Below, one piece after another: positions 1 through 64,000 of a stretch of DNA of 64,000 bases; position 1 is the stretch's first letter; the number at the start of each line of letters is the position of its first letter. The stretch spans positions 32,001-96,000 of the forward strand of contig CAVUXE010000054.1 of NCBI GenBank assembly GCA_963745235.1, written 5' to 3'. The notes under the pieces were generated by a model. It saw nothing but the letters and a program-made list of their open reading frames with translations, was not told where the DNA came from and searched no databases. The stretch comes from an uncultured Spirochaetota bacterium. Its GTDB lineage: Bacteria; Spirochaetota; Spirochaetia; SZUA-6; Fen-1364. The position numbers and the translations under genes were made by a program.

Positions 1-2
1 GG

Positions 3-287
3 TTCGGGCCCGCCGCGGAGTGGGAGCTTGTCGCCAGGGCGCGCGCGCTGGACAACGGCATCTTCGTCGCGGGAGCGGCGGCGCAGGGCAGCTTCGAAGG
101 CGCCGCTTTCCACGGAGGAAGCCTCATTGTCGACCCGCACGGCGCCATCCTGGCCGTCGCGTCGGAGGGTGAGGAGGGGGTCATTGCCGCGGAGCTCGAC
201 CAGGGAGCGGTGGACTCCTTCCGCAAGAGACTGCCGCTGCTCCAGGACAGGCGGCCGGCGTCGTACAGAGTGGATGGGCTTCCGTGA
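3..287 (+). CDS. carbon-nitrogen hydrolase (nitrilase superfamily), 3' part only
   Basis: Frame 3 translated by hand: ...WELVARARALDNGIFVAG...HGGSLIVDPHGAILA...LDQGAVDSFRKRLPLLQDRRPASY; typical CN-hydrolase C-terminus. TGA overlaps the GTG of the next gene. Confidence 0.85.
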   Translation, partial: FGPAAEWELVARARALDNGIFVAGAAAQGSFEGAAFHGGSLIVDPHGAILAVASEGEEGVIAAELDQGAVDSFRKRLPLLQDRRPASYRVDGLP

Positions 288-1060
288 CAGCAGCCGCGGG
301 GGCACGCGCCAGGAGCGGGGCGGAGACGGACCTCGCACGGCCGCTGTGCGACTGGCTTGCCGGGCTGGGGTACACGGTGCGCAGCGAGGTGAAGGACTGC
401 GACATCGCGGCGCTCAGGGGGGATGATCTTCTCATTGTCGAGATAAAAAAGGCGTTGAACCTCGCGGTGGTAGTCCAGGCCGTGCAGCGCCAGCGCATGA
501 CGGATACGGTCTATGTCGCTGTTCCCCGGCCTCCCAACAAGTGGAGGTGGTGGAAAGAGAGCAGGGGAGTCTTCCACCTCCTTCGCAGGCTGGAGCTTGG
601 TCTCCTCCTCGTTTCTCCATCAAACGGCGGACCGCCGGTGGACGTCGTGTTTCCTCCGCGGCCGCTTGCGCGCAGGAAGCGGGCGCCATCCCGCCGCGCC
701 GTGCTGGCCGAGATCTCGGGAAGGATTGCGGACTTCAACATTGCGGGAAGCTCCCGGACGAAGCTCGTGACGGCCTACCGCGAGAGCGCAATCCATATCG
801 CCTGTTGCCTGGCGCACCTCGGAAGGATGGCGCCCGCGGCGCTGCGCGCGCTGGGCACCGGATCCAAGACGCAATCCATCCTCCAGTACAATCCCTATGG
901 ATGGTTCGAAAGGGTGGAGCGCGGGGTCTACGGCTTGAGCGCGCGCGGCAGACGGGAGTTGGAGGACTATCCGCAGCTCGTGAAGCACTACCTGTCAGTC
1001 GTGAAGCGTGCTATGAAGAGAGCCCCGCGGCGTCTCCCGAAGGAGGCCCCGGCTGATTGA
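284..1060 (+). CDS. DUF2161 family putative PD-(D/E)XK phosphodiesterase
   Basis: ETDL..P, GYTVRSEVKDCDI, IVEIKK, VYVAVP, KLVTAYRE and NPYGWFERVERGVY motifs. Confidence 0.8.
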   Translation: MTAAAGARARSGAETDLARPLCDWLAGLGYTVRSEVKDCDIAALRGDDLLIVEIKKALNLAVVVQAVQRQRMTDTVYVAVPRPPNKWRWWKESRGVFHLLRRLELGLLLVSPSNGGPPVDVVFPPRPLARRKRAPSRRAVLAEISGRIADFNIAGSSRTKLVTAYRESAIHIACCLAHLGRMAPAALRALGTGSKTQSILQYNPYGWFERVERGVYGLSARGRRELEDYPQLVKHYLSVVKRAMKRAPRRLPKEAPAD

Positions 1061-1104
1061 TCCGGTCAGGATTCCGGCATTATCATTCCAGCAAGGGGGA
1101 CATC

Positions 1105-1395
1105 GTGGCTTTTCAGCGCGTGGACGGGGCGGACAAGGGAAGGATCCTCGTATACGCCCTCAGCACCTGCATGTGGTGCCGCATGGCAAAAAACCTCCTG
1201 AAGGATCTTGGGGTCGGCTATGAGTACGTCGACGTTGATCTCCTGCCCGTGGAGGAGAAGGACGCGGTCAAGAAAGAGATCCGCAAGTGGAATCCGGACG
1301 GTTCCTATCCCACCATCGTGATCAACGACAAGGACTGCGTCTCCGGCTTCGACGAGACGGAGATCAAGGAGAAGATCGGAGTGAAGGCCGGATGA
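1105..1395 (+). CDS. glutaredoxin-like protein (CMWC)
   Basis: YALSTCMWC, cis-Pro motif SYPTIVI, GFD; GTG start behind a GGGGGA RBS; ATGA overlap with the next gene. Confidence 0.85.
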   Translation: MAFQRVDGADKGRILVYALSTCMWCRMAKNLLKDLGVGYEYVDVDLLPVEEKDAVKKEIRKWNPDGSYPTIVINDKDCVSGFDETEIKEKIGVKAG

Positions 1396-1988
1396 GCGCC
1401 AGCGGGGAGAACCCTGTCATCACTCCCGAGCAGGTGCAGCAGCTCTTCGAGCGGCTGAAGACCGAGGCGGAGAGCTCGGGGTACCATCTGAACCCCAACG
1501 TGGATTTCACCAAGGGGCTCATCGAAGGGCTCCTTGTGAACGAGGCGCGCCATGGCTACTGGGCGTGCCCGTGCAGGCTCCCGTCGGGCTCCAAGGAGCA
1601 GGACCTGGACATCATCTGCCCCTGCGACTACAGGGACCCGGACCTGGATGAATACGACACCTGCTACTGCGCGCTGTACGTTTCCCAGGACGTCGTTGAC
1701 GGTAAGAAGAAGGCCACGCGGATCCCGGAGCGCAGGCCGCCGGAGCGGGATTCGGCCTCCCCGCCCGCCGACAGCGCGGAGCAGGCAGCCGCCGCTCCCG
1801 CAGCGGCAGCCGCCGCAGCAGAAGCACGACCGCTCCGCGCGGCGGGCCTTGCGGCGGCCGGCCTCGAAGCTCTCGGCTATCCCGTGTGGCGCTGCAGGGT
1901 GTGCGGCTACCTCTGCGCCCGGGCCCAGCCCCCCGCCGTCTGTCCCATCTGCAAGGCGAAGAAGGAGCGATTCGAACGGTTCATCTGA
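1392..1988 (+). CDS. ferredoxin:thioredoxin reductase catalytic subunit-like protein fused to a C-terminal rubredoxin-like domain
   Basis: CPCR...ICPCDY...CYCALY FTR cysteine pattern, Ala-rich linker, then WRCRVCGY...CPICKAKK. Confidence 0.88.
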   Translation: MSASGENPVITPEQVQQLFERLKTEAESSGYHLNPNVDFTKGLIEGLLVNEARHGYWACPCRLPSGSKEQDLDIICPCDYRDPDLDEYDTCYCALYVSQDVVDGKKKATRIPERRPPERDSASPPADSAEQAAAAPAAAAAAAEARPLRAAGLAAAGLEALGYPVWRCRVCGYLCARAQPPAVCPICKAKKERFERFI

Positions 1989-3225
1989 TGGACGGCCGCT
2001 CCGCCTTTCTCCCCTGATCTCCTGCAATCAGATCGGAAACCCTTCTCTGCGCTGCGCCGAGTGAGCCGGACCTCACCATTCCAGCCAGCTCCTGGAAGAG
2101 CTTCTTGTCAGAGAGTCGGGTAAGGAACGGAAAATCCTGGCGGAGCACCCAGAAGCCCCATCCCGGGTCAAGCTTCAAGCTGGGCGTCCGCGAGCTGCCG
2201 CGTGGCCCGCTTTCGATGCTGCGAAGCCGGCGGTACTCCCTGTCGATCTCCCTGCTCACCCTTTTGCCGGCAATCCTGCGCACGACGTCCATGCGCACCA
2301 GCTCCATCTTCCTGTCCAGGTTTGTCCCGCTCTTGAAGGTGACGGGGAGCGGGAGAGAAACCAGGATCTCTCCGTCCGGCGTGAACCCCATCATTCCCTG
2401 GGTGTGGTAGCCTTTTTCCAGGGGGAGCACCGGCGCGGCCCGCGGATACACGCGGAGCTTTCTGTACTCCTCCAGCTGCTCGCGGACCCGGCGCGCCTGT
2501 TCCTGGATGGCCGCGTCCCCCGGCTGCGAAGCGAGCCTGCGCTCGAGCTGGGGAAGGAGCTCGTTCTCCATGTAATGGATTGCCTGGGAGAGGGGAACCC
2601 GCATGGCGCGCGAGCTGTAGGTCATCTCTTCTCCTTCCTCGATGCCGTACGGAGGCTTCTGCGGTCTGAGCCGTATCATGACGGGGAAGAGGGAGAGGAG
2701 GATCTGCTGCACGAAAGCGGGATAGCGCTGGACGTCGAAGGGAGGATACAGGTCATCCTCCCCCAGGTACTTGCGGATTGAGGTGACGACGGTTCGGGAA
2801 AGAATGCGCCTTTTGCGCTCATCCATTTCCAGGGGCTCGAGGAGCCCGCCGCCGCCCGACACCAGGAACTCTTCCAGGAGCCGCTTTACCTCGCTGAAAA
2901 GCGGACTGTCCTGGACCGTCCCTCTCTGGTCCTCGGAGATATTCTGCGAGACCAGACCGTCTACCAGGCGTATGGCGGACAACGCCCTCCTGCCAATGGC
3001 GGCCCCGACGTCTTCGAAGCCTTCCCCTGCCCTCCGCGTTTTTTTCAGAAGGACGATGCACAGGCGAAGCTTCACCTTGGCGAGCGCCAGGCTCAGGTCG
3101 ATGTCTTTCATGCCCGACAGGCGTGCATCCATGTCGCGGGCCAGCTCCTCCAGCCGCCCCTCCTCTGCCAGGAGCTCCTGGGTTTCCTGCGAGAGCTCGC
3201 TCGGCGGCAGGTCGCTGGTTGCCAC
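1981..3225 (-). CDS. hypothetical protein (414 aa)
   Basis: Long ORF with natural composition; start codon abuts the stop of the upstream DinB gene; no family recognised. Confidence 0.65.
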   Translation of the reverse strand: MATSDLPPSELSQETQELLAEEGRLEELARDMDARLSGMKDIDLSLALAKVKLRLCIVLLKKTRRAGEGFEDVGAAIGRRALSAIRLVDGLVSQNISEDQRGTVQDSPLFSEVKRLLEEFLVSGGGGLLEPLEMDERKRRILSRTVVTSIRKYLGEDDLYPPFDVQRYPAFVQQILLSLFPVMIRLRPQKPPYGIEEGEEMTYSSRAMRVPLSQAIHYMENELLPQLERRLASQPGDAAIQEQARRVREQLEEYRKLRVYPRAAPVLPLEKGYHTQGMMGFTPDGEILVSLPLPVTFKSGTNLDRKMELVRMDVVRRIAGKRVSREIDREYRRLRSIESGPRGSSRTPSLKLDPGWGFWVLRQDFPFLTRLSDKKLFQELAGMVRSGSLGAAQRRVSDLIAGDQGRKAERPSIR

Positions 3226-3705
3226 TTACTTCTCCGGCCAGGCCTTCAGGCCTCTTCTCACGTCGATGAGCTGCCCGACATGGTAGGAGTTGTGGTCTAT
3301 GACGAGAAGAGCCTCGCGGAGAAGGGTCTGCCCCTGGCCATGAGGAAAGGGGGCAAGCAGGTCGTTCTTCGTGTCCCGGACCAGGGCGATCATTGCGGCG
3401 AGGTCAGAACGGAACGTCTTGACCGTCTTTTCCCAGTCCGAGGCCGGTGCAGGCGCATCTTCCTTTGGCCAATACCCCTGAGGCCATGCGGGAGACTTGT
3501 ACGATGGGTCTCTCACGAACTCAAGGATATCCTCCTGCGTGATCCAGAGATGGTACAGGATCTCCCACGCCGTATGCTGAAGTCCGGGGACATGGCGCCC
3601 GGCAAGGTCCACCGGAAAACCATCCACGGCCTTCTCGAACGGGACATGAGCGCCCCGACCACGAAGCGTTTCGGCCAGCTGCTCCCGAACCTTTCCCTCG
3701 TCCAT
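3226..3705 (-). CDS. DinB/YfiT family protein
   Basis: AHVPFEKAV, HTAWEILYHL, LLREALLVIDHNSYHVGQL His-triad pattern; GGAGG RBS. Confidence 0.85.
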   Translation of the reverse strand: MDEGKVREQLAETLRGRGAHVPFEKAVDGFPVDLAGRHVPGLQHTAWEILYHLWITQEDILEFVRDPSYKSPAWPQGYWPKEDAPAPASDWEKTVKTFRSDLAAMIALVRDTKNDLLAPFPHGQGQTLLREALLVIDHNSYHVGQLIDVRRGLKAWPEK

Positions 3706-3780
3706 TGCGCATCCTCCGTCCGCAACAAATGTACCACGGATGCTGTTCCAAGGGGCATGTTCAGATTATAGTGGCGGGAA

Positions 3781-4999
3781 ATGCTTCCGGCGCGAAGAAC
3801 CTTTGCGGCCCTGTCGTACCCCAACTACCGTCTGTGGTTCGTGGGGCAGATGGTCTCCCTGTTTGGAACGTGGATGCAGACCACGGCGCAGGGGTACCTC
3901 GTCTACGAGCTCACCAGGTCGGAGGCGTACCTCGGGTACGTGGGGTTCGCCTCCGGGGTCGCGACGTGGGCGTTCACCCTCTACGGCGGCGCGATCGCTG
4001 ACCGCGTGCCGCGGCGCAACCTCATTGTCATCACGCAGAGCTTCAGCATGCTTCTGGCTTTCGTGCTCTCTCTCCTGGTTTTCCTGCGCGTGGTCGCCCC
4101 CTGGCACATCGTCATCCTGGCCTTTTGCCTCGGGGTGGTCAACTCCTTTGACGCTCCCGCCCGGCAGTCCTTTGTGCTGGAGATGGTGGATCGGCCCGTG
4201 CTCACCAACGCCATCGCCCTCAACTCCATGATGTTCAACACGGCCACCGCCGTCGGACCCGCGGTCGGCGGGCTCACCTACGCGCTGTTCGGGCCGGGCT
4301 GGTGCTTCGCCATCAACGGCCTGTCTTTCCTTGCGGTCATTGCGGCGCTCCTGGCAATGCGTCTTGCGCCGTTCACCCCGCCGGCCCGGAAGGCCTCCAC
4401 CGGCGTAGAAATCAGGGAGGGGCTGCGCGCGGTCCTCGCGGACCGGCAGGATACTGGCCATTATCTGCCTGATGGCAGCCGTCAGCCTCTTCGGCATGTC
4501 GTTCGCGACCCTCATTCCGGCCTGGGCCGTGCAGATCCTCCACGGAGATTCGCGCATCAACGGTTTCCTCCAGTCCGCGCGTGGCATCGGAGCGCTGACG
4601 GCCGCGCTGTGGATTGCCTCCTTCGCCCACAGGCGCCGCAAGGGGATGACGATAACGGCGGCCAGTCTTCTCTTCCCCTTCATGCTCGTTCTCTTCTCCT
4701 TCACACGGATCCTTCCCTTGTCCCTCCTTGCCATCCTGGCCGTTGGCGCCACGAACATCACCGTGAACAACCTTGCCAACGCGCTGGTGCAGACCCTCAC
4801 CCCGGATGCACTCCGCGGGCGCGTCATGAGCATCTACATGCTCTCTTTCTTCGGCTTCATGCCCATCGGGGCGCTCCTGGCCGGATCTTTCGCAACGGTC
4901 GTGGGAGTGCCGCTCACGATTGAGGTCGGCGCCTCGGCGACCCTGGCCTGCGCCATGGCAGTTGCGTTTTTCGTGCCCGCGGTTCGGAGGCTGGACTAG
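3781..4999 (+). CDS. MFS transporter (MFS_3/DHA3-like), apparent frameshift near 4445
   Basis: NYRLWFVGQMVSLFGTWMQ, GAIADRVPRR, DAPARQSF in the first frame; LRGRVMSIY in the second frame (4472-4999). Confidence 0.85.
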
Positions 5000-5000
5000 G

Positions 5001-5354
5001 ATGGAGTCGATCCTGCGCGTCATCCTCGACTGGGTCGGGAAGCAGATGACGGCGGCGCGGGAAATCTACGGGGTGGACCCCGTCGTTTTCCTGGCCCTGC
5101 TCTTTGGCGCAAGCCCCGTGTTCTATTTTTCCATCTACCGCATGGTGCGCGCCGTCGCAAAAAGACGCTTGAACGAAGTGACCGTCTGGAGCATGATATT
5201 CCTGCTCTCCACTGTCGCCCCCTACCTGTACGTCCTGGTGGCCGGAAGGAACATTCCCTGGTGGGTGTACATCATCATCGGGCTCGTCGTCGCCCAGGGG
5301 ATCTGGTCGCTGGTGCGCAGGCTCAGGAAGAAGCCCGAGCCCGGCAAGTCCTAG
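5001..5354 (+). CDS. hypothetical membrane protein (about 3 TM)
   Basis: ATG right after the MFS stop; three hydrophobic segments; YGVDPVVF motif. Confidence 0.7.
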   Translation: MESILRVILDWVGKQMTAAREIYGVDPVVFLALLFGASPVFYFSIYRMVRAVAKRRLNEVTVWSMIFLLSTVAPYLYVLVAGRNIPWWVYIIIGLVVAQGIWSLVRRLRKKPEPGKS

Positions 5355-5437
5355 ACGGGGATGGGGGGGGCAAGCGAGGCCTCCGGCGGCTCAGCCGCGG
5401 GTTGAGGCAGCCGAGAGAGAGGGGAGGAGCGGGTCAT

Positions 5438-6769
5438 ATGCCGAGATTTTCCCGCAGAATGGGCAAGGCGCGCAGGTCGTTCGTCAGGGAGATCCTCAAG
5501 GTCACGGAGGACCCGTCCATCATCTCATTCGCCGGCGGTTTGCCCAACCCCCGGTTCTTCCCCGTCGCTGAGCTCTCACGGGCAACAGAGAGAACGCTCG
5601 CGGAGAGCGGCCCCGCGGCGCTCCAGTACGCCACCACGGAAGGGTTCCCGCCCCTTCGGGAATACATCGCCGAGCGCTACGCGCGGCGGGGAGTCCGCGT
5701 TGCCGCCAGGGACATCCTCATCACGAACGGATCCCAGCAGGGGCTGGACCTTGTTGCAAAGGCGCTCCTGGACCAGGGGGACACGGTGCTCGTGGAGCGG
5801 CCCACCTACCTTGCGGCCATCCAGGCATTCAGCCTGTTCGAGCCAGGATTTCGAGCCCTGGAGTTGTGCGAAGACGGGGTGCAGGCAGATCTGATTGCAC
5901 GGGCCCTGCACGAGGACTCACCCAAGCTCTTCTATGTCATCCCGAACTTCCAAAACCCTTCCGGGATAACCTGGTCCGCGGAACGCCGGCGCGGGGCAGC
6001 CTCCCTGATCGCCGCCAGCGACACCGTGCTCGTGGAGGATGACCCGTATGGGGAGCTTCGGTTCGCCGGGGAAGCTGTCCCGCCAATGGGGGTCGTGCCG
6101 CCAGACTCCTCGCTTGCTCCGTGGGCTGTCCTGCTTGGCACGTTCTCCAAGACAGTCGCGCCCGGCATGCGGCTGGGATGGCTGTGCGCGGGGCCTGAGA
6201 TCATGGAGCGGGTGATCATTGCCAAGCAGGCAGCGGACCTGCACTCCAACGGCTTTGCGCAGCGGGTCCTGCATCGCTACCTGTCCGACAACGATGTGGA
6301 TGGTCATATCGCGAAGATCCGTGACGCCTACGGGAAGCAGCGGGATCTCATGGTGCGCATGGTGGAGACGCTGTTCCCGCCGGAAGTCCGCTGCACACGA
6401 CCGCAGGGCGGGATGTTCCTCTGGATGACTCTGCCAGAGGGGATGTCGTCCACGGACCTGCTGGAGAAAGCGATCACGGAGAAGGTCGCATTCGTGCCGG
6501 GCCAGGCATTCTTCACGGATGACTGCGGAGCCAACACGATGCGGCTGAACTTCTCCAACGCCGACGAGCCCATGATCGAGGAAGGCATGAAGCGCCTGGC
6601 GCGCGTGTTTGCCGGGACGGGGGCCGGCTCAGGTAAAGAAGGCTCCGGCGTCGGGGGCCGTCCAGTCGAGAATCAGCGGCGTGACGGCAACTTTCCCCTC
6701 ACGGACCAGCACGTAGGCGTCGGTCCCCGGCTCGAAAACCGAAGGATCGGTGGAAAGGGTCGCCTCTGA
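5438..6769 (+). CDS. PLP-dependent class I/II aminotransferase (MocR-like catalytic domain, no HTH)
   Basis: IISFAGGLPNP, ALQY, ITNGSQQGLDL, IPNFQNPSG, EDDPYGEL, GTFSKTVAPGMRLGW (PLP Lys), MRLNFS. 3' end runs 141 bp into surE. Confidence 0.9.
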   Translation: MPRFSRRMGKARRSFVREILKVTEDPSIISFAGGLPNPRFFPVAELSRATERTLAESGPAALQYATTEGFPPLREYIAERYARRGVRVAARDILITNGSQQGLDLVAKALLDQGDTVLVERPTYLAAIQAFSLFEPGFRALELCEDGVQADLIARALHEDSPKLFYVIPNFQNPSGITWSAERRRGAASLIAASDTVLVEDDPYGELRFAGEAVPPMGVVPPDSSLAPWAVLLGTFSKTVAPGMRLGWLCAGPEIMERVIIAKQAADLHSNGFAQRVLHRYLSDNDVDGHIAKIRDAYGKQRDLMVRMVETLFPPEVRCTRPQGGMFLWMTLPEGMSSTDLLEKAITEKVAFVPGQAFFTDDCGANTMRLNFSNADEPMIEEGMKRLARVFAGTGAGSGKEGSGVGGRPVENQRRDGNFPLTDQHVGVGPRLENRRIGGKGRL

Positions 6770-7402
6770 TACCACCGCATCATCGGACTGCCTGTTCATT
6801 CTGGCCAGATAGTAAGGGCCGCGCCGGAGCCTGCACACCTTCCATTCCGTCCGTTCATTCGCGTTCATGGGCACGTCGATCTTCAGCACGTCGAAGCCGG
6901 CAAACGCGCCTTTTTCGATAAACCGGCGGACAAACATTCCAAGGAAGAACTGCGCCGCGGTCCAGTCGATCTGTCCATACGCCCGGTGTCCTGTGAGCTC
7001 GGTCTGCATGGAGACAGCGATGGCCGGGATTCCGCGGACTGCGCATTCGATTGCGGCCCCGACGGTCCCTGATGAGCTGATGTCGTACCCGATGTTTTCT
7101 CCATAGTTGATCCCTGATATTGCCAGGTCGATCCTTGCATCCCTCAGGACCGTGGAGAATGCGTGGCGCACGACAAGCGCGGGTGAGCCCTCCAGGTGGA
7201 AAGCAGAGACTTTCCCCGCGCCCACGCTTATGGGGGTCGTCGAAAAAGGGCTCGTCCTGTCTCCAGCCAGGCTCCTGCCCGCGCCGGTCTTCTGGCTGGA
7301 CGGGGCGGCTACCACGACATGGGCAAAGCCGCGGGCCGTCTCAACGGCTGCCGCGAGGCCCGGTGACATGACCCCGTCATCGTTCGTGCAGAGGATTTCC
7401 AT
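6629..7402 (-). CDS. surE: 5'/3'-nucleotidase SurE
   Basis: [47 protein letters not shown]. Confidence 0.9.
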   Translation of the reverse strand: MEILCTNDDGVMSPGLAAAVETARGFAHVVVAAPSSQKTGAGRSLAGDRTSPFSTTPISVGAGKVSAFHLEGSPALVVRHAFSTVLRDARIDLAISGINYGENIGYDISSSGTVGAAIECAVRGIPAIAVSMQTELTGHRAYGQIDWTAAQFFLGMFVRRFIEKGAFAGFDVLKIDVPMNANERTEWKVCRLRRGPYYLARMNRQSDDAVVSEATLSTDPSVFEPGTDAYVLVREGKVAVTPLILDWTAPDAGAFFT

Positions 7403-7416
7403 CCGGCAGATATGGT

Positions 7417-8457
7417 TCAGGCGAGCCCGAAGAGCCGTCTCCTGAAACCGAGGGAGACGCGGACAAGTCCAATCATCACGGGCACTTCAACCAGCGGACC
7501 GATCACAGCCGCAAAGGCCACCCCGGATCCGATGCCGAAGACTGCGACGGAGACCGCAATGGCGAGCTCGAAGTTGTTGCTTCCGGCCGTAAAAGAGAGT
7601 GTCGCGGTCTTCCCGTAGTCCGTTCCTATCGCCCGGCTCATGAAGAAGCTGAGGAAGAACATGACGCTGAAGTAGATGAGGAGCGGTACGGCAATCCGAA
7701 GGACGTCCAGCGGAATCTGCACGATCAGGCTCCCCTTGAGACTGAACATCACGATGATGGTGAAAAGGAGGGCCACAAGGGTAAGGGGGCTGATGCGCGG
7801 TATGAAGCGGCCGTGGTACCACTCCCTGCCCTTTGCGCGCACCAGAACGAATCGGGTAATGAACCCGGCGACAAACGGTATCCCGAGGTAGATGAATACG
7901 CTTCTGGCAATCTGCCCGATTGTGACATTGACGGTTGTGCCCGGCAGTCCGAACACCGGAAGCAGAACAGTTATGAAAAGCCATGCGTACACGCTGTAGA
8001 ACAGGACCTGGAAGATGCTGTTGAAGGCAACCAGGCCTGCCGCATATTCGGCGTCACCTTTGGCAAGGTCGTTCCATACGATGACCATCGCGATGCACCT
8101 CGCGAGACCGATCATGATCAGCCCCGTCATGTAGGCGGGGTATCCCCTGAGGAAGGCGACGGCAAGGACGAACATCAGGATCGGGCCGATCACCCAGTTC
8201 TGGACAAGAGAAAGGCCGAGCACCTTCACGTTCCTGAAGACATCACCGAGCTCTTCGTAGCGCACTTTTGCCAGCGGCGGGTACATCATCAGGATCAGCC
8301 CGATGGCGATGGGGATGTTCGTCGTCCCGACCTGGAAACGGTTGATGAAGGGGACAACGGCAGGCACGCCCCAGCCGAGAGCCACTCCCGCGGCCATGGC
8401 CAGGAAGATCCACAAGGTCAAAAAACGGTCAAGGAACGACAGTCTGCCGCTCTTCAT
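7417..8457 (-). CDS. acr3: ACR3 family arsenite efflux transporter
   Basis: [56 protein letters not shown]. Confidence 0.95.
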
Positions 8458-8876
8458 TTCACACTCGCGACGAACTCTTTGACCTTCTCCCTGATGGAAT
8501 CTCTTACCTCCCGCACCTGCCTCATGACCTCCTCGTCACTGCCGGTGAACGTCGACGGATCCGGGTAGGACCACTGCAGCCGCACCGAACGTCCCGGAAA
8601 AATGGGACACCGGTCCGCCGCCTCTTTTGAGCAGACCGCAATGACGTAGTTGTAATACCTGCCTTGTTTGAAGAACTCGAAAACATCATTCGTTTGCTTC
8701 CCGGAGATGTCAATTCCCTCTTCCTGAAGCGCGCGAACGACGTAGGGGTTGAGCTTCCCGGCTTCCAGGCCCGCGCTTTCAACCTCGAATTTTCCGCCGC
8801 CGAGCTTCCTCAAATACGCCTCAGCCATCTGGCTTCTGGCGGAATTGTGCGTGCAGACAAACAGGACCCGCGGCAT
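8454..8876 (-). CDS. arsC: arsenate reductase, thioredoxin-dependent LMW-PTPase family
   Basis: [16 protein letters not shown]-loop, VC...RCPIFPG resolving cysteines, W.YPDP; ATGA-coupled to acr3. Confidence 0.92.
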
Positions 8877-8894
8877 GGGCGCCTCCTCGATTAC

Positions 8895-8916
8895 TACATG
8901 AGTATATAGTCATATA
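8895..8916. promoter_or_regulatory. putative ArsR operator upstream of arsC
   Basis: AT-rich imperfect inverted repeat TACATGA-gtatatag-TCATATA in the arsR-arsC gap, overlapping a TATACT -10-like hexamer on the minus strand. Confidence 0.55.
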
Positions 8917-8935
8917 CAGCCGCGGGTCAACCGGC

Positions 8936-9277
8936 TCAGCAGTGATTCCGAGAAGAATGCAGCCTCTTTGCCAGGCGGACACGGTCCGACTGCCAGACAG
9001 GATCCGCGTGGATGGCTTCGCACAAAGAATCCACGATTGGCCCATAGGGGTCCGGAAGCGCCTTGCGAGAGTAGTACGTGAACAAGGCCTTCTTCTGAGC
9101 GTTGACTATTCCGGCATGCCTGAGCTTTGCCAGGTGGCGGCTCAGGTTGGATTGGTTGAGCCTCAGGATCGCCTCCAGGTCGCAGACACACAGGGTCTTT
9201 TCGTGAAGGAGGTTCAGGATTCGAAGCCGGTTCGGGTCGGCAAGGGCTTTCAGGACCTCTGATACATCCATGATCAT
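8936..9277 (-). CDS. arsR: ArsR/SmtB family repressor
   Basis: LKALADPNRLRIL, LCVCDL arsenite-binding box, QSNLSRHLAKL helix. Confidence 0.9.
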   Translation of the reverse strand: MIMDVSEVLKALADPNRLRILNLLHEKTLCVCDLEAILRLNQSNLSRHLAKLRHAGIVNAQKKALFTYYSRKALPDPYGPIVDSLCEAIHADPVWQSDRVRLAKRLHSSRNHC

Positions 9278-9651
9278 GCGGGTGACGTCACCGTTGCCCA
9301 CCTCTCGGCGATCTTGTCTCCTTCAAGCCGCCGTTCCACAAACCCATCGAACTCCACCTGCTTGCCCGTTTGCGCCTTCGTCCTGTTCCACCTGTTGCGG
9401 CAGACCACCTTGTCTGCCTCTGCAATCATGTCCTCGATGGAGACGCGCAGGTCCGGCATTGCCGAATGCATTGCCCGCATCATCTGTTCGTCTCCCGCAA
9501 CGTCGGTGGGCCTGCCTCCGGGGCCATCGTGGTCGTAAAAGTCCAGAGTCATGTTGCTGCGAATGACCTCCGCCTTCTTGTTGTTCACGAAGTCCTCGAA
9601 ATGCTGGCGAACGATCGCCTTCATCCTGTCCGTCGTGAGGGTGGTGGCCAT
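9274..9651 (-). CDS. SnoaL-like (ester cyclase/NTF2-like) protein
   Basis: VRQHFEDFVN, FYDHDGP, PDLRVSIEDMIAEADKVV, KIAERW; AGGAGG RBS; stop overlaps the arsR ATG. Confidence 0.8.
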   Translation of the reverse strand: MATTLTTDRMKAIVRQHFEDFVNNKKAEVIRSNMTLDFYDHDGPGGRPTDVAGDEQMMRAMHSAMPDLRVSIEDMIAEADKVVCRNRWNRTKAQTGKQVEFDGFVERRLEGDKIAERWATVTSPA

Positions 9652-9817
9652 CAGGTTCCTCCTGGAGAAGCGCAAGCCGTTTTTCCAACCCCGCCTTTCA
9701 GGCTCCCGAATGCTCGCCTGAAGAGATGACGGTAGCGCCAGCCCGCATGGCACAACAAGCAATTGTCTCGCAGCGAAAAACCCAGGGCCGTGTCGTGCAA
9801 CGACTGGGCAGCCACGG

Positions 9818-10546
9818 CTATTTGAGCTTCAGCAAGACCCGCACGTTGGTCACGATATCCGCAGGGGTTGCGTCCGCATCCATCCCCACCCGGATCATGC
9901 CTCTCTTGTCCACCATCCAGAATGGAGCTGAATGACCAACGTCGTAACCACCGCCAAATTGCTGAACGATCTGACCAACGAGGGTAAGGTCATCTGAGCT
10001 CAGACCCTGTGTCGGCGGCTTGTCCATGGCCATTGCGCCTTTATCTTCCTTTGGTGGCGCTACGGCGTCTGTGTCAGGATCCACGGTCACCCCGATTGCG
10101 TAGCTCGCCCATACGGCTTGCACCGCCTTCGCAGTTCCTCCAACAAAATGCCAAACGTTTTCCAATCCGAGCGCCTTGCTATACGGGAGCGTGACTGCCG
10201 GGACGTCCCTCTTGGGATCAGTAGTGACTGCAACAAAAGTCATCCTATTTGCGTCAGGCCCAAGCTGTTGGTAGACCTCTTTCACTTTGGCCGCTATAAA
10301 GGGGCAAATGTCGGTGCAATGGGTGTAGATGAAGCACATCACTACAACTTTGCCCTTCTGTTCCGACATACGGAACGGGAGACCGTTTTGATCGGTGAGT
10401 GTGAAATCGGCCGCCGGCTGCGGCTGCTGCACCATGTTATTGACGAGCCCCATGACAGGCTGCTGCTCACCGCCACCCATCGCGGAAGCCGGAATGATAA
10501 CGCAGCACAGAAGGACCGAAACAATGACGAGCCTTGTTGACCTCAA
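9818..10546 (-). CDS. SCO1/SenC family copper chaperone/thiol protein, exported
   Basis: Signal peptide, DFTLTDQNG, FIYTHCTDICP (CxxxC), TDPKRD, YDVGHS conserved His. Confidence 0.88.
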   Translation of the reverse strand: MRSTRLVIVSVLLCCVIIPASAMGGGEQQPVMGLVNNMVQQPQPAADFTLTDQNGLPFRMSEQKGKVVVMCFIYTHCTDICPFIAAKVKEVYQQLGPDANRMTFVAVTTDPKRDVPAVTLPYSKALGLENVWHFVGGTAKAVQAVWASYAIGVTVDPDTDAVAPPKEDKGAMAMDKPPTQGLSSDDLTLVGQIVQQFGGGYDVGHSAPFWMVDKRGMIRVGMDADATPADIVTNVRVLLKLK

Positions 10547-10662
10547 TTTCTTTGCCCTCCGTTACTCGAAAGATACCATTGGTTTGACTGAAGAAAAAGT
10601 TCCCCATGCGCAATATGCTTCGACCGCCCTTCGGTTTGCCTTCTTCTTGGAGAACTAATAAA

Positions 10663-10676
10663 TTAGGAGTGACTAA
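10663..10676. promoter_or_regulatory. putative DtxR/MntR box
   Basis: TTAG-GAGTGA-CTAA dyad in an AT-rich patch 26 bp upstream of the DtxR-family gene. Confidence 0.6.
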
Positions 10677-10702
10677 CATTGTGTCTTTAGAGGAGCTGAA
10701 CC

Positions 10703-11392
10703 ATGTCTGAGACAGCGCTTTCAGGGGCTCTTCAGGATTACCTCAGGGCCATCTATTGCCTGGAAAGGGAGGCGGGAGGGGTTTCAACTTCGCTCCTGGC
10801 AGAGAGACTCGGCGTGTCCCAGCCTTCGGTGACGAGTATGCTGAAGAAGCTCGCGTCGCGAAAGCTTATCTCGTATACGCCCTACCTTTCTGTCACCCTC
10901 ACCATGGCGGGCGAGCGGTTTGCCCTTGAAATGGTGCGCCACCATCGCCTCATCGAAACGTACCTGCAGCGCGCGCTGGGGTTTGGCCTCGAGGCTCTTG
11001 ACGACGAAGCAGACAGACTCGAGCATGCTATCTCCGAAAAGCTGGAAGAGAAAATCGACGAGGTGCTGGGGCGCCCAGCCTTTGACCCTCACGGTTCGCC
11101 GATCCCTGGCCGTGATGGACGTATTAGCGAAAGGGACCTGGTGCCGCTTGCCTCGCTGGGCTCGGGAGAGAGCGCGGTAGTCAGCCAGCTCATCTGCAGA
11201 GACCCCAAGCAGCTGCGGCATCTGGAATCTATCGGGCTCGTGCCAGGCGCCGTGGTGAGAGTGAAGGTTGCCGATAGTGGCAGTGGCATCATGAGGCTCC
11301 AACTTGATTCGAGCGTCGACGAGCCGGTCGGAGAGAGTATTGCCTGCTGCGTGCTGGTCTCCAAGACACAGGTCAGTCTCAAGAAAGGATAG
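10703..11392 (+). CDS. DtxR/MntR family metal-dependent repressor with C-terminal FeoA/SH3 domain
   Basis: QDYLRAIY, SVTSMLKKL, RHHRLIETYL, EADRLEHAIS, DPHGSPIP, LESIGLVPG. Confidence 0.92.
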   Translation: MSETALSGALQDYLRAIYCLEREAGGVSTSLLAERLGVSQPSVTSMLKKLASRKLISYTPYLSVTLTMAGERFALEMVRHHRLIETYLQRALGFGLEALDDEADRLEHAISEKLEEKIDEVLGRPAFDPHGSPIPGRDGRISERDLVPLASLGSGESAVVSQLICRDPKQLRHLESIGLVPGAVVRVKVADSGSGIMRLQLDSSVDEPVGESIACCVLVSKTQVSLKKG

Positions 11393-11398
11393 GCTCAC

Positions 11399-12725
11399 AT
11401 GGCAGACGTAAGAGCTGGTGGAGCTGCGAGTGCTCCTCATCCCAAGCTTCAGCGCGCAGCCCGCGAAGCGATCGAAGGCAGGCGCCGCGGTCTTCTCCGT
11501 GTGCTGCCTTTCATCGGCCCGGCTTTCATTGCTTCGATTGCCTACATAGACCCGGGCAATTTTGCGACCAACATCCAGGGCGGGGCGCAGTTCGGCTACG
11601 CCTTGCTGTGGGTCATCCTGCTGGCCAACCTGATGGCCATGCTTATTCAGAGTCTCTCGGCAAAGCTGGGCATCGCTACTGGAATGAATCTCGCCGAGAT
11701 GTGCCGAGCGCGTTTCGTTCCGTGGGTATGCTATGCGCTTTGGATAACCCAGGAAGTTACGGCAATGGCGACCGATCTCGCCGAGTTCCTCGGTGCTGCC
11801 ATCGGCATTGACCTGCTTTTTCACGTTCCGATGTTTTGGGCCGCTGGAATCACAGGAGTGGCGGTTTTCATCATTTTGGGCGTCACACAGCGCGGTTTTC
11901 GCGGACTGGAGATCTTCATCGGTGGGGCGGCAGGCATAATCGCCTTCTGCTATCTGATCGAGACGATCATGGCCAAGCCCGACTGGGGCCAGATCGCTTT
12001 CCACAGCTTCGTTCCGAGCCTCCCGGGGAGCGACGCAGTCCTGCTTTCCGTGGGGATAATAGGGGCGACGGTCATGCCGCACGTGATCTACCTTCACTCG
12101 GCGTTGACGCAGCATCGGATCGTGGCTCTGGATGAAAAAGAGAAGCGGCGCATCTTTGGATTTGAGAAAATCGATGTTGTGATCGCCATGGCAATAGCAG
12201 GTCTGGTGAACATGGCGATGCTGTTCATGGCAGCCAAGGTATTCCACTTCACCGGCCACGCAGATGTTGCGGACATCAATACCGCCTATCAGACCCTTGG
12301 ACCCCTGCTCGGTGGAGGTGCGGCCTTGATTTTTGGCATCTCGCTGTTTGCCTCGGGAATCTCCAGCTCCCATGTCGGGACCATGGCAGGACAGGTTGTG
12401 ATGCAGGGATTTGTGGGTTTTCGGATCCCGGTCTGGATACGGCGGCTGGCAACAATGATTCCCGCGTTGCTTGCAATCGCTCTTGGACTCGACCCGACGA
12501 GGACGCTTGTCTTAAGCCAGGTCGTGCTGAGCTTCACCTCTGCCGATCCCCGTTATCACTCTGATCATGTTCACTCGTAACCGCAAGCTCATGGGAACCC
12601 TCGTCAATCGACGCGCAACGAATGTGCTTGCAATTCTGTGTGCGACAGTCATCCTCGTGTTGAATGTGGTTCTGCTGTACCAGACTTTCGGCGGACAGTT
12701 CCCCGGCATGGGCGGGGGTAGCTAG
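11399..12725 (+). CDS. mntH: Nramp family Mn2+/Fe2+ transporter, apparent frameshift near 12540
   Basis: AYIDPGNFATN, GATVMPHVIYLHS, GTMAGQ, LVLSQVVLSF; the shifted frame continues LPIPVITLIMFTRNRKLMGTLVN...TAG at 12725. Confidence 0.92.
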
Positions 12726-12772
12726 TGAAAACGCAAAGACCGGCAACCAGATCTTCTCGGGAGGGCAACGCG

Positions 12773-13747
12773 ATGTTCAAGCACATTCTTGTCCCCCTTG
12801 ACGGCTCGCGATTGGCGGAATCGGCTTTGGGAATCGTTGCTTCCCTGGCAAAGCGGTTGAAGGCTTCTGTGACCCTTCTCCATCTGATTGAGAAGGATGC
12901 GCCTTCGGAGGTCCACAACGAGAGACATTTGGTCACCGAAGATGAGGCTTCGGCGTACCTGGATGAAGTCGCGCACCTGTCGGTTCTGGCTGGAATACGC
13001 GTGTCGACTCATGTGCACGCGTCGCTCGTGAGTGACGTCGCCAAAAGCATAAAGGAACATTCGGAAGAGCTTGCTCCTGATCTGATTGTCATGAGCACTC
13101 ATGGGAGGGGAGGGGCCCAACGGCTTCTGTTCGGGAACCTCGCTCAGCAAGTCACGGCACAAGGAAAGACCCCAGTTCTGGTAGTGCGTCCCCCTGAGGG
13201 CTCTCAAAATATGACCGCAAACGCGGACTGGCGCATGATCCTGGCTCCAATCGACGCTGAGCCATCGCATGAGATGAGCTTGTTGTTCGCATCCGATCTT
13301 GCTCTCGCTTTTCACTGCCGATTGCAGCTTCTGATGGTTGTGCCAACGCTGGCCAGGCTCAGTGGATTCCAGGGGGCGTTCGGGCTTTTTTTGCCGGGGA
13401 CGACGCGCGTCACGTTGGAAATCGAAAGCTCTGCCGCGCGAGACTACCTGGTGACCAAGGAGAAGGAGTTACACGAGAAAGGGGTCCGTACCGGAAGTGA
13501 GGTCGGACGAGGGAAGGCAGCACGGGTGATTTCCAAAGCGGCTGAACGTCTTTCGGCGGACCTCATCGTGATAGGCACTCATGGCAGAGCGGGGGCTGAA
13601 GCATTCTGGGCCGGAAGCGTTGCTGCCCAGGTGGTGTCACGCACGCATATCCCGCTTCTCCTCTTGCCTCTTGCCGCAACAGAGGAAGGCAAGCCGTCAC
13701 AAGACCGTGGCAGGCCAAGTGTTCATCCCCCAGGTGGAATATTGTGA
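12773..13747 (+). CDS. tandem universal stress protein
   Basis: FKHILVPLDGS, DLIVMSTHGRGG, second domain DLIVIGTHGRAG...GSVA. Confidence 0.9.
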   Translation: MFKHILVPLDGSRLAESALGIVASLAKRLKASVTLLHLIEKDAPSEVHNERHLVTEDEASAYLDEVAHLSVLAGIRVSTHVHASLVSDVAKSIKEHSEELAPDLIVMSTHGRGGAQRLLFGNLAQQVTAQGKTPVLVVRPPEGSQNMTANADWRMILAPIDAEPSHEMSLLFASDLALAFHCRLQLLMVVPTLARLSGFQGAFGLFLPGTTRVTLEIESSAARDYLVTKEKELHEKGVRTGSEVGRGKAARVISKAAERLSADLIVIGTHGRAGAEAFWAGSVAAQVVSRTHIPLLLLPLAATEEGKPSQDRGRPSVHPPGGIL

Positions 13748-13898
13748 ACGAAAGGAGGTTTCTCATGAGTTGAGCTGTTGAGCTGTTCTGACGATATTCG
13801 AACATGAAAGGTCGCCGTTTCGCTATCGCTGTGGTTCCGCTGATTCGTTCATCGGTTTTTCTGTATTTTCATAGGAGTGTGGCGGCGGAGGAACGAGC

Positions 13899-14909
13899 GT
13901 GAAGAAGCAATTGGTATTCCTCGCGGTATGCATTTTCCTCGCTTCTGACATTTTCGCCCAGGACTTTTCTGAGCTTGTCAAGACAGGAACGCCTCAGGAG
14001 ATACGCGAAGCGCTTTCCAACGGCGCAAATGCTGAGGTGACTGACTTTCCGTTCTGGACTGTCGGACAATTTCACTCTGAAGCGGCGCACCAATACCAGA
14101 TTGAAACGGAAGGCCTGACGCCTCTGATGCTCGCGGCTGCCTTCAATTCTGACCCTAAGGTCATCCCCGTGCTGTTGACTGCTGGGGCAAGAATCGAGGA
14201 AAAGGATTACGAGGGCGGGACTCCCTTGATGTGGGCAGCAGAGTACAACTCGAACCCGGCGGTCATCTCTGCCCTCCTGGACGCCGGAGCAACAGTTGAT
14301 GACCGGACAACGATGGATGCGACGGCGTTGATGCTTGCCGCCAAGAACAACCAGAACCCGGAGGTCATTTCGACCCTCCAGCGGGCGGGCGCAAATATCG
14401 AAGCGCGAGACGCGGACGGATATACACCTCTGATGTGGGCCGCGGAAAACAATCCCAACCCGGCAATCATTTTCGCCCTTGTGAAGGCAGGAGCGAAGAT
14501 CGACGATGTGACCACTGACGGCTGGACACCCTTGACCTTTGCAATAGTGAACACCAGGAATCCCACGGTCGTCACTGCCCTCCTGGACGCAGGAGCAAAG
14601 GTTGATACCAGGTCACCGGCTGGCTGGACACCGTTGATGTCCGCGGCAATGAGCGCTTCCAACCCTGAGATCATCTCTATTCTTTTGAAGGCAGGAGCGA
14701 TCGTCAACGACAATAGCACGAGTGGTGCGACGCCTCTGATTTTGGCGGCTCGCTTCAACGAGAATCCCCAGATTATCCCCGTCTTGCTGAAAGCGGGGGC
14801 AGACATGAGTCTGAAAGACAACTTTGGAAAGACAGCCCTCGATTACGTTGAGGAGAACCGGGGGGTGAAGGGAACGCAGCGATACGAAGAGCTGAAAAGG
14901 AGACGGTAG
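13899..14909 (+). CDS. exported ankyrin-repeat protein
   Basis: Signal peptide (..IFA|QDF), seven 34-aa GxTPLMxAA..N.NP.VI..LL.AGA repeats plus a GKTALDY cap. Confidence 0.92.
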   Translation: MKKQLVFLAVCIFLASDIFAQDFSELVKTGTPQEIREALSNGANAEVTDFPFWTVGQFHSEAAHQYQIETEGLTPLMLAAAFNSDPKVIPVLLTAGARIEEKDYEGGTPLMWAAEYNSNPAVISALLDAGATVDDRTTMDATALMLAAKNNQNPEVISTLQRAGANIEARDADGYTPLMWAAENNPNPAIIFALVKAGAKIDDVTTDGWTPLTFAIVNTRNPTVVTALLDAGAKVDTRSPAGWTPLMSAAMSASNPEIISILLKAGAIVNDNSTSGATPLILAARFNENPQIIPVLLKAGADMSLKDNFGKTALDYVEENRGVKGTQRYEELKRRR

Positions 14910-14976
14910 TTTCTGACCTTGCCTCCTCTCGCTGTTTCAAGCAAACCGCGGAAAGGCAAAATAACCGCGGATAGTC

Positions 14977-15372
14977 CTAGGGGGCCGCCTCAGGCATGGG
15001 CAGCGCGCTTCCGGGAAAGCTGAGGCATGGATGGACGCTGAAAGTGAACACGCCGGCTTTCACGCCGGGATCATCAGCGTAGATCCGCTGGACCTCTTCA
15101 GGACTTGCGTCGAAGATGCCCACGCCCACGACGCCGCTGCCATCCGCGATCCGACAGACTATTGGCATGAGGCCGGCGGCGCGAAGGGCCATGTTGCGCT
15201 TGCCGTGCTGCATGACGATTGCCGTGACCTCCGGGTCGCGATTCGGGCCTGGCGGCTTGAACTGGGGGCCCGCTTTCAGGATCACGACAGTGTAGGGCCT
15301 GCTTTCCTTCAGAGTTTCCCGGATCTGCTGCTCGGTGATCTCGGGAAGACCGGCATCATTCACGTACTTCAT
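14977..15372 (-). CDS. YciI-like dimeric alpha/beta barrel protein
   Basis: YTVVILKAGP, QH, GVGIF...EEV...DDPGVKAGVF...HP pattern. Confidence 0.6.
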   Translation of the reverse strand: MKYVNDAGLPEITEQQIRETLKESRPYTVVILKAGPQFKPPGPNRDPEVTAIVMQHGKRNMALRAAGLMPIVCRIADGSGVVGVGIFDASPEEVQRIYADDPGVKAGVFTFSVHPCLSFPGSALPMPEAAP

Positions 15373-15480
15373 GTTTCGCTTCTCGCTTTAGAATAGCCAC
15401 GCTCACGCGTCGCTGGCAACAGCCGTTCGGAGGCCCGACATCCGCGCTGGGCGCTCGTTGTGCCGGGCACCCTGGCGGTG

Positions 15481-16275
15481 TCAGCGAGGGCCCGCCCTCT
15501 CGGCTTCCACTTCCAACCGCGCCATCCTGACAACCACTTCCCCCTGCCGCGTCACGGGATGGGCGGCAATGTAGCGGTCCGCAACCTCTGCCAGGAAACG
15601 CTCGCGCAGATCAGCGGGAAGGCACTCCGTGTACGGCATCCATGTGGTCCTCAGCCAGCCCAGGAGCCCTTCGCGGCCTTTGTGCTTCATGTCGCGCGGG
15701 ATGAGATCCACGCGGCGTGACACGAGGCCAGACTGGCCCAGCAACGCCTCGTACTCCCGTGGCCCGAAAAATGCCCACGGGAACTGGAACCGGAGAAAGT
15801 ACTGCCGCCAGGCATCCTCCCGAATGACGTCGGAAGCGACGGAGAAGACTTCTTCACCGTTCCCTTTGCCGCCCATCTGGAACAGGAGCCTGCCCCCAGG
15901 CTTCAAGCTTTGCGTGACGCCGCGCAGCAGCGCGCCATGATCCTTGACCCAGTGCAAAGCAGCGTTGGAGAAAATCACATCGAAGCGATTCTCGAAGGCC
16001 AGCGCGCTCGCATCCATGACCATGAAAGAAATGCCCGGAAGGGAAGGCCGCCCGCGCTTTCCTGATCATGTCCTTCGAGCTGTCCACGCCGAGGACTCCC
16101 CCCGGGGCACCCGACGCGCCAGCTCGGCCGTGACCTTGCCATCCCCGCAGCCGATGTCCAGGATTTGCTCGTCACCCGCCAGCGCGAGCTTCCCCATCAG
16201 CTCAAGGGCCCACTGGAACTGCCCGGCCGAGTTTCGCGCGTACTCCTCCGCGTTCCAGCGATACTGCTCAGCCAT
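15481..16275 (-). CDS. class I SAM-dependent methyltransferase (Tam-like), two apparent frameshifts (about 16100 and 16035)
   Basis: WNAEEYARNS, ILDIGCGDG in 16066-16275; DSSKDMI in the next frame; FDVIFSNAALHWV in 15481-16023. Confidence 0.85.
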
Positions 16276-16753
16276 GCGCCCTCGACGGTTGCTCGCCTTT
16301 CAAACGGGCGTATTCGATGAGCGTCAGTGCGATGAGGAGCGCATCCAGCACGGAGAGGGCAATGAGGAACGTGGAGTGAGTCGAGGTCCAGCGGAATACC
16401 TGGTAGGCGATGAAGACCCCCAGGACGGCGACAGCCACCGGGTAGGCCCAGAGCTTCCGCCTCCAGAGGAGGAGAACCAGGACCACCTTCACGAGGCCGT
16501 GGGAAAGCAGGTAGAAGACGCCGAACTGCTGGGCGTCCACGGTGTAGCGCTGGCCCAGGCCCACCAGGAGATTGGCGATGTAGTCCTGCGGGTCCTCGGC
16601 AAGCTCGTTCTGCGTCAGGACCTGGATCCACGTGTCCAGCGTGGCGGGCTTGATGAACCAGAGGAGCACGCCGCCAATCACTTCCAACCCCGCGTGGATG
16701 CCCTTGAGCAGGATGGCGACCTCGAACCCGACGTGAAAGATGGCCTTTTTCAC
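16268..16753 (-). CDS. DUF2127 family membrane protein
   Basis: LLKG..LEVIGG, ELAEDPQD, YLLSHGLVK, WAYP, EY near the C-terminus. Confidence 0.8.
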   Translation of the reverse strand: MKKAIFHVGFEVAILLKGIHAGLEVIGGVLLWFIKPATLDTWIQVLTQNELAEDPQDYIANLLVGLGQRYTVDAQQFGVFYLLSHGLVKVVLVLLLWRRKLWAYPVAVAVLGVFIAYQVFRWTSTHSTFLIALSVLDALLIALTLIEYARLKGEQPSRAHG

Positions 16754-18000
16754 TTTTTCAGTTTCCTGACGGCGTCGACCAGCCGCTGCACCTCTTCCAT
16801 CGTGTTGTAATGCACCGCACCCACGCGGACCATTCCGCCCGTCGGCTCCAGGCCCAGGCGCGTTGTGACCTCAAGCGCGTAGTAGTTCCCATCCGATGCG
16901 CAGATGCCCTGCCTGTCCAGCTCTTCGCAGATGCGCCGCGGGTGCATCCCCTCAAGAGTGAACGCGAAGGTTGGCGCCCTGTCTCCAAGACGCCCTGGGT
17001 CCGTGATGCCGTGGATCTTCAGTCCTTCTATGGAGGAGAGCCCTTCCAGCATTGCCCTGCCGAGCTTCGATTCCCACGCGCGGATGGCGCACATGCCCGC
17101 TTTGAGAAAGGCTGAGCGTGACGAGACGGGGCCCGGCACGGCGGCCCCGCCGAATGTCTTTCCCACCCACGCCAGGTATTCCACCGCCCCCATGGCCCCG
17201 GCGATGGACTCGAAGCTCTGGGTTCCCGTCTCCCACTTGTCAGGAGGAGCGTCTCCGGCAGGCCGCACTTTGTAGGCGAAGAGGCGCTCCATGAGATCGT
17301 GTTTCCCGTACATGACCCCAATGTGCGGGCCGAAGAACTTGTACGCCGAGCAGACAAGCAGGTCGCAGCCAAGCGCCGCGACGTCCACGGGCCCGTGCGG
17401 GGCAAAATGCACCGCGTCCACGAAGCAGAGCGCACCCGTTTTGTGCGCAATCTGCACTGCCCGGGCAACTGGTGAGATCGTGCCCGTTGCGTTGGAGGCA
17501 AAGCCGACGGCCACGACCTTTGTACGGGGGCCAACCTGCTTTTCCAGGTCCTGCGCGCTCCATGCGCAGCTGGCCGGATCGAAGTCCACCCACTTCACGA
17601 CGCATCCTTTGTCTCGCGCGATCAGGACCCAGGGCGTCACGTTTGCGTCATGGTCCAGCCGGGTCACGACGATCTCATCTCCCGGAGAAAGCTCGCGGGC
17701 CAGGCTGCGCGATACGTGCAGGGTCAGGGACGTCATGTTCTGTCCGAAGGAGATCTCATCCGGCCGCGCGGCGCCAAGGAAATCAGCAAGCGCGCCTCGC
17801 GCCTCCGCCACCATTTCATCCGACTCCCGGCTCGAGCGGAAGGCCCCGCCGTGATTTGCGTTCCTGTGAACCAGGTAATCATTCATACGGTCAATCGACT
17901 CTTTGCAGATCTGCGTCCCGGCCGGGTTGTCGAAATGAATGACCCCCGACTCAAGGGCCGGGAAATGAGAGCGCACCGCCTTCTGATCCATCTCCATCAT
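16750..18000 (-). CDS. cysteine desulfurase-like class V PLP enzyme lacking the catalytic Cys
   Basis: HFDNPAGTQ, LDHDANVTPW, VDAVHFAPH, CSAYKFFGPH; GNYYA replaces the SufS GHHCA motif. Confidence 0.85.
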   Translation of the reverse strand: MMEMDQKAVRSHFPALESGVIHFDNPAGTQICKESIDRMNDYLVHRNANHGGAFRSSRESDEMVAEARGALADFLGAARPDEISFGQNMTSLTLHVSRSLARELSPGDEIVVTRLDHDANVTPWVLIARDKGCVVKWVDFDPASCAWSAQDLEKQVGPRTKVVAVGFASNATGTISPVARAVQIAHKTGALCFVDAVHFAPHGPVDVAALGCDLLVCSAYKFFGPHIGVMYGKHDLMERLFAYKVRPAGDAPPDKWETGTQSFESIAGAMGAVEYLAWVGKTFGGAAVPGPVSSRSAFLKAGMCAIRAWESKLGRAMLEGLSSIEGLKIHGITDPGRLGDRAPTFAFTLEGMHPRRICEELDRQGICASDGNYYALEVTTRLGLEPTGGMVRVGAVHYNTMEEVQRLVDAVRKLKK

Positions 18001-18978
18001 ATCTCCTTCCACCGTCTGCAGGCCGCCTGGTGCCCCGGGCCCACCGGGACAAGGCCGGGCTCTGGCGCAGTTCTGCATTCATCAGTTGCAAAGATGCACC
18101 GCGGGTGGAATCTGCATCCCCGCGGGATTGCCGCCGCTGAGGGAATCTCCCCGCGGATGGGAAGCTCCCGGAGAGTGCCGACCCTGCCGGGCGAAGGCTC
18201 GGAGACCGCGGAGATCAGGGCCCGGGTGTAGGGGTGGGCGGGCCTGTCCACGATGTCATCCGGTGGTGCCCACCTCCACGATCCTGCCAAGGTACATGAC
18301 GGCGAGCCTGTCTGTGAAGAACCGTGCCGTGGAAATGTCGTGGGTGATGTAGAGGTAGCTGAGCGCTCGCGCTCTCTGGACCTTCCTCATCATGGAAAGG
18401 ATCTCCGCGCGTGTGGAGAGATCGATCATGGATACCGGCTCGTCGGCCACCAGCAGCGTGGGTGAAAGGATGAGCGTCCGCGCCGTGGCGACGCGCTGGC
18501 GCTGTCCGCCTGACAGCATGTGGGGAAACCTGTCCAGGTAGTCTTCGACCGGCACGAGCTTTACCTCGGACAGGGCCGCGCGCACCATCTCTTCCCGCTC
18601 GGAGCGGTTGCTGCCCATGCGATGGATGGTCAGGGGCTCCCGCAGGACATCCCGGATTCGAAACCGCGGATTCATGGAGGCGTACGGGTCCTGGAATATC
18701 ATCTGCGCCCGCCGTCGGTAGGCCGCGGTCTCCGCCCTGCCGGCCCGGGTGATGCTCCGGCCTTCGAAGAGGATCTCACCTGCGGTGGGGGAAAGCAGCT
18801 TCACGACCAGCCTGCCCGTGGTGGTCTTGCCGCACCCGGATTCCCCGATCAGCCCGAGGATCTCCCCGCGCCGTATCTCGAAGCTCACACCGTCCACCGC
18901 GCGGATCACGTGCCTTCCGCGCCGGGCAGTGAAATGCATGGAAAGGTCCTTGACCGAGAGGACCGGCTGCGCCGGCAT
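17997..18978 (-). CDS. peptide ABC ATPase (OppF/AppF-like), apparent frameshift near 18262
   Basis: [20 protein letters not shown]; the second frame has HPYTRAL and GCRFHPRC. Confidence 0.88.
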
Positions 18979-19940
18979 CAGCGGCACCTCCAGCAGGCAG
19001 CCATGTGTCCAGGAGCGATCTCCGAAAGCGGCGGTTCCGCGCCGCATTTGTCAAACGCAACGGGGCACCGAGGGCGGAACCGGCAGCCCGCGGGCGGCGC
19101 CAGCAGGTCGGGAGGGGAGCCGGGAATGAACGCAAGCTCGCTGACTTTCTCCCGCAGGCGCGGCGTTGCCGCAAGCAGCATCTTCGTATAGGGATGGCAG
19201 GCCCGGCCGCCGAATATCGCTTCGTTGGATGCCGTCTCCGCCACGCGGCCCGCGTACATCACCAGCACCCTGTCCGCCACCTCGGCTTCCGTGGCCAGGT
19301 CATGCGTGATGAAGATGAGGGAGAGGTCCAGCGTCTTCTTCAGCTGCTTGATCGTGTTGAGGATCTGGGCCTGCACGATGACGTCCAGGGCCGTGGTGGG
19401 CTCGTCCAGGACGACCACCCGCGGCTCCAGGAAGAGCGCCATCGCAATCACCACTCTCTGCTTCATGCCGCCCGAAAGCTCGTGCGGGTAGCGGCCGGCG
19501 ACATCCGGGGGAAGCCCCACCAGCCCCAGGTAACCCTCGATGATCCTGCGCGCCTCGGCCGCGGGCGTCTTCCTGTGCCGCTGCAGCGTCTCGTTCATCT
19601 GCCTGCCTATCGTGAAGACCGGGGTGAGGCTGTTCATGGCGCCCTGGAAGACCATGGAGATTCTCTCCCACCGCACCTGCCTGCGCACCTGCTCGTCCGT
19701 GAGGGACAGGATGTCCACGCCCTCCACCATGACCCTCCCCGCGACGATCCTCCCCGGCGGCGCCGGCATGGCAAGGAGCGCCGTCCCGAGGCTCGTCTTG
19801 CCGCAGCCGGACTCACCGACAAGGCCGAGGGTTTCCCCCCGCTGAAGCTCGAAGCTCACATCGTCCACGGCGCGCACGGGACCGCGCCGGGTGAAGTAGT
19901 GAAGGGAAAGATTGCGCACAACGACCACCGGATCAGCCAT
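18978..19940 (-). CDS. peptide ABC ATPase (OppD-like)
   Basis: [41 protein letters not shown]. Confidence 0.92.
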
Positions 19941-19951
19941 CCGCCGCCTTC

Positions 19952-21403
19952 CTACCGCGTCCTCAGCTTCGGGTGGAGGATCCTGTCCATCGCGAAACCG
20001 ATGAAGGAGAACGTCATGCCCATGAGAGCGATCATGAGCCCGGGCGGGACCACCCACCACCAGAGGCCGCCAAGGACCGCGCCGCCCGTGAAGGCGTCAT
20101 GGAGGATCTGACCCCAGGTGACGATGGTTGCGTCCCCCAGGCCAAGGAGGCTGACGGTGGATTCGTAGACCACCGCGCCTGGAACGGACAGGGCCATCGA
20201 AGCGAAAGCGTAGGGGATGAGGAGGGGGACCATGTGGCGGAAGATGAGCCGTGCGCTTCCGGCCCCCAGGGCGCGGGAGGCCTCGATGTATGTCTCCTCC
20301 CGGATGGAAAGCGCCATGGCGTAGACGGTCTTCACCGGTCCTGTCCAGAAGAAGACGGACATGATCACGATGAGAAACCAGATGCTCGGCTTGAAGATCG
20401 CACTGATCACGATGAGCAGAGGCAGCACCGGCTGGTTGGAGAAGATCTCGAAGATCCTCTGCATGACCCAGTTGACCGGACCTCCGAAGTATGCGGCGGT
20501 CACTCCCCACACGACGCCGATTGCCACGGACACGAACGCGGTCAGGAGGCCAATGAGCAGGGCCCACTTGATGCCCGCAATGAGGCCGCTCCAGAGGTCT
20601 CTCTTGGAGTTGTCTGTACCCAGCAGGCCGTTCACGCGTCCGGTGACCACCAGCCGGGGATCCGAGATCTGCGCGGCCGCCGTGGGCAGCACCGCGAGCA
20701 GGGTCAGCTTGTACGCGCCTTTGAGAGCCTGGGGTCGGGCAAGCATCCCGGGTCCCGCCTGGGAGAACAGGACAGTTGTCGGACGGATGCGGTCCACGTC
20801 CACTGCGGCCATGGCGTCAGCAGACTCGCTTCCCTGCAGGAGCCCCATAGCTGCCTGCCCGGCGCTCTTGTCGATGGATATGCGAACATCCATCCCGCTG
20901 CCGGCTGAGACCTGTTCCTGGTCCAGCGTGATCTCCGCGCCGTCCGGACGGGTCAGCGTGATTGCCACCGGGATTTCCCCTGTTCCGCGGAAATGGACGA
21001 CGAGGTCGCGAGGCGGAAGGTCATAGGGGTACGGGTATGTGAAGACAGTGGTCACGAGGCGCGCGGCGTCCGATGTTTCCCGGGAGCTCAGAGAAGGGCC
21101 AAGCACAAGAGAAACGGCGGACTTGCGCGCGGCAAATGCGTTTGTCCACACCGGCGGGGCGCTTGCCGGCTGCTCGTCCCAGTAGGTGATGTCATGCCAG
21201 CGGGAGCTCGTTTCGGGAAACGTCACGAGGCGCTTTTCGAAAACGGCGCCGGCGAGGAACAGGGCAAGCATGAAAAAGCCGGCAACCCCGGCAGGCTCGC
21301 GGCCGAGCTCGGAGAAAAGGTCGCGCAGCCATGGCCGCGCCGGCGGGCGCGGCACACGGTGGTCCTCCTGGCGTCGATTGCGCGGGACCTCCACGCCGCT
21401 CAC
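19952..21403 (-). CDS. peptide ABC permease (OppC-like) with a large extracytoplasmic insertion
   Basis: LLGTDNSKRDLW, YIEASRALG EAA loop, WWWVVPPG; about 200-aa soluble domain after TM1. Confidence 0.88.
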   Translation of the reverse strand: MSGVEVPRNRRQEDHRVPRPPARPWLRDLFSELGREPAGVAGFFMLALFLAGAVFEKRLVTFPETSSRWHDITYWDEQPASAPPVWTNAFAARKSAVSLVLGPSLSSRETSDAARLVTTVFTYPYPYDLPPRDLVVHFRGTGEIPVAITLTRPDGAEITLDQEQVSAGSGMDVRISIDKSAGQAAMGLLQGSESADAMAAVDVDRIRPTTVLFSQAGPGMLARPQALKGAYKLTLLAVLPTAAAQISDPRLVVTGRVNGLLGTDNSKRDLWSGLIAGIKWALLIGLLTAFVSVAIGVVWGVTAAYFGGPVNWVMQRIFEIFSNQPVLPLLIVISAIFKPSIWFLIVIMSVFFWTGPVKTVYAMALSIREETYIEASRALGAGSARLIFRHMVPLLIPYAFASMALSVPGAVVYESTVSLLGLGDATIVTWGQILHDAFTGGAVLGGLWWWVVPPGLMIALMGMTFSFIGFAMDRILHPKLRTR

Positions 21404-22440
21404 GCGGAAGCCCCGGTCTTTATCCGCGGATCCAGCAACCCGTAGATGAGATCCAGCACCGCGAGCCCGGCGATGTACAGGCCGGTTGTCACGGCCAGGA
21501 GACCGAGCGTCACAGGGGTGTCACCCTGCTCAATGGAGATCCAGTAGAGGTTTCCCATGCCCGGCCAGCTGAAGATCCCCTCGAAGATGATGTTGCCGAA
21601 CACCGACGTGAGCAGGGAAAGAATGGCGATGGTGGTGAGGGGAGGCGCCGCCGCGCGCATTGCATGGCCGAAGAGCACCGTTCTCTCCGGCAGGCCCCGG
21701 GCGCGGGCGGCTGTGATGTAGTCTTCCTGGAGGATGCTCAGCACGATGTTTCGCGCCAGGAGCGCCACGCCCCAGAAGCTCACGATGACCAGCGTGACAA
21801 CCGGAAGGACCATGTGCCAGGCCAGGTCCAGGATCCCCGCCAATCCCTGCGGGGGAGGGATCGAGTGCATGCCCCCTGATGGGAAGAGGGGGAGCATGTA
21901 GGCCAGGACCATGATGACGATCATGGCCACCCACCACGTGGGAAGACCGTAGACCACCATGGTGATGACGGAGGCAGACCTGTCCAGGGTCCCGCCGGCT
22001 CTCTGTGCCTGCTTCAGGCCGAGCCAGACTCCCAGCAGCACCTGGAGCACGATGGAGGTGGTGAACAGGAGCGCTGTGCGGGGAACGGTCTCCATGATGA
22101 TCCGCCACACGCTGCGCTCCCCGCGTGAGCTCTTGATGGTGATGGAGTTGCCGAACTGCAGGGTCACGGCGTCGATGGCGCGCCACAGCACCCGCACGGG
22201 CACGGGCTGGTCGAGATGGGAGACATGGAAGAGATAGGCCCGCCTTTGCGCCACGAAGGCCTGCACCTGCAGGGCGGATGCGTTCTTCAGCCTCGCCGCT
22301 TCGGGCTGCAGGGACTCTTCGATCTGCGCGCGCAACGTCCTCTCCGCGGTGGCGGTGAAGAGGACCGAGAAGATGAGCATCTCGATCACGAAGATGGCCA
22401 TTGCGTTGAGGATCCGTCGAATGGCGAAAACAGGGTACAT
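21400..22440 (-). CDS. peptide ABC permease (OppB-like)
   Basis: HMVLP, DYITAARARGLPE, HAMRAA, EGIFSWPGMG, DLIYGLLDPRI. Confidence 0.92.
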   Translation of the reverse strand: MYPVFAIRRILNAMAIFVIEMLIFSVLFTATAERTLRAQIEESLQPEAARLKNASALQVQAFVAQRRAYLFHVSHLDQPVPVRVLWRAIDAVTLQFGNSITIKSSRGERSVWRIIMETVPRTALLFTTSIVLQVLLGVWLGLKQAQRAGGTLDRSASVITMVVYGLPTWWVAMIVIMVLAYMLPLFPSGGMHSIPPPQGLAGILDLAWHMVLPVVTLVIVSFWGVALLARNIVLSILQEDYITAARARGLPERTVLFGHAMRAAAPPLTTIAILSLLTSVFGNIIFEGIFSWPGMGNLYWISIEQGDTPVTLGLLAVTTGLYIAGLAVLDLIYGLLDPRIKTGASA

Positions 22441-22449
22441 CGGGGATCC

Positions 22450-24999
22450 CTAGAAAAGGACCATGGTGGACGATTCCACGGACGGCGTCTCCCGGCGCAG
22501 TTGCGACTCGGCCAGGAGGGTGTAGGTCCCGGCCAGAAGCGTCCTGGTGTCCGCGGCGGGGAGAGTGACGGAATATTGGCCCGGCCGCACAAAGACCGCC
22601 TTGTACTTCTTTTCCCCGCCCGCAAGGACAAGGGTCAGGGTCACGCGCGCCGTCGCGTCCGCCGGCGCCGCGGCTGTCTCTGGATATTCGATTGTCGAGA
22701 CTTTGATGGCAACGACGAGCGGCTTCCCGTGCAGCGCGAGCGGAGGCGGCGTTACTGAGTCGATCCTCGTGGTCGCAATCCTGAAATACCTGTTCCAGAA
22801 GCCGGCCTCGAAGGGGTACGACGGATCCCGGAAAGCCGAAAGCTCGACGAAGCTAGCGGTCGGATCCACCGCGTTGATGAAGAACGGGCCGTTGTTGATG
22901 TACGCGTTATGATGAGCGTCAATCCAGGCGATTGCCGCCTTGTACCGGGCCACGCACTCCTCCGGCGTGGTGAACTGCCTGATGGACGCCGGCACGTAGG
23001 AGGCATCCACGAAATCCTGGAGCTTTGCCTTTATGTCCTCCAGGCACCTGGGGGCCAGCACGTCCACCTCGGTGTAGGCGGGGTCAGAGGAAAAGCTCCA
23101 CGCGGTTCCTGACTTTCCGCCCTCCGCCACCATTTTCGCCAGGGCTTCGACGATCTCCCAGGAGCAGTTCACCGGCTGTCCTGAGGCGCTCACCGACGTG
23201 TACAGCGCGCCGGATGAGCCAATGCGGTCCGGGTCCATGTGGTTGAAGTCGTAATAGACAGTGATGGTTGTGTCGGGGTTGATCACGATCCCCTTGATGA
23301 TGTCCTGCCCGGGCCGCATGACGCTTTCGTAACCCGCGTCGTACATCCGGTCCTTGTCACCGACCTTCGTGATCCATTTCCAGACAAAGGCCTGAGCATA
23401 CATGATATCCGCAATTCCGATGGGAATCCCCGTATGCCAGTTGCCCCACTTGTACGTGTAGGTTGCCCTGCTGAAAGAGCTCACGCCCGGCCCCACGGGT
23501 ACCCACGCGGACTGCCGAGGGTCGTACACGATGGCGTCCGCGGGCACGGGAATCTGCCCCTGGACCGCCGGCTCTCCCTTGTCGCCGGATCCCACGCTTA
23601 CCTTCGTCAGGACGTCCTGCCAGCTCGCTCGAAGGGGCGCATCTTCCGCCGTGTTGGGGGTCACGAACGTCGCCCTGTCCACTGTCGGAGCGGATATGAA
23701 CAGGCTGTACATGTCCTTGAAGCCGTCCACCCCTACGGGGTCCCAGGCGCTCGTGAAAAGAGATCCCCGCGCGGAAAGCTGCGTGACACGCAGCACTTTT
23801 TCACCGTCTTTTTCCGGCTTCACGTCCGCGGTGATGAGAGACCATGCGTCCAGCCCGTCCCCCAGGCCATACACCATCCGCCGGTTGAACCTGGCCTTGT
23901 TGACGGCGAACAGCTGGGACTGGTAGGAGACCTGGATGCGCGTTGCTTCCTTGAGGCCGAGCTCGGTTGCCCGAAGGATGGCGTCCCAATACTCGTCGGC
24001 ATCCTTGAACTGGCCGTTCTGGACCTTGCGGGTGAGGGCGTCTATTTCGTCGTTCGTGTATCGCCAGAAATGCGGGTTGGCGCCGCCAGCCTGGTAGCCC
24101 TGCCAGGGCGCATACCACTGGGAGACGATGTTGTCCCAGTATCGGCGGGTGTCCCCTGCGCCCCAGCCCTCGGTGTAGATGTTCCATTCATAGCGCGCCG
24201 GATCATCCTTGTACGCAACTTCGATGCACTTCGCCCTGTCCCACTCCAGCCTTTCCACCCGGATGCCCGCTTTTTCGATCTGGTCCGCGATGTAACGGCC
24301 TTCCTTCAGCCGGCCGTTGGGCTCATCCACCCTTATCAGGACCTTCACCGTGAGGTCAGCGCCGTTCCATTGCCAGAACGTGTCTCCCTTGACGAGCTTT
24401 CCCCGGAGGGCAGGCAGCTGTGACGCTTTCTGGAGCGCGGAGGTGATGTCCTGGACGGCCTTCTTCTCGTTCCCCGTCGGTGTCATTCCGAGCTTCACTG
24501 GTATGAGGTTGTAGCGATACGTGCCGGGCTGACCGGGTGTCGCCATGGTGAACAGGGGGCCGCCGGCGCCTCCCAGGATCTCGTCAACGATGTACTTCCT
24601 GTTGATGAGGAAGTTGAGCGCGTACCGCACGTCCCTGATGGCAAACGGATTGAAGTATTCCCTGCCGTCAACGGTGACGGTGTAGGGCGCCTCGTTGGGA
24701 ATGGGGTTGACCATGAGGGACCAGCTGCCCGAAGGTACGTTGTACACGTCCAGCTTCTTCTGCGTGTCGGCCGGGAGCGATCGGTAGGTATTGCCCTGGA
24801 CCGGGTACAGGAACACGTCCGTCCTGCCTTCCGCCGTGTCCTTCAACCCGATGTCTTCCTGCATCCGAACGTCGAACAGGACCCTGTCGACAATAGGCCC
24901 TTTCTTCGGCTGCTGCGTGGATTGAGCCGGGAGAGCCAGGGCAGAGCTGACCGCCAGCATAAGAACCAACGACAATCGTGTCCGCACGTCGCGCCCCAT
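22450..24999 (-). CDS. large (about 850 aa) family-5 ABC substrate-binding protein
   Basis: Signal peptide, NPFAIRDVRYALNFLINR, YTEGWG, NGPF; Ig-like C-terminal tail. The ORF-track extension to 25674 is antisense to the VOC gene. Confidence 0.85.
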   Translation of the reverse strand: MGRDVRTRLSLVLMLAVSSALALPAQSTQQPKKGPIVDRVLFDVRMQEDIGLKDTAEGRTDVFLYPVQGNTYRSLPADTQKKLDVYNVPSGSWSLMVNPIPNEAPYTVTVDGREYFNPFAIRDVRYALNFLINRKYIVDEILGGAGGPLFTMATPGQPGTYRYNLIPVKLGMTPTGNEKKAVQDITSALQKASQLPALRGKLVKGDTFWQWNGADLTVKVLIRVDEPNGRLKEGRYIADQIEKAGIRVERLEWDRAKCIEVAYKDDPARYEWNIYTEGWGAGDTRRYWDNIVSQWYAPWQGYQAGGANPHFWRYTNDEIDALTRKVQNGQFKDADEYWDAILRATELGLKEATRIQVSYQSQLFAVNKARFNRRMVYGLGDGLDAWSLITADVKPEKDGEKVLRVTQLSARGSLFTSAWDPVGVDGFKDMYSLFISAPTVDRATFVTPNTAEDAPLRASWQDVLTKVSVGSGDKGEPAVQGQIPVPADAIVYDPRQSAWVPVGPGVSSFSRATYTYKWGNWHTGIPIGIADIMYAQAFVWKWITKVGDKDRMYDAGYESVMRPGQDIIKGIVINPDTTITVYYDFNHMDPDRIGSSGALYTSVSASGQPVNCSWEIVEALAKMVAEGGKSGTAWSFSSDPAYTEVDVLAPRCLEDIKAKLQDFVDASYVPASIRQFTTPEECVARYKAAIAWIDAHHNAYINNGPFFINAVDPTASFVELSAFRDPSYPFEAGFWNRYFRIATTRIDSVTPPPLALHGKPLVVAIKVSTIEYPETAAAPADATARVTLTLVLAGGEKKYKAVFVRPGQYSVTLPAADTRTLLAGTYTLLAESQLRRETPSVESSTMVLF

Positions 25000-25023
25000 C
25001 AGGGTGAGTATATTAGTGTGAGT

Positions 25024-25884
25024 ATGGTCTCGCAGTCCATCCATCCCGAGACGCTCATCGGGCCGGTCACGATTCGAGTGGCTGACGCTTCCCGTTCGCT
25101 TCGCTTTTACCAGGAAGCCCTTGGTTTCAGGCCCGTCGGCCACGTTGCCGGCCTGCCCGCGCTCGGGGCGCCGGGAATGAGGGACGGTGCACCCGTGGTC
25201 GTGCTGAAGGAGGTCCCGGGAGCGCGCCCCGCGCGTCATGCATCGGGCCTCTATCACTTCGCAGTCCTGCTCCCCGGCCGCCCTGCCCTGGCAAGGGCGC
25301 TTCGCCGGCTCGCCAGGGCGCAGGTCTCCATCGGTCAGGCGGACCACCTGGTCAGCGAAGCCCTGTATCTCTCCGACCCTGACGGCAATGGGATCGAAAT
25401 CTACCGCGACAGGCCGCGTGACCAGTGGGGGTGGGATGACGGCAGAGTCCGGATGGCAACCGACCCCCTGGACCTGGAGGACCTGCTTCGGGAAGCGGAG
25501 AGCGAGCCGGACTCGCCGGACGCGCTCCCGCCGGGCACCCGCACCGGCCATGTGCACCTGCAGGTTTCCGACGTGCAGGAAGCGGTCCAGTTCTACCATG
25601 GCATCCTTGGCTTCGACATCGTTGCAGCCTGGCAGGGGGCCGCTTTCCTCAGCGCCGGCGGCTATCACCATCACATCGGGTTGAACAGCTGGGGCTCCCG
25701 CGGCGCGCCCCCGGCTCCACCGGGCGCAACGGGCCTGGAGTCGTTTGTTATCAAGGTTCCCGACACGGAAGAGCAGTCGCGTCTTGCCGAACGGCTGCGA
25801 GAAGCCGGAGTCCCGGTTGAGGAAACCGACGGCGTTCTTCGCGCCCGCGATCCGTGGAACGTCGGCCTGGAGGTGATGCCGTGA
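25024..25884 (+). CDS. VOC family, CatE-like extradiol dioxygenase
   Basis: GLYHFAVLLP, DHLVSEALYLSDPDGNGIEIYRDRP, GHVHL, FLSAGGYHHHIGLN. Confidence 0.88.
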   Translation: MVSQSIHPETLIGPVTIRVADASRSLRFYQEALGFRPVGHVAGLPALGAPGMRDGAPVVVLKEVPGARPARHASGLYHFAVLLPGRPALARALRRLARAQVSIGQADHLVSEALYLSDPDGNGIEIYRDRPRDQWGWDDGRVRMATDPLDLEDLLREAESEPDSPDALPPGTRTGHVHLQVSDVQEAVQFYHGILGFDIVAAWQGAAFLSAGGYHHHIGLNSWGSRGAPPAPPGATGLESFVIKVPDTEEQSRLAERLREAGVPVEETDGVLRARDPWNVGLEVMP

Positions 25885-26522
25885 AGATTGCCGTGATCGG
25901 GATCACGGGCCGGATCGGGAGCAGGATCGCGCAGGAGGCGCTTTCCCGAGGGCACGAGGTAACGGGAGTTGCGCGTGATCCCCCGAAAGTGACTCTTACG
26001 CACCCGAAGCTGCGCGTCATAAAGGGAGATGCCCTGGATCCGGCCTCCGTTGCCGCGGCAGTGGCGGGCCATGACGTGGCGGTGGGCGCAATCGGGCCGG
26101 ATCCGCAAAAAGGCGTGGGGACGCTCCTGACGGATGCGGCGCGCGCGCTTATTGACGGCGTGAAGCGAGCCCATGTCCGGAGGCTGCTCATTGTCGGCGG
26201 CGCTGGAAGCCTGGAGGTGGCCCCGGGGGTCCTGCTCATGGACTCCCCCCAGTTCCCAGCGGACTGGAAGCCGATTGCCAAAGCGCATGCCGACGCGCTG
26301 GACATGTATCGCAAGGAAAAATCCCTCGAATGGACGTACCTGTCGCCTGCCGCCATGATCGAGCCGGGCACGCGCACCGGAGCATACCGGACAGGGGATG
26401 ACAAGCTCCTGAGCGACGCGCACGGCAACAGCAGGATCAGCATGGAAGATTTCGCGGTTGCAATTCTGGAGGAAGTGGAAAAGCCACGCCACGTCCGCAA
26501 GCGGTTCACCGTGGCATACTGA
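25881..26522 (+). CDS. NAD(P)H-binding oxidoreductase (YwnB/flavin reductase-like)
   Basis: GITGRIG Rossmann motif, RGHEVT, VGGAGSL, WTYLSP, ISMEDFAVA, RFTVAY. Confidence 0.9.
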   Translation: MKIAVIGITGRIGSRIAQEALSRGHEVTGVARDPPKVTLTHPKLRVIKGDALDPASVAAAVAGHDVAVGAIGPDPQKGVGTLLTDAARALIDGVKRAHVRRLLIVGGAGSLEVAPGVLLMDSPQFPADWKPIAKAHADALDMYRKEKSLEWTYLSPAAMIEPGTRTGAYRTGDDKLLSDAHGNSRISMEDFAVAILEEVEKPRHVRKRFTVAY

Positions 26523-26540
26523 AATCTATCGAGGTGCGAT

Positions 26541-26990
26541 ATGAACAGGGCATTCTTGATCGTCGTGGGCGTGATCTTCTGTGTCTTTCCCGCGGGCTCA
26601 CTTGCCGCGCAATGCACCGCCACGCAGGGTGAGCTCCTTGACGCATCCTACAAGCCCGAGGCACCCATGCGCGCAAGCGTGGGGTCGGGGTATGTTCTCA
26701 CGGGAATCGTTCGGGCCTCCGGTGATTGCCGGCCCATTGCGGGAGCCACGGTGGAGCTCTGGCTTGCCGGGCCCAACGGGTATTCAGACAACTACTCGGG
26801 GACCGTGGTGGCGGACAAGAGCGGCCACTACAGGTTCCAGAGCCCCTTTCCGTCCGCGTCAACCGGTCGCCCTCCCCATATCCACATGAGAGTGGCGGCG
26901 GACGGCTTCCTGCCCATTCAGACCGAGTGTTTTCCCCGGAAGGGCACGGCAACGGGAGTTTTCGACATCGTCCTGGAGCCGGGGGGATGA
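26541..26990 (+). CDS. exported intradiol dioxygenase-like (Dioxygenase_C fold) protein
   Basis: Signal peptide, CRPIAGATVELW, GY, G.YRF, RPPHIH, FDIVL. Confidence 0.72.
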   Translation: MNRAFLIVVGVIFCVFPAGSLAAQCTATQGELLDASYKPEAPMRASVGSGYVLTGIVRASGDCRPIAGATVELWLAGPNGYSDNYSGTVVADKSGHYRFQSPFPSASTGRPPHIHMRVAADGFLPIQTECFPRKGTATGVFDIVLEPGG

Positions 26991-27017
26991 TGCGCGCGGG
27001 CTGAGCCCTGCCACCCC

Positions 27018-28406
27018 GTGAACCTCGCTGAACGAATGGCGGCGCTCCCGCCGCCCCTGCGCATTGCTGACGCCCGAAGAACCCTCAGGGACACGCTCCT
27101 GGGGTCGGGAACGAGGCTTGTCGCGATAGACGATGATCCGACCGGCACGCAGACAGTCCACGGGGTGCGGGTCTTCATGGAATGGTCGGTGCGCACCCTC
27201 CGTGAAGCCTTCGCTCTCCCCGAGCCCCTGTTTTTCATCTCGACGAACTCCCGCAGCCTGTCGCGAGCCGAGGCGACGGCCTTGGCTCACGAGGTGGGGA
27301 GAAATCTCAGCGCCGCCGCGAGGCAGGCTGGCCGCAGATTTCTCGCTGACTCTCGGAGCGACAGCACGCTGCGCGGCCACTTCCCCGCGGAGGTGGACGC
27401 CCTGGCCGCCGAGCTGGCGGGAGCGGTTGACGGGGTGATCCTTGTGCCTGCCTTTTTCGACGCGGGGCGCTACACCATCGACAACGTGCACTTTGTGGAC
27501 ACGGGACGCGAGCTTGTGCCCGCAAGCGACACGGAGTTCGCGAAGGACCCCGATTTCGGGTTCACGCACGCGGACCTGCGTGAATGGGTGCAGGAGAAAA
27601 CCTCTGGTCGAGTGCGGGCGGACCAGGTGATCCCCCTTTCTATTGAAGATATTCGACGGGGAGGGCCGGAGAAGGTCGCCGAAAAGCTTGCGGCCGCGCG
27701 AAACGGGATCCCCATTATCGCGAACGCCGCCTGCGACGAAGACCTGGAAGTTCTTGCCCTGGGCGCGCAGGCCGCGGAAGGGCGCGGCAGGAGCTTCCTG
27801 TATCGCACAAGCGCGTCATTCGTCAAAGTTCGGGCGGGAATCAGCGACAGGCCCCTTCTCAGCCGGTCGGAAATGGAGCCGGGCCCTGGACCGGGGCTCG
27901 TCATTGCAGGCTCCTACGTCTCAAGGACTTCAGAGCAGATCCGGCGCCTCCTGGAGCCCGGCCGCGTCGTGCCGGTGGAGTTTTCTGTCCCCCTGCTTCT
28001 CCACGGGAGCACTCGGGCGGAAGAAATCCGAAGAGCCGCTCATACGGCCTCGGAGGCGCTTGCGCGCGGCACCACTGTCCTTGTGTTCACCACGCGTGAG
28101 AAACATTCCTCCTCCGACTTCCTTGCCGCCGGCAGGATCGTCATGGACGGGCTGTGCGATGTCGTCCGCGGCATTCGGCAGAAGCCCGGCTTCCTGGTGG
28201 CCAAGGGAGGAATCACGAGCATCGCGATTGCGCGGACGGCGCTGGGCTGCTCCGAGGCGCGCGTGCTCGGGCAGGTCCTCAAGGGAGTTCCCGTGTGGCG
28301 CCTCGGGGCCGCATCGACGTGGGGCGATATTCCCTACGTCGTGTTCCCCGGAAATGTCGGAGACCAGACCGCGCTCCTTCGCGTCGTGGAAGCGCTCACG
28401 GGGTGA
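27018..28406 (+). CDS. four-carbon acid sugar kinase family (YgbK/DUF1537)
   Basis: DDDPTGTQ, TNSR, DSTLRGH, PAF..GR, AKGGITS, VFPGNVG. Confidence 0.9.
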   Translation: MNLAERMAALPPPLRIADARRTLRDTLLGSGTRLVAIDDDPTGTQTVHGVRVFMEWSVRTLREAFALPEPLFFISTNSRSLSRAEATALAHEVGRNLSAAARQAGRRFLADSRSDSTLRGHFPAEVDALAAELAGAVDGVILVPAFFDAGRYTIDNVHFVDTGRELVPASDTEFAKDPDFGFTHADLREWVQEKTSGRVRADQVIPLSIEDIRRGGPEKVAEKLAAARNGIPIIANAACDEDLEVLALGAQAAEGRGRSFLYRTSASFVKVRAGISDRPLLSRSEMEPGPGPGLVIAGSYVSRTSEQIRRLLEPGRVVPVEFSVPLLLHGSTRAEEIRRAAHTASEALARGTTVLVFTTREKHSSSDFLAAGRIVMDGLCDVVRGIRQKPGFLVAKGGITSIAIARTALGCSEARVLGQVLKGVPVWRLGAASTWGDIPYVVFPGNVGDQTALLRVVEALTG

Positions 28407-29286
28407 GGGACCAGTCTTTGAGCGCCTGCAGGAGACTGGGAGGCATTGCCAATTGGAAGCGGGCGCCGTTGGCCTCTATCTCCGCTGCCGCTTCCCCCAC
28501 CGAAACGCCCTGAATCCGCGCTCGAGGAATCAGGAAACAGTCCACCCCGTAGGGATGGAGGGATTTCACAGGGTCGCGCATCAGGACAAGCTCATACGGG
28601 CTCAGGATCAGCAGGTGGCCGGTCCTGGTCCGTCCCCGCCTTCGGGAAGGCTCCGCTTGGAATCGAAAGACCCGGGGAGCGCCTTCATCCAGAGTGGAAA
28701 AAGGAATATTGAGAAGGAAGTTCCATTTGAAGGGGATCTCGGGGCTCTGCGGCGGCTCGCACGGAACCTTCAGCCGGGGACCTGCCACCTTCTTTCGAAG
28801 CTCGAGCAGCGCCGGCTCCATCATGCGTCGGCACACCAGGTTGTAGCGGATGGTCACGCGTCTGGCAGACGAGAGGAAGCTCAGCCTCCCGTACAGCAGG
28901 ATCTGTACGTCCTCCACGCCCGCCAGCTCATCCAGGCCGATAGTCACCCGTATCCCCGGCTCGGGCTTTTCCGTCCAGAGACCGACAGCGCGGCCTCCAA
29001 GGGCAAGGATCTCCAGGGGTGTGATCACCTTCCCGGTTCCCAACCCTGTGGATCTCACCGAAGGAGGGATGACCAGGAGTTGTTGAAGTGTTTTCACGCC
29101 GCACTGATCCTTGAGTAGTTCCCAGGCGCCGGCGGGGAGGTCTTCCTGTGTCCTTGGAATGTAGGGGTGGCCGGCGTAGATTCCGCGAAAATAGAACCCG
29201 CCTTCCCGTTCCGTGTAGGGGCTTTCCCAGCTTTCCGCCGGATCCTCGGCCTTGCGCCGCACCTTGATCAATTCAGCAACTTTCAT
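28396..29286 (-). CDS. hypothetical protein
   Basis: Only natural-looking ORF filling the gap; beta-rich; no family recognised. Confidence 0.6.
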   Translation of the reverse strand: MKVAELIKVRRKAEDPAESWESPYTEREGGFYFRGIYAGHPYIPRTQEDLPAGAWELLKDQCGVKTLQQLLVIPPSVRSTGLGTGKVITPLEILALGGRAVGLWTEKPEPGIRVTIGLDELAGVEDVQILLYGRLSFLSSARRVTIRYNLVCRRMMEPALLELRKKVAGPRLKVPCEPPQSPEIPFKWNFLLNIPFSTLDEGAPRVFRFQAEPSRRRGRTRTGHLLILSPYELVLMRDPVKSLHPYGVDCFLIPRARIQGVSVGEAAAEIEANGARFQLAMPPSLLQALKDWSLTP

Positions 29287-29427
29287 ATGCCCCAAACGGT
29301 ATTCGTCCGGACGCGCGCTGTCAATTGCGCTCGACCGCCCTCGACCGCCCCGCAATGCTCAGGTCGTTCACGTCCATTTTGTGGTATATACTGGGGGAGA
29401 AAATCGCACTATCTCAGGGGGAGAGCC

Positions 29428-30247
29428 ATGGCTATAAAGAGCGAGTGGGTGAGGTATGGGGACCAAGTCGGCTACCTGGCCGTGCCGGAGCTGGCGGCAA
29501 CGCCTTTGCCGAGCATCGTGGTCATCCAGGAGATCGTCGGGGTGGATGAGCACATCGAGGACGTGACGCGCCGCGTGGCCGCGGCGGGATATGTCGCGCT
29601 TGCGCCGGACCTCTTCTCGGTGAATGGTGAAAGGCCCCCGGCCCTCACCCGGGAGAGGGTCCGGAAAGCCATGGGCTTCATGCGCACCCTGCCCCCAACC
29701 GCCTTCGCAGACGCGGCGCTGAGGGAGGCGGAGCTTGCGAAGCTGGCGCAGGCCGAACGCCAACCCCTCGGTGAGAGCCTGGGACAGCTCATGGGCTCGA
29801 CCGCTCCCGCGAGGATGGCGGGGATGATCGGTCAGCTGCGAAGCGCCGTGCGCTACCTGCGGTCCGAGCGCCCCGAGTGCAGGCAACAGCCGGTGGGGTG
29901 CGTCGGGTTCTGCATGGGCGGCGGGCTCTCGGCGCTCCTCGCCTGTGAGGAGCCCGACATAGCGGCGTGCGCCGTTTTCTACGGAAACACTCCCCCGGCG
30001 GAAAAGATCGCCGCAATCAAGTCCCCGGTTATCGCGTTCTACGGAGAGCTGGATCAACGGGTGAATGCGCGGAATTCCCGCATTCGAAGAGGCAATGCGC
30101 AAAGGCGGGAGGTCCTTCGAGCACCATATCTACCCGGGAGCCGCTCACGCCTTTTTCAACGACGGCGGCCCGAGGTACAACGTTGCCGCTGCTCGTGACG
30201 CTTTTGCGCGCCTTCTCATGTTCTTTGCCGGGAATCTCTCGGGGTAG
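29428..30247 (+). CDS. dienelactone hydrolase family, apparent frameshift near 30068
   Basis: VIQEIVG, GYVALAPDL, GFCMGG nucleophile; the second frame has YPGAAHAFFND. Confidence 0.88.
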
Positions 30248-30256
30248 GCTTTCCGC

Positions 30257-31412
30257 GTGAGCACCGAATGCCTCGTGATGGCCAAGCCCGCCGGCCCGGG
30301 CTGCAACATGCGCTGCGGCTACTGCTACTACCTGGGCAAAGCCGCTCTTTTCCCGCCGGGGCCATGGCGCATGCCGGAGGACCTGCTGGAGCGCTTCATA
30401 GCACAGCGCCTGGAGGCCTCTCCTGGTCCCACGACCCATTTCGAATGGCACGGCGGTGAGCCGACGATCCTCGGGCTGGATTATTTCCGCCATATCGTTC
30501 GCCTTCAGAACGCTCATCGCCCGTCGGGCCGGAGGGTGTCCAATGGCATCCAGACCAACGGCCTGCTCCTTGACGAGGCCTGGGCGAAGTTCTTGAAGGA
30601 GGAAGGCTTCTCAGTCGGGCTGAGCCTGGATGGGCCTGCAGACCTTCATGACGTGTTTCGAAGGACCGCCGCTGCCGGCGCGGGCGGCAACACTCATGCG
30701 CGGGTGGCCGCCGCTTTCCAGCTTCTCAAGAGGCACGGCGTATTCTGCAACGTCCTCTGCGTCCTTCACGCGGAGAACGCCGCGGAGCCCGACCGGGTGT
30801 ATGACTTCTTTCGAGCACTGGGAGTGAAGTACCTCCAGTTCCTGCCCCTGGTGGTCCCCACTCCACGAGGCGGCGTGAGCGCGCCCACCGCGTCCCCCGG
30901 CGCCATCGGGGCTTTCCTGTGCCGCATATTCGACAGGTGGCTGCAGAACGACGTGGGGCGCGTTGTGATCCAGGCCTTCGACGAGGCGCTGCGTCCGATC
31001 TACGGGGTCCCGCATGCCTTGTGCATTCACCGCGAGACCTGCGGAGACGTCGCCGTGCTGGAGCATGACGGCGGGCTCTACATGTGCGATCACTACGTTG
31101 ACGCCGACGCACTTCCTGGGCAACCTGAGAGAGCGGCCGCTGTCAGAGATGGTGGCTGATCCCGCCATGAGGCGCTTCGGCCAGGCCAGGCGGGACGCGC
31201 TGCCCCGCGCGTGTCGGGAGTGCGACGTGCTTGCATCCTGCAACGGCGGCTGCCCGAAGGACCGCATTGCCGTTGCCCCTGACGGTGAAGCCGGCCTGAG
31301 CTACCTCTGCCCGGCGTACCGGATGTTCTTTCGTCACAGCCGGCCCGGCCTGGAGCGCCTGGCCCGGCACATGAAGCTCGGCAAGTCTCTCCGGTCCTTC
31401 GCTGCGGCATGA
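30257..31412 (+). CDS. anaerobic sulfatase maturase-like radical SAM/SPASM protein, apparent frameshift near 31108
   Basis: CNMRCGYC, WHGGEPT, QTNG, SLDG, CIHRETC, YMCDHY; the second frame has CRECDVLASCNGGCPKDR and YLCPAY. Confidence 0.9.
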
Positions 31413-31434
31413 CAAGGGCTGGCGGGAGCAGGCA

Positions 31435-31773
31435 TCAACCGGGACCGAGCACCTGCGCAATCCTCAACTCGCCGTCACCCATGCACCTTCGAAGCTTCGT
31501 CACCCAATCGATGGCCTGCTGATTGGAGTCCACCCTGATGAGCGTGAAGCCCGGGATGAGCTCCTTGCCCTCCATGAACGGGCCGTCCGTGATCGACACC
31601 TTTCCATTGCTGAGCTTCAGGTGGGTTGTTTTGGGAGCGAGCTGGCCAGTCGCGACAATCACGCCCGACCGGGTACCTTCCTCCATGAGCTTCATCATCT
31701 CCGCCATACCCTCGGGGGAAGGTGGTGTTCTCCGTGCACCCTCCTCCGCGGTGAAATAGACAAAGAACTGCAT
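31435..31773 (-). CDS. YciI/DGPF-domain protein
   Basis: ITDGPFMEGKELIPGFTLI motif; GAGAGGAG RBS. Confidence 0.85.
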   Translation of the reverse strand: MQFFVYFTAEEGARRTPPSPEGMAEMMKLMEEGTRSGVIVATGQLAPKTTHLKLSNGKVSITDGPFMEGKELIPGFTLIRVDSNQQAIDWVTKLRRCMGDGELRIAQVLGPG

Positions 31774-31942
31774 CTGATTCTCTCCTCTCACACGTAGTCG
31801 AACGACTGGCGCCGAAAGGGACATAGGCTGATGGCGGCTTCTCCAGAACATACAAGCGTCGAGCGACGGAAACAATGTCAGGTTGTCGTGAGTTGGCCGT
31901 GATGCTTCCCAATCGTTATTCTCAACTCGTGAGGAAAATGAC

Positions 31943-32941
31943 ATGGGAACGATAGGCATCTATGGATTCGGCAGGATTGGCAGGACCTTGCTTCGCAACG
32001 CGCTGGAGCGAAAGCTCTTTGCGCCGACTCACATCGCCGACATCAAGGATCCCGCGACAATGGCCGCGCTGTTCGAAGTTGACACCAACTACGGCCGTTG
32101 GCCGGAGCCTGTGTCCTTCGGCGAGGGCAGTTTTCGCATCGGAGATCGGCGAATCGCCTTCATTGACACGAAGGCTTCTGTGCCCGACTGGGGATCACTC
32201 GGCGTCGACGTGGTGGTGGATTGTTCCGGGCGGGCCACCCGACGGGAGAACGCGCAGCTTCACGTGAATCGAGGCGCCAGGAAGGTCCTTGTCAGCGCTG
32301 GGAGCAAATCCCTCTCCGACTGCGATGCTGTTCTTCTTCCTGGCATCAACCTCGACGCCTATGACGCGAAGAAGCACCACATCATCAGCATGGGGAGCTG
32401 CACGACCAACGCGCTTGCACCCGTGGTCAAGATCATACGGGAGAACCTCGGCATCGCGAGCGGGTTCTTCGCGACCGTCCACTCCTACACGAACACCCAG
32501 TCGCTCACCGATCAGCCCATGGCGGATCGGCGCGATTCCTGGGCCGCGGCGGAAAACATCATTCCCAGCTCTTCCGGCGCGGCGAAGGTCCTGCTTTTCA
32601 TCTGGCCGGATCTCAAGGTCACCGGAAAAGCGTACCGGGTGCCCACGCGAACCGGAAGCATTGTCGAGCTGGTGGCCAGCGTCGAACGCGCGACAGATGC
32701 CGAATCACTGAGGGAGATTTTTCGCCGGGCCGCAGGCTCACCGGCGCTTCAGGGGATTCTCGGCGTCCTGGAGGATGAATACGCTTCGTCGCGAATCGTG
32801 GGAGATACCCGCTCGTCCATCGTTGACCTTCCATTGATCGGGGTGATGGGTGACCGCATGGTCTCGGTTGCAGCCTGGTATGACAACGAGTACGGCTTCT
32901 GCAGCCGCCTTGCCGAGACCGCGCGACTCCTGGCCGGCTGA
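31943..32941 (+). CDS. divergent type I glyceraldehyde-3-phosphate dehydrogenase family protein
   Basis: GFGRIGR, SCTTN catalytic Cys, TVHSYT, RVPT, WYDNEYG. Confidence 0.88.
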   Translation: MGTIGIYGFGRIGRTLLRNALERKLFAPTHIADIKDPATMAALFEVDTNYGRWPEPVSFGEGSFRIGDRRIAFIDTKASVPDWGSLGVDVVVDCSGRATRRENAQLHVNRGARKVLVSAGSKSLSDCDAVLLPGINLDAYDAKKHHIISMGSCTTNALAPVVKIIRENLGIASGFFATVHSYTNTQSLTDQPMADRRDSWAAAENIIPSSSGAAKVLLFIWPDLKVTGKAYRVPTRTGSIVELVASVERATDAESLREIFRRAAGSPALQGILGVLEDEYASSRIVGDTRSSIVDLPLIGVMGDRMVSVAAWYDNEYGFCSRLAETARLLAG

Positions 32942-33168
32942 CCTTGGCGCGCTGTGCCCTCTCATGCGCCGTGATGCCTCGTTCCCCGGTACAAAGAATC
33001 CACGCACTCCGAAAGGAAGGCCTCGAGCTCGATCCGAAACGGCGCAAGCGTCGTGTCGGATCTGATCACGGCTTCCACGTTGCCAGCCTCCCTGTCCTTC
33101 GACGCGCGCAGGGCGAAGTCTCGAAACTGAATATATTCTGACTCGGAGTCATTACCAAGGAGGCTCTT

Positions 33169-33951
33169 GTGGCGGCTGACATAAAGGGGAAGTGGGCGCT
33201 CGTGACAGGGGCATCCTCAGGGATCGGGGCGGAGCTGTCCCGCGAGCTGGCGGCTCGAGGCGCGAACCTCATCCTGGTTGCGCGCAGGCGAGACGCACTG
33301 GATGCCCTTGCCGGGGAGCTCACGGAGAAAGGGGTCCAGGTCAGGGTGGAGGCGGCGGACCTCGCCAAACCGGGCGAGCCCGAACGTCTCTTCGAGACCC
33401 TGCGCTCTACCGGCATCAGTGTCTCTCTCCTTGCAAACAACGCCGGCTTTGGGGCGTATGGACCTTTCGATTCTATTGATGCCGCAACCGAGGAGTCCAT
33501 GCTGGATGTGGATGTGAAGGCGCTCGCGCGGATGACGAGGGTCTTTGTGGGTCCCATGAGGGCGGCCGGCTTCGGCAGGATCCTGCTCACCGCCTCAACC
33601 GGAGCCTACCAGCCCACGCCGCTTTACGCTACCTACAGCGCCGCGAAGGCGTTCGTGCTCAGCTACGGCTACGCGATACGGCGCGAGCTTCGCGGCTCCG
33701 GCGTCACGGTGACCGTGCTTTCCCCCGGCGTCACGCGGACCGATTTTCACCGTCTTTCCGGGCTGGAAACGAACCCCTTCAAGCGAATCACGATGATGGA
33801 GATCTCCCCTGTTGCAAAGGCCGCAGTCCGGGCCCTCCTGCGCGGCAGGGCTGAGCTGGTCCCCGGGTTCCTCAACAAGGCGATGGTGTTCTTCGTCGGC
33901 TTTCTTCCGCGAGCCGCTCAGGCGGCATTGGCGGAATCCATGATGAAATAA
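33169..33951 (+). CDS. short-chain dehydrogenase/reductase
   Basis: TGASSGIG, NNAGFG, YSAAK. Confidence 0.92.
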   Translation: MAADIKGKWALVTGASSGIGAELSRELAARGANLILVARRRDALDALAGELTEKGVQVRVEAADLAKPGEPERLFETLRSTGISVSLLANNAGFGAYGPFDSIDAATEESMLDVDVKALARMTRVFVGPMRAAGFGRILLTASTGAYQPTPLYATYSAAKAFVLSYGYAIRRELRGSGVTVTVLSPGVTRTDFHRLSGLETNPFKRITMMEISPVAKAAVRALLRGRAELVPGFLNKAMVFFVGFLPRAAQAALAESMMK

Positions 33952-33989
33952 AAAGACTTTACTCCGCGGAATTCCATGATATACTCAAC

Positions 33990-34024
33990 TTCTAAATAGC
34001 GAAACAGACTTCCGCATAGTCGAA
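33990..34024 (+). promoter_or_regulatory. tandem operator-like site (IclR candidate) upstream of the aminotransferase operon
   Basis: TTCTAAATAGCGAAA-cagac-TTCCGCATAGTCGAA just downstream of a TGaTATACT -10 box; second copy at 45388-45422. Confidence 0.65.
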
Positions 34025-34045
34025 AAGAATGTCCGGAGGGAATCC

Positions 34046-35217
34046 GTGAAGCCTTTGACCCTTATGGTCCCCGGTCCTGTCCAGGTAAGCACGCCCGTCT
34101 TGAACCGCATGGCGGCAACGCAGGTGCCCCACTATGGGGAAGAGGCCATTGGGGCCTACAACGCGTGTATCGAGCGCCTGCGGCCCCTGTTCGGCCTCGG
34201 AGACAGCGGAAACATCTACATCTTCCCCGGCTCGGGGAGCATCGCAAACGAGGTCTGCTCCGCCACGTTCATCCGCCCGGGGGATGAGGTCATCGTGGCC
34301 ACCAACGGCACCTTCGGCGAAAGGGTGAGGGACCAGGCGGCCTCCTACGGCGCGCAGATCGTTCACGTGAAGGCTGATGAGGGAAAGCCGGTGACCGCGG
34401 ACATGATCGAGGATGCCGTCCGCGCCCATCCGGGCGTCTCGCTGATCATGGCCGTCCACCTCGAGACATCCACCGGCGTCCTCAATCCCATCCAGGCCAT
34501 TGGCGCAGTTGCGGGCAGGCACCGCATTCCGTTTTGCAGTTGATGCGGTTTCTTCCTTCGGGACAGAAAGAATCGACATGGAGAAGTGGAACATCTCCAT
34601 TTGCGCCACAGCCACCCAGAAGGGGCTGGAGTCTCCGCCGGGCCTGGGCATCGCCGCGGTGAGCAGGGCAGGCTGGGAGATTCTCCTCGATCGCAAAACC
34701 ACCGGAACCGGCTGGTTCCTGAACCTCCTTCTATGGAAGAAAGTGCAGGAAGGCAAGGAGATCCGCAAGGGAGTCGTTTATCCCCTGCCCGGTGACCATG
34801 CCTGTGAACAATGTCTACGCCCTCCTGGAGAGCCTGGAAGAGATTGGAAGGGAGGGGTGGGAGGCGCGGCTCCTGCGTCACCAGAGAATGGCGCAGGCCG
34901 TGCGCCAGGGGATGCAGTGCATGGGCTTTCAGCTCTTCCCTGAGGAAGGCTGCTGCGCTAATGCAGTCACCTCCGTCCGCAACAATCTCCCCATCCAGGT
35001 CTCCGAGCTCATCGGTTTTCTCAAGGATTTCGTTCACACCGAGATCAGCAACGGGCTCTTCGAGCTGTACAACAAGCTGATCAGGATAGGCCATATCGGG
35101 CAGACCGCGGAACGGGAGCACGTCGTGCCGGTTCTTTTCGGGATCGAGCATTTCCTGAGGAAAAAAGGCGTGAACCTTGCGCTGGGTTCGAGCCTTGTGG
35201 GCATTGAACGACTCTGA
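34046..35217 (+). CDS. class V aminotransferase (alanine-glyoxylate/serine-pyruvate type), apparent frameshifts near 34535 and 34790
   Basis: LMVPGPV, NGTFGER, VHLETSTGVLNP; middle frame VDAVSS, TATQKGLESPPGL (PLP Lys); last frame IRIGHIG. Confidence 0.88.
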
Positions 35218-35708
35218 AAACCGTTTCAAGGAGGTGTGGCATGAAGAAACGAATCCTGGCACTGGCGCTCGTTCTCCTGTGCCTCGGAGGGATGGCGTTC
35301 GCCGCGGGCGACGCTCCGGTGAGGGTGATCATCATCCCCCCCGCCCGGTTGACCCCTGGCTATCTGGGTGATGGAGCCGGGGCCATTTTCGCCAGCTTCG
35401 TGTATGACTGGCTGTTCAGGATCAACGGGCAGACCGGCAAGGTCGAGCCGTCCCTCGTTGAATCCTACACGATGTCACCTGATGCGAAGGTGTGGACCAT
35501 GAAGCTCCGCAAGGGGGTCAAGTTCCATCACGGCACCGTCTTCACCGCGGATGACGTCACCTATACGGTCAACAGGTGGCTGGACAAGAAGCTCGGGATG
35601 GTCCCCAACGGGGTGTTTGGAAGCCTCATCCAGAAGGTCGAGAAAGTGGACCCCTACACCGTCAGGTTCACCCTGACCCAGACGGACGTCGACTTCAACC
35701 TGAAGCTG

Positions 35709-37198
35709 GGGAGCGATTTCAATAAGTAGGTAGATTTACGCTGCCCGGTCCAGCGTGGCCAGGAAATCCTGCAGATGGCGGCCGCTTGCAATGGAGCTGC
35801 GGATCTGCAGCATCCCGTCTGCCCCTGTCTCCGACCACGTCATGCCTCCCTGCTTCATTCGGCCCGCGATGACGTTCTTACAGGCACTCTCGATGGTGCC
35901 GCTGCCAATGGGAAGGCGGGCACCACGGTAGACGTCATACTGCATCCTTTCTTTGTTGTCGGTGAAATAGTCGATCTGCCCTTGGATGAGGTCGCGGTAG
36001 TCCCTGTGCTCAACCATGTCACGAATCACATGCAATTCTTGGAGGAACGTCTCGACTTTTCCTTCCCAGAGGGTGGTTTTCCAAGCTTTGAAATGTTTCC
36101 AGTACTCGGGAGTCTGTTCGCCATAGAGTTTCTTGCACAGCTCCGAGACGTGCTCGCAGGCGTGATAGAAATCCAGAATGAAGGTGCTGTTGGGCGGAGC
36201 AAGCTCAACGAAACGATCCCAGATCCACTTCGCCCCATCAGCCAGGAACACCAGCCGCGTCTTTTTCACATCCTCCGCTCGGCGTTGCACCTCCACCGTC
36301 AAGCGCTTGAAGAACTCATCGGCGTGTTCGATGCCGCTGACGTAGCTGCTGGCTGTGCAAAACGCCTCCTGCTGCTTTTCGTCCCAGCCAATCGAGGAGA
36401 CCGCCCCCACCTTCACATCGCGCCACACGGTCGGGCAAGTTCTTTTGCCATCAACACTTCGCTCTTCCTCTCCTCGCTGGCGAAGCTTCGTGGCATCCAC
36501 CGACACTGCCATCCGCTCCTTGATCACATTCTCTTTGGCTATGAGCTGCCTCTTGTCGAAGACCTGCGCGATCTCCTCTTGTCGCAGCCCCTCCAGACGC
36601 TCGCCCAACTCTGCGTCCATGTCCAAGGACTTCCTCAAGGAGATCAGCTCCGTTGCATCAGGGCGAAAGATCTCGTGAAACCGATCCAGGCTCTTTTGAT
36701 AGGCCTCCCGCCCTGTAAAGGAGGAGAGAAAGTACTGGCAGCCGGGAGTGTGTCGCATCTGGATTCCCAGTTTCTCATCCTGGGGAAAGTATCCCCCACC
36801 GCCTTCTTGCTTACTGAAGTAGTAGGCTCGCCGGTATTCGACCATCCCGAATAGTCCGTGAAGACTGGTCCTGCGGTAGCCTACGAACTTGTACTTCCGA
36901 GCGTCTTTGCGAATGACGGCTCCCTCATAGCCCGTGTCCAACTGCTCGAAGACGGCGCCCATGGTTGCGCGTCCCAGTCTCATGAGGAACTCCAGAAGGT
37001 TCTTCTCGGTCAGAAACATGTCGCTGCTGTCGGTGATCTTCAGCCCATATGCTGCCTTGAAGTTTTCAAGGATTTGCGTTACCAGAGAATCCATTGTCCT
37101 TTCCCTCCCAGCTTCGAGATTTTTGCCAGTGGTAGTTTACCACGCGCTGGGAGGGACCTTTCTAGCCCCAAAACTACCAACAGCCGGAATTTGCACCC
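35709..37198 (-). mobile_element. insertion sequence, prokaryotic Mutator-like (ISKra4/ISLre2 group), 1490 bp
   Basis: Imperfect terminal IRs (GGGAGCGATTTC.. and GGGTGCAAATTC.., 18/28 matches); flanking direct repeat CTGAAGCTG at 35700-35708 and 37199-37207. Confidence 0.92.
35736..37094 (-). CDS. DDE transposase (ISKra4/ISLre2-like)
   Basis: VSVDA, LADGAKWIW, ILDFYHACEH, RMQY, IGSGTIESACK, RMK..GM.W. Confidence 0.92.
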   Translation of the reverse strand: MDSLVTQILENFKAAYGLKITDSSDMFLTEKNLLEFLMRLGRATMGAVFEQLDTGYEGAVIRKDARKYKFVGYRRTSLHGLFGMVEYRRAYYFSKQEGGGGYFPQDEKLGIQMRHTPGCQYFLSSFTGREAYQKSLDRFHEIFRPDATELISLRKSLDMDAELGERLEGLRQEEIAQVFDKRQLIAKENVIKERMAVSVDATKLRQRGEEERSVDGKRTCPTVWRDVKVGAVSSIGWDEKQQEAFCTASSYVSGIEHADEFFKRLTVEVQRRAEDVKKTRLVFLADGAKWIWDRFVELAPPNSTFILDFYHACEHVSELCKKLYGEQTPEYWKHFKAWKTTLWEGKVETFLQELHVIRDMVEHRDYRDLIQGQIDYFTDNKERMQYDVYRGARLPIGSGTIESACKNVIAGRMKQGGMTWSETGADGMLQIRSSIASGRHLQDFLATLDRAA

Positions 37199-38271
37199 CT
37201 GAAGCTGCTGGACTACAACACGCCCATGCTCGCGCACGACTATGACAATGACAAGCTCGGAGAGACAAAGCCCTCCGGCACGGGCGCCTACCAGGTCGAG
37301 ACCCTCGTTCCCAAGGAAAGGGTCGTCTTCAAGGCGAACACGAGCTACTGGGTGAACGGGGCTCCGGGCCTGGACAGGATAGAGCTCCTCTTCATCCCTG
37401 ACACAGAGACCGAGATCAAGATGATGGAGTCCGGCCAGGCGGATGTCGTCACCGACATCAGCGTGGACCAGTACAAGAGACTCAACGCGAACCCCGCTAC
37501 CACGGGCCTGTACATAAAGCTGGGGCACCATGTCCCCATCTCCATGAGGACCGACATTCCTCCCTTCAACGACCCGAAAGTCCGCATGGCAATGAAGCTG
37601 GTTGTCGACAGGCAGAAGATGCTGGACACCGTCATGTTCGGCATGGGGTCCCTGGGAAATGATTCCCCCATTGCCCCCTTCCATCCCTACTATGACGACC
37701 TGGGCGGAATCAGGCAGAGGGACATCGGGAAGGCCAAGGCCCTCCTTGCGCAGGCGGGGTACACCGACAAGAACCCCCTGAGCGTCACGTTGTATTGCAG
37801 CTCGAACACCCCGCCGGAGCTGGATGTCGCGCTGGCCTTCCAGCAGATGGCGAAGGACGCCGGCATTGACGTCGAGATCAGCACCTCACCCCGGGATGTC
37901 TACTATGCCAAGCACTGGCTGAAGGAGACCCTGACCGCCACCCTGTGGGGCCACAGGGAGGACGTGACCCAGCTCCTGAGGCTTGCCTACATGAGCGGCG
38001 GCCCGTGGAACGAGGGGCACTACGCCAACCCGGAGCTGGACAAGAACATTCAGCTTGCCACCTCCACAACGGACACCGCGAAGCGCAAGGAATACTTCAA
38101 GAACATCCAGCAGATCCTGGCGGATGACGGTCCTTCAATCATTTCCTTCTTCCAGCCCTACTTCGGGGCTACGTCGAAGCGGATCAAGGACTTCTATCTC
38201 ACCCGCAACTGGATCAACGACTACCGCTTCATGAAGCTCGCGGCGCCGCAGTAGAGCGCCATCTCCGCCAC

Positions 38272-38305
38272 GGCTCCTCCCGGCCCTCGCGGGTCGGGAG
38301 GAGCC
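38272..38305 (+). terminator. intercistronic stem-loop after the SBP gene
   Basis: 15-bp stem GGCTCCTCCCGGCCC / GGGTCGGGAGGAGCC (one G-U pair), 4-nt loop, short TCTTT tail. Confidence 0.7.
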
Positions 38306-38322
38306 TCTTTCGAGGACACGGG

Positions 38323-39267
38323 ATGATACGGTACGGCTTGAAAAGACTCGGTCTCATTCTCGTCTCTCTTTTCGTCGCCTCCATCATCATCTTCCTCATC
38401 ACCGAGATCATTCCCGGAGACGTTGCGCAGATGATCCTCGGTCAGAACGTCACCCCTGATGCCCTGGCCGCCCTGCGTGAGCGCCTTGGCCTGATGAACC
38501 CGCCCGCCGTCCGGTACCTGCACTGGATCGGTGGGGTCCTGCAGGGCAACCTGGGAGACTCCCTGTCCATGCAGGGCGTGGGCATCGCGGACCTCATTGC
38601 CCGACGAGGGCTGAACTCGCTCTTCCTCGCCGCCGCCTCCACCATCCTGCTGGTCCCTCTCTCACTGTTCATGGGCGTGATTGCCGGGCTGAAGGAAGAC
38701 AAATGGCCTGACAGCGTGATCTCCACCCTTTCCCTGATCGCCATTTCCCTTCCGGAGTTCATCTCAGGCACTTTCCTCATGCTCGTGTTCAGTGTGTGGC
38801 TGAGGTGGCTGCCGGCTGCAAGCGCAATCAATTCGGATGTGAGCCTCTTCCGACAGCTCCCCCTGCTGGTCCTCCCCATCGTCACCGTGTCCCTGGTCCT
38901 CCTGGGGTACGTTGCGCGCATGGTCCGCGCAAGCGTCATAGAAGCCTCGCGGTCTCCCTACGCGCGGAGCGCCATCCTCAAGGGGCTGCCGCCTTTCCTC
39001 GTGAACAGGAGGCACATCCTCAGGAACGCGCTTCTTCCGTCGGTCACCATCATCGCGATGAACATCGGCTGGCTGTTCGGGGGCATCATCATCGTGGAAT
39101 CCGTCTTCGGCTTCCCGGGATTGGGAAGCCTCGTCCTCTTTGCCATTCAGCAGCGGGACGTGCCTCTCATCGAGGACGTCGTCCTCCTGATGGCCGCGGC
39201 ATACCTTGTCCTGAACCTGCTTGCTGACGTCGTCTATGCGCTGCTCAATCCGAGGATCAGGTACTGA
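38323..39267 (+). CDS. peptide/nickel ABC permease (DppB-like)
   Basis: IPGDVA, GNLGDS, YARSAILKGL, HILRNALLP, ESVFGFPGLG, LNPRIRY. Confidence 0.92.
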   Translation: MIRYGLKRLGLILVSLFVASIIIFLITEIIPGDVAQMILGQNVTPDALAALRERLGLMNPPAVRYLHWIGGVLQGNLGDSLSMQGVGIADLIARRGLNSLFLAAASTILLVPLSLFMGVIAGLKEDKWPDSVISTLSLIAISLPEFISGTFLMLVFSVWLRWLPAASAINSDVSLFRQLPLLVLPIVTVSLVLLGYVARMVRASVIEASRSPYARSAILKGLPPFLVNRRHILRNALLPSVTIIAMNIGWLFGGIIIVESVFGFPGLGSLVLFAIQQRDVPLIEDVVLLMAAAYLVLNLLADVVYALLNPRIRY

Positions 39268-39269
39268 CA

Positions 39270-40193
39270 ATGAGCACGGCACGCCCCGCCCGTGACGCAT
39301 CCTGTCCCGAGAACGAGGAGCCGAGGCTCCAGCAGATTGTCGGCGCCGTGGGGAGGACCCTGCGGTCGTTCGCGGACACGGTGCGTCGCCTGTGCGCTTC
39401 CCGTGCCGCGCTCATCAGCATGATCATCCTGGTCTTCTGGCTCCTCATGTCCGTCATGGGGCCCGCCATTGCCCCCTATGATTCGGCAAAGCACAACCTG
39501 GCGGACCGGTTCACGGGTCCGTCCCTCCAGCACCTGTGCGGCACCGACCGGTTCGGGCGTGACGAGTTCAGCAGGATCATCCTGGGAAGCCGCACGGTCT
39601 TCCTGCTTGCCGCTTCCTCCACCCTGGTAAGCCTTCTCATCGGCACCTCCGTGGGGCTGGCCTCGGGATATGCGGGCGGGACCGTGGATGAGGTCATCAT
39701 GAGGTTCACCGACATCCTCATGTCATTCCCGTCGCTCCTGTTCGCCATGCTCATGCTGGGCATCATGGGTCCAACGTTCATCGGGGTCGTCATCGTCATC
39801 GCAATCGTGTTCTTTCCCCGAATAGCCCGGGTGGTCAGGAGCGTGGTCCTGGACCTCAAGACGAAAGAGTTCGTGGAAGCCGCCAAGGTGCGGGGGGAGA
39901 GCGGCTTCTACATCATGTTCGTGGAGATACTTCCCAACACCCTTGGCCCTCTTGGCGTGGAGGCGGCGGTGAGGTTCGGGTATGCCATCTTCACCAGCGC
40001 CTCCCTGGGGTTTCTCGGGCTCGGCGTCCAGCCGCCCACCCCGGACTGGGGGCTCATGATGAGCGATGCGCAGGCGTACGTGACAACGGCGCCGTGGATG
40101 GCCATCTTTCCCGCCCTTGCAATCGCCAGCCTCACCGTGGCAGTGAACTTCCTGAGCGACGCCATCCGGAAGCTGGAAAGCGGTGACCTGTAA
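39270..40193 (+). CDS. peptide/nickel ABC permease (DppC-like)
   Basis: HLCGTDRFGRD, EFVEAAKVRG, LGFLGLGVQPPTPDWG. Confidence 0.92.
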   Translation: MSTARPARDASCPENEEPRLQQIVGAVGRTLRSFADTVRRLCASRAALISMIILVFWLLMSVMGPAIAPYDSAKHNLADRFTGPSLQHLCGTDRFGRDEFSRIILGSRTVFLLAASSTLVSLLIGTSVGLASGYAGGTVDEVIMRFTDILMSFPSLLFAMLMLGIMGPTFIGVVIVIAIVFFPRIARVVRSVVLDLKTKEFVEAAKVRGESGFYIMFVEILPNTLGPLGVEAAVRFGYAIFTSASLGFLGLGVQPPTPDWGLMMSDAQAYVTTAPWMAIFPALAIASLTVAVNFLSDAIRKLESGDL

Positions 40194-40194
40194 C

Positions 40195-42279
40195 ATGGGG
40201 ACGCGAATGCCCGTGGATGACATCCTTCAGATCCGGGACCTCGAAGTCTCCTACAGCACACGGTCCGGCACCCTGCGCGCCATTCGGGATCTGAGCCTGA
40301 GCCTCCGGAGGAACGAGACCTACGGAGTGGTTGGAGAGTCCGGCTGCGGGAAGAGCACTCTTGCATTCGCCATCATGGGATACCTGGAAAGAAACGGCGC
40401 CGTCACCCGCGGGGAGATCCTTTTCAACGGAGAGGACCTCCTGAAGAAGTCCCGCTCCGAGATGCGCGCGCTGTGGGGAAAAAAGATATCCATGATTTAC
40501 CAGGACCCCACGGCGGCCCTCAACCCGTCCCTCACCGTGGGCCTCCAGATCGCAGAGATCCTCCAGGTGCACCAGGGCCAGTCCTGGGATGCGGCGCGGA
40601 GGCAGGCTGTGTCCATGCTTTCCCGCCTGCAGATTGCTGATCCCGAGATGATTGCGGACCGCTATCCCCACCAGCTTTCCGGTGGCATGCGCCAGAGGGT
40701 GTGCATCGCCATGGCTTTCATCATGAAGCCGGACCTCCTCATCCTGGATGAGCCCACCACGAACCTGGACGTCACCACGGAGGCCAACATCCTGGACATG
40801 CTGAACGATCTGAAGAACGATTTCAGCGCGACCACCCTCTACATCTCCCACGACCTGGGAGTGGTGTACAAGGTCTCCGACCGGGTGGGGGTCATGTACG
40901 GGGGGAGGTTCGTCGAAGAGGGGTACATCGCGGACATTATCTGCTCACCCAAGCATCCGTACACCAAGGGGCTCCTGCGCTGTATCCCCGAGGTGCTGCT
41001 GGACAAGAGCAAGAGACGCCTGACCCCGATCCCCGGAAGCGTGGCGGAGCTCGGCGCCATGCCGTACGGGTGCGCCTTTACCCCCCGGTGCGCCCACCGC
41101 ACGGAGAAGTGCCAGCGTGAAAACCCTGAACGGATGCCTTTCGGCGGGGACAGGCTTGTCCGCTGCCACTACACGCGGGAGATAGATGAGCAGGAGAGGA
41201 AGGCGCCCGCCTGCGATGAAGAGCCGCAGAGGCCGGAATGCGAGGACCTGGGCGAGCGGGGGTTCGCCTCGGCGCTGCTTTCACTCACCCGCGTGCAAAA
41301 ACACTATGGGGACCTCACGTCTCTCTTTGCCCGCGGCAGCGCGCGGAAAGTCCGCGCGGTGGACGACGTGTCCCTGATCATCCCGGGCCGCTCCACCCTG
41401 GGACTGGTCGGGGAAAGCGGCTGCGGGAAAAGCACTCTGCTGAGAGTGATTGCCGGCCTCGAAGCTGCCACGGGGGGAAGCCTCGTCTTTGACCAGCAGG
41501 ACATCTCGGTGCCCATCGGGAAGCGAAAACGCGGCATGGCCAAGCGGATCCAGGTTGTGTTCCAGGACCCCCGCTCCACATTGAACCCCCGCAAGACCAT
41601 CGGGCAGGCGATCATGAGACCCATCAGGCTCACGGGCCTTTCCTTCCGGGAGGCGGAGCAGCGCGCGCGTGAGCTGCTGGAATCCGTGAACCTGGGGTGC
41701 GAGTTCCTGGACCGCTTCCCCGAGCAGCTGAGCGGCGGGCAGAAGCAGCGCATCGCCATCGCCCGCGCGTTTGCGAGCAACCCCGACCTGATTCTCTGTG
41801 ATGAGCCGACCTCCAGCCTGGACGTTTCAATCCAGGCGTCCATCATCAACCTCCTCCTGGAGCTGCAGAAAGAGAAGGGCACCACGTATCTTTTCATCTC
41901 CCACGCCCTGGGCGTGGTGAGCTATCTCTGCGACACCATGGCGGTGATGTACCTGGGGGCAATCGTGGAGCACGGCCCGAAGAACAAGGTCCTCTCTCCG
42001 CCCTATCACCCGTACACCGAAGCGCTCCTCTCCTCCCTGTCGGTCCCCCGGCCCAACGCGTCCCAGGAGCGCATACGCCTGGAAGGCTCGGTCCCCAGCG
42101 CCCGCGAGATCCCCAGCGGGTGCAGGTTCCACACCCGCTGTCCACGCAAGGCCGGCAGGATCTGTGAAACAACGGAGCCCCCACGGGTCACGACGGATGG
42201 CGACAACGACCATTTCCTGTACTGCCACATTCCCCTGGAGGAATTGAGGCGCATGAAGCCGGTTTTCAAGGAGGTATGA
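40195..42279 (+). CDS. fused double ABC ATPase (DppD+DppF)
   Basis: Two GESGCGKS, LSGG and DEPT sets, each followed by HPYT and a Cys-rich oligo_HPY tail. Confidence 0.92.
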   Translation: MGTRMPVDDILQIRDLEVSYSTRSGTLRAIRDLSLSLRRNETYGVVGESGCGKSTLAFAIMGYLERNGAVTRGEILFNGEDLLKKSRSEMRALWGKKISMIYQDPTAALNPSLTVGLQIAEILQVHQGQSWDAARRQAVSMLSRLQIADPEMIADRYPHQLSGGMRQRVCIAMAFIMKPDLLILDEPTTNLDVTTEANILDMLNDLKNDFSATTLYISHDLGVVYKVSDRVGVMYGGRFVEEGYIADIICSPKHPYTKGLLRCIPEVLLDKSKRRLTPIPGSVAELGAMPYGCAFTPRCAHRTEKCQRENPERMPFGGDRLVRCHYTREIDEQERKAPACDEEPQRPECEDLGERGFASALLSLTRVQKHYGDLTSLFARGSARKVRAVDDVSLIIPGRSTLGLVGESGCGKSTLLRVIAGLEAATGGSLVFDQQDISVPIGKRKRGMAKRIQVVFQDPRSTLNPRKTIGQAIMRPIRLTGLSFREAEQRARELLESVNLGCEFLDRFPEQLSGGQKQRIAIARAFASNPDLILCDEPTSSLDVSIQASIINLLLELQKEKGTTYLFISHALGVVSYLCDTMAVMYLGAIVEHGPKNKVLSPPYHPYTEALLSSLSVPRPNASQERIRLEGSVPSAREIPSGCRFHTRCPRKAGRICETTEPPRVTTDGDNDHFLYCHIPLEELRRMKPVFKEV

Positions 42280-43739
42280 AGGTGGACGTCAACGCGCAGT
42301 TCTGCTACTGGGAAAGGCCGAAGCTCAGGGTGCTCTCCGACAGGCAGAGAGAGACCATCTACGGATCCGCGCTGGAGGTCCTGGAAAGGACGGGCGCAAA
42401 GCTGTACTCTCCGCGGGCTCTCACTCTCCTGCAGGAGGCCGGCGCCGAGGTCATTGATGATCACCTGGTGAAGATCCCCTCCGGCGTCGTGGAGAACGCG
42501 GTGGCAAGCGCCGGAAAGAGAGTGGTCCTTGCTGACCGCACGGGGAAGAGGAAGCTCGTCCTTGAAGGGGACAACATCTTTTTCGGTCCGGGCTCAGACA
42601 ACCCGTCCACAATTGACCTGGACACGCAGGAACGGCGCACCAGCGTCCTGAAAGACGTGGAGAGGGGGGCGCGGCTTGCCGACGCCCTCCCGAACATCGA
42701 CTTCCTCATGTCCTTCGCGCTGGCAAGCGATGTCCCCTCCAAGGCCGCTGATGCCTGCCACTTCGAGGCCATGGTCAGCAACTCCACCAAGCCCATCACC
42801 GCCACCGCCCCGGACCTGGACGGCTTGAAGGCAATCTACGAGATTGCGTGCGCGGTGAGCGGCGGGGAGGCGAAGTTCAGGCAAAACCCGTTCTTCATCC
42901 TCTACGAGCAGCCCCACTCGCCGTTGAAGCACGCCGGGCATTCCCTGGACAAGCTCATCTTCTGCACGGAGAAAGGCATCCCGGTCCTGTACGCATCAAC
43001 GCCGTCCATCGGCGCGGCGAGCCCCGTGACCCTTGGCGGGAGCTTCGTGCTGAACATGGCGGAGTACCTCACTGCCCTGGTCCTGGTGCAGCAGGTGAAG
43101 CGCGGGGCGACCCTGGTGTTCGGCGGGGGGCCCACCACGCTGGACATGAGGACCACCGTCTATTCGTACAGCGCGCCGGAGACAATGCTCAGTCTGTGCG
43201 TCCGCAAGGAGCTCGGAGAATACCTGGGCATTCCCGTCTTCAACGCCGGGGGCTTCAGCGATTCGCAGCTTCCGGACCAGCAGGCTGCCCTTGAATGCGC
43301 CTCGTCCCTGATCTACGCGGCCATGGCGGGAGGGAACCTCATTCATGACGTCGGATACCTTGCCTCCGGGATGACGTCGTCCCTGGAGATGCTCACGATC
43401 TGCGACGAGCAGATCTCCCAGGTGAAGCGGTTCCTGCGCAGCTTTGCGGTGGACACCGAATCCCTGGCGGTGGATCTCATAGACCAGGTGGGCCCCGAGG
43501 GAGATTTCCTTGCAACGGATCTCACCCTGAACAGGTTCAAGGAAGAGATCTGGTCCCCCACCATCATTGATCGAAACATTCACGAGAGATGGAAGTCGGC
43601 CGGCAGCACGACGCTGCGGGACAGGGCCCGGGAAAAGGCGAGGGGGCTCCTGACCAGCCACCAGCCGCAGTGCCTCCCGGAGGACGTGAAGAAGGGCGTA
43701 CGCGCTATCGTGAAGAGGTACGAGCAGAGTCGTTCGTAA
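42276..43739 (+). CDS. trimethylamine methyltransferase (MttB) superfamily, non-pyrrolysine member
   Basis: SALEVLERTG, SPL, SPVTLGG, DMRT...SAPE, GGFSDSQLPDQQAALE, NLIHDVG, VGPEGDFL, ERW..AG; no in-frame TAG. Confidence 0.9.
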   Translation: MKVDVNAQFCYWERPKLRVLSDRQRETIYGSALEVLERTGAKLYSPRALTLLQEAGAEVIDDHLVKIPSGVVENAVASAGKRVVLADRTGKRKLVLEGDNIFFGPGSDNPSTIDLDTQERRTSVLKDVERGARLADALPNIDFLMSFALASDVPSKAADACHFEAMVSNSTKPITATAPDLDGLKAIYEIACAVSGGEAKFRQNPFFILYEQPHSPLKHAGHSLDKLIFCTEKGIPVLYASTPSIGAASPVTLGGSFVLNMAEYLTALVLVQQVKRGATLVFGGGPTTLDMRTTVYSYSAPETMLSLCVRKELGEYLGIPVFNAGGFSDSQLPDQQAALECASSLIYAAMAGGNLIHDVGYLASGMTSSLEMLTICDEQISQVKRFLRSFAVDTESLAVDLIDQVGPEGDFLATDLTLNRFKEEIWSPTIIDRNIHERWKSAGSTTLRDRAREKARGLLTSHQPQCLPEDVKKGVRAIVKRYEQSRS

Positions 43740-44487
43740 GGACCTCGAACATCGCCCCTTTTATCTCTTCGATGCGGGCCGGCGTCATTCGGAACGCCGG
43801 CCCCGTGACGCTGATGGCCGCGACAACCCTGCCGTTCATGTCCCGGTAGGGCATGGCAACGCAGACCACCTCGTTTCGAAACTCCTCTGCATCCAGGGCA
43901 TACCCGTTCCTGCGGATCTCCGCGAGCTTCCTGCGAAGCTGCCCCGTGGAGGAAATGGATTTCGACGTGTAGGCCGGCAGAGCGGTGCCCGGCGGAAAGA
44001 GCTTTTCCAGGACCGGCTGATCCAGGCTGGCCAGCAGCACCTTGCCCAGGGCGGTGCAGTGGGCAAGGAGCTTCGTGCCGATCTGGATGTCTGTCTTCAG
44101 CACGTGAGGGCTGTCGATCTTGGCGATGTAGGCGATCTCTTTCATCCCCTGGTCCAGGACCGCAAGGTTGATGGTCTCCTGCGTCTTGCTCGCCAGGGTT
44201 TCCAGGCGCCCCATGGCTTCATTCATCACGTCGCTCTGGTTCTGATACACGCATCCCAGCTCGAACGCCTTCAGCCCCAGGCGGTATTTGCCCCGCTGGA
44301 GCGCCTGCTCGATGTAGCCGCGGTTCTTGAGGACGCTCACCGTCCTGTGGATGGTGCTTGCTTTCTTGCCCAGGAGCCCCGCCATCTCCGTGATGCCCGC
44401 CTCCCGCTTCTCAGCGGAGAACAGCTCCAGGACGTTCAGGGCGACGTCGATGGATGTCTGTTTCGGAGGCCGGGGGCGCTTGCTCAC
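43705..44487 (-). CDS. IclR family transcriptional regulator
   Basis: N-terminal HTH (ASTIHR..L...GY...KYRLG), HCTALGKVLLA, GYALDAEE, AAISVTGPAFR; GTGA-coupled to the upstream gene. Confidence 0.92.
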   Translation of the reverse strand: MSKRPRPPKQTSIDVALNVLELFSAEKREAGITEMAGLLGKKASTIHRTVSVLKNRGYIEQALQRGKYRLGLKAFELGCVYQNQSDVMNEAMGRLETLASKTQETINLAVLDQGMKEIAYIAKIDSPHVLKTDIQIGTKLLAHCTALGKVLLASLDQPVLEKLFPPGTALPAYTSKSISSTGQLRRKLAEIRRNGYALDAEEFRNEVVCVAMPYRDMNGRVVAAISVTGPAFRMTPARIEEIKGAMFEVLTNDSARTSSR

Positions 44488-45374
44488 TGGGGAAGACGCA
44501 GGTCCGACGGGCCCCGCGCCGACATGCGAAGCCGGGGGTTCACCCTCCCCGCCAGCTCCTTCATGATCTCGCAATATTTCACTTTCAGTCGGGCGCCGTC
44601 CACGCCCGGACCGAACTCCTGCTTGAAATAGCACGGGGCGCACACGCGGATGATCTCCGCGCCTTCCCAGAACCTGTTGATGGCGCCCAGGTTCTGCTCG
44701 GCAGCCATGGTCACGATGTCCATGGGAACCTTCACCGAAGCGCGGATGGCGGCGAGCATGGGCAGCGTCAGGTCCGACACCGGGTTGATGCTGTCCGCCC
44801 CCGCGGTTTCGGCAAGGCGCGCGCCGGCGGGGTTGGAAACTCCGGCCGTGTAGGAGAGCTTGAAGACGGTGTCCTTCGGGAGGTCACCCGAAAGGCGCAT
44901 CTGGTGGAAAAGCTGCGTCACCTCTTCCCCGTAGAAAAGGAACCCTCGCAGGCCGGCTTCCACGCACCGAAGCACATCCTCGATGAGGTACGCAAGCTGG
45001 TCGGCTCCCCGCACGCGCACCCCCGAGGCGTGTCCCCACGGGGAGTGGTAGTGGCTGCCCACGTCGAAGTTCGCGCGCGGGCCGGGGATCACGATCAGCT
45101 CGATGCGGGCATCCCGCGCAATGCGCGCCAGCGCCTGCAGCTCGCCGAAGGTCAGGCTGTGGGTTCCCGCTCCTATGGCGATGACCCTGTGGATGGGGAT
45201 GTCCCTCCTGCCGCTCTCATCTGCCACGGCCTCCAGCTCTGCCACGGACTCCACGCCGGAGACCTCCATGCGGAACTGGCATCCGTCAGGGAAGGACAGG
45301 GGAGAGGTCGGCAGGTCATAGAGATCGCGTTTGGGAAGCGCGTACTTCGCCAGGAGCTGCTGCGCTCTTTCCAT
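44484..45374 (-). CDS. uncharacterised TIM-barrel protein resembling the 'U32 peptidase-like' family
   Basis: DLPTSPLSFPDG..FRMEV, GPRANFD.G, GLRGFL, FKLS...SNP, GADSINP, LAAIR..V.VPMDI, APCYFK. Confidence 0.6.
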   Translation of the reverse strand: MERAQQLLAKYALPKRDLYDLPTSPLSFPDGCQFRMEVSGVESVAELEAVADESGRRDIPIHRVIAIGAGTHSLTFGELQALARIARDARIELIVIPGPRANFDVGSHYHSPWGHASGVRVRGADQLAYLIEDVLRCVEAGLRGFLFYGEEVTQLFHQMRLSGDLPKDTVFKLSYTAGVSNPAGARLAETAGADSINPVSDLTLPMLAAIRASVKVPMDIVTMAAEQNLGAINRFWEGAEIIRVCAPCYFKQEFGPGVDGARLKVKYCEIMKELAGRVNPRLRMSARGPSDLRLPQ

Positions 45375-45387
45375 GGGTGCCTCGCTT

Positions 45388-45422
45388 TTCTACTATATGG
45401 AAGTATATTCCTCTATTTTGAA
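45388..45422 (-). promoter_or_regulatory. tandem operator-like site (IclR candidate) upstream of the U32-like/IclR operon
   Basis: Minus strand reads TTCAAAATAGAGGAA-tatac-TTCCATATAGTAGAA, just downstream of a TTGACA (45433-45428); matches 33990-34024. Confidence 0.65.
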
Positions 45423-45460
45423 GAACTTGTCAACGAAACCGCCGGTTGAGCGGCGAGGGC

Positions 45461-46696
45461 TCAATCCTGCAGATCGGGGTACAGCCGGGCGGAGCACTCC
45501 GGGCATATCCCGTGGCTGAACTCCACCTCCGCGTGGTCCTTCATGTAGTTCTCCACCTGGTGCCAGTAGCCCTTGTCGTCCCTGATCTTCTTGCAGGAGG
45601 CGCAAATGGGAAGCAGCCCGCTCAGTCTTTTCAGGTTTGTCAGCGCATTGCTGAGATCCGCCACCAGCTTCTCCCGCTCCTTCTCCGCGCGCCGGCGCTC
45701 CGTGACGTCGCGCATGAGGAGGATCTTTCCGGACCGCCTGCCTGTCTTGCTTGTGAGCTTCGTGACGGAGACCTCCAGGGTCATGTCACCCCGCCCCGGA
45801 GGGCTCAACGTCAGCGTCTCGTCGTTTCTCCGCAGGCACTCGCTGAGCGCCGGAAATGTCTCCCGCAGCTCCTTCCCGACCGGCGGGGAGCGCGTCCCCA
45901 GGAGCCGGGAGGCGGTGGAGTTGATATCGATGATCCTGTCCAGGGCGTCCAGGACGAGGAAGCCGTCCTGCATGTCTTCTACCATCGCTGAGCGGGCCCG
46001 GGGGACGAGGTCCAGGAGGCGCAGGCGGTTGAAGGCGGCAAGGATCAGGAGCGCGCTGAGCGCAAATCCGAGCGACATGGTGTCCAGCCCGGGGACCGGA
46101 CCGGCGGGAAGGACGGAGAGGAGGAACCCGATCCACGGCACCAGGACGGAGCCGACCAGGATGAGCGACTGCAGCAGATAGAGGCTTGCCGCCCTGATGG
46201 CGACCCGGAGGATGTGATAGGTCGCGACAAGGCAGGTGGCAAGAAACCACAGGACTGAAAAGAAATACCACGCGCCGTGGCTGTAGATCACCGTGTTGGT
46301 CCCCGGGATGCGGCCCGGGGTGAACCCGGTCCAGATCAGGTGGTGCAGGCTGTTCGTGAAAGCCAGGGCGATGGTAGCGACGGGCACCGCCCAGAAGAAG
46401 GCGATCATCCCGGGAGAAAGGGGCCAGCTCGACTCGGAGTACTGAATTGCGAACACGAGAAAAAGCGGCGCAACGTTGGCTATGCCGATGTAGCTGATTG
46501 CGTTCCACAGGTACCGGTGCGCTGCATCCGGCGACGTGGTCTCCATGGCCGAGAAAAAGCACCATATCGAAATGGCAAAGAGGGTCAGGCTCAGGGCAAG
46601 GCCGCCGGGCACGTGACGCTTGCGCCAGGCGGAGCCGCCCGCAAAAAGGACCGTGAAGGCCGCCGCAAAGAGAAGGAGCGACAACGGAGTGACCAT
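45461..46696 (-). CDS. HisKA_7TM-type membrane sensor with PAS and a C-terminal Cys-rich domain, no kinase domain
   Basis: 7 TM segments with TNSLHHLIW, DLVPRAR, PAS (DGFLVLD..IIDIN, RDVTERR), then LPICASCKKIRDDKGYW...FSHGICPEC. Confidence 0.85.
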   Translation of the reverse strand: MVTPLSLLLFAAAFTVLFAGGSAWRKRHVPGGLALSLTLFAISIWCFFSAMETTSPDAAHRYLWNAISYIGIANVAPLFLVFAIQYSESSWPLSPGMIAFFWAVPVATIALAFTNSLHHLIWTGFTPGRIPGTNTVIYSHGAWYFFSVLWFLATCLVATYHILRVAIRAASLYLLQSLILVGSVLVPWIGFLLSVLPAGPVPGLDTMSLGFALSALLILAAFNRLRLLDLVPRARSAMVEDMQDGFLVLDALDRIIDINSTASRLLGTRSPPVGKELRETFPALSECLRRNDETLTLSPPGRGDMTLEVSVTKLTSKTGRRSGKILLMRDVTERRRAEKEREKLVADLSNALTNLKRLSGLLPICASCKKIRDDKGYWHQVENYMKDHAEVEFSHGICPECSARLYPDLQD

Positions 46697-46795
46697 GGCT
46701 CCCTCATCATAGCATGGCGCGGCAGCGCCGGCACGGCGGACGCCGAGCCCCAGCTTTATTGCACTCCGGCCCCTGTCCTCGCTATAGTGCCTTCC

Positions 46796-48574
46796 ATGGA
46801 GCACATGAAGAGAACCGACACCTGCGGAGCGCTTCGCGCAAAAGACGCCGGCAGACGCGTCACCTTGAACGGCTGGGTGCACAGGCACCGCGACCATGGC
46901 GGAATCAGGTTCTTCGATCTGCGGGACCGTTATGGCCTGACGCAGGTGGTGGTGGACTCTGACGCTTCCCCCGAGCTTGCAGAGACCGGCAAGCAGCTGA
47001 AGTTCGAATACTGCGTGGCCGTGGAGGGCGCCGTGCGCGCTCGCCCGGCTGCCATGGCGAACCCGAACTTGCCCACCGGGGAGATCGAGGTCAAGGCGGA
47101 CAAGATCTCCATCCTGAGCCGCTGCGAGGTCCTTCCGTTCATGGTGGATGAGAAGGCGGACGCAAAAGAGGACACCCGGTTCAAGTATCGCTACATAGAC
47201 CTGCGCACGGCGCGCATGCAGCGCAACATTGCGCTGCGTCACGCCGCGGCGTTCGCGGCCCGAGAGTTCCTTGTGTCGCGCGGGTTTTACGAGATCGACA
47301 CCCCCCTGTTCATCAAGTCCACCCCGGAAGGCGCTCGTGACTACCTTGTGCCATCCCGCTTGAACCCGGGCCGGTTCTACGCGCTTCCCCAGTCTCCGCA
47401 GCTCTACAAGCAGATCCTGATGGTGTCCGGGTTCGACAAGTACTTCCAGATTGCCCGGTGCTTCCGTGATGAGGACGCGCGCGGTGACAGGCAGCCCGAG
47501 TTCACCCAGATCGACATCGAGATGAGCTTCGTGTCGCGTGAAGACGTGTTCCTCCTGGTCGAAGGCCTGATGGCTCATATCTTCAAGAAATCCATAGGCA
47601 AGGACATCACGGCCCCGTTCCAGAGGCTTGCCTATGAGGAGGCCATGAACCGCTTCGGCTCGGACAAACCTGATCTCAGGTTCGGCCTGGAATTGCATGA
47701 CTTCGGGGACTTCGCGAAAAAGGGCGGCTTCGAGGTCTTCAAGAAAGTCGTGGAGTCCGGAGGCGCGGTGAAAGCCCTCGTCGCCACGGGATGCGGGGAG
47801 TACTCCCGCAAGCAGATCGGGGAGCTGGAGGCGGTGGCCAAGGTCTACGGCGCGGCGGGGCTTGCCTCCATGAAAGTGACGGCGCAGGGCCTGGAAGGCG
47901 GCGTCTCCAAGTTCTACGCGGAACAGGCTGGGCCCATGTGCGCGGAGCTGGGCGCAAAACCCGGGGACCTCATCCTCATGGTGGGAGCTGACCTCAGAAA
48001 GGCCTGCATTTCCCTGGGAGCCATCCGCGCGCAGTTGGGGAAGGACCTCAAGCTTGCCGCGGAAGGTGACTTTCGGTTCTGCTGGATCATCGATTTCCCC
48101 CTTTTCGAATGGAACGAAGAGGAGAAGAGGTGGGACCCCGCGCACCACATGTTCACCATGCCGCAGGAAAGGTTCGTGGCGGATTTCGAGAAGAGACCTG
48201 CAGAGGTCAAGGGAGATCTGTACGACCTGGTGTGCAACGGCGTAGAGCTTGCCTCGGGGTCCATCAGGATCCACGACGCCGATCTGCAGAGGAGGATCTT
48301 CACGTTCCTCGGCTTCTCCGAAGAAGAGGCGCAGAGCCGCTTCGGCTTCCTCCTGGAAGCCTTCCGCTACGGCCCGCCTCCCCACGGCGGGATAGCCCCA
48401 GGCTTCGACAGGCTCGTGGCCATGATGGCCGGGGAGCCCACCATAAGGGAGGTCATCGCATTCCCCAAGAACACCCTGGGTCAAAGCCCCATGGATGATT
48501 GTCCCTCGGAAGTGGATTCCAAGCAGCTTCGGGATCTCCATCTCAGCATCATCAGGGAAGAGCCGGCACAGTGA
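46796..48574 (+). CDS. aspS: aspartate--tRNA ligase (RDHGG suggests a non-discriminating type)
   Basis: GWVHRHRDHGG, YRYIDLR, STPEGARDY, ALPQSPQ, RCFRDED, RQPEFTQ, PPHGGIA, VIAFPK. Confidence 0.97.
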   Translation: MEHMKRTDTCGALRAKDAGRRVTLNGWVHRHRDHGGIRFFDLRDRYGLTQVVVDSDASPELAETGKQLKFEYCVAVEGAVRARPAAMANPNLPTGEIEVKADKISILSRCEVLPFMVDEKADAKEDTRFKYRYIDLRTARMQRNIALRHAAAFAAREFLVSRGFYEIDTPLFIKSTPEGARDYLVPSRLNPGRFYALPQSPQLYKQILMVSGFDKYFQIARCFRDEDARGDRQPEFTQIDIEMSFVSREDVFLLVEGLMAHIFKKSIGKDITAPFQRLAYEEAMNRFGSDKPDLRFGLELHDFGDFAKKGGFEVFKKVVESGGAVKALVATGCGEYSRKQIGELEAVAKVYGAAGLASMKVTAQGLEGGVSKFYAEQAGPMCAELGAKPGDLILMVGADLRKACISLGAIRAQLGKDLKLAAEGDFRFCWIIDFPLFEWNEEEKRWDPAHHMFTMPQERFVADFEKRPAEVKGDLYDLVCNGVELASGSIRIHDADLQRRIFTFLGFSEEEAQSRFGFLLEAFRYGPPPHGGIAPGFDRLVAMMAGEPTIREVIAFPKNTLGQSPMDDCPSEVDSKQLRDLHLSIIREEPAQ

Positions 48575-49575
48575 ACAGGCGGGAAAGGGTGGAAGCCGCA
48601 ATCCGTCACACGCAGCCGGACAAGGTGCCGTATCACGTGAGCTTCACCGTTCCCGCGCGGGAGGCAATGGCCCGCTGGTACGGAGACGACGATTTCGAGG
48701 CCTCCCTGGGCAACTGCCTGCTCATGCTGGAGACCGAGCCGGCTGGCTCCTGGCGCCGGGTGCATGACGAGATCTGGGAGGACCAGTTCGGCGTCCAATG
48801 GGACAGGACAATCGACGCGGACATCGGCACGGTCTGCAACACCCGGCTCACCCGGGAGAGCCTGAAGACCTGTCCGTTCCCTGACCCGCTGGACCCTGCG
48901 CGCTTCGAGGGGTGGGGAGCCCGCCTCGCGGCCCGCGGTGATTCCTTCGTTGTCGCGAGCATCGGGTTCAGCCTTTTCGAACGGGCGTGGACCCTTGCCG
49001 GCATGGAGACCGTGCTCATGGCGATGGCGGACGACAAGCCGTTCATCAATGAGCTCCTGGACCGCATCCTGGATTTCAACCTGACGCTCATAGAGAAAGC
49101 CTGTTCGTATCCCATAGACGCCATGCGCTTCGGGGACGACTGGGGCCAGCAGCGCGGGCTCATCATGGGTCCGGCCCTGTGGCGGGAGCTGATTGGTCCC
49201 CGGGTGAGGCGCATGTACCAGCTCGTCAAGTCCCGGGGCAAGAAAGTCTTCATCCATTCCTGCGGCAAGGTGGATGAGCTCTTTCCGGACCTGATAGAGA
49301 GCGGGCTGGACGTGTTCAACCCGTTCCAGCCGGAGGTCATGGACGTGGAGGACATGAAGAGGCGCTACGGCTCCCGGCTGTCATTCTTCGGCGGCATCAG
49401 CACCCAGAAGACGCTTCCGTTCGGCACGGTGGAGCAGGTGAAGGAAGAGGTGAAGGCGCTTTTGGAAAGGGTCGGCAGGAACGGCGGGTATATCGCCTCA
49501 CCCGCGCATGACGTTCCCAAGGATGCAAAGCCAGAGAATATCGCCGCGATGATCGAGGTGCTGCAAGGGCAATAG
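48571..49575 (+). CDS. uroporphyrinogen decarboxylase family protein (UroD/MtaA-like)
   Basis: DQFGVQW, FERAW, FGDDWGQQ, FIHSCG, NPFQPE, GGISTQ..LP.GT, GYIASPAH, ENI. Confidence 0.88.
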   Translation: MNRRERVEAAIRHTQPDKVPYHVSFTVPAREAMARWYGDDDFEASLGNCLLMLETEPAGSWRRVHDEIWEDQFGVQWDRTIDADIGTVCNTRLTRESLKTCPFPDPLDPARFEGWGARLAARGDSFVVASIGFSLFERAWTLAGMETVLMAMADDKPFINELLDRILDFNLTLIEKACSYPIDAMRFGDDWGQQRGLIMGPALWRELIGPRVRRMYQLVKSRGKKVFIHSCGKVDELFPDLIESGLDVFNPFQPEVMDVEDMKRRYGSRLSFFGGISTQKTLPFGTVEQVKEEVKALLERVGRNGGYIASPAHDVPKDAKPENIAAMIEVLQGQ

Positions 49576-49625
49576 ATGCCTGGCCCCGGGGCTGGAGGCT
49601 CGGGTTGGAGGCTCCTGGGCCCGCC

Positions 49626-50357
49626 CTACTTCTGCTGTTCCAGGACACCCATCACGATCCGGGCGATGATGTCCACCAGCCGGGGGTCAACGTCCTCCAG
49701 CCCCGGCTTCGGCTTCCCCCACCCCTGTTCCTCCCGTACTTTGTACAACGTGCTGATCTCATTCTGGGAGAGCGGCTTGGGCTCCCCCAGGATCCTGGTG
49801 ACCAGCCGGACCCTCGCGTACATCTCCAGCACTTCCATGCGGTAGTATGCGTGCATCACATCGGTGCCCACGGTGAGCGCCCCATGATTTGACAGGAGCA
49901 TCGCATCACAGTCGGGGATCTCCTTCTCCACCGCGTTGGGGATTTCCTGCGTGGTCGGGGTCCCGTATTCCGCAAAGCCCACCTTGCCGAGCCCGAATAC
50001 AACCTCGGGAAGGATGATGTCCGCGTCCAGCCGGATGTGGCACGCCGCGAACCCCGTTGCCGCGGGGGGATGCGCATGGACGATGGCGGTGACATCGGGT
50101 CGCGCCTTGTACACGGCCAGGTGCATCTTCGTTTCCGAGCTCGGCTTCATGCTGCCGGAGATGACGCCGCCCTGCATGTCGATCTTCAGGATCGAATCCA
50201 CCGTGACGTCGCCCTTGTTCACGTTCGTGGGGGTAATAAGGATCTGGTTCTCCGCGAGCCGGACGCTGATGTTCCCGTCATTTGCCGCGACGAAGAACCG
50301 GTCACGCAACCTCTTCCCGGCCTCGACGATCTGCAGCCGGGCTTCCTGTTCCTGCAT
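49626..50357 (-). CDS. class II aldolase/adducin family protein (fuculose/rhamnulose-phosphate aldolase-like)
   Basis: ANDGNISVR, ITPT, PSSETKMH, VHAHPP, LSNHGA Zn ligands; extra C-terminal amphipathic helix. Confidence 0.92.
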   Translation of the reverse strand: MQEQEARLQIVEAGKRLRDRFFVAANDGNISVRLAENQILITPTNVNKGDVTVDSILKIDMQGGVISGSMKPSSETKMHLAVYKARPDVTAIVHAHPPAATGFAACHIRLDADIILPEVVFGLGKVGFAEYGTPTTQEIPNAVEKEIPDCDAMLLSNHGALTVGTDVMHAYYRMEVLEMYARVRLVTRILGEPKPLSQNEISTLYKVREEQGWGKPKPGLEDVDPRLVDIIARIVMGVLEQQK

Positions 50358-50824
50358 GAAAGCGATAGTAACGATTCAGGACTGCCGCGTCCAACGTCCA
50401 AGGAACGGCACGCTGACGACGGCAATCCCGATGGTCCCCATGCCGTGCCCGATGGAGACCTGGTCGATGATGTTGAAAAGATTGCTGTGTCCCCCGAGCG
50501 ATTGAGCGCCGCCGCGAGCCTGGCGCGTAGTCCTGGAGCGTCATGGCTTTCTGAAGCATCTGGAGCGTTGTGCCGGGAGGCGGCGTCTTCACGGGCAGCT
50601 CAGGCATATCCGGCAGGGGCGCGCGAGGATTGACCGCAGCGCGAGCGGCCAGGAGATGGAAAAAAACCTGCGGGCACCCTCCCAGTTTCGGCGCGCCCAC
50701 AGGCTTGTGTATTGTTATTTATGTTACAATTCGAGGGATTATTGATCAATAAATTACAGTTGTCAAGTCTAATATTGAAAATAACCAGCGATTATGCCGA
50801 TAATTACGATTGTTGGATAACAGT

Positions 50825-50848
50825 CAGAATGTTAGTATTAACATTCTG
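50825..50848. promoter_or_regulatory. putative DeoR operator
   Basis: Perfect 10-bp inverted repeat CAGAATGTTA-gtat-TAACATTCTG just upstream of the DeoR-family gene. Confidence 0.7.
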
Positions 50849-50863
50849 CGGAGTCCACACAAA

Positions 50864-51643
50864 GTGGCGACAAGAAACCGGAAAGGAAGAATCGAGCAAA
50901 TACTCGGGACTCTTCGAAGCGGGAGAGCCGCGTCCATCCACGAGTTGTCCCTGGAGCTTTCCGTTTCCGAAATGACCATCAGACGAGACCTCATGCTGCT
51001 TGCCGCCCAGAACAAGGTCCGCCTGGTCAGATCCGGGGCCGTGCTTCGAACGGGAGGGGAAGCTTCACCGCCGGTCTATTCGCTTGCCTCGGACAGCGCC
51101 TCCCGGGCGGCAGAGAAGGCAAGGATCGGCGCCAAAGCGGCTTCGCTTGTGCAGCCGGGCGATGTGGTGATCATCGACTCAGGGTCCACCACGGAGTGGC
51201 TGGCTCGCAGTCTTCCCCAGGAGATGCCGGTGACTGTCATCTGTTTTGCGCTGAACATTCTGCTGGAAGTGGGGGGGCGCAAGAACTGCACGGTGGTTTT
51301 CGCGGGCGGCAGGCTCAAAAGCGACACGCTGGTGTTCGAGAGCGTCGAAGGTCTCGAGCTCATCCGCCGCTACCGCGCCAACAAGGCGTTCCTGTCCGCG
51401 GGCGGTGTGAGTGATTCACTGGGGGTGACCTGCGTCGAGGCCGCGGAGGCTGAGCTGAAGAAGGCCGCCATCCAGTCCGCGCAATCCAGGATCCTCGTTG
51501 TCGATTCCAGCAAACTGGGAAGGGTCACCCCCTCGTGGTTCGCTGCGCTGGATGACTTTGACGTGATGGTGACTGACTCTGGAATCTCATTGGAATATGT
51601 GGAGATCGCGCGATCGAGGGGGATCGCGCTGCACGTGGCCTGA
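50864..51643 (+). CDS. DeoR/GlpR family transcriptional regulator
   Basis: VSEMTIRRDL HTH, EKARIG, IIDSGSTT, KAFLSAGGV, DSSKLG, VTD. Confidence 0.92.
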   Translation: MATRNRKGRIEQILGTLRSGRAASIHELSLELSVSEMTIRRDLMLLAAQNKVRLVRSGAVLRTGGEASPPVYSLASDSASRAAEKARIGAKAASLVQPGDVVIIDSGSTTEWLARSLPQEMPVTVICFALNILLEVGGRKNCTVVFAGGRLKSDTLVFESVEGLELIRRYRANKAFLSAGGVSDSLGVTCVEAAEAELKKAAIQSAQSRILVVDSSKLGRVTPSWFAALDDFDVMVTDSGISLEYVEIARSRGIALHVA

Positions 51644-51722
51644 GGATGCCTGGGCCGGGACTTCCTTGCCCTCCCGTTCATACACCAAAAGCACGCTTCG
51701 CCCGTCACTCATCCTGTACACT

Positions 51723-52277
51723 ATGAGCGTGGATGCGTCGCCGGATAGCAACGATGCGCAGCAGAGGATCGAGGAGGCCTACAGAAGGGAAAGGCCGCGG
51801 CACATGGCCCGCCTGCGCGCCTCGGGGCGCAGCCTGGAAGAGGCGGAGGACTTTGTGCATGACCTCTACCTCGAGACGCTGGAGCGCATGCCTTTTGTCT
51901 CCAGCATCCGAAACCTGCCGGCCTGGATCAATTCGCTGTTCACCCGGCGGCTCATAGACGCCTGGCGGCATGAACAGGTACGCAAGGCATCGGGTGAAGT
52001 CGACGTCGCTGAGGAGACCCTCCAGGAGATCATCGCCGGCACGGGCCTGGATCCTCTGGACGGTTTTGTGAGGGACAGCCTGGTGGACGCCCTGAACGAC
52101 GCGCTGCGCGTCCTGCCCGCGGCCCAGCGCCGGGTGGTAGAAGCCCAGGTATTCGGCGGCCTGACCTTCCGGGAGATAGCGGAAGCCACCGGAGAAAGCA
52201 TCGACACTCTGACGGCCCGCAAACGGTACGCCTTGCGCAACCTTTCCCAGGCCCTGAGGCACTGGATTGATGAGTGA
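51723..52277 (+). CDS. ECF RNA polymerase sigma factor
   Basis: EAEDFVHD region 2, AW..LIDAWR, LP.AQR.V, GLTFREIAE..G.SIDTL.ARKRYAL region 4. Confidence 0.88.
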   Translation: MSVDASPDSNDAQQRIEEAYRRERPRHMARLRASGRSLEEAEDFVHDLYLETLERMPFVSSIRNLPAWINSLFTRRLIDAWRHEQVRKASGEVDVAEETLQEIIAGTGLDPLDGFVRDSLVDALNDALRVLPAAQRRVVEAQVFGGLTFREIAEATGESIDTLTARKRYALRNLSQALRHWIDE

Positions 52278-52340
52278 ACAAACGGGATCGGGCGGCAGCT
52301 CGAACCGGCGACTATCCCGGGCTGAGCCCGGAGGAGGTGG

Positions 52341-52730
52341 GTGATGTCTGACAGGAATTACAGCAGCGGACCTGAAGAGGGCGGCTCCGGCGGAATGGAG
52401 GGCTGGTGGGAAGACCGCAGCCTCCCGGTGAAGATCCTCATGGGAACTGGATTTGGCATCCTGGGGATCGGCCTGCTCGCCTTTTTCGGCTGGGCGGTGA
52501 TGGCCCTGTGGAACTGGCTGGTGCCCGATCTCTTCGGCCTCAAGCGGCTTGACTATTGGCATGCATGGGGCTTGCTGATCTTGTGCTGGATCCTGTTCAA
52601 GAGTTGGGGGACCGGCAACAGCAGCCGCCGTACCGACCGAAAGCGCAAAAAGCAGCTGCGCCGCTACATGCAGCCGGACCAGGCTGCCGCTGGGGAAAGT
52701 CCGGCGGGGTCCCCCGGAGGAAACCCATGA
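52341..52730 (+). CDS. small membrane protein downstream of the ECF sigma
   Basis: VMALWNWLVPDLFGL..LDYWHAWGLLIL..ILF; GGAGGAGG RBS. Confidence 0.75.
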   Translation: MMSDRNYSSGPEEGGSGGMEGWWEDRSLPVKILMGTGFGILGIGLLAFFGWAVMALWNWLVPDLFGLKRLDYWHAWGLLILCWILFKSWGTGNSSRRTDRKRKKQLRRYMQPDQAAAGESPAGSPGGNP

Positions 52731-53701
52731 AAGCGATAGTAGCTCCAAAGTACGGATCAGCGTTCCTTCGGGTCCAGGAAGTAGCAAAGCCCGTTCCCCG
52801 GGACAATGAAGTACTGGTGGAGGTTCATGCAGCATCAGTCAACGCCGCGGATGTGCATCTGCTGAGCGGGAAGCCCTTCTTCATTCGCCTGATGGGATTC
52901 GGGCTTCTCAGGCCCAGGAACGCCATCCTCGGCGCCGCTGTCGCGGGGCGGGTTGCAGCGGTCGGGAGCATGACCAGGGAGTTTCGGCCCGGTGACGAAG
53001 TATTCGGGGACTTGTTCCGTTGCGGCTTCGGTGGTCTTGCCGAGTTTGTGTGTGCGCGTGAAGACGCCTTGGCGTTGAAGCCCCGCGGATTGTCTTTCGA
53101 GGAAGCCGCGGCCGTTCCCATGGCGGCGGTCACGGCCTTGCAGGGGCTTCGTGACAAGGGTCACGTTCACGCCGGGCAGAAAGTGCTGGTGTACGGGGCC
53201 TCTGGCGGCGTCGGTACTTTTGCGGTGCAGATTGCCAGGTCGTTCGGCGCAGAGGTGACCGCCGTCTGCAGCACCGGTAACGTGGACACAATGCGCTCAC
53301 TCGGTGCGGATCACGTCATTGATTACACCAAGGAAGACTTCGTTCAGAGCGGAAAGCACTATGACCTTATCATTGCTGCAAACGGAAATCGGTCGATCTC
53401 GGACTACAGACGCGCGTTGGGCCCCAACGGAGCGTATGTCATGATCGGCGGTTCGGCCAGGCAAATGTCCCAAGCCATGTTTCTTGGACCGTTGATGTCA
53501 CTCCGGGGGACCAGGAAAATGGGGAGCCTGATGGCGAAGCCAAGCAAACGCGACCTGGTTTTCCTCAGAGGGCTTCTTGAAGCCGGCGAAGTTGTCCCTG
53601 TCATTGACAGACGCTACCCCCTGGCTGAGGGCGTGGAAGCGCTGCGGTATCTTGAAAACGGCCATGCCAAAGGGAAAGTGGTCGTACGGGTGGAACACTA
53701 G
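52727..53701 (+). CDS. MDR superfamily NAD(P)-dependent quinone oxidoreductase/alcohol dehydrogenase-like protein
   Basis: VHAASVN, GDEVFG, AAAVP..A.TALQGL, GASGGVG, LGADHVIDY, HAKGKVV. Confidence 0.92.
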   Translation: MKAIVAPKYGSAFLRVQEVAKPVPRDNEVLVEVHAASVNAADVHLLSGKPFFIRLMGFGLLRPRNAILGAAVAGRVAAVGSMTREFRPGDEVFGDLFRCGFGGLAEFVCAREDALALKPRGLSFEEAAAVPMAAVTALQGLRDKGHVHAGQKVLVYGASGGVGTFAVQIARSFGAEVTAVCSTGNVDTMRSLGADHVIDYTKEDFVQSGKHYDLIIAANGNRSISDYRRALGPNGAYVMIGGSARQMSQAMFLGPLMSLRGTRKMGSLMAKPSKRDLVFLRGLLEAGEVVPVIDRRYPLAEGVEALRYLENGHAKGKVVVRVEH

Positions 53702-53979
53702 ATGAGGTTCCAAACCAGTCTGGACGCAAGCTCTCCCTCCCGCAGGAGTTCGTTTTTTTACAATACTCGCTGCTGGGGAAGCTCTATCTTCTGCCCTGGA
53801 ATGAAGGTTGGTGACCTTGTATGGAGTCTTCAACGCCGCATCTGTGCTAGAGGAGCTTCTTGACCCCTGCGTGGATTGATTCTCATATTAGCTGCAGTGG
53901 ACAAGCGGCTGGCGGCGGTAAAGCGGATCGCGGAGACGGTCCACGCCCGGCGGGTGGTCGCCGGTGACCGGTGAGGAGG

Positions 53980-54718
53980 ATGGAGATGGCTGAGCACCGG
54001 GTGTTGTCGCATGACAAGTGGGTCGAGGCACGGAAGAAGCACCTCGCCAAGGAGAAGGAGTTCACGCGGCTGCGCGACCAGCTGAGCCGCGAGCGCCGCG
54101 AGCTGCCCTGGGAGTTGGTGGAGAAGGAGCTACACGTTCGCGGGCGAGCGCGGCACGCAAACTCTGAGCGACCTGTTCGACGGCCGGAGCCAGCTGGTCG
54201 TCTACCACGCCATGTTCAACCCCGAAACCGCGGGACCGAAGACGACGTGGACGGTCGACGCCCCCTGCTTCTCCTGCTCCTTCTGGATGGACAACTTCAA
54301 CGGCATCACCGTCCACCTCAACCACCGCGACATCACGATGGCCGCCGTCTCTCGCGCGCCCTATCCGGCGATCGCCACCTACAAGAAGCGCATGGGCTGG
54401 GGCTTTCCCTGGTACTCGTCGGCAGGCAGCGATTTCAACTTCGACTACCGCGTCTCCTTCACCGATGCCGAACGCGCCGCCGGGAAGGTGGACTACAACT
54501 ACGGCATGAACTCGTGGAGCTCGATGTCGGAGGCGCCGGGCATCAGCGTCTTCCTCAAGGGCGGAGATGGCCGCATCTTCCACACCTACTCCACCTACGC
54601 GCGCGGGCTTGACATGCTGAACGTCGCCTACCACTACATGGACCTGGCGCCGAAGGGTCGAGACGAAGGGGACTCGGGCCAAAGGTGGGTTCGCCGCCGC
54701 GACGAGTACCCGGACTGA
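53980..54718 (+). CDS. DUF899 family thioredoxin-like protein, apparent frameshift near 54128
   Basis: LAKEKEFTR.RD.L...RRELPW..V.K; second frame CFSCSF, SRAP, YKKRMGW, SDFNFDY, FHTYSTYARG, DLAPKGRDE, WVRRRDEY. Confidence 0.88.
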
Positions 54719-54719
54719 G

Positions 54720-55547
54720 GTGACGATGGACACCCGTCGAATCTTATTGTCGCTGCGCCTGGCCAGGCCGGCCCGCCGGCGCGGCTTCTGTCCCGCCTGC
54801 GGGATCGATGTTACCGGTACGGCGGCGGCCGCGCGCGGCATGGAGATGGCGACCGGCGGCGTGACGGTGGCCGTCGTGCTCGCGGTGGCCGCGGCGGCCT
54901 GGGCGATCACGGCGTGGCAAATGCTCCGTTCGGGCATGATGATGGGCTCGGGCATGGCGATGGGTCTCGGCCCCGTATGGCCGTTCGCGGTCACCTGGAC
55001 GGAGATGATGGCCGCCATGATGCTGCCTTCGGCCATCCCGCTCGTGTACCGCTTCGCGCGGCAGGCGGAGGGCCGGCGCGCGCGGCCGTTCGCCCTTGCC
55101 GTGCTGGCGCTGGTCTACCTGGCGGTCTGGCTCGCCTTCGGGGTGGCCTGCTACTTTGCCTACAACGCGCTCGGTATGTCCGGGCGCAGCCGGGCCCTGG
55201 CCGGCGGCGTCGCGCTTGGGCTCGCCGCGCTCTACGCGCTGACGCCGCTCAAGCGTATTACCCAGGACCGCTGCCGCGAAGTTTGTGCGTTGCACGGTCC
55301 GCTGCCCTTCAAGCTGGTCCGCGCCGGCGCCCTCGCCGGGTGGCGCTACGGGTTGAGCTGTCTGGGCTGCAGCGCCGGCCTGATGGTCGCCATGGTCCTG
55401 GTCGGGATGTCCAGCCTGATCTGGACGGTTGTGCTGGCGGCCCTGGTCCTCGTCTACAAGTTCGCCCCACCGATGAGCTGGCGGCTGGACGTGGCGCTGG
55501 CAGCCGTGGTGGCCGGGCTCGGGATCGCCTACGCGGCGATAGGCTGA
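54720..55547 (+). CDS. DUF2182 family metal-binding integral membrane protein
   Basis: W..MMAAMMLPS, YLAVW, Y.LTPLK...C, G.RYG..CLGC...LM. Confidence 0.85.
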   Translation: MTMDTRRILLSLRLARPARRRGFCPACGIDVTGTAAAARGMEMATGGVTVAVVLAVAAAAWAITAWQMLRSGMMMGSGMAMGLGPVWPFAVTWTEMMAAMMLPSAIPLVYRFARQAEGRRARPFALAVLALVYLAVWLAFGVACYFAYNALGMSGRSRALAGGVALGLAALYALTPLKRITQDRCREVCALHGPLPFKLVRAGALAGWRYGLSCLGCSAGLMVAMVLVGMSSLIWTVVLAALVLVYKFAPPMSWRLDVALAAVVAGLGIAYAAIG

Positions 55548-55603
55548 CGGTCGATGGCCGAGCTGGCTGGAGCGCCAATCGCAGCCGCCCTCTTGCAGGG
55601 AAC

Positions 55604-56245
55604 ATGGTTTTCGACAACCCGATAGTACGCCTCATGATCAAAAGCCTCGTGCTGGTGGCAGCCGGGGCTTCGGGCATCATCGCGAAAAGCAACCTGCCCC
55701 TGTCCATCGTGCTGTTTGCCCTCTCGGTCCTGTTCGGCGCAGCAGACTACCTCCTGTCGCACAGGATAACCACTCTGGTCATGGAGCGCATCACCGGCAT
55801 CCTCGAAGCGGCGTACAGTTGCTGCAACTTTGCCCCTGACGAGGATGTCAGGGCAACGGTGTTCACCGCATCGCCCACCAGGAAGGACTCCCTTCACCAG
55901 ATTGGCCGCTACTACCCGACCAACCGGTACTCGAGCTACCGCAGGGGCCTGTCGACAAGCAAGGGAATAATCGGACTGTGCTTCAGAAGTCAGCAGCGGT
56001 GTCTTGAGGTCATCAAGCAGGAGTCGTCATTCAAGAGTCACCTGGTGGCGAAGTGGGGCTTCACGAAAGAAGAGGCTGACAGGGTGAAGATACGCAGGAG
56101 CTACCTGGCAATTCCGCTTTTCGACGCGCACGGAAAAACCCTGGGTGTCGCATACTTCGATTCCGCGAAGGAAGACACCTTCAGCCCCGAAGCAATTGAC
56201 ATGCTGGCGAATGCCTGCGTACCTTTGTGCAAGTGGGTGAGGTAA
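55604..56245 (+). CDS. 2-TM protein with a GAF-like domain
   Basis: Two hydrophobic helices, then KGIIGLCF...SYLAIPL...LGVAYFDS...F; no output domain. Confidence 0.65.
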   Translation: MVFDNPIVRLMIKSLVLVAAGASGIIAKSNLPLSIVLFALSVLFGAADYLLSHRITTLVMERITGILEAAYSCCNFAPDEDVRATVFTASPTRKDSLHQIGRYYPTNRYSSYRRGLSTSKGIIGLCFRSQQRCLEVIKQESSFKSHLVAKWGFTKEEADRVKIRRSYLAIPLFDAHGKTLGVAYFDSAKEDTFSPEAIDMLANACVPLCKWVR

Positions 56246-56249
56246 CCTG

Positions 56250-56522
56250 ATGCCCAGATCGACAAGACCAAAGGCCCTGCAGACCCCATCTGCCAACCAG
56301 TATCTGTCCTACGGCTGGAAGAGGGTGCACACCTCTGCCGCAGGGACCGCCTACACATCGACAGTACCGTCGGACATAAAGAACAGAATGATGGAAGCCG
56401 GCAAGGAGAAAAGAGTTCTCTCAACAGGCACCGTCTTCGAGCGGCTCCTTTCCCGTGCAAGCAGCAACGTCGTAGCGTTCAAGGAAACCAGGACAAGGCC
56501 TACAGCTCGACAAGAAACTTGA
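56250..56522 (+). CDS. small hypothetical protein
   Basis: ATG 4 nt after the previous stop with a GAGGT RBS; overlaps the GntR 3' end. Confidence 0.4.
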   Translation: MPRSTRPKALQTPSANQYLSYGWKRVHTSAAGTAYTSTVPSDIKNRMMEAGKEKRVLSTGTVFERLLSRASSNVVAFKETRTRPTARQET

Positions 56523-57240
56523 CCTTGTCTCCCCTGTACACGCAGCGGACAACGTAAACCGCGCGTGAGTCCATGGAAAGAACCTTCGTCTTGATGATCA
56601 AGGCCAGGTCCGCTTTCTTCATTCTCAGGAGCTTCCCTTCATAGGCATCGGCTTTTCCCGGCTCGATGGAGACGGCGGATCTTGCCAGGGAGTACCCGTA
56701 GTCCTCTTCGAGGATGTCGTTGAAGGGTCTTGAAACCATGTCCTTGAGATGGATATCCCGGCAGGTCTCCGCGGCAATATTGATCTCCTCGAAGCACAGG
56801 GGCTCATTATCTCCCAGCCTCAGCCTTTCGATCCTGGTGATCTCGGTGCCGCTCCTGATTCCCAGCTCATGGCCCAGGTCCGCTTTTGCGGCCACGGACT
56901 CGATCTTGATGACCCGGGTGGAGGGCTCCAGGCCGTTTTGCCTCGCCCACTTGGTGAAGCTGAAAAGCCGGCTCAGGTGCGGCTCATACTTGGTCTTGCG
57001 GATGAAGGTGCCCTTGCCCTGGATCCTTTCCAGGATGCCCTCGTTTGCGAGGATCTTCATGGCTTCCCTGACCGTGATCTTGCTGACCTGGTAACGCTCG
57101 CACAGCTCGTTGTCCGTGGGTACCAGCTCGTCTTCCTTCCATCTGCCGGTCTGGATCTCCTCCAGGAGATGGTTCTTCACCTGCAGGTACAACGGGACCG
57201 AAGCGTTGCGGTCCACTTTTGCTGAGACGGCCGTAAGCAT
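56500..57240 (-). CDS. GntR family regulator, HutC/UTRA subfamily
   Basis: PLYLQV, VSKITVREA, RIQGKGTF, LFSFT, ERLRL..NEP, YRGD. Confidence 0.92.
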   Translation of the reverse strand: MLTAVSAKVDRNASVPLYLQVKNHLLEEIQTGRWKEDELVPTDNELCERYQVSKITVREAMKILANEGILERIQGKGTFIRKTKYEPHLSRLFSFTKWARQNGLEPSTRVIKIESVAAKADLGHELGIRSGTEITRIERLRLGDNEPLCFEEINIAAETCRDIHLKDMVSRPFNDILEEDYGYSLARSAVSIEPGKADAYEGKLLRMKKADLALIIKTKVLSMDSRAVYVVRCVYRGDKVKFLVEL

Positions 57241-57263
57241 TCCTCCTTTGCGGGTCCCTGCGA

Positions 57264-58775
57264 CTACGCATCCGGCGGCAGCGCGAGGGTCTCCATCTGC
57301 CTGTAGGCGCGCCGGAAGCTGTCAAACTTTTTTCTATAGACAACGTTCGCGGATTCGTCGAACGGAACGACGCGCTTTTCCCTGACCATGTTCTTTACGG
57401 AATCCCGCAGGGACGAATAATACCCTATCCCCTTGTACGCAAGAATGCCACACCCCAACGCGCCAAGCTCATCCTGTTCAGTCTGGACCATCTGCTTCCC
57501 CAGCACGTCCGCCAGCATGTGAAGCCAGAGATCGCTCTTGACGATTCCCCCGGAGACCTTCACGGACTTCAGCCCCACCCCCAGTTTTTCACAAACCTCC
57601 TGGCCGGTCAGGTAGAGGTCCAGGATTTCCAGGAGTATCCCTTCCAGCACCGCCCGGGTGAGGTGACTCCTGCCATGCCTCCGCCGCAGGCCAAGGAATA
57701 TCCCGCAGGCGCCCGGGTTGCTGTGGGGGTTCCGGGACCCCAGGATATAGGGGAGAAAGAGCAGGCCGTCTGCTCCGGGGGGAACAGGGCGAGCCTCCTC
57801 GTCAATCTCCTTGTATCCAAGGCCTGCATTCCGAATCAGCTCATCCCGATACCATCTCAGCACATCACCCGATGCCGCGGTAGCCATGATCGAATACCAA
57901 CGGTCGGCCGCCGGATGGCAGAACACGTAGTTTCTGTGCCCGGCGTCGATGGGCGGCTTCTCCGTTGCCACACCGATCACCCCGGCAGAGCCGACGGTGA
58001 TCCCCACGTCCCCGCTTTCAATGACACCCAGCCCCAGGATGGTGCAGATCCCGTCCCCCGTTCCCACCACAACGGGAAGTCCTTCGGGGAGCCCGGTGAG
58101 CTGGCTTGCTTCCCGGGTGAGAGTCCCGCCGGCCGAATCCGAGCTCCTGAGCTCGGGGAAAATCGATGCCGGCAGCCCGAGTGCACGCGCGGTATCTGCG
58201 CTCCAGCGACGGTGCGCAACATCCAGCATGAGGCTTCCCGAAGCGTCGCCGTAATCGCTGCACACGACCCCGGTGAAGCGGTAGCGGATGTAGTCTTTGA
58301 TCATGATGAACGTCGAAATGCGCGCAAAGTTCCCGGGCTCATGGTCACGGACCCACTCGATTGCGTTGAGCGTGCTCTCTCCGGTCAGGAGACTGCCCGA
58401 GCACCCCGCAATGAGCTTGTCCTTTCCGTGCGCTTTCAGCTTTTCGCATTGGGCAAGGAGCCGCTCATCCTGCCAGTGGATGACCGGCCTTACCACGCGG
58501 CGCTTTGCATCCAGGAAGACGGGCATGATCATCATGGCGCACGCGCACACAGCCTGTATCCGGTAGTCCCCGGCGCCGCGTTCAACAACGGTGCGAATGG
58601 ATCCGGCAATCCTCTGCCACAGGTCATCCGGGTCAATCTCAAACAACCCGGGACCGGGTTTGACCAGGGGATACTCGCCTGCATGGCTGAGGACACACTC
58701 CCCGGATGGCGTTATCAGGCTGTACTTGATGCTGGAGGTTCCGATATCCACCCCCAGCACGACATCCTTGCTCAT
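57264..58775 (-). CDS. FGGY family carbohydrate kinase (xylulokinase-like)
   Basis: LGVDIGTSS, WQDER, KDYIRY, SD..DASG, GTGD, FLPYILG.R.P, RAVLEG, SGG..S..W...LADV. Confidence 0.92.
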   Translation of the reverse strand: MSKDVVLGVDIGTSSIKYSLITPSGECVLSHAGEYPLVKPGPGLFEIDPDDLWQRIAGSIRTVVERGAGDYRIQAVCACAMMIMPVFLDAKRRVVRPVIHWQDERLLAQCEKLKAHGKDKLIAGCSGSLLTGESTLNAIEWVRDHEPGNFARISTFIMIKDYIRYRFTGVVCSDYGDASGSLMLDVAHRRWSADTARALGLPASIFPELRSSDSAGGTLTREASQLTGLPEGLPVVVGTGDGICTILGLGVIESGDVGITVGSAGVIGVATEKPPIDAGHRNYVFCHPAADRWYSIMATAASGDVLRWYRDELIRNAGLGYKEIDEEARPVPPGADGLLFLPYILGSRNPHSNPGACGIFLGLRRRHGRSHLTRAVLEGILLEILDLYLTGQEVCEKLGVGLKSVKVSGGIVKSDLWLHMLADVLGKQMVQTEQDELGALGCGILAYKGIGYYSSLRDSVKNMVREKRVVPFDESANVVYRKKFDSFRRAYRQMETLALPPDA

Positions 58776-59746
58776 TCCTGCGTCTTCCTCTGGCGCAGCA
58801 TATCCAGCATGACGGCAACCAGGAGGATGAGGCCGGAGAGGAACTGGTTGTAGTAGATGGAAACGCCCAGCAGCTGAAGGCCGTTCAGGATCAATCCTAC
58901 GATGACGGCGCCGATGATTGTCTTGCCGATGGAGCCTCGGCCGCCCAGGATGCTCGTGCCGCCGATCACCACCGCGGTGATCACCTGGAACTCGAGCCCT
59001 TCGGCAAGGATAGCGGCGGCCGCGTTCATTCGGGAGATTGTGGTGAGCCCGGCGATTGCGCACAGGGCGCCCGTGATCGCATAGATGGAGATGAGAATTG
59101 CTTTCACCCGGATCCCGACGATCCGGGATGCGGTGGGGTTGTTTCCAACCGCATAGATCTTTCTGCCGAATGCGGTCTTGCTCAGGACGAAGATCCCGAT
59201 GGCGACGAGAACGATGGTCAGGTACACGACAATGGGGATCCCCAGGATGCGGCCCTGGCCGAGCACCAGGAATGACTTGGCAAATCCGTACGATGCCTGG
59301 GCCCGGGTGTAGATGAGCACCAGTCCGCGGGTGATGCTCAGCATTGCCAGCGTGACGATAAGCGCCGGAATGCGAAGCACCGCTGTGCAGAACCCGTTGA
59401 ATGCTCCCGCGGCTGTTCCCACGAGCAGCGCGATGACAATGGGGACGACAATCGGGATGTCCTTGTTCTGGAGTACGGACCCCGCAATTGCGGCCGAAAG
59501 GGCAAGGATCCCGCCAACAGATACATCGATCCCGCCGGTGAGGATCACCATGGTCATGCCGATGCCGACAATCGAAATCACGGAAATGCTGATGATGATG
59601 TTGATGACGTTCTCGAAGCTGAAGAACACCGGCTCCGCAATTCCAATGACCAGGCACATGACGATGATGACCAGGATCAGGATCCAGGACTCGGGAAGCT
59701 TCAGCTTTGCACGCGCCAGGGGTCGTTGCGGTGTTGTGCTCATCAC
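58772..59746 (-). CDS. sugar ABC permease (RbsC-like)
   Basis: GMTMVILTGGIDVSVG, IPALIVTL, FGRKIYAVGNN, VITAVVIGGTS..GG.G. Confidence 0.92.
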   Translation of the reverse strand: MMSTTPQRPLARAKLKLPESWILILVIIVMCLVIGIAEPVFFSFENVINIIISISVISIVGIGMTMVILTGGIDVSVGGILALSAAIAGSVLQNKDIPIVVPIVIALLVGTAAGAFNGFCTAVLRIPALIVTLAMLSITRGLVLIYTRAQASYGFAKSFLVLGQGRILGIPIVVYLTIVLVAIGIFVLSKTAFGRKIYAVGNNPTASRIVGIRVKAILISIYAITGALCAIAGLTTISRMNAAAAILAEGLEFQVITAVVIGGTSILGGRGSIGKTIIGAVIVGLILNGLQLLGVSIYYNQFLSGLILLVAVMLDMLRQRKTQE

Positions 59747-61276
59747 CTAATCTCCTGTCAATCGCGAAAGTACGTCACGCGGAGTCGCGCCGCGAAGCCC
59801 TTCGTATTCGACCAGCCTCCCGCCCTTCAGGAGAAAGAGCCTGTCCGAGATTGCGAGCGCTTCGCGGTGGTCCGAGGTGAGCACAAGGATTGCTCTTTGC
59901 TCTTTCCTGAGCGCGCGCAGGATCCGGTAGAACTCGTTCCGTGCTCCGACATCGACGCCCTTGGTTGGCTCATCCAGGATGAGGACTTTCTGGTCCGCCA
60001 GGAGCCACCTGCCAAGGAGGACTTTCTGCTGGTTTCCGCCGCTGAGCTGCCTGATTTCCTGGGAAGGTGAGGCGATCCTTATGTCCAGGGAATCAACGGC
60101 TTCGGACACCAGTCGCGACTCATGGGACGTGTTGACGATGCCGAATACGCCGCGCAGCCTTTCAAGGATGGCCATTGAACAGTTGCGCGTCACGGAGAGG
60201 AAGCGGAAGACGCCGTTTCGATACCTGTCTTCCGTCACGTAGCCGAGCCCGCTCCTGATGGCCAGAAGCGGCGAGAGACGGTCAACGCGCTTTCCCTGGA
60301 TCTCGATGTGGCCGTGAGACGGCCGGGAAAGACCGAAGCAGAGGTCAGCCATTTCAGTCTTGCCTGAGCCCAGGAGCCCCAGGATCCCGACGATCTGGCC
60401 AAAGGGCACCTTCAGGCAGACCCCCTGGAAGAAGTGCTTGTACGACACATCGCAGAGCTCGAGGGCAGCCTCTCCTTCGGAAGGGCTTTCCCCCCGCTCG
60501 TCCGCCTGCCGTCCGCCCCCTTCTTCGATCTGCTCCCCGACGATCTTCTCTATGAGGAACTCTTTCGTGAGATCGACGTTCGCGTAGGTGCCGACCTTGC
60601 GCCCGTCACGGATGACGGTGATCATGTCGCAGATGGAGAGGACTTCCTCCAGGATGTGGCTTATGAAGATGACGGAAATCCCCCGAGCCTTGAGGGAGCG
60701 CATCACCTCGAAGAGCTTGTTCTTCTCCGAGTCACCGAGTGAGGCAGTCGGCTCATCAAGGACAACCACCCGGGCGTTCTGCGACACGTTGGAGATGATC
60801 TCGACGAGCTGTTTCTGTCCTATGCTCAGCTGGAAGACCTTCGTGTCCGGGTCGATGTCCAGGTTGTACTCCCGCAGAAGCGCGCGCGCCCGTTCCCTGC
60901 CCTTTTTCCAGTCAATGGTCCCGAGCCGGGTGCGGGGGTAGCTGTTCACGCAGATGTTTTCCAGGATGGAAAGATAGGGGAAGACGGACAGGTCCTGGTG
61001 CACGAATGTGACTCCGAGCTGGCTCACCAGGATGGGATCCGGCCTCTCTATCTTCTGGCCCTGGACCGTGATGCTGCCCCTCTCCGGCGCGTACAGGCCG
61101 TTGAGGAGCTTTATGAACGTGGATTTGCCCGCCCCGTTCTCTCCCAGCAGGCCGTGGATCTCGCCGTAGCCAAGCTGGAAATCGAAGCCGGAGAGCGCGT
61201 GCACTCCGGGAAATGACTTGGACAGGTCCCGCGTCTGAAGGATGTAGTCTTTGTCCCGCATCTGTCTGGTCCTCAC
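59747..61276 (-). CDS. sugar ABC ATPase (RbsA-like, double domain)
   Basis: KSFPGV.AL, GENGAGKST, LDEPT, TEDR, LSGGNQQK, DEPTKGVDVGA. Confidence 0.93.
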   Translation of the reverse strand: MRTRQMRDKDYILQTRDLSKSFPGVHALSGFDFQLGYGEIHGLLGENGAGKSTFIKLLNGLYAPERGSITVQGQKIERPDPILVSQLGVTFVHQDLSVFPYLSILENICVNSYPRTRLGTIDWKKGRERARALLREYNLDIDPDTKVFQLSIGQKQLVEIISNVSQNARVVVLDEPTASLGDSEKNKLFEVMRSLKARGISVIFISHILEEVLSICDMITVIRDGRKVGTYANVDLTKEFLIEKIVGEQIEEGGGRQADERGESPSEGEAALELCDVSYKHFFQGVCLKVPFGQIVGILGLLGSGKTEMADLCFGLSRPSHGHIEIQGKRVDRLSPLLAIRSGLGYVTEDRYRNGVFRFLSVTRNCSMAILERLRGVFGIVNTSHESRLVSEAVDSLDIRIASPSQEIRQLSGGNQQKVLLGRWLLADQKVLILDEPTKGVDVGARNEFYRILRALRKEQRAILVLTSDHREALAISDRLFLLKGGRLVEYEGLRGATPRDVLSRLTGD

Positions 61277-61314
61277 CGCGGGCGAACCCGTGAGCTCTCA
61301 GCGCCTCAATGCAG

Positions 61315-61346
61315 ATCGAGGGAGAGTGGTGTCACTCTCCCTCGAT
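61315..61346 (-). terminator. intercistronic stem-loop after the sugar SBP gene
   Basis: Perfect 14-bp stem ATCGAGGGAGAGTG / CACTCTCCCTCGAT with a 4-nt loop. Confidence 0.7.
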
Positions 61347-61353
61347 TGTTTCG

Positions 61354-62349
61354 CTAGTCAAGCTGCTTCCACTTCCTGTCGCCCCACAGGTGCTTGAAGT
61401 CCCCGATATTCCTGTACGTTACAACATCCCCGCCGAAATACAAGGTGGTGGGGATCAGGTCAGACCGCCCGTTGATCCACTTGTCTGCCATGATTCCCGT
61501 CCAGACTCCCTGCAGGTAGGGATACTGGGAGAAGCACGCCGCCACATCGCCGTTTCGGATGGCATCCAGGGTCTCGGGGTTTCCATCAACGCCGACCACG
61601 ATGGGCGCTCCCGGCGTGCCCGGCTGCTTGAAGAGGTTCAGCTCTTTCAGGGCCGCCGCGGCGGGCTTTGCGAGCAGGTCCGTTCCCAGGATGAACACGT
61701 TGGCGTCCCTGTGCTTCAACAGAATATCCTTGAACAGGGGGATGTGGGCTTCGAAGGGATCTCCGCCGCCTCCCGCGCCGCCGATCTCACCGACCACATC
61801 GTACTTTCCCTTGTACTTCAGGGCCATCTCATCCATGAACCCGTCCACGCGATCCACCAGCGGGACCACGTTGACCGCGAAGTAGTCCTTGATGATGTGC
61901 GCCGGAGCCCCCTTGAGCTCCTTGATGACGAAGTCCGCAAGGGCTGCGCCCGCCTTCCTGTTGTCCGTGATGAGGAAGCTGTCGGTGGGCGTGTTGATGT
62001 CCCGGTCAATGCAGAAGACCGGTATCCCGTCCGCCCGCAGTTTCTCCACGGCGGGCGAGACGGAGGCGTAATCATAGGCAATCAGGGCAACCGCCTGGAC
62101 CTTCTGCGTATCGAAGTTCATGAGCTGCTGCAGCTGCTGAGCGGGGTCGTTGGCTGCATTCGTCACGATGACCTTGTAGCCCATTCCCTCCATGGTATCC
62201 TTGAGGCCGTTTGCGGCCGCCCAGTAGAACGGGGCTGTCGCAAAGGGAAGACTGAAGCCAATCGTACCCGGCTTCACCCTGGCCTGGGCCGTCACGGTCA
62301 TGGAAACGACAACCAGCAGGCTCAGGAGAACAAGCAGGCCTTTTCTCAT
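61354..62349 (-). CDS. sugar ABC substrate-binding protein (RbsB-like)
   Basis: Signal peptide, IGFS...PFY, A.ND...Q, IPVFCIDR, TDN..AG, R.DGF, VGVDG, Q.PY. Confidence 0.9.
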   Translation of the reverse strand: MRKGLLVLLSLLVVVSMTVTAQARVKPGTIGFSLPFATAPFYWAAANGLKDTMEGMGYKVIVTNAANDPAQQLQQLMNFDTQKVQAVALIAYDYASVSPAVEKLRADGIPVFCIDRDINTPTDSFLITDNRKAGAALADFVIKELKGAPAHIIKDYFAVNVVPLVDRVDGFMDEMALKYKGKYDVVGEIGGAGGGGDPFEAHIPLFKDILLKHRDANVFILGTDLLAKPAAAALKELNLFKQPGTPGAPIVVGVDGNPETLDAIRNGDVAACFSQYPYLQGVWTGIMADKWINGRSDLIPTTLYFGGDVVTYRNIGDFKHLWGDRKWKQLD

Positions 62350-62396
62350 AGTGCTACCTCCATGGCGCGGATATTTTTGCACACGGCAAATCCGTT

Positions 62397-62448
62397 GTCA
62401 ATAAAAATCTATAATCTTATTAGTAAAAGATTATAATGTTATATTGAC
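62397..62448. promoter_or_regulatory. symmetric divergent promoter/operator
   Basis: GTCAATA-N6-TATAATCTT-N8-AAGATTATA-N6-TATTGAC nested dyad with outward-facing TTGAC on both strands. Confidence 0.7.
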
Positions 62449-62480
62449 TTCCGGCCGCGGGGGCCGCTATGATCCGGGGT

Positions 62481-63620
62481 ATGGCAAAAGAGATCAGGAT
62501 GCCGAAGCTGGGGCAGACCTCTGAGGAGGTGCATCTGATCCGCTGGCACGTCACGGCGGGGGACACGGTGAGAAAGGGAGACCCGCTGTGCGAGGTGGAG
62601 AACGACAAGACCACCATGGACCTGGAAAGCTTCGCGGACGGGACGGTGCTCCGGCTGGTGGCCCAGCCGGACTCGGTGGTGAGCGCGGGGGCGGTGATCG
62701 CGCTCATCGGCGAGCCTGGCGAGGTGACGGCGGGCAATCCGGCCCCTGAGGCTCCACCGACCCCGCCGGTGGACGTCCTGGCACCGGAATCCCCCCGCCG
62801 CCACGCGGAGAACACGGTGACGGCAACCAGGCTCGTCCGTCATCTCGCCGAGAAGCGGGGAATCGACCTTGCTTCGGTGAGGGGCACGGGTCCCTCCGGC
62901 CTCGTCGTCATCAAGGACCTGGAGGCGCCGAAAGCGGCCGCGCCGGGGGCGGCCGCCGCCCTGAGCGAGCAGCAGCTGCAGCTCGGGCGTCTCCTTGCGG
63001 AAAGCAAGGCGCGCGTGCCGCACTACTACCTGGAGAGCACGTTCCTCTGTGAGAGGCTTCTGGAGCTCCGCGAGAAGAAGCGCGCGCGGGAGGGGGACAC
63101 GCCGGCGGTGGATTCGCTTTTCATCCTGGCGGTGGCCGCAGTCCTGCGGCGCTTCGCGCGGATCAATTCCTCCTTCCGGGACGGGAGCCTTCACCCATCG
63201 GACAGGATCAATATCGCTTTTGCGACATCCGTGGGTGACGAGCTCTTCGCGCCCGTGGTCCGTGACGCGGACAGGAAGAACCTCGAAGAGATTGACCGTG
63301 ACGTGAGGCGGCTGACGGCGAAGGCGAGAAACGGCAGGCTGGAGCGGGAGGACATTTTCGATGCCACCTTCACCATCAGCAACCTGGGGATGTACCCCGT
63401 GGATTCCTTCCAGGCCATCATCACTCCGCCGCAAGTAGCGGTCCTGGCCATCGGGAGGATCCGCAGGATCATGGACGTGGAGGACAACAACTCGTTCCGC
63501 GTGCGGCCGGTATGCTCTGTCTGGGGAAGCTTCGATCACCGCGCGGTGAACGGGGCGCAGGGGGCAGAGTTTCTGCAGGCGCTGAAGCGGTTCGTTGAGG
63601 AGGAGATCAATCTCATATGA
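62481..63620 (+). CDS. dihydrolipoamide acyltransferase E2 (acetoin/pyruvate dehydrogenase-type)
   Basis: MPKLG, VENDKTT lipoyl Lys, E3-binding GIDL..V.GTGP.G, TFTISNLG, FDHRAVNG. Confidence 0.93.
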   Translation: MAKEIRMPKLGQTSEEVHLIRWHVTAGDTVRKGDPLCEVENDKTTMDLESFADGTVLRLVAQPDSVVSAGAVIALIGEPGEVTAGNPAPEAPPTPPVDVLAPESPRRHAENTVTATRLVRHLAEKRGIDLASVRGTGPSGLVVIKDLEAPKAAAPGAAAALSEQQLQLGRLLAESKARVPHYYLESTFLCERLLELREKKRAREGDTPAVDSLFILAVAAVLRRFARINSSFRDGSLHPSDRINIAFATSVGDELFAPVVRDADRKNLEEIDRDVRRLTAKARNGRLEREDIFDATFTISNLGMYPVDSFQAIITPPQVAVLAIGRIRRIMDVEDNNSFRVRPVCSVWGSFDHRAVNGAQGAEFLQALKRFVEEEINLI

Positions 63621-64000
63621 GGAAGGAAAAGGCAACGCTTGACGGGGCGGTGGAGAAAGTCGGCGCCGAAAGAGCGATACGCATGTACACCACCATGGTG
63701 GAGATCCGGGAGTTCGAGGACAAGATCAGGTTCCTGTTCCTGGAAGGAAACATGCCGGGGACCGTCCACCAGTATATCGGCCAGGAAGCATGCGCCGCCG
63801 GGGTATGCGCCGCGCTCCAGGCGGATGACGTCATCGCCTCGACGCACCGCCCCCATGGACACGCCATCGCGCGGGGCCTTTCCATGGAGTCGATTGCCGC
63901 GGAGCTCTACGGAAGGAAAACCGGATGCTGCAAGGGAAAAGGCGGCTCCATGCACATCGGTGATCTGCCGCGGGGGATGCTTCCGGCCATCGCAACCGTC
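63617..64000 (+). CDS. TPP-dependent dehydrogenase E1 alpha (AcoA/PdhA-like), 5' part
   Basis: Hand translation: MY..MVEIREFED, PGTVHQYIGQEA, STHRPHGH, GKGGSMH; ATGA-coupled to E2; runs off the window. Confidence 0.9.
   Translation, partial: MRKEKATLDGAVEKVGAERAIRMYTTMVEIREFEDKIRFLFLEGNMPGTVHQYIGQEACAAGVCAALQADDVIASTHRPHGHAIARGLSMESIAAELYGRKTGCCKGKGGSMHIGDLPRGMLPAIATV

Follow-up and report, generated by a model that had tools for sequence, protein, structure and literature searches.

A putative IclR-controlled module combining a non-pyrrolysine MttB protein, a Dpp-type importer, a class V aminotransferase and an uncharacterised TIM-barrel protein

Two convergent operons preceded by the same paired site

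The window, by which we mean the whole 64-kb stretch of DNA that was analysed, contains two facing (convergent) operons, each preceded by the same paired site. On the plus strand, a sigma-70-like promoter recognised by consensus match only (TTTACT-16-TATACT, 33958–33985) and the tandem operator O-AT (33990–34027; units 33990–34004 and 34010–34024 in string and unit searches) lie upstream of a class V aminotransferase gene of the AGXT/PhnW/BhcA-like branch (34046–35217) and of the gene for a family-5 (Dpp/Opp/Nik-type) substrate-binding protein, which is interrupted by an insertion sequence (35241–38254). They are followed by genes for two ABC permeases identified by profile matches, DppB/NikB-like (38323–39267) and DppC/NikC-like (39270–40193), a fused double ATPase resembling DppD-DppF with two ABC_tran and two oligo_HPY stretches (698 aa, 40183–42279), and a non-pyrrolysine (non-Pyl) MttB-superfamily protein of 487 aa scored with PF06253 and TIGR02369 (42276–43739). 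On the minus strand, the tandem operator O-X (45385–45422; units 45422–45408 and 45402–45388) precedes the gene for a 296-aa TIM-barrel protein of an uncharacterised family, a remote relative of peptidase U32 without its cysteine motif (44484–45374), and the gene for an IclR-family regulator (43705–44487). The likely iclR start codon is a GTG at 44487–44485; it shares a GTGA overlap with the stop codon (TGA) of the 296-aa gene and gives a protein of 260 aa; the 3′ end of iclR shares 35 bp with that of mttB. Both IclR family domains are present, HTH_IclR (PF09339, 1.6e-10) and IclR_C (PF01614, 2.8e-40). Profile matches upheld the preliminary description of this DNA in its calls of the class V aminotransferase, family-5 binding protein, dppB, dppC, fused dppDF and IclR, and its mttB-like call is borne out by a Pfam PF06253 match at 2e-87.

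Two genes of the plus-strand operon are damaged in the window copy. The reading frame of the aminotransferase gene is shifted by +1 twice, at a T run near 34534 and at CCCGG near 34789. Pieces of its Aminotran_5 domain are spread over three frames (34046–34543, 34500–34943 and 34792–35217), with no intact single frame in the window, and the orthologues in three related loci (L004–L006) are single intact ORFs of 388–397 aa. The binding-protein gene is split into an N-terminal (35241–35708) and a C-terminal part (37208–38254) by a 1489-bp ISKra4-like element in the opposite orientation (35709–37197, minus strand; transposase ORF 35736–37094). A 10-bp direct repeat, CCTGAAGCTG, flanks the element at 35699–35708 and 37198–37207 as a target duplication, and removing the element with one copy of the duplication restored the 504-aa ORF reconstructed earlier. 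The transposase scored 203.4 bits against NF033572, just below the cut-off of 205, the terminal inverted repeats are weak, and the element occurs as a single copy in the 64-kb window. At least two other window genes, MFS_3 and DUF899, are likewise split by frameshifts. Given these genes, and single extra bases at short runs, the aminotransferase shifts may be assembly errors.

The insertion and the frameshifts together probably leave the regulon non-functional in its sequenced form, and for the same two reasons the module may be inactive in the source genome. Taken further, the locus in the window would be a decaying relic without current function, with operators that persist only because the decay is recent. 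The insertion sequence, with its intact 10-bp duplication and a likely polar effect on dppBCDF-mttB, and the two frameshifts would fit such a history. However, dppB, dppC, dppDF, mttB, iclR and the 296-aa gene are all full length relative to their orthologues, both shifts are open to the assembly explanation, and the insertion may be confined to a fraction of the population. We regard decay as an unlikely account of the window copy, to which alone it applies; the nature of the cluster in loci L003, L005, L006 and L010 is unaffected by it.

Tandem operators, promoters and the IclR regulator

The two 38-nt strings on which the preliminary description had based a shared operator were found at exactly 33990–34027 (plus strand) and 45422–45385 (minus strand), and a position-by-position count confirmed that 30 of the 38 nucleotides are identical. 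In O-AT and O-X alike, the second unit starts 20 nt after the first; the unit at 33990–34004 of O-AT ends in AAA, not GAA. O-AT begins 5 nt past the -10 hexamer and stops 18 nt short of the aminotransferase start codon (GTG), and O-X ends 10 nt before the ATG of the 296-aa gene. A degenerate 38-nt pattern allowing up to three mismatches matched twice in 64 kb, both times at the operators, and never in 100 shuffles. The tandem motif is rare in the window, being confined to these two places with none expected. The 15-nt unit TTCNNNATAGNNGAA, with at most one mismatch, occurred eight times in the window against 1.44 expected; four of these matches are the operator units and the other four are single units within coding regions.

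We compared 80 related loci. The tandem pattern was present upstream of the 296-aa orthologue in two of them (L002, 388–422; L003, 3184–3218), and these are the sole loci of the 80 with an IclR orthologue (70–71% identical) after the 296-aa gene. Examination of homologous upstream regions, which had been proposed as a check, found the site kept in exactly the loci that keep IclR. Among the copies the flanks have diverged, but not the site itself. As the IclR version is found in only three genomes, with 296-aa proteins 80–86% identical, this conservation rests on few, fairly close relatives.

A -10 hexamer lies 5–8 nt before the tandem site in three of the four copies. On the aminotransferase side of the window, the promoter matches 9 of 12 consensus positions (1 match against 0.2 expected), with the -10 ending at 33985 and the site starting at 33990. 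L002 has TTGACA-16-TATAAT (12/12), ending at 380 with the tandem site from 388, and L003 has TTGACA-16-TATACT (11/12), ending at 3179 with the tandem site from 3184. The promoter scan of the 296-aa side of the window returned no complete promoter; a TTGACA hexamer is located there at 45433–45428, 5 nt upstream of O-X. Being downstream of the -10 hexamer in three of four copies, the element would be transcribed, and it ends 10–18 nt before the start codon, abutting the ribosome-binding site. It could thus conceivably work in RNA, as a leader or translational operator near the ribosome-binding site that is bound by a protein or a small RNA. We consider this highly improbable: an Rfam search of the leaders at E up to 1 gave no family match, folding of the four leaders gave differing structures with no significant common fold (z-scores -1.68 to +0.53), TTC...GAA dyads two turns apart are a DNA-binding signature, and the element is present only where the neighbouring regulator is an IclR protein.

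Within the IclR family, TtgV is an example of a tetramer acting on a tandem palindromic operator. According to PMC8222616, tandem palindromes with centres 18–22 nt apart are predicted for IclR regulators of 94 orthologous groups, consistent with tetramers. The centres of the two pseudo-palindromes described here are 20 nt apart and fall inside this range, a layout customary for IclR tetramers (PMC8222616), whereas the half-sites, TTC-N9-GAA, are one base longer than the published group-1 consensus TYC-N7-8-GRA (PMC8222616). We propose a small local IclR regulon of two transcription units. One would consist of the 296-aa gene and iclR, translationally coupled through the GTGA overlap and autoregulated, and the other of aminotransferase-dppABC(DF)-mttB. 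As in known IclR systems, the regulator gene would lie within its putatively regulated unit. Each unit would be preceded by an operator of 35–38 bp with two 15-bp TTC-N9-GAA pseudo-palindromes, whose centres, 20 bp apart, are separated by two helical turns and so lie on the same DNA face. Occupation of the site pair by an IclR tetramer (a dimer of dimers) is the most likely mechanism. Since the site follows the -10 hexamer by 5–8 nt or, on the 296-aa side of the window, appears to overlap the promoter spacer and -10 region, a bound tetramer would block initiation until a substrate or intermediate of the pathway released it. Binding and repression by IclR are predicted here from the geometry and conservation of the site and from its occurrence together with the regulator gene, and another regulator could own the tandem site.

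Gene linkage and joint exchange of regulator and operator

An mttB and/or aminotransferase orthologue lies beside the 296-aa gene in eight of the nine loci with a 296-aa protein at least 54% identical, against none of the 71 more distant loci. In the tree of the 296-aa protein, all nine linked copies fall inside one 10-row clade (SH-aLRT 97), and the linkage label changes twice, compared with a mean of 8.7 after shuffling and with none of 500 shuffles as low. The linked copies come from Spirochaetota, Thermotogota and Chloroflexota. Co-occurrence of these genes in other genomes, on which the earlier proposal depended, is thus observed, with all linked copies in a single clade.

The gene layout of L003 is the same as that of the window. 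L005 and L006 carry, on one strand, a GntR gene, the 296-aa gene, the aminotransferase, the binding protein, dppB, dppC, dppDF and mttB; L010 has the binding protein, dppBCDF, a Cys/Met-PLP enzyme, mttB, the 296-aa gene and AcnX; and in L009 four MttB paralogues surround the same genes. A GntR/FCD gene is present in L010 and lies directly upstream in L004–L006, where a TGGT-N3-ACCA palindrome takes the place of the IclR site. Between the IclR loci and L004–L006, regulator and operator have been swapped together.

Further companions of the cluster are a threonine/serine-dehydratase-like PLP enzyme (L005, L006, L009 and L011), RidA (L006), a Cys/Met gamma-lyase family enzyme and an AcnX protein resembling cis-3-hydroxy-L-proline dehydratase (both L010), and a methylaspartate ammonia-lyase with a racemase (L009). 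Several of the proteins recall the beta-hydroxyaspartate cycle: BhcR is the top NCBIfam match of the window IclR, BhcA is among the best matches of the aminotransferase, and BhcB is among those of the PLP enzyme. However, the scores are far under the cut-offs (164 against 350, 184 against 650 and 157–183 against 550 bits, respectively), and no counterpart of the aldolase or imine reductase of the cycle was identified. The resemblance, as judged from these profile scores, is at the broad-family level only.

The MttB-like protein, the TIM barrel and the candidate pathway

The MttB protein matches PF06253 over its full length (293.6 bits, residues 13–484 against profile positions 27–497 of 500). 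Its 487-aa ORF is uninterrupted and lacks an in-frame amber codon, which makes it a non-Pyl member; a PYLIS_3 match in the Rfam search was sub-threshold (31 against 38 bits). With 379 bits against TIGR02369, under the cut-off of 525, it is not the trimethylamine methyltransferase MttB proper. Characterised non-Pyl enzymes act on glycine betaine (MtgB), proline betaine (MtpB), carnitine (MtcB), gamma-butyrobetaine (MtyB) and phosphocholine (MthB), and to our knowledge their systems use betaine-type transporters. Among relatives of solved structure, MtgB (2qne, E 8e-56) matches best, and the window protein shares with it the full-length TIM barrel without in-frame amber and the conserved His348. 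The clade signature is S107, F322, H357 and G365. In a pairwise HMMER alignment, for which we used our own offset of 16 between chain and paper numbering, the Arg and both aromatic residues of the MtgB active site are replaced and only the His is kept, and Phe takes the place of R312 in all six orthologues (the window and 5/5 cluster-linked copies). According to PMC13080624, R312 of MtgB binds the acidic group of the substrate and the equivalent Arg is conserved in MtcB, MtpB, MthB and MtyB. The change to Phe, which sets this clade apart from all five, makes it doubtful that a quaternary amine of the classical acidic kind is the methyl donor.

Unlike the non-Pyl MttB systems described so far, the cluster has as companions a class V aminotransferase, a U32-related TIM barrel and a Dpp-type importer, and genes for a corrinoid protein, a methylcorrinoid:THF methyltransferase and an activase were found neither in the 64-kb window nor among the annotated neighbours of L003, L005, L006, L009 and L010. 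An ORF at 48499–49575 is weakly MtaA/CmuA-like. The missing partner is weak evidence, since three different enzymes of the MttB family in E. limosum share one corrinoid protein, MtqC, and one methyltransferase, MtqA (PMC12155760).

The 296-aa protein had been called U32-like, and of this a remote, partial relationship holds. Neither Pfam nor NCBIfam gave a match for the window protein itself, PF01136 being absent even at E up to 1, and 2 of the 33 members of alignment A1 match PF01136 at that threshold. Among distant family representatives PF01136 is the top weak Pfam match in 19 of 32, and six of these reach the gathering score of 22.4 bits, with matches confined to model positions 4–93 of 233. 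The predicted fold is a TIM barrel, as in peptidase U32; Foldseek placed 5d88, the structure of the U32 protein Mk0906, at rank 26 of its matches (TMq 0.46), and the nearest ESM-Atlas clusters carry PF01136 on 17–24% of members. Known members of the U32 family include UbiU/UbiV, TrhP and RlhA, which are O2-independent hydroxylases; the context here is catabolic and not one of RNA or quinone modification. The four-cysteine motif CX6CX15CX3/4C ([4Fe-4S]), found in 8 of 10 U32 families according to PMC6747719, is present in none of the 33 A1 members and none of 56 full-length representatives. C248 is the sole near-invariant cysteine. The wider family comprises about 1000 clusters at 50% identity and carries no annotation; its members often adjoin panB, and some lineages have them next to genes for MTHFR, SHMT or Fae.

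Together, these data suggest a conserved catabolic module in which the Dpp-type ABC system would import a small nitrogen compound, the non-Pyl MttB would move an N-methyl group to a corrinoid protein whose gene lies elsewhere, the aminotransferase would convert the exposed or a co-resident primary amine to a carbonyl, and the 296-aa protein would act on the resulting carbon skeleton, joined in other genomes by the threonine-dehydratase-like PLP enzyme with RidA. Each of these steps and substrates is proposed from gene content, and a methylated amine is probably the substrate, as membership of the MttB family suggests. The earlier claim of import and demethylation of an N-methylated compound retains this family membership in its favour, and the lost acid-binding Arg and the absence of corrinoid-protein and activase genes nearby count against it; in the same way, the idea of one IclR regulon forming an importing pathway stands in its genes, linkage and sites and is weakened by the insertion and frameshifts of the window copy. 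With a single MttB and a transaminase, the conversion of a quaternary into a primary amine lacks an explanation.

The cluster may instead be co-regulated without serving methylamine demethylation, the MttB-like TIM barrel having another role, e.g. in the binding or conversion of an amine that is non-methylated or non-acidic. An amino acid derivative, hydroxy-amino acid, opine-like compound or short peptide would then enter through the Dpp-type importer, and its skeleton would be handled by the transaminase, the dehydratase with RidA and the TIM-barrel enzyme. The absence of a nearby corrinoid partner and the altered MtgB-type active site argue for this, as do the amino-acid enzymes accompanying the cluster in L005, L006, L009, L010 and L011, the peptides, opines and nickel complexes that family-5 binding proteins usually take, and NCBIfam matches of the binding protein that are all under cut-off. 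Yet the protein is a full-length, high-scoring member of a family whose characterised members are all, according to PMC12155760, corrinoid-dependent methyltransferases, the sharing of MtqC/MtqA in E. limosum lessens the weight of the missing partner, and L009 has four MttB paralogues around the same genes. We hold this alternative to be rather unlikely, though the strongest of those considered, and cautiously favour a co-regulated IclR module and a methylated-amine catabolic pathway, taken together.

A more far-reaching version appears doubtful to us. Here the U32 superfamily would gain its first catabolic enzyme for small molecules in the cysteine-motif-less, presumably cofactor-poor 296-aa clade, and the MttB group without the acid-binding Arg would open a new anaerobic route for an N-methylated amine other than a carboxylate betaine, candidate substrates being an N-methylated aminophosphonate, amino alcohol or diamine. 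The PhnW/AGXT-like transaminase would remove the amine after demethylation and the TIM barrel would take the aldehyde or oxo acid. If true, the wider 296-aa family would be a new enzyme family in the oxo-acid/C1 metabolism of uncultured anaerobes.

In its regulation the module follows the textbook IclR pattern, which contributes little on its own. No paper describing this gene combination was found, in agreement with the novelty suggested earlier, and the function of most non-Pyl MttB members is called an open question in the literature. Here an orthologous MttB group is defined by a distinct active-site signature, by fixed companions (the Dpp-type importer, the class V transaminase and the uncharacterised TIM barrel) and by two interchangeable local regulators, IclR and GntR, with recognisable operators. 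This offers three independent routes to the ligand, through the binding protein, through IclR or GntR, and through MttB itself, and gives the unannotated 296-aa family of about 1000 clusters its first functional context.

Composition, condition and conservation of the cluster

Pfam and NCBIfam bore out the gene calls of the preliminary description for the two convergent units. On the forward strand lie a class V aminotransferase (34046-35217), a family-5 binding protein (35241-38254), two permeases (38323-40193), a fused double ATPase (40183-42279) and an MttB-family protein without an in-frame stop (42276-43739). The reverse strand carries the IclR regulator (43705-44487) and a 296-aa open reading frame (44484-45374) without any Pfam or NCBIfam match. 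The stop of the 296-aa gene overlaps the start of iclR in a GTGA, which makes the regulator 260 aa long and the pair one translationally coupled unit. The convergent mttB and iclR genes share 35 bp at their 3′ ends (43705-43739), leaving the two units without space for separate terminators. Immediately upstream of the 296-aa gene is the gene of a membrane protein (45461-~46750, reverse strand) with N-terminal HisKA_7TM and PAS domains, a cysteine-rich tail and no kinase domain; a terminator-like hairpin follows it at 45456-45439.

Two genes of the cluster are damaged. The aminotransferase is spread over three reading frames, and alignment to the intact orthologue of locus L005 placed one +1 shift near 34534, where a run of T is one base too long, and a second at about 34789 (CCCGG). 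An MFS_3 transporter gene (3781-4999, forward) and a DUF899 gene (53971-54718, forward) are also split between frames, and therefore the aminotransferase frameshifts may be assembly errors. With at least four frameshifts counted across 64 kb, the load points to assembly indel errors or widespread gene decay. The binding-protein gene is interrupted by a 1489-bp element (35709-37197), whose ISKra4-like transposase (203.4 bits; cut-off 205) is encoded on the opposite strand. A 10-bp direct repeat flanks the element on both sides, and the insertion, with this target duplication, looks like a genuine event. Deleting the element and one repeat copy recovered an open frame of 504 aa, the length previously reconstructed. 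The other genes of the cluster are full length relative to their orthologues. As sequenced, this copy of the cluster is probably non-functional.

Elsewhere in the window, a second family-5 ABC operon (16750-25674, reverse; binding protein, two permeases, two ATPases) is adjoined by an intact class V aminotransferase (16750-18078) and lacks the tandem site. An arsenic-resistance-like trio (7417-9301, reverse) comprises an ArsR-type regulator, an ArsC-like low-molecular-weight phosphatase and an SBF/ACR3-type transporter.

To assess gene linkage, the window's proteins were compared by tblastn with 80 loci, each containing a gene for a relative of the 296-aa protein. As the preliminary description had anticipated, mttB and/or the orthologous aminotransferase lie beside the 296-aa gene, in eight loci (L001-L006, L009 and L010). 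In nine loci the 296-aa protein shares 54% identity or more with that of the window; the eight linked loci are among these nine, L011 being the exception, and none of the remaining 71 showed the linkage. Gene order in L003, the sequence of which stops inside the binding-protein gene, is that of the window. L005 and L006 carry on one strand GntR, the 296-aa gene, aminotransferase, binding protein, dppB, dppC, dppDF and mttB, followed by a threonine/serine-dehydratase-like PLP enzyme and, in L006, also RidA. L010 reads GntR, binding protein, dppBCDF, a PLP enzyme of the Cys/Met family, mttB, the 296-aa gene and an AcnX similar to cis-3-hydroxy-L-proline dehydratase (362 bits; cut-off 700). L009 combines four mttB paralogues and dpp genes with the dehydratase-like enzyme, methylaspartate ammonia-lyase and a racemase. 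In a maximum-likelihood tree of 81 family members, all nine linked copies including the window's fall into one clade of ten (SH-aLRT 97). Linkage changes twice on this tree against a mean of 8.7 in shuffled labels, and none of 500 shuffles was as low. The metagenome-assembled genomes of the clade are labelled Spirochaetota, Thermotogota and Chloroflexota, plus one delta proteobacterium. The window probably derives from an uncultured lineage of Spirochaetia: its AspRS reaches 91% identity to proteins without a name, and its closest named counterparts come from Spirochaetia metagenome-assembled genomes.

The tandem site and the local regulator genes

The two upstream strings on which a shared operator had been proposed are present at 33990-34027 (forward) and 45422-45385 (reverse), and a manual count gave 30 of 38 positions identical. 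Each site consists of two TTC-N9-GAA-like units with starts separated by 20 nt. Among the four units, one has AAA instead of GAA at its end. A degenerate 38-nt pattern with up to three mismatches matched the window twice, at these two sites, and did not match any of 100 dinucleotide-preserving shuffles. The 15-nt unit TTCNNNATAGNNGAA occurs eight times with at most one mismatch against 1.44 expected, four occurrences being the operator units and four being lone units within coding regions. Comparative analysis of IclR-family regulators has predicted, for 94 orthologous groups, tandem palindromes whose centres lie 18-22 nt from each other, and ties tandem sites of this spacing to tetramer binding (PMC8222616). 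The group-1 consensus of that study has TYC...GRA as its arms (PMC8222616); in the present units the arms are TTC...GAA, and one extra base separates them.

Among the 80 loci, an IclR orthologue (70-71% identical) immediately follows the 296-aa gene in just two, L002 and L003. The tandem-site pattern matched these two of the 80 loci and no others, in both cases just 5′ of the 296-aa gene. When the four copies are aligned, the site remains alike while the flanks on either side have diverged. Promoter-like sequences precede three of the copies closely: on the aminotransferase side of the window the site begins at 33990 (forward), after a TTTACT-16-TATACT ending at 33985; in L002 it begins at 388, after a TTGACA-16-TATAAT ending at 380; and in L003 it begins at 3184, after a TTGACA-16-TATACT ending at 3179. 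On the 296-aa side of the window the promoter scan found no complete promoter. A TTGACA seen by eye lies 5 nt 5′ of the tandem site there, so that the site would overlap the spacer and the -10 region. Both positions relative to the promoter fit a repressor.

Clade members L004-L006, which lack the IclR gene, have a GntR/FCD regulator gene directly upstream of the 296-aa gene. Instead of the IclR-type site, a TGGT-N3-ACCA palindrome stands upstream of the 296-aa gene in these three loci, after a TTGACA hexamer (L004, ~9900-10000; L005, ~9900-9990; L006, ~2290-2385). The GntR/FCD gene is also found in L010; the observation of the palindrome covers L004-L006. In L004-L006 the local regulator and its operator are thus exchanged while the structural genes are unchanged. 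Where both were read, regulator type and site type switch together, and this joint change is the strongest indirect argument for assigning the TTC-N9-GAA pair to the IclR. A riboswitch or other leader RNA was also considered and dropped, as the leaders gave no Rfam match and the four of them no common or significant fold. Co-regulation of the two units by the IclR through the putative tandem operator appears likely. The regulation is of standard IclR design.

Affinities of the 296-aa protein

The 296-aa protein belongs to a large family of uncharacterised proteins. A word-index search returned 553 relatives, all named ones being hypothetical, and a profile search 1022 clusters at 50% identity (E<=1e-3). 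Sequence searches of the PDB with the single protein and the profile gave chance matches only (ribosomal protein S13 and PPR repeats), and no longer or fused forms came to light when these were looked for, a negative that counts as weak evidence. AlphaFold with a 33-sequence alignment predicted a confident eight-stranded alpha/beta barrel (pLDDT 92). Foldseek against the PDB returned generic TIM-barrel matches only, class II aldolases first (TMq 0.45-0.50, rmsd 6-7 Å) and the U32 protein Mk0906 at rank 26; values in this range are insufficient for naming a function.

The name U32-like, given in the preliminary description, was assessed from two sides. PF01136 is found on 17-24% of members in the nearest ESM-Atlas clusters. 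For a Pfam scan, 32 mostly near full-length, lower-scoring representatives were picked from the best 150 of the 1022, three of them outside the table's full-length band and two (P0219 and P0171) matching part of the profile only. Nineteen of the 32 matched PF01136 weakly (E<=0.1) and six reached the gathering score, always with residues ~125-240 against model positions 4-93 of 233. The four-cysteine motif reported for eight of ten U32 families in PMC6747719 is present in none of 33 and none of 56 family members. With partial matches and without the motif, the name holds at the level of a distant superfamily relation and fails as family membership. Transfer of function from the U32 hydroxylases described in PMC6599085, PMC5727448 and PMC10990095 is unwarranted.

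Gene neighbours were readable in 63 of the 80 loci, ORF picking having lost the gene in 17. Within five genes of the relative, panB (ketopantoate hydroxymethyltransferase) occurs in 14 of the 63, from several phyla (L006, L007, L008, L014, L028, L046, L050, L052, L059, L061, L064, L069, L074 and L077). Lineage-specific neighbours include MTHFR, fumarase, a DHDPS-Fae fusion, SHMT, a glutamine-synthetase-like gene, peptidase S58 and aldehyde:ferredoxin oxidoreductase. Long-form relatives of ~314 aa (41-49% identical) have other neighbours than the clade. The 296-aa protein was also considered as a pterin-binding methylcorrinoid:THF methyltransferase, which would supply the missing partner of MttB: its barrel has roughly the size expected, and MTHFR, panB, SHMT and Fae genes lie near long-form relatives. 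Such enzymes were absent among the top Foldseek matches listed, and this assignment was dropped. The neighbour pattern, the invariant Arg, Lys, Glu and Asp residues and the adjoining transaminase together suggest that the 296-aa protein may be an enzyme whose substrates are oxo acids or similar carbonyl compounds.

The MttB protein and the proposed pathway

The best solved relative of the MttB protein is MtgB (2qne). According to PMC13080624, MtgB contacts glycine betaine by cation-pi interactions from Y97 and F356 and binds its carboxylate with R312 and H348; R312, less so H348, is conserved in MtcB, MtpB, MthB and MtyB. In the HMMER alignment, with positions mapped by an offset of 16 that was obtained by matching the R, H and F residues, the window's MttB has Ser, Phe, His and Gly at Y97, R312, H348 and F356. 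The same four residues recur in all five other cluster-linked orthologues (57-88% identical); the truncated L002 copy lacks the first position. Within this non-Pyl mttB, Rfam PYLIS_3, the pyrrolysine insertion element of mttB, matched below threshold at 43254-43353 (forward; 31 bits, gathering score 38, E 0.003), beginning at the codon of Phe327, which is conserved across the cluster-linked orthologues. The match is probably leftover sequence homology and not a working element.

Neither the window nor the annotated neighbours yielded a gene for a corrinoid protein, a pterin methyltransferase or an activase. As a single pair of corrinoid protein and methyltransferase serves more than one pathway in other organisms (PMC12155760), the missing partner genes are not decisive. 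A URO-D-family ORF at 48499-49575 (forward), 3 kb from the cluster, is the sole candidate corrinoid-pathway gene in the window; its C-terminal half is weakly MtaA/CmuA methylcobamide methyltransferase-like (70 bits against a cut-off of 235).

What the preliminary description observed is confirmed, and its interpretation is supported in part. In the proposed order, N-demethylation would be followed by transamination. The whole model, substrate aside, is at best marginally favoured. Membership in the beta-hydroxyaspartate cycle was rejected, all scores lying far under the cut-off. The preliminary description knew of no pathway with this combination of genes. In the searchable literature, exclusive of subscription papers and bioRxiv supplements, no report of it was found: papers on U32 together with MttB were unrelated, and none paired MttB with IclR. 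Local regulation of the ordinary IclR kind is already known; what is new is an MttB-centred, putatively catabolic gene set whose companions are new and whose MttB has an active-site signature of its own.
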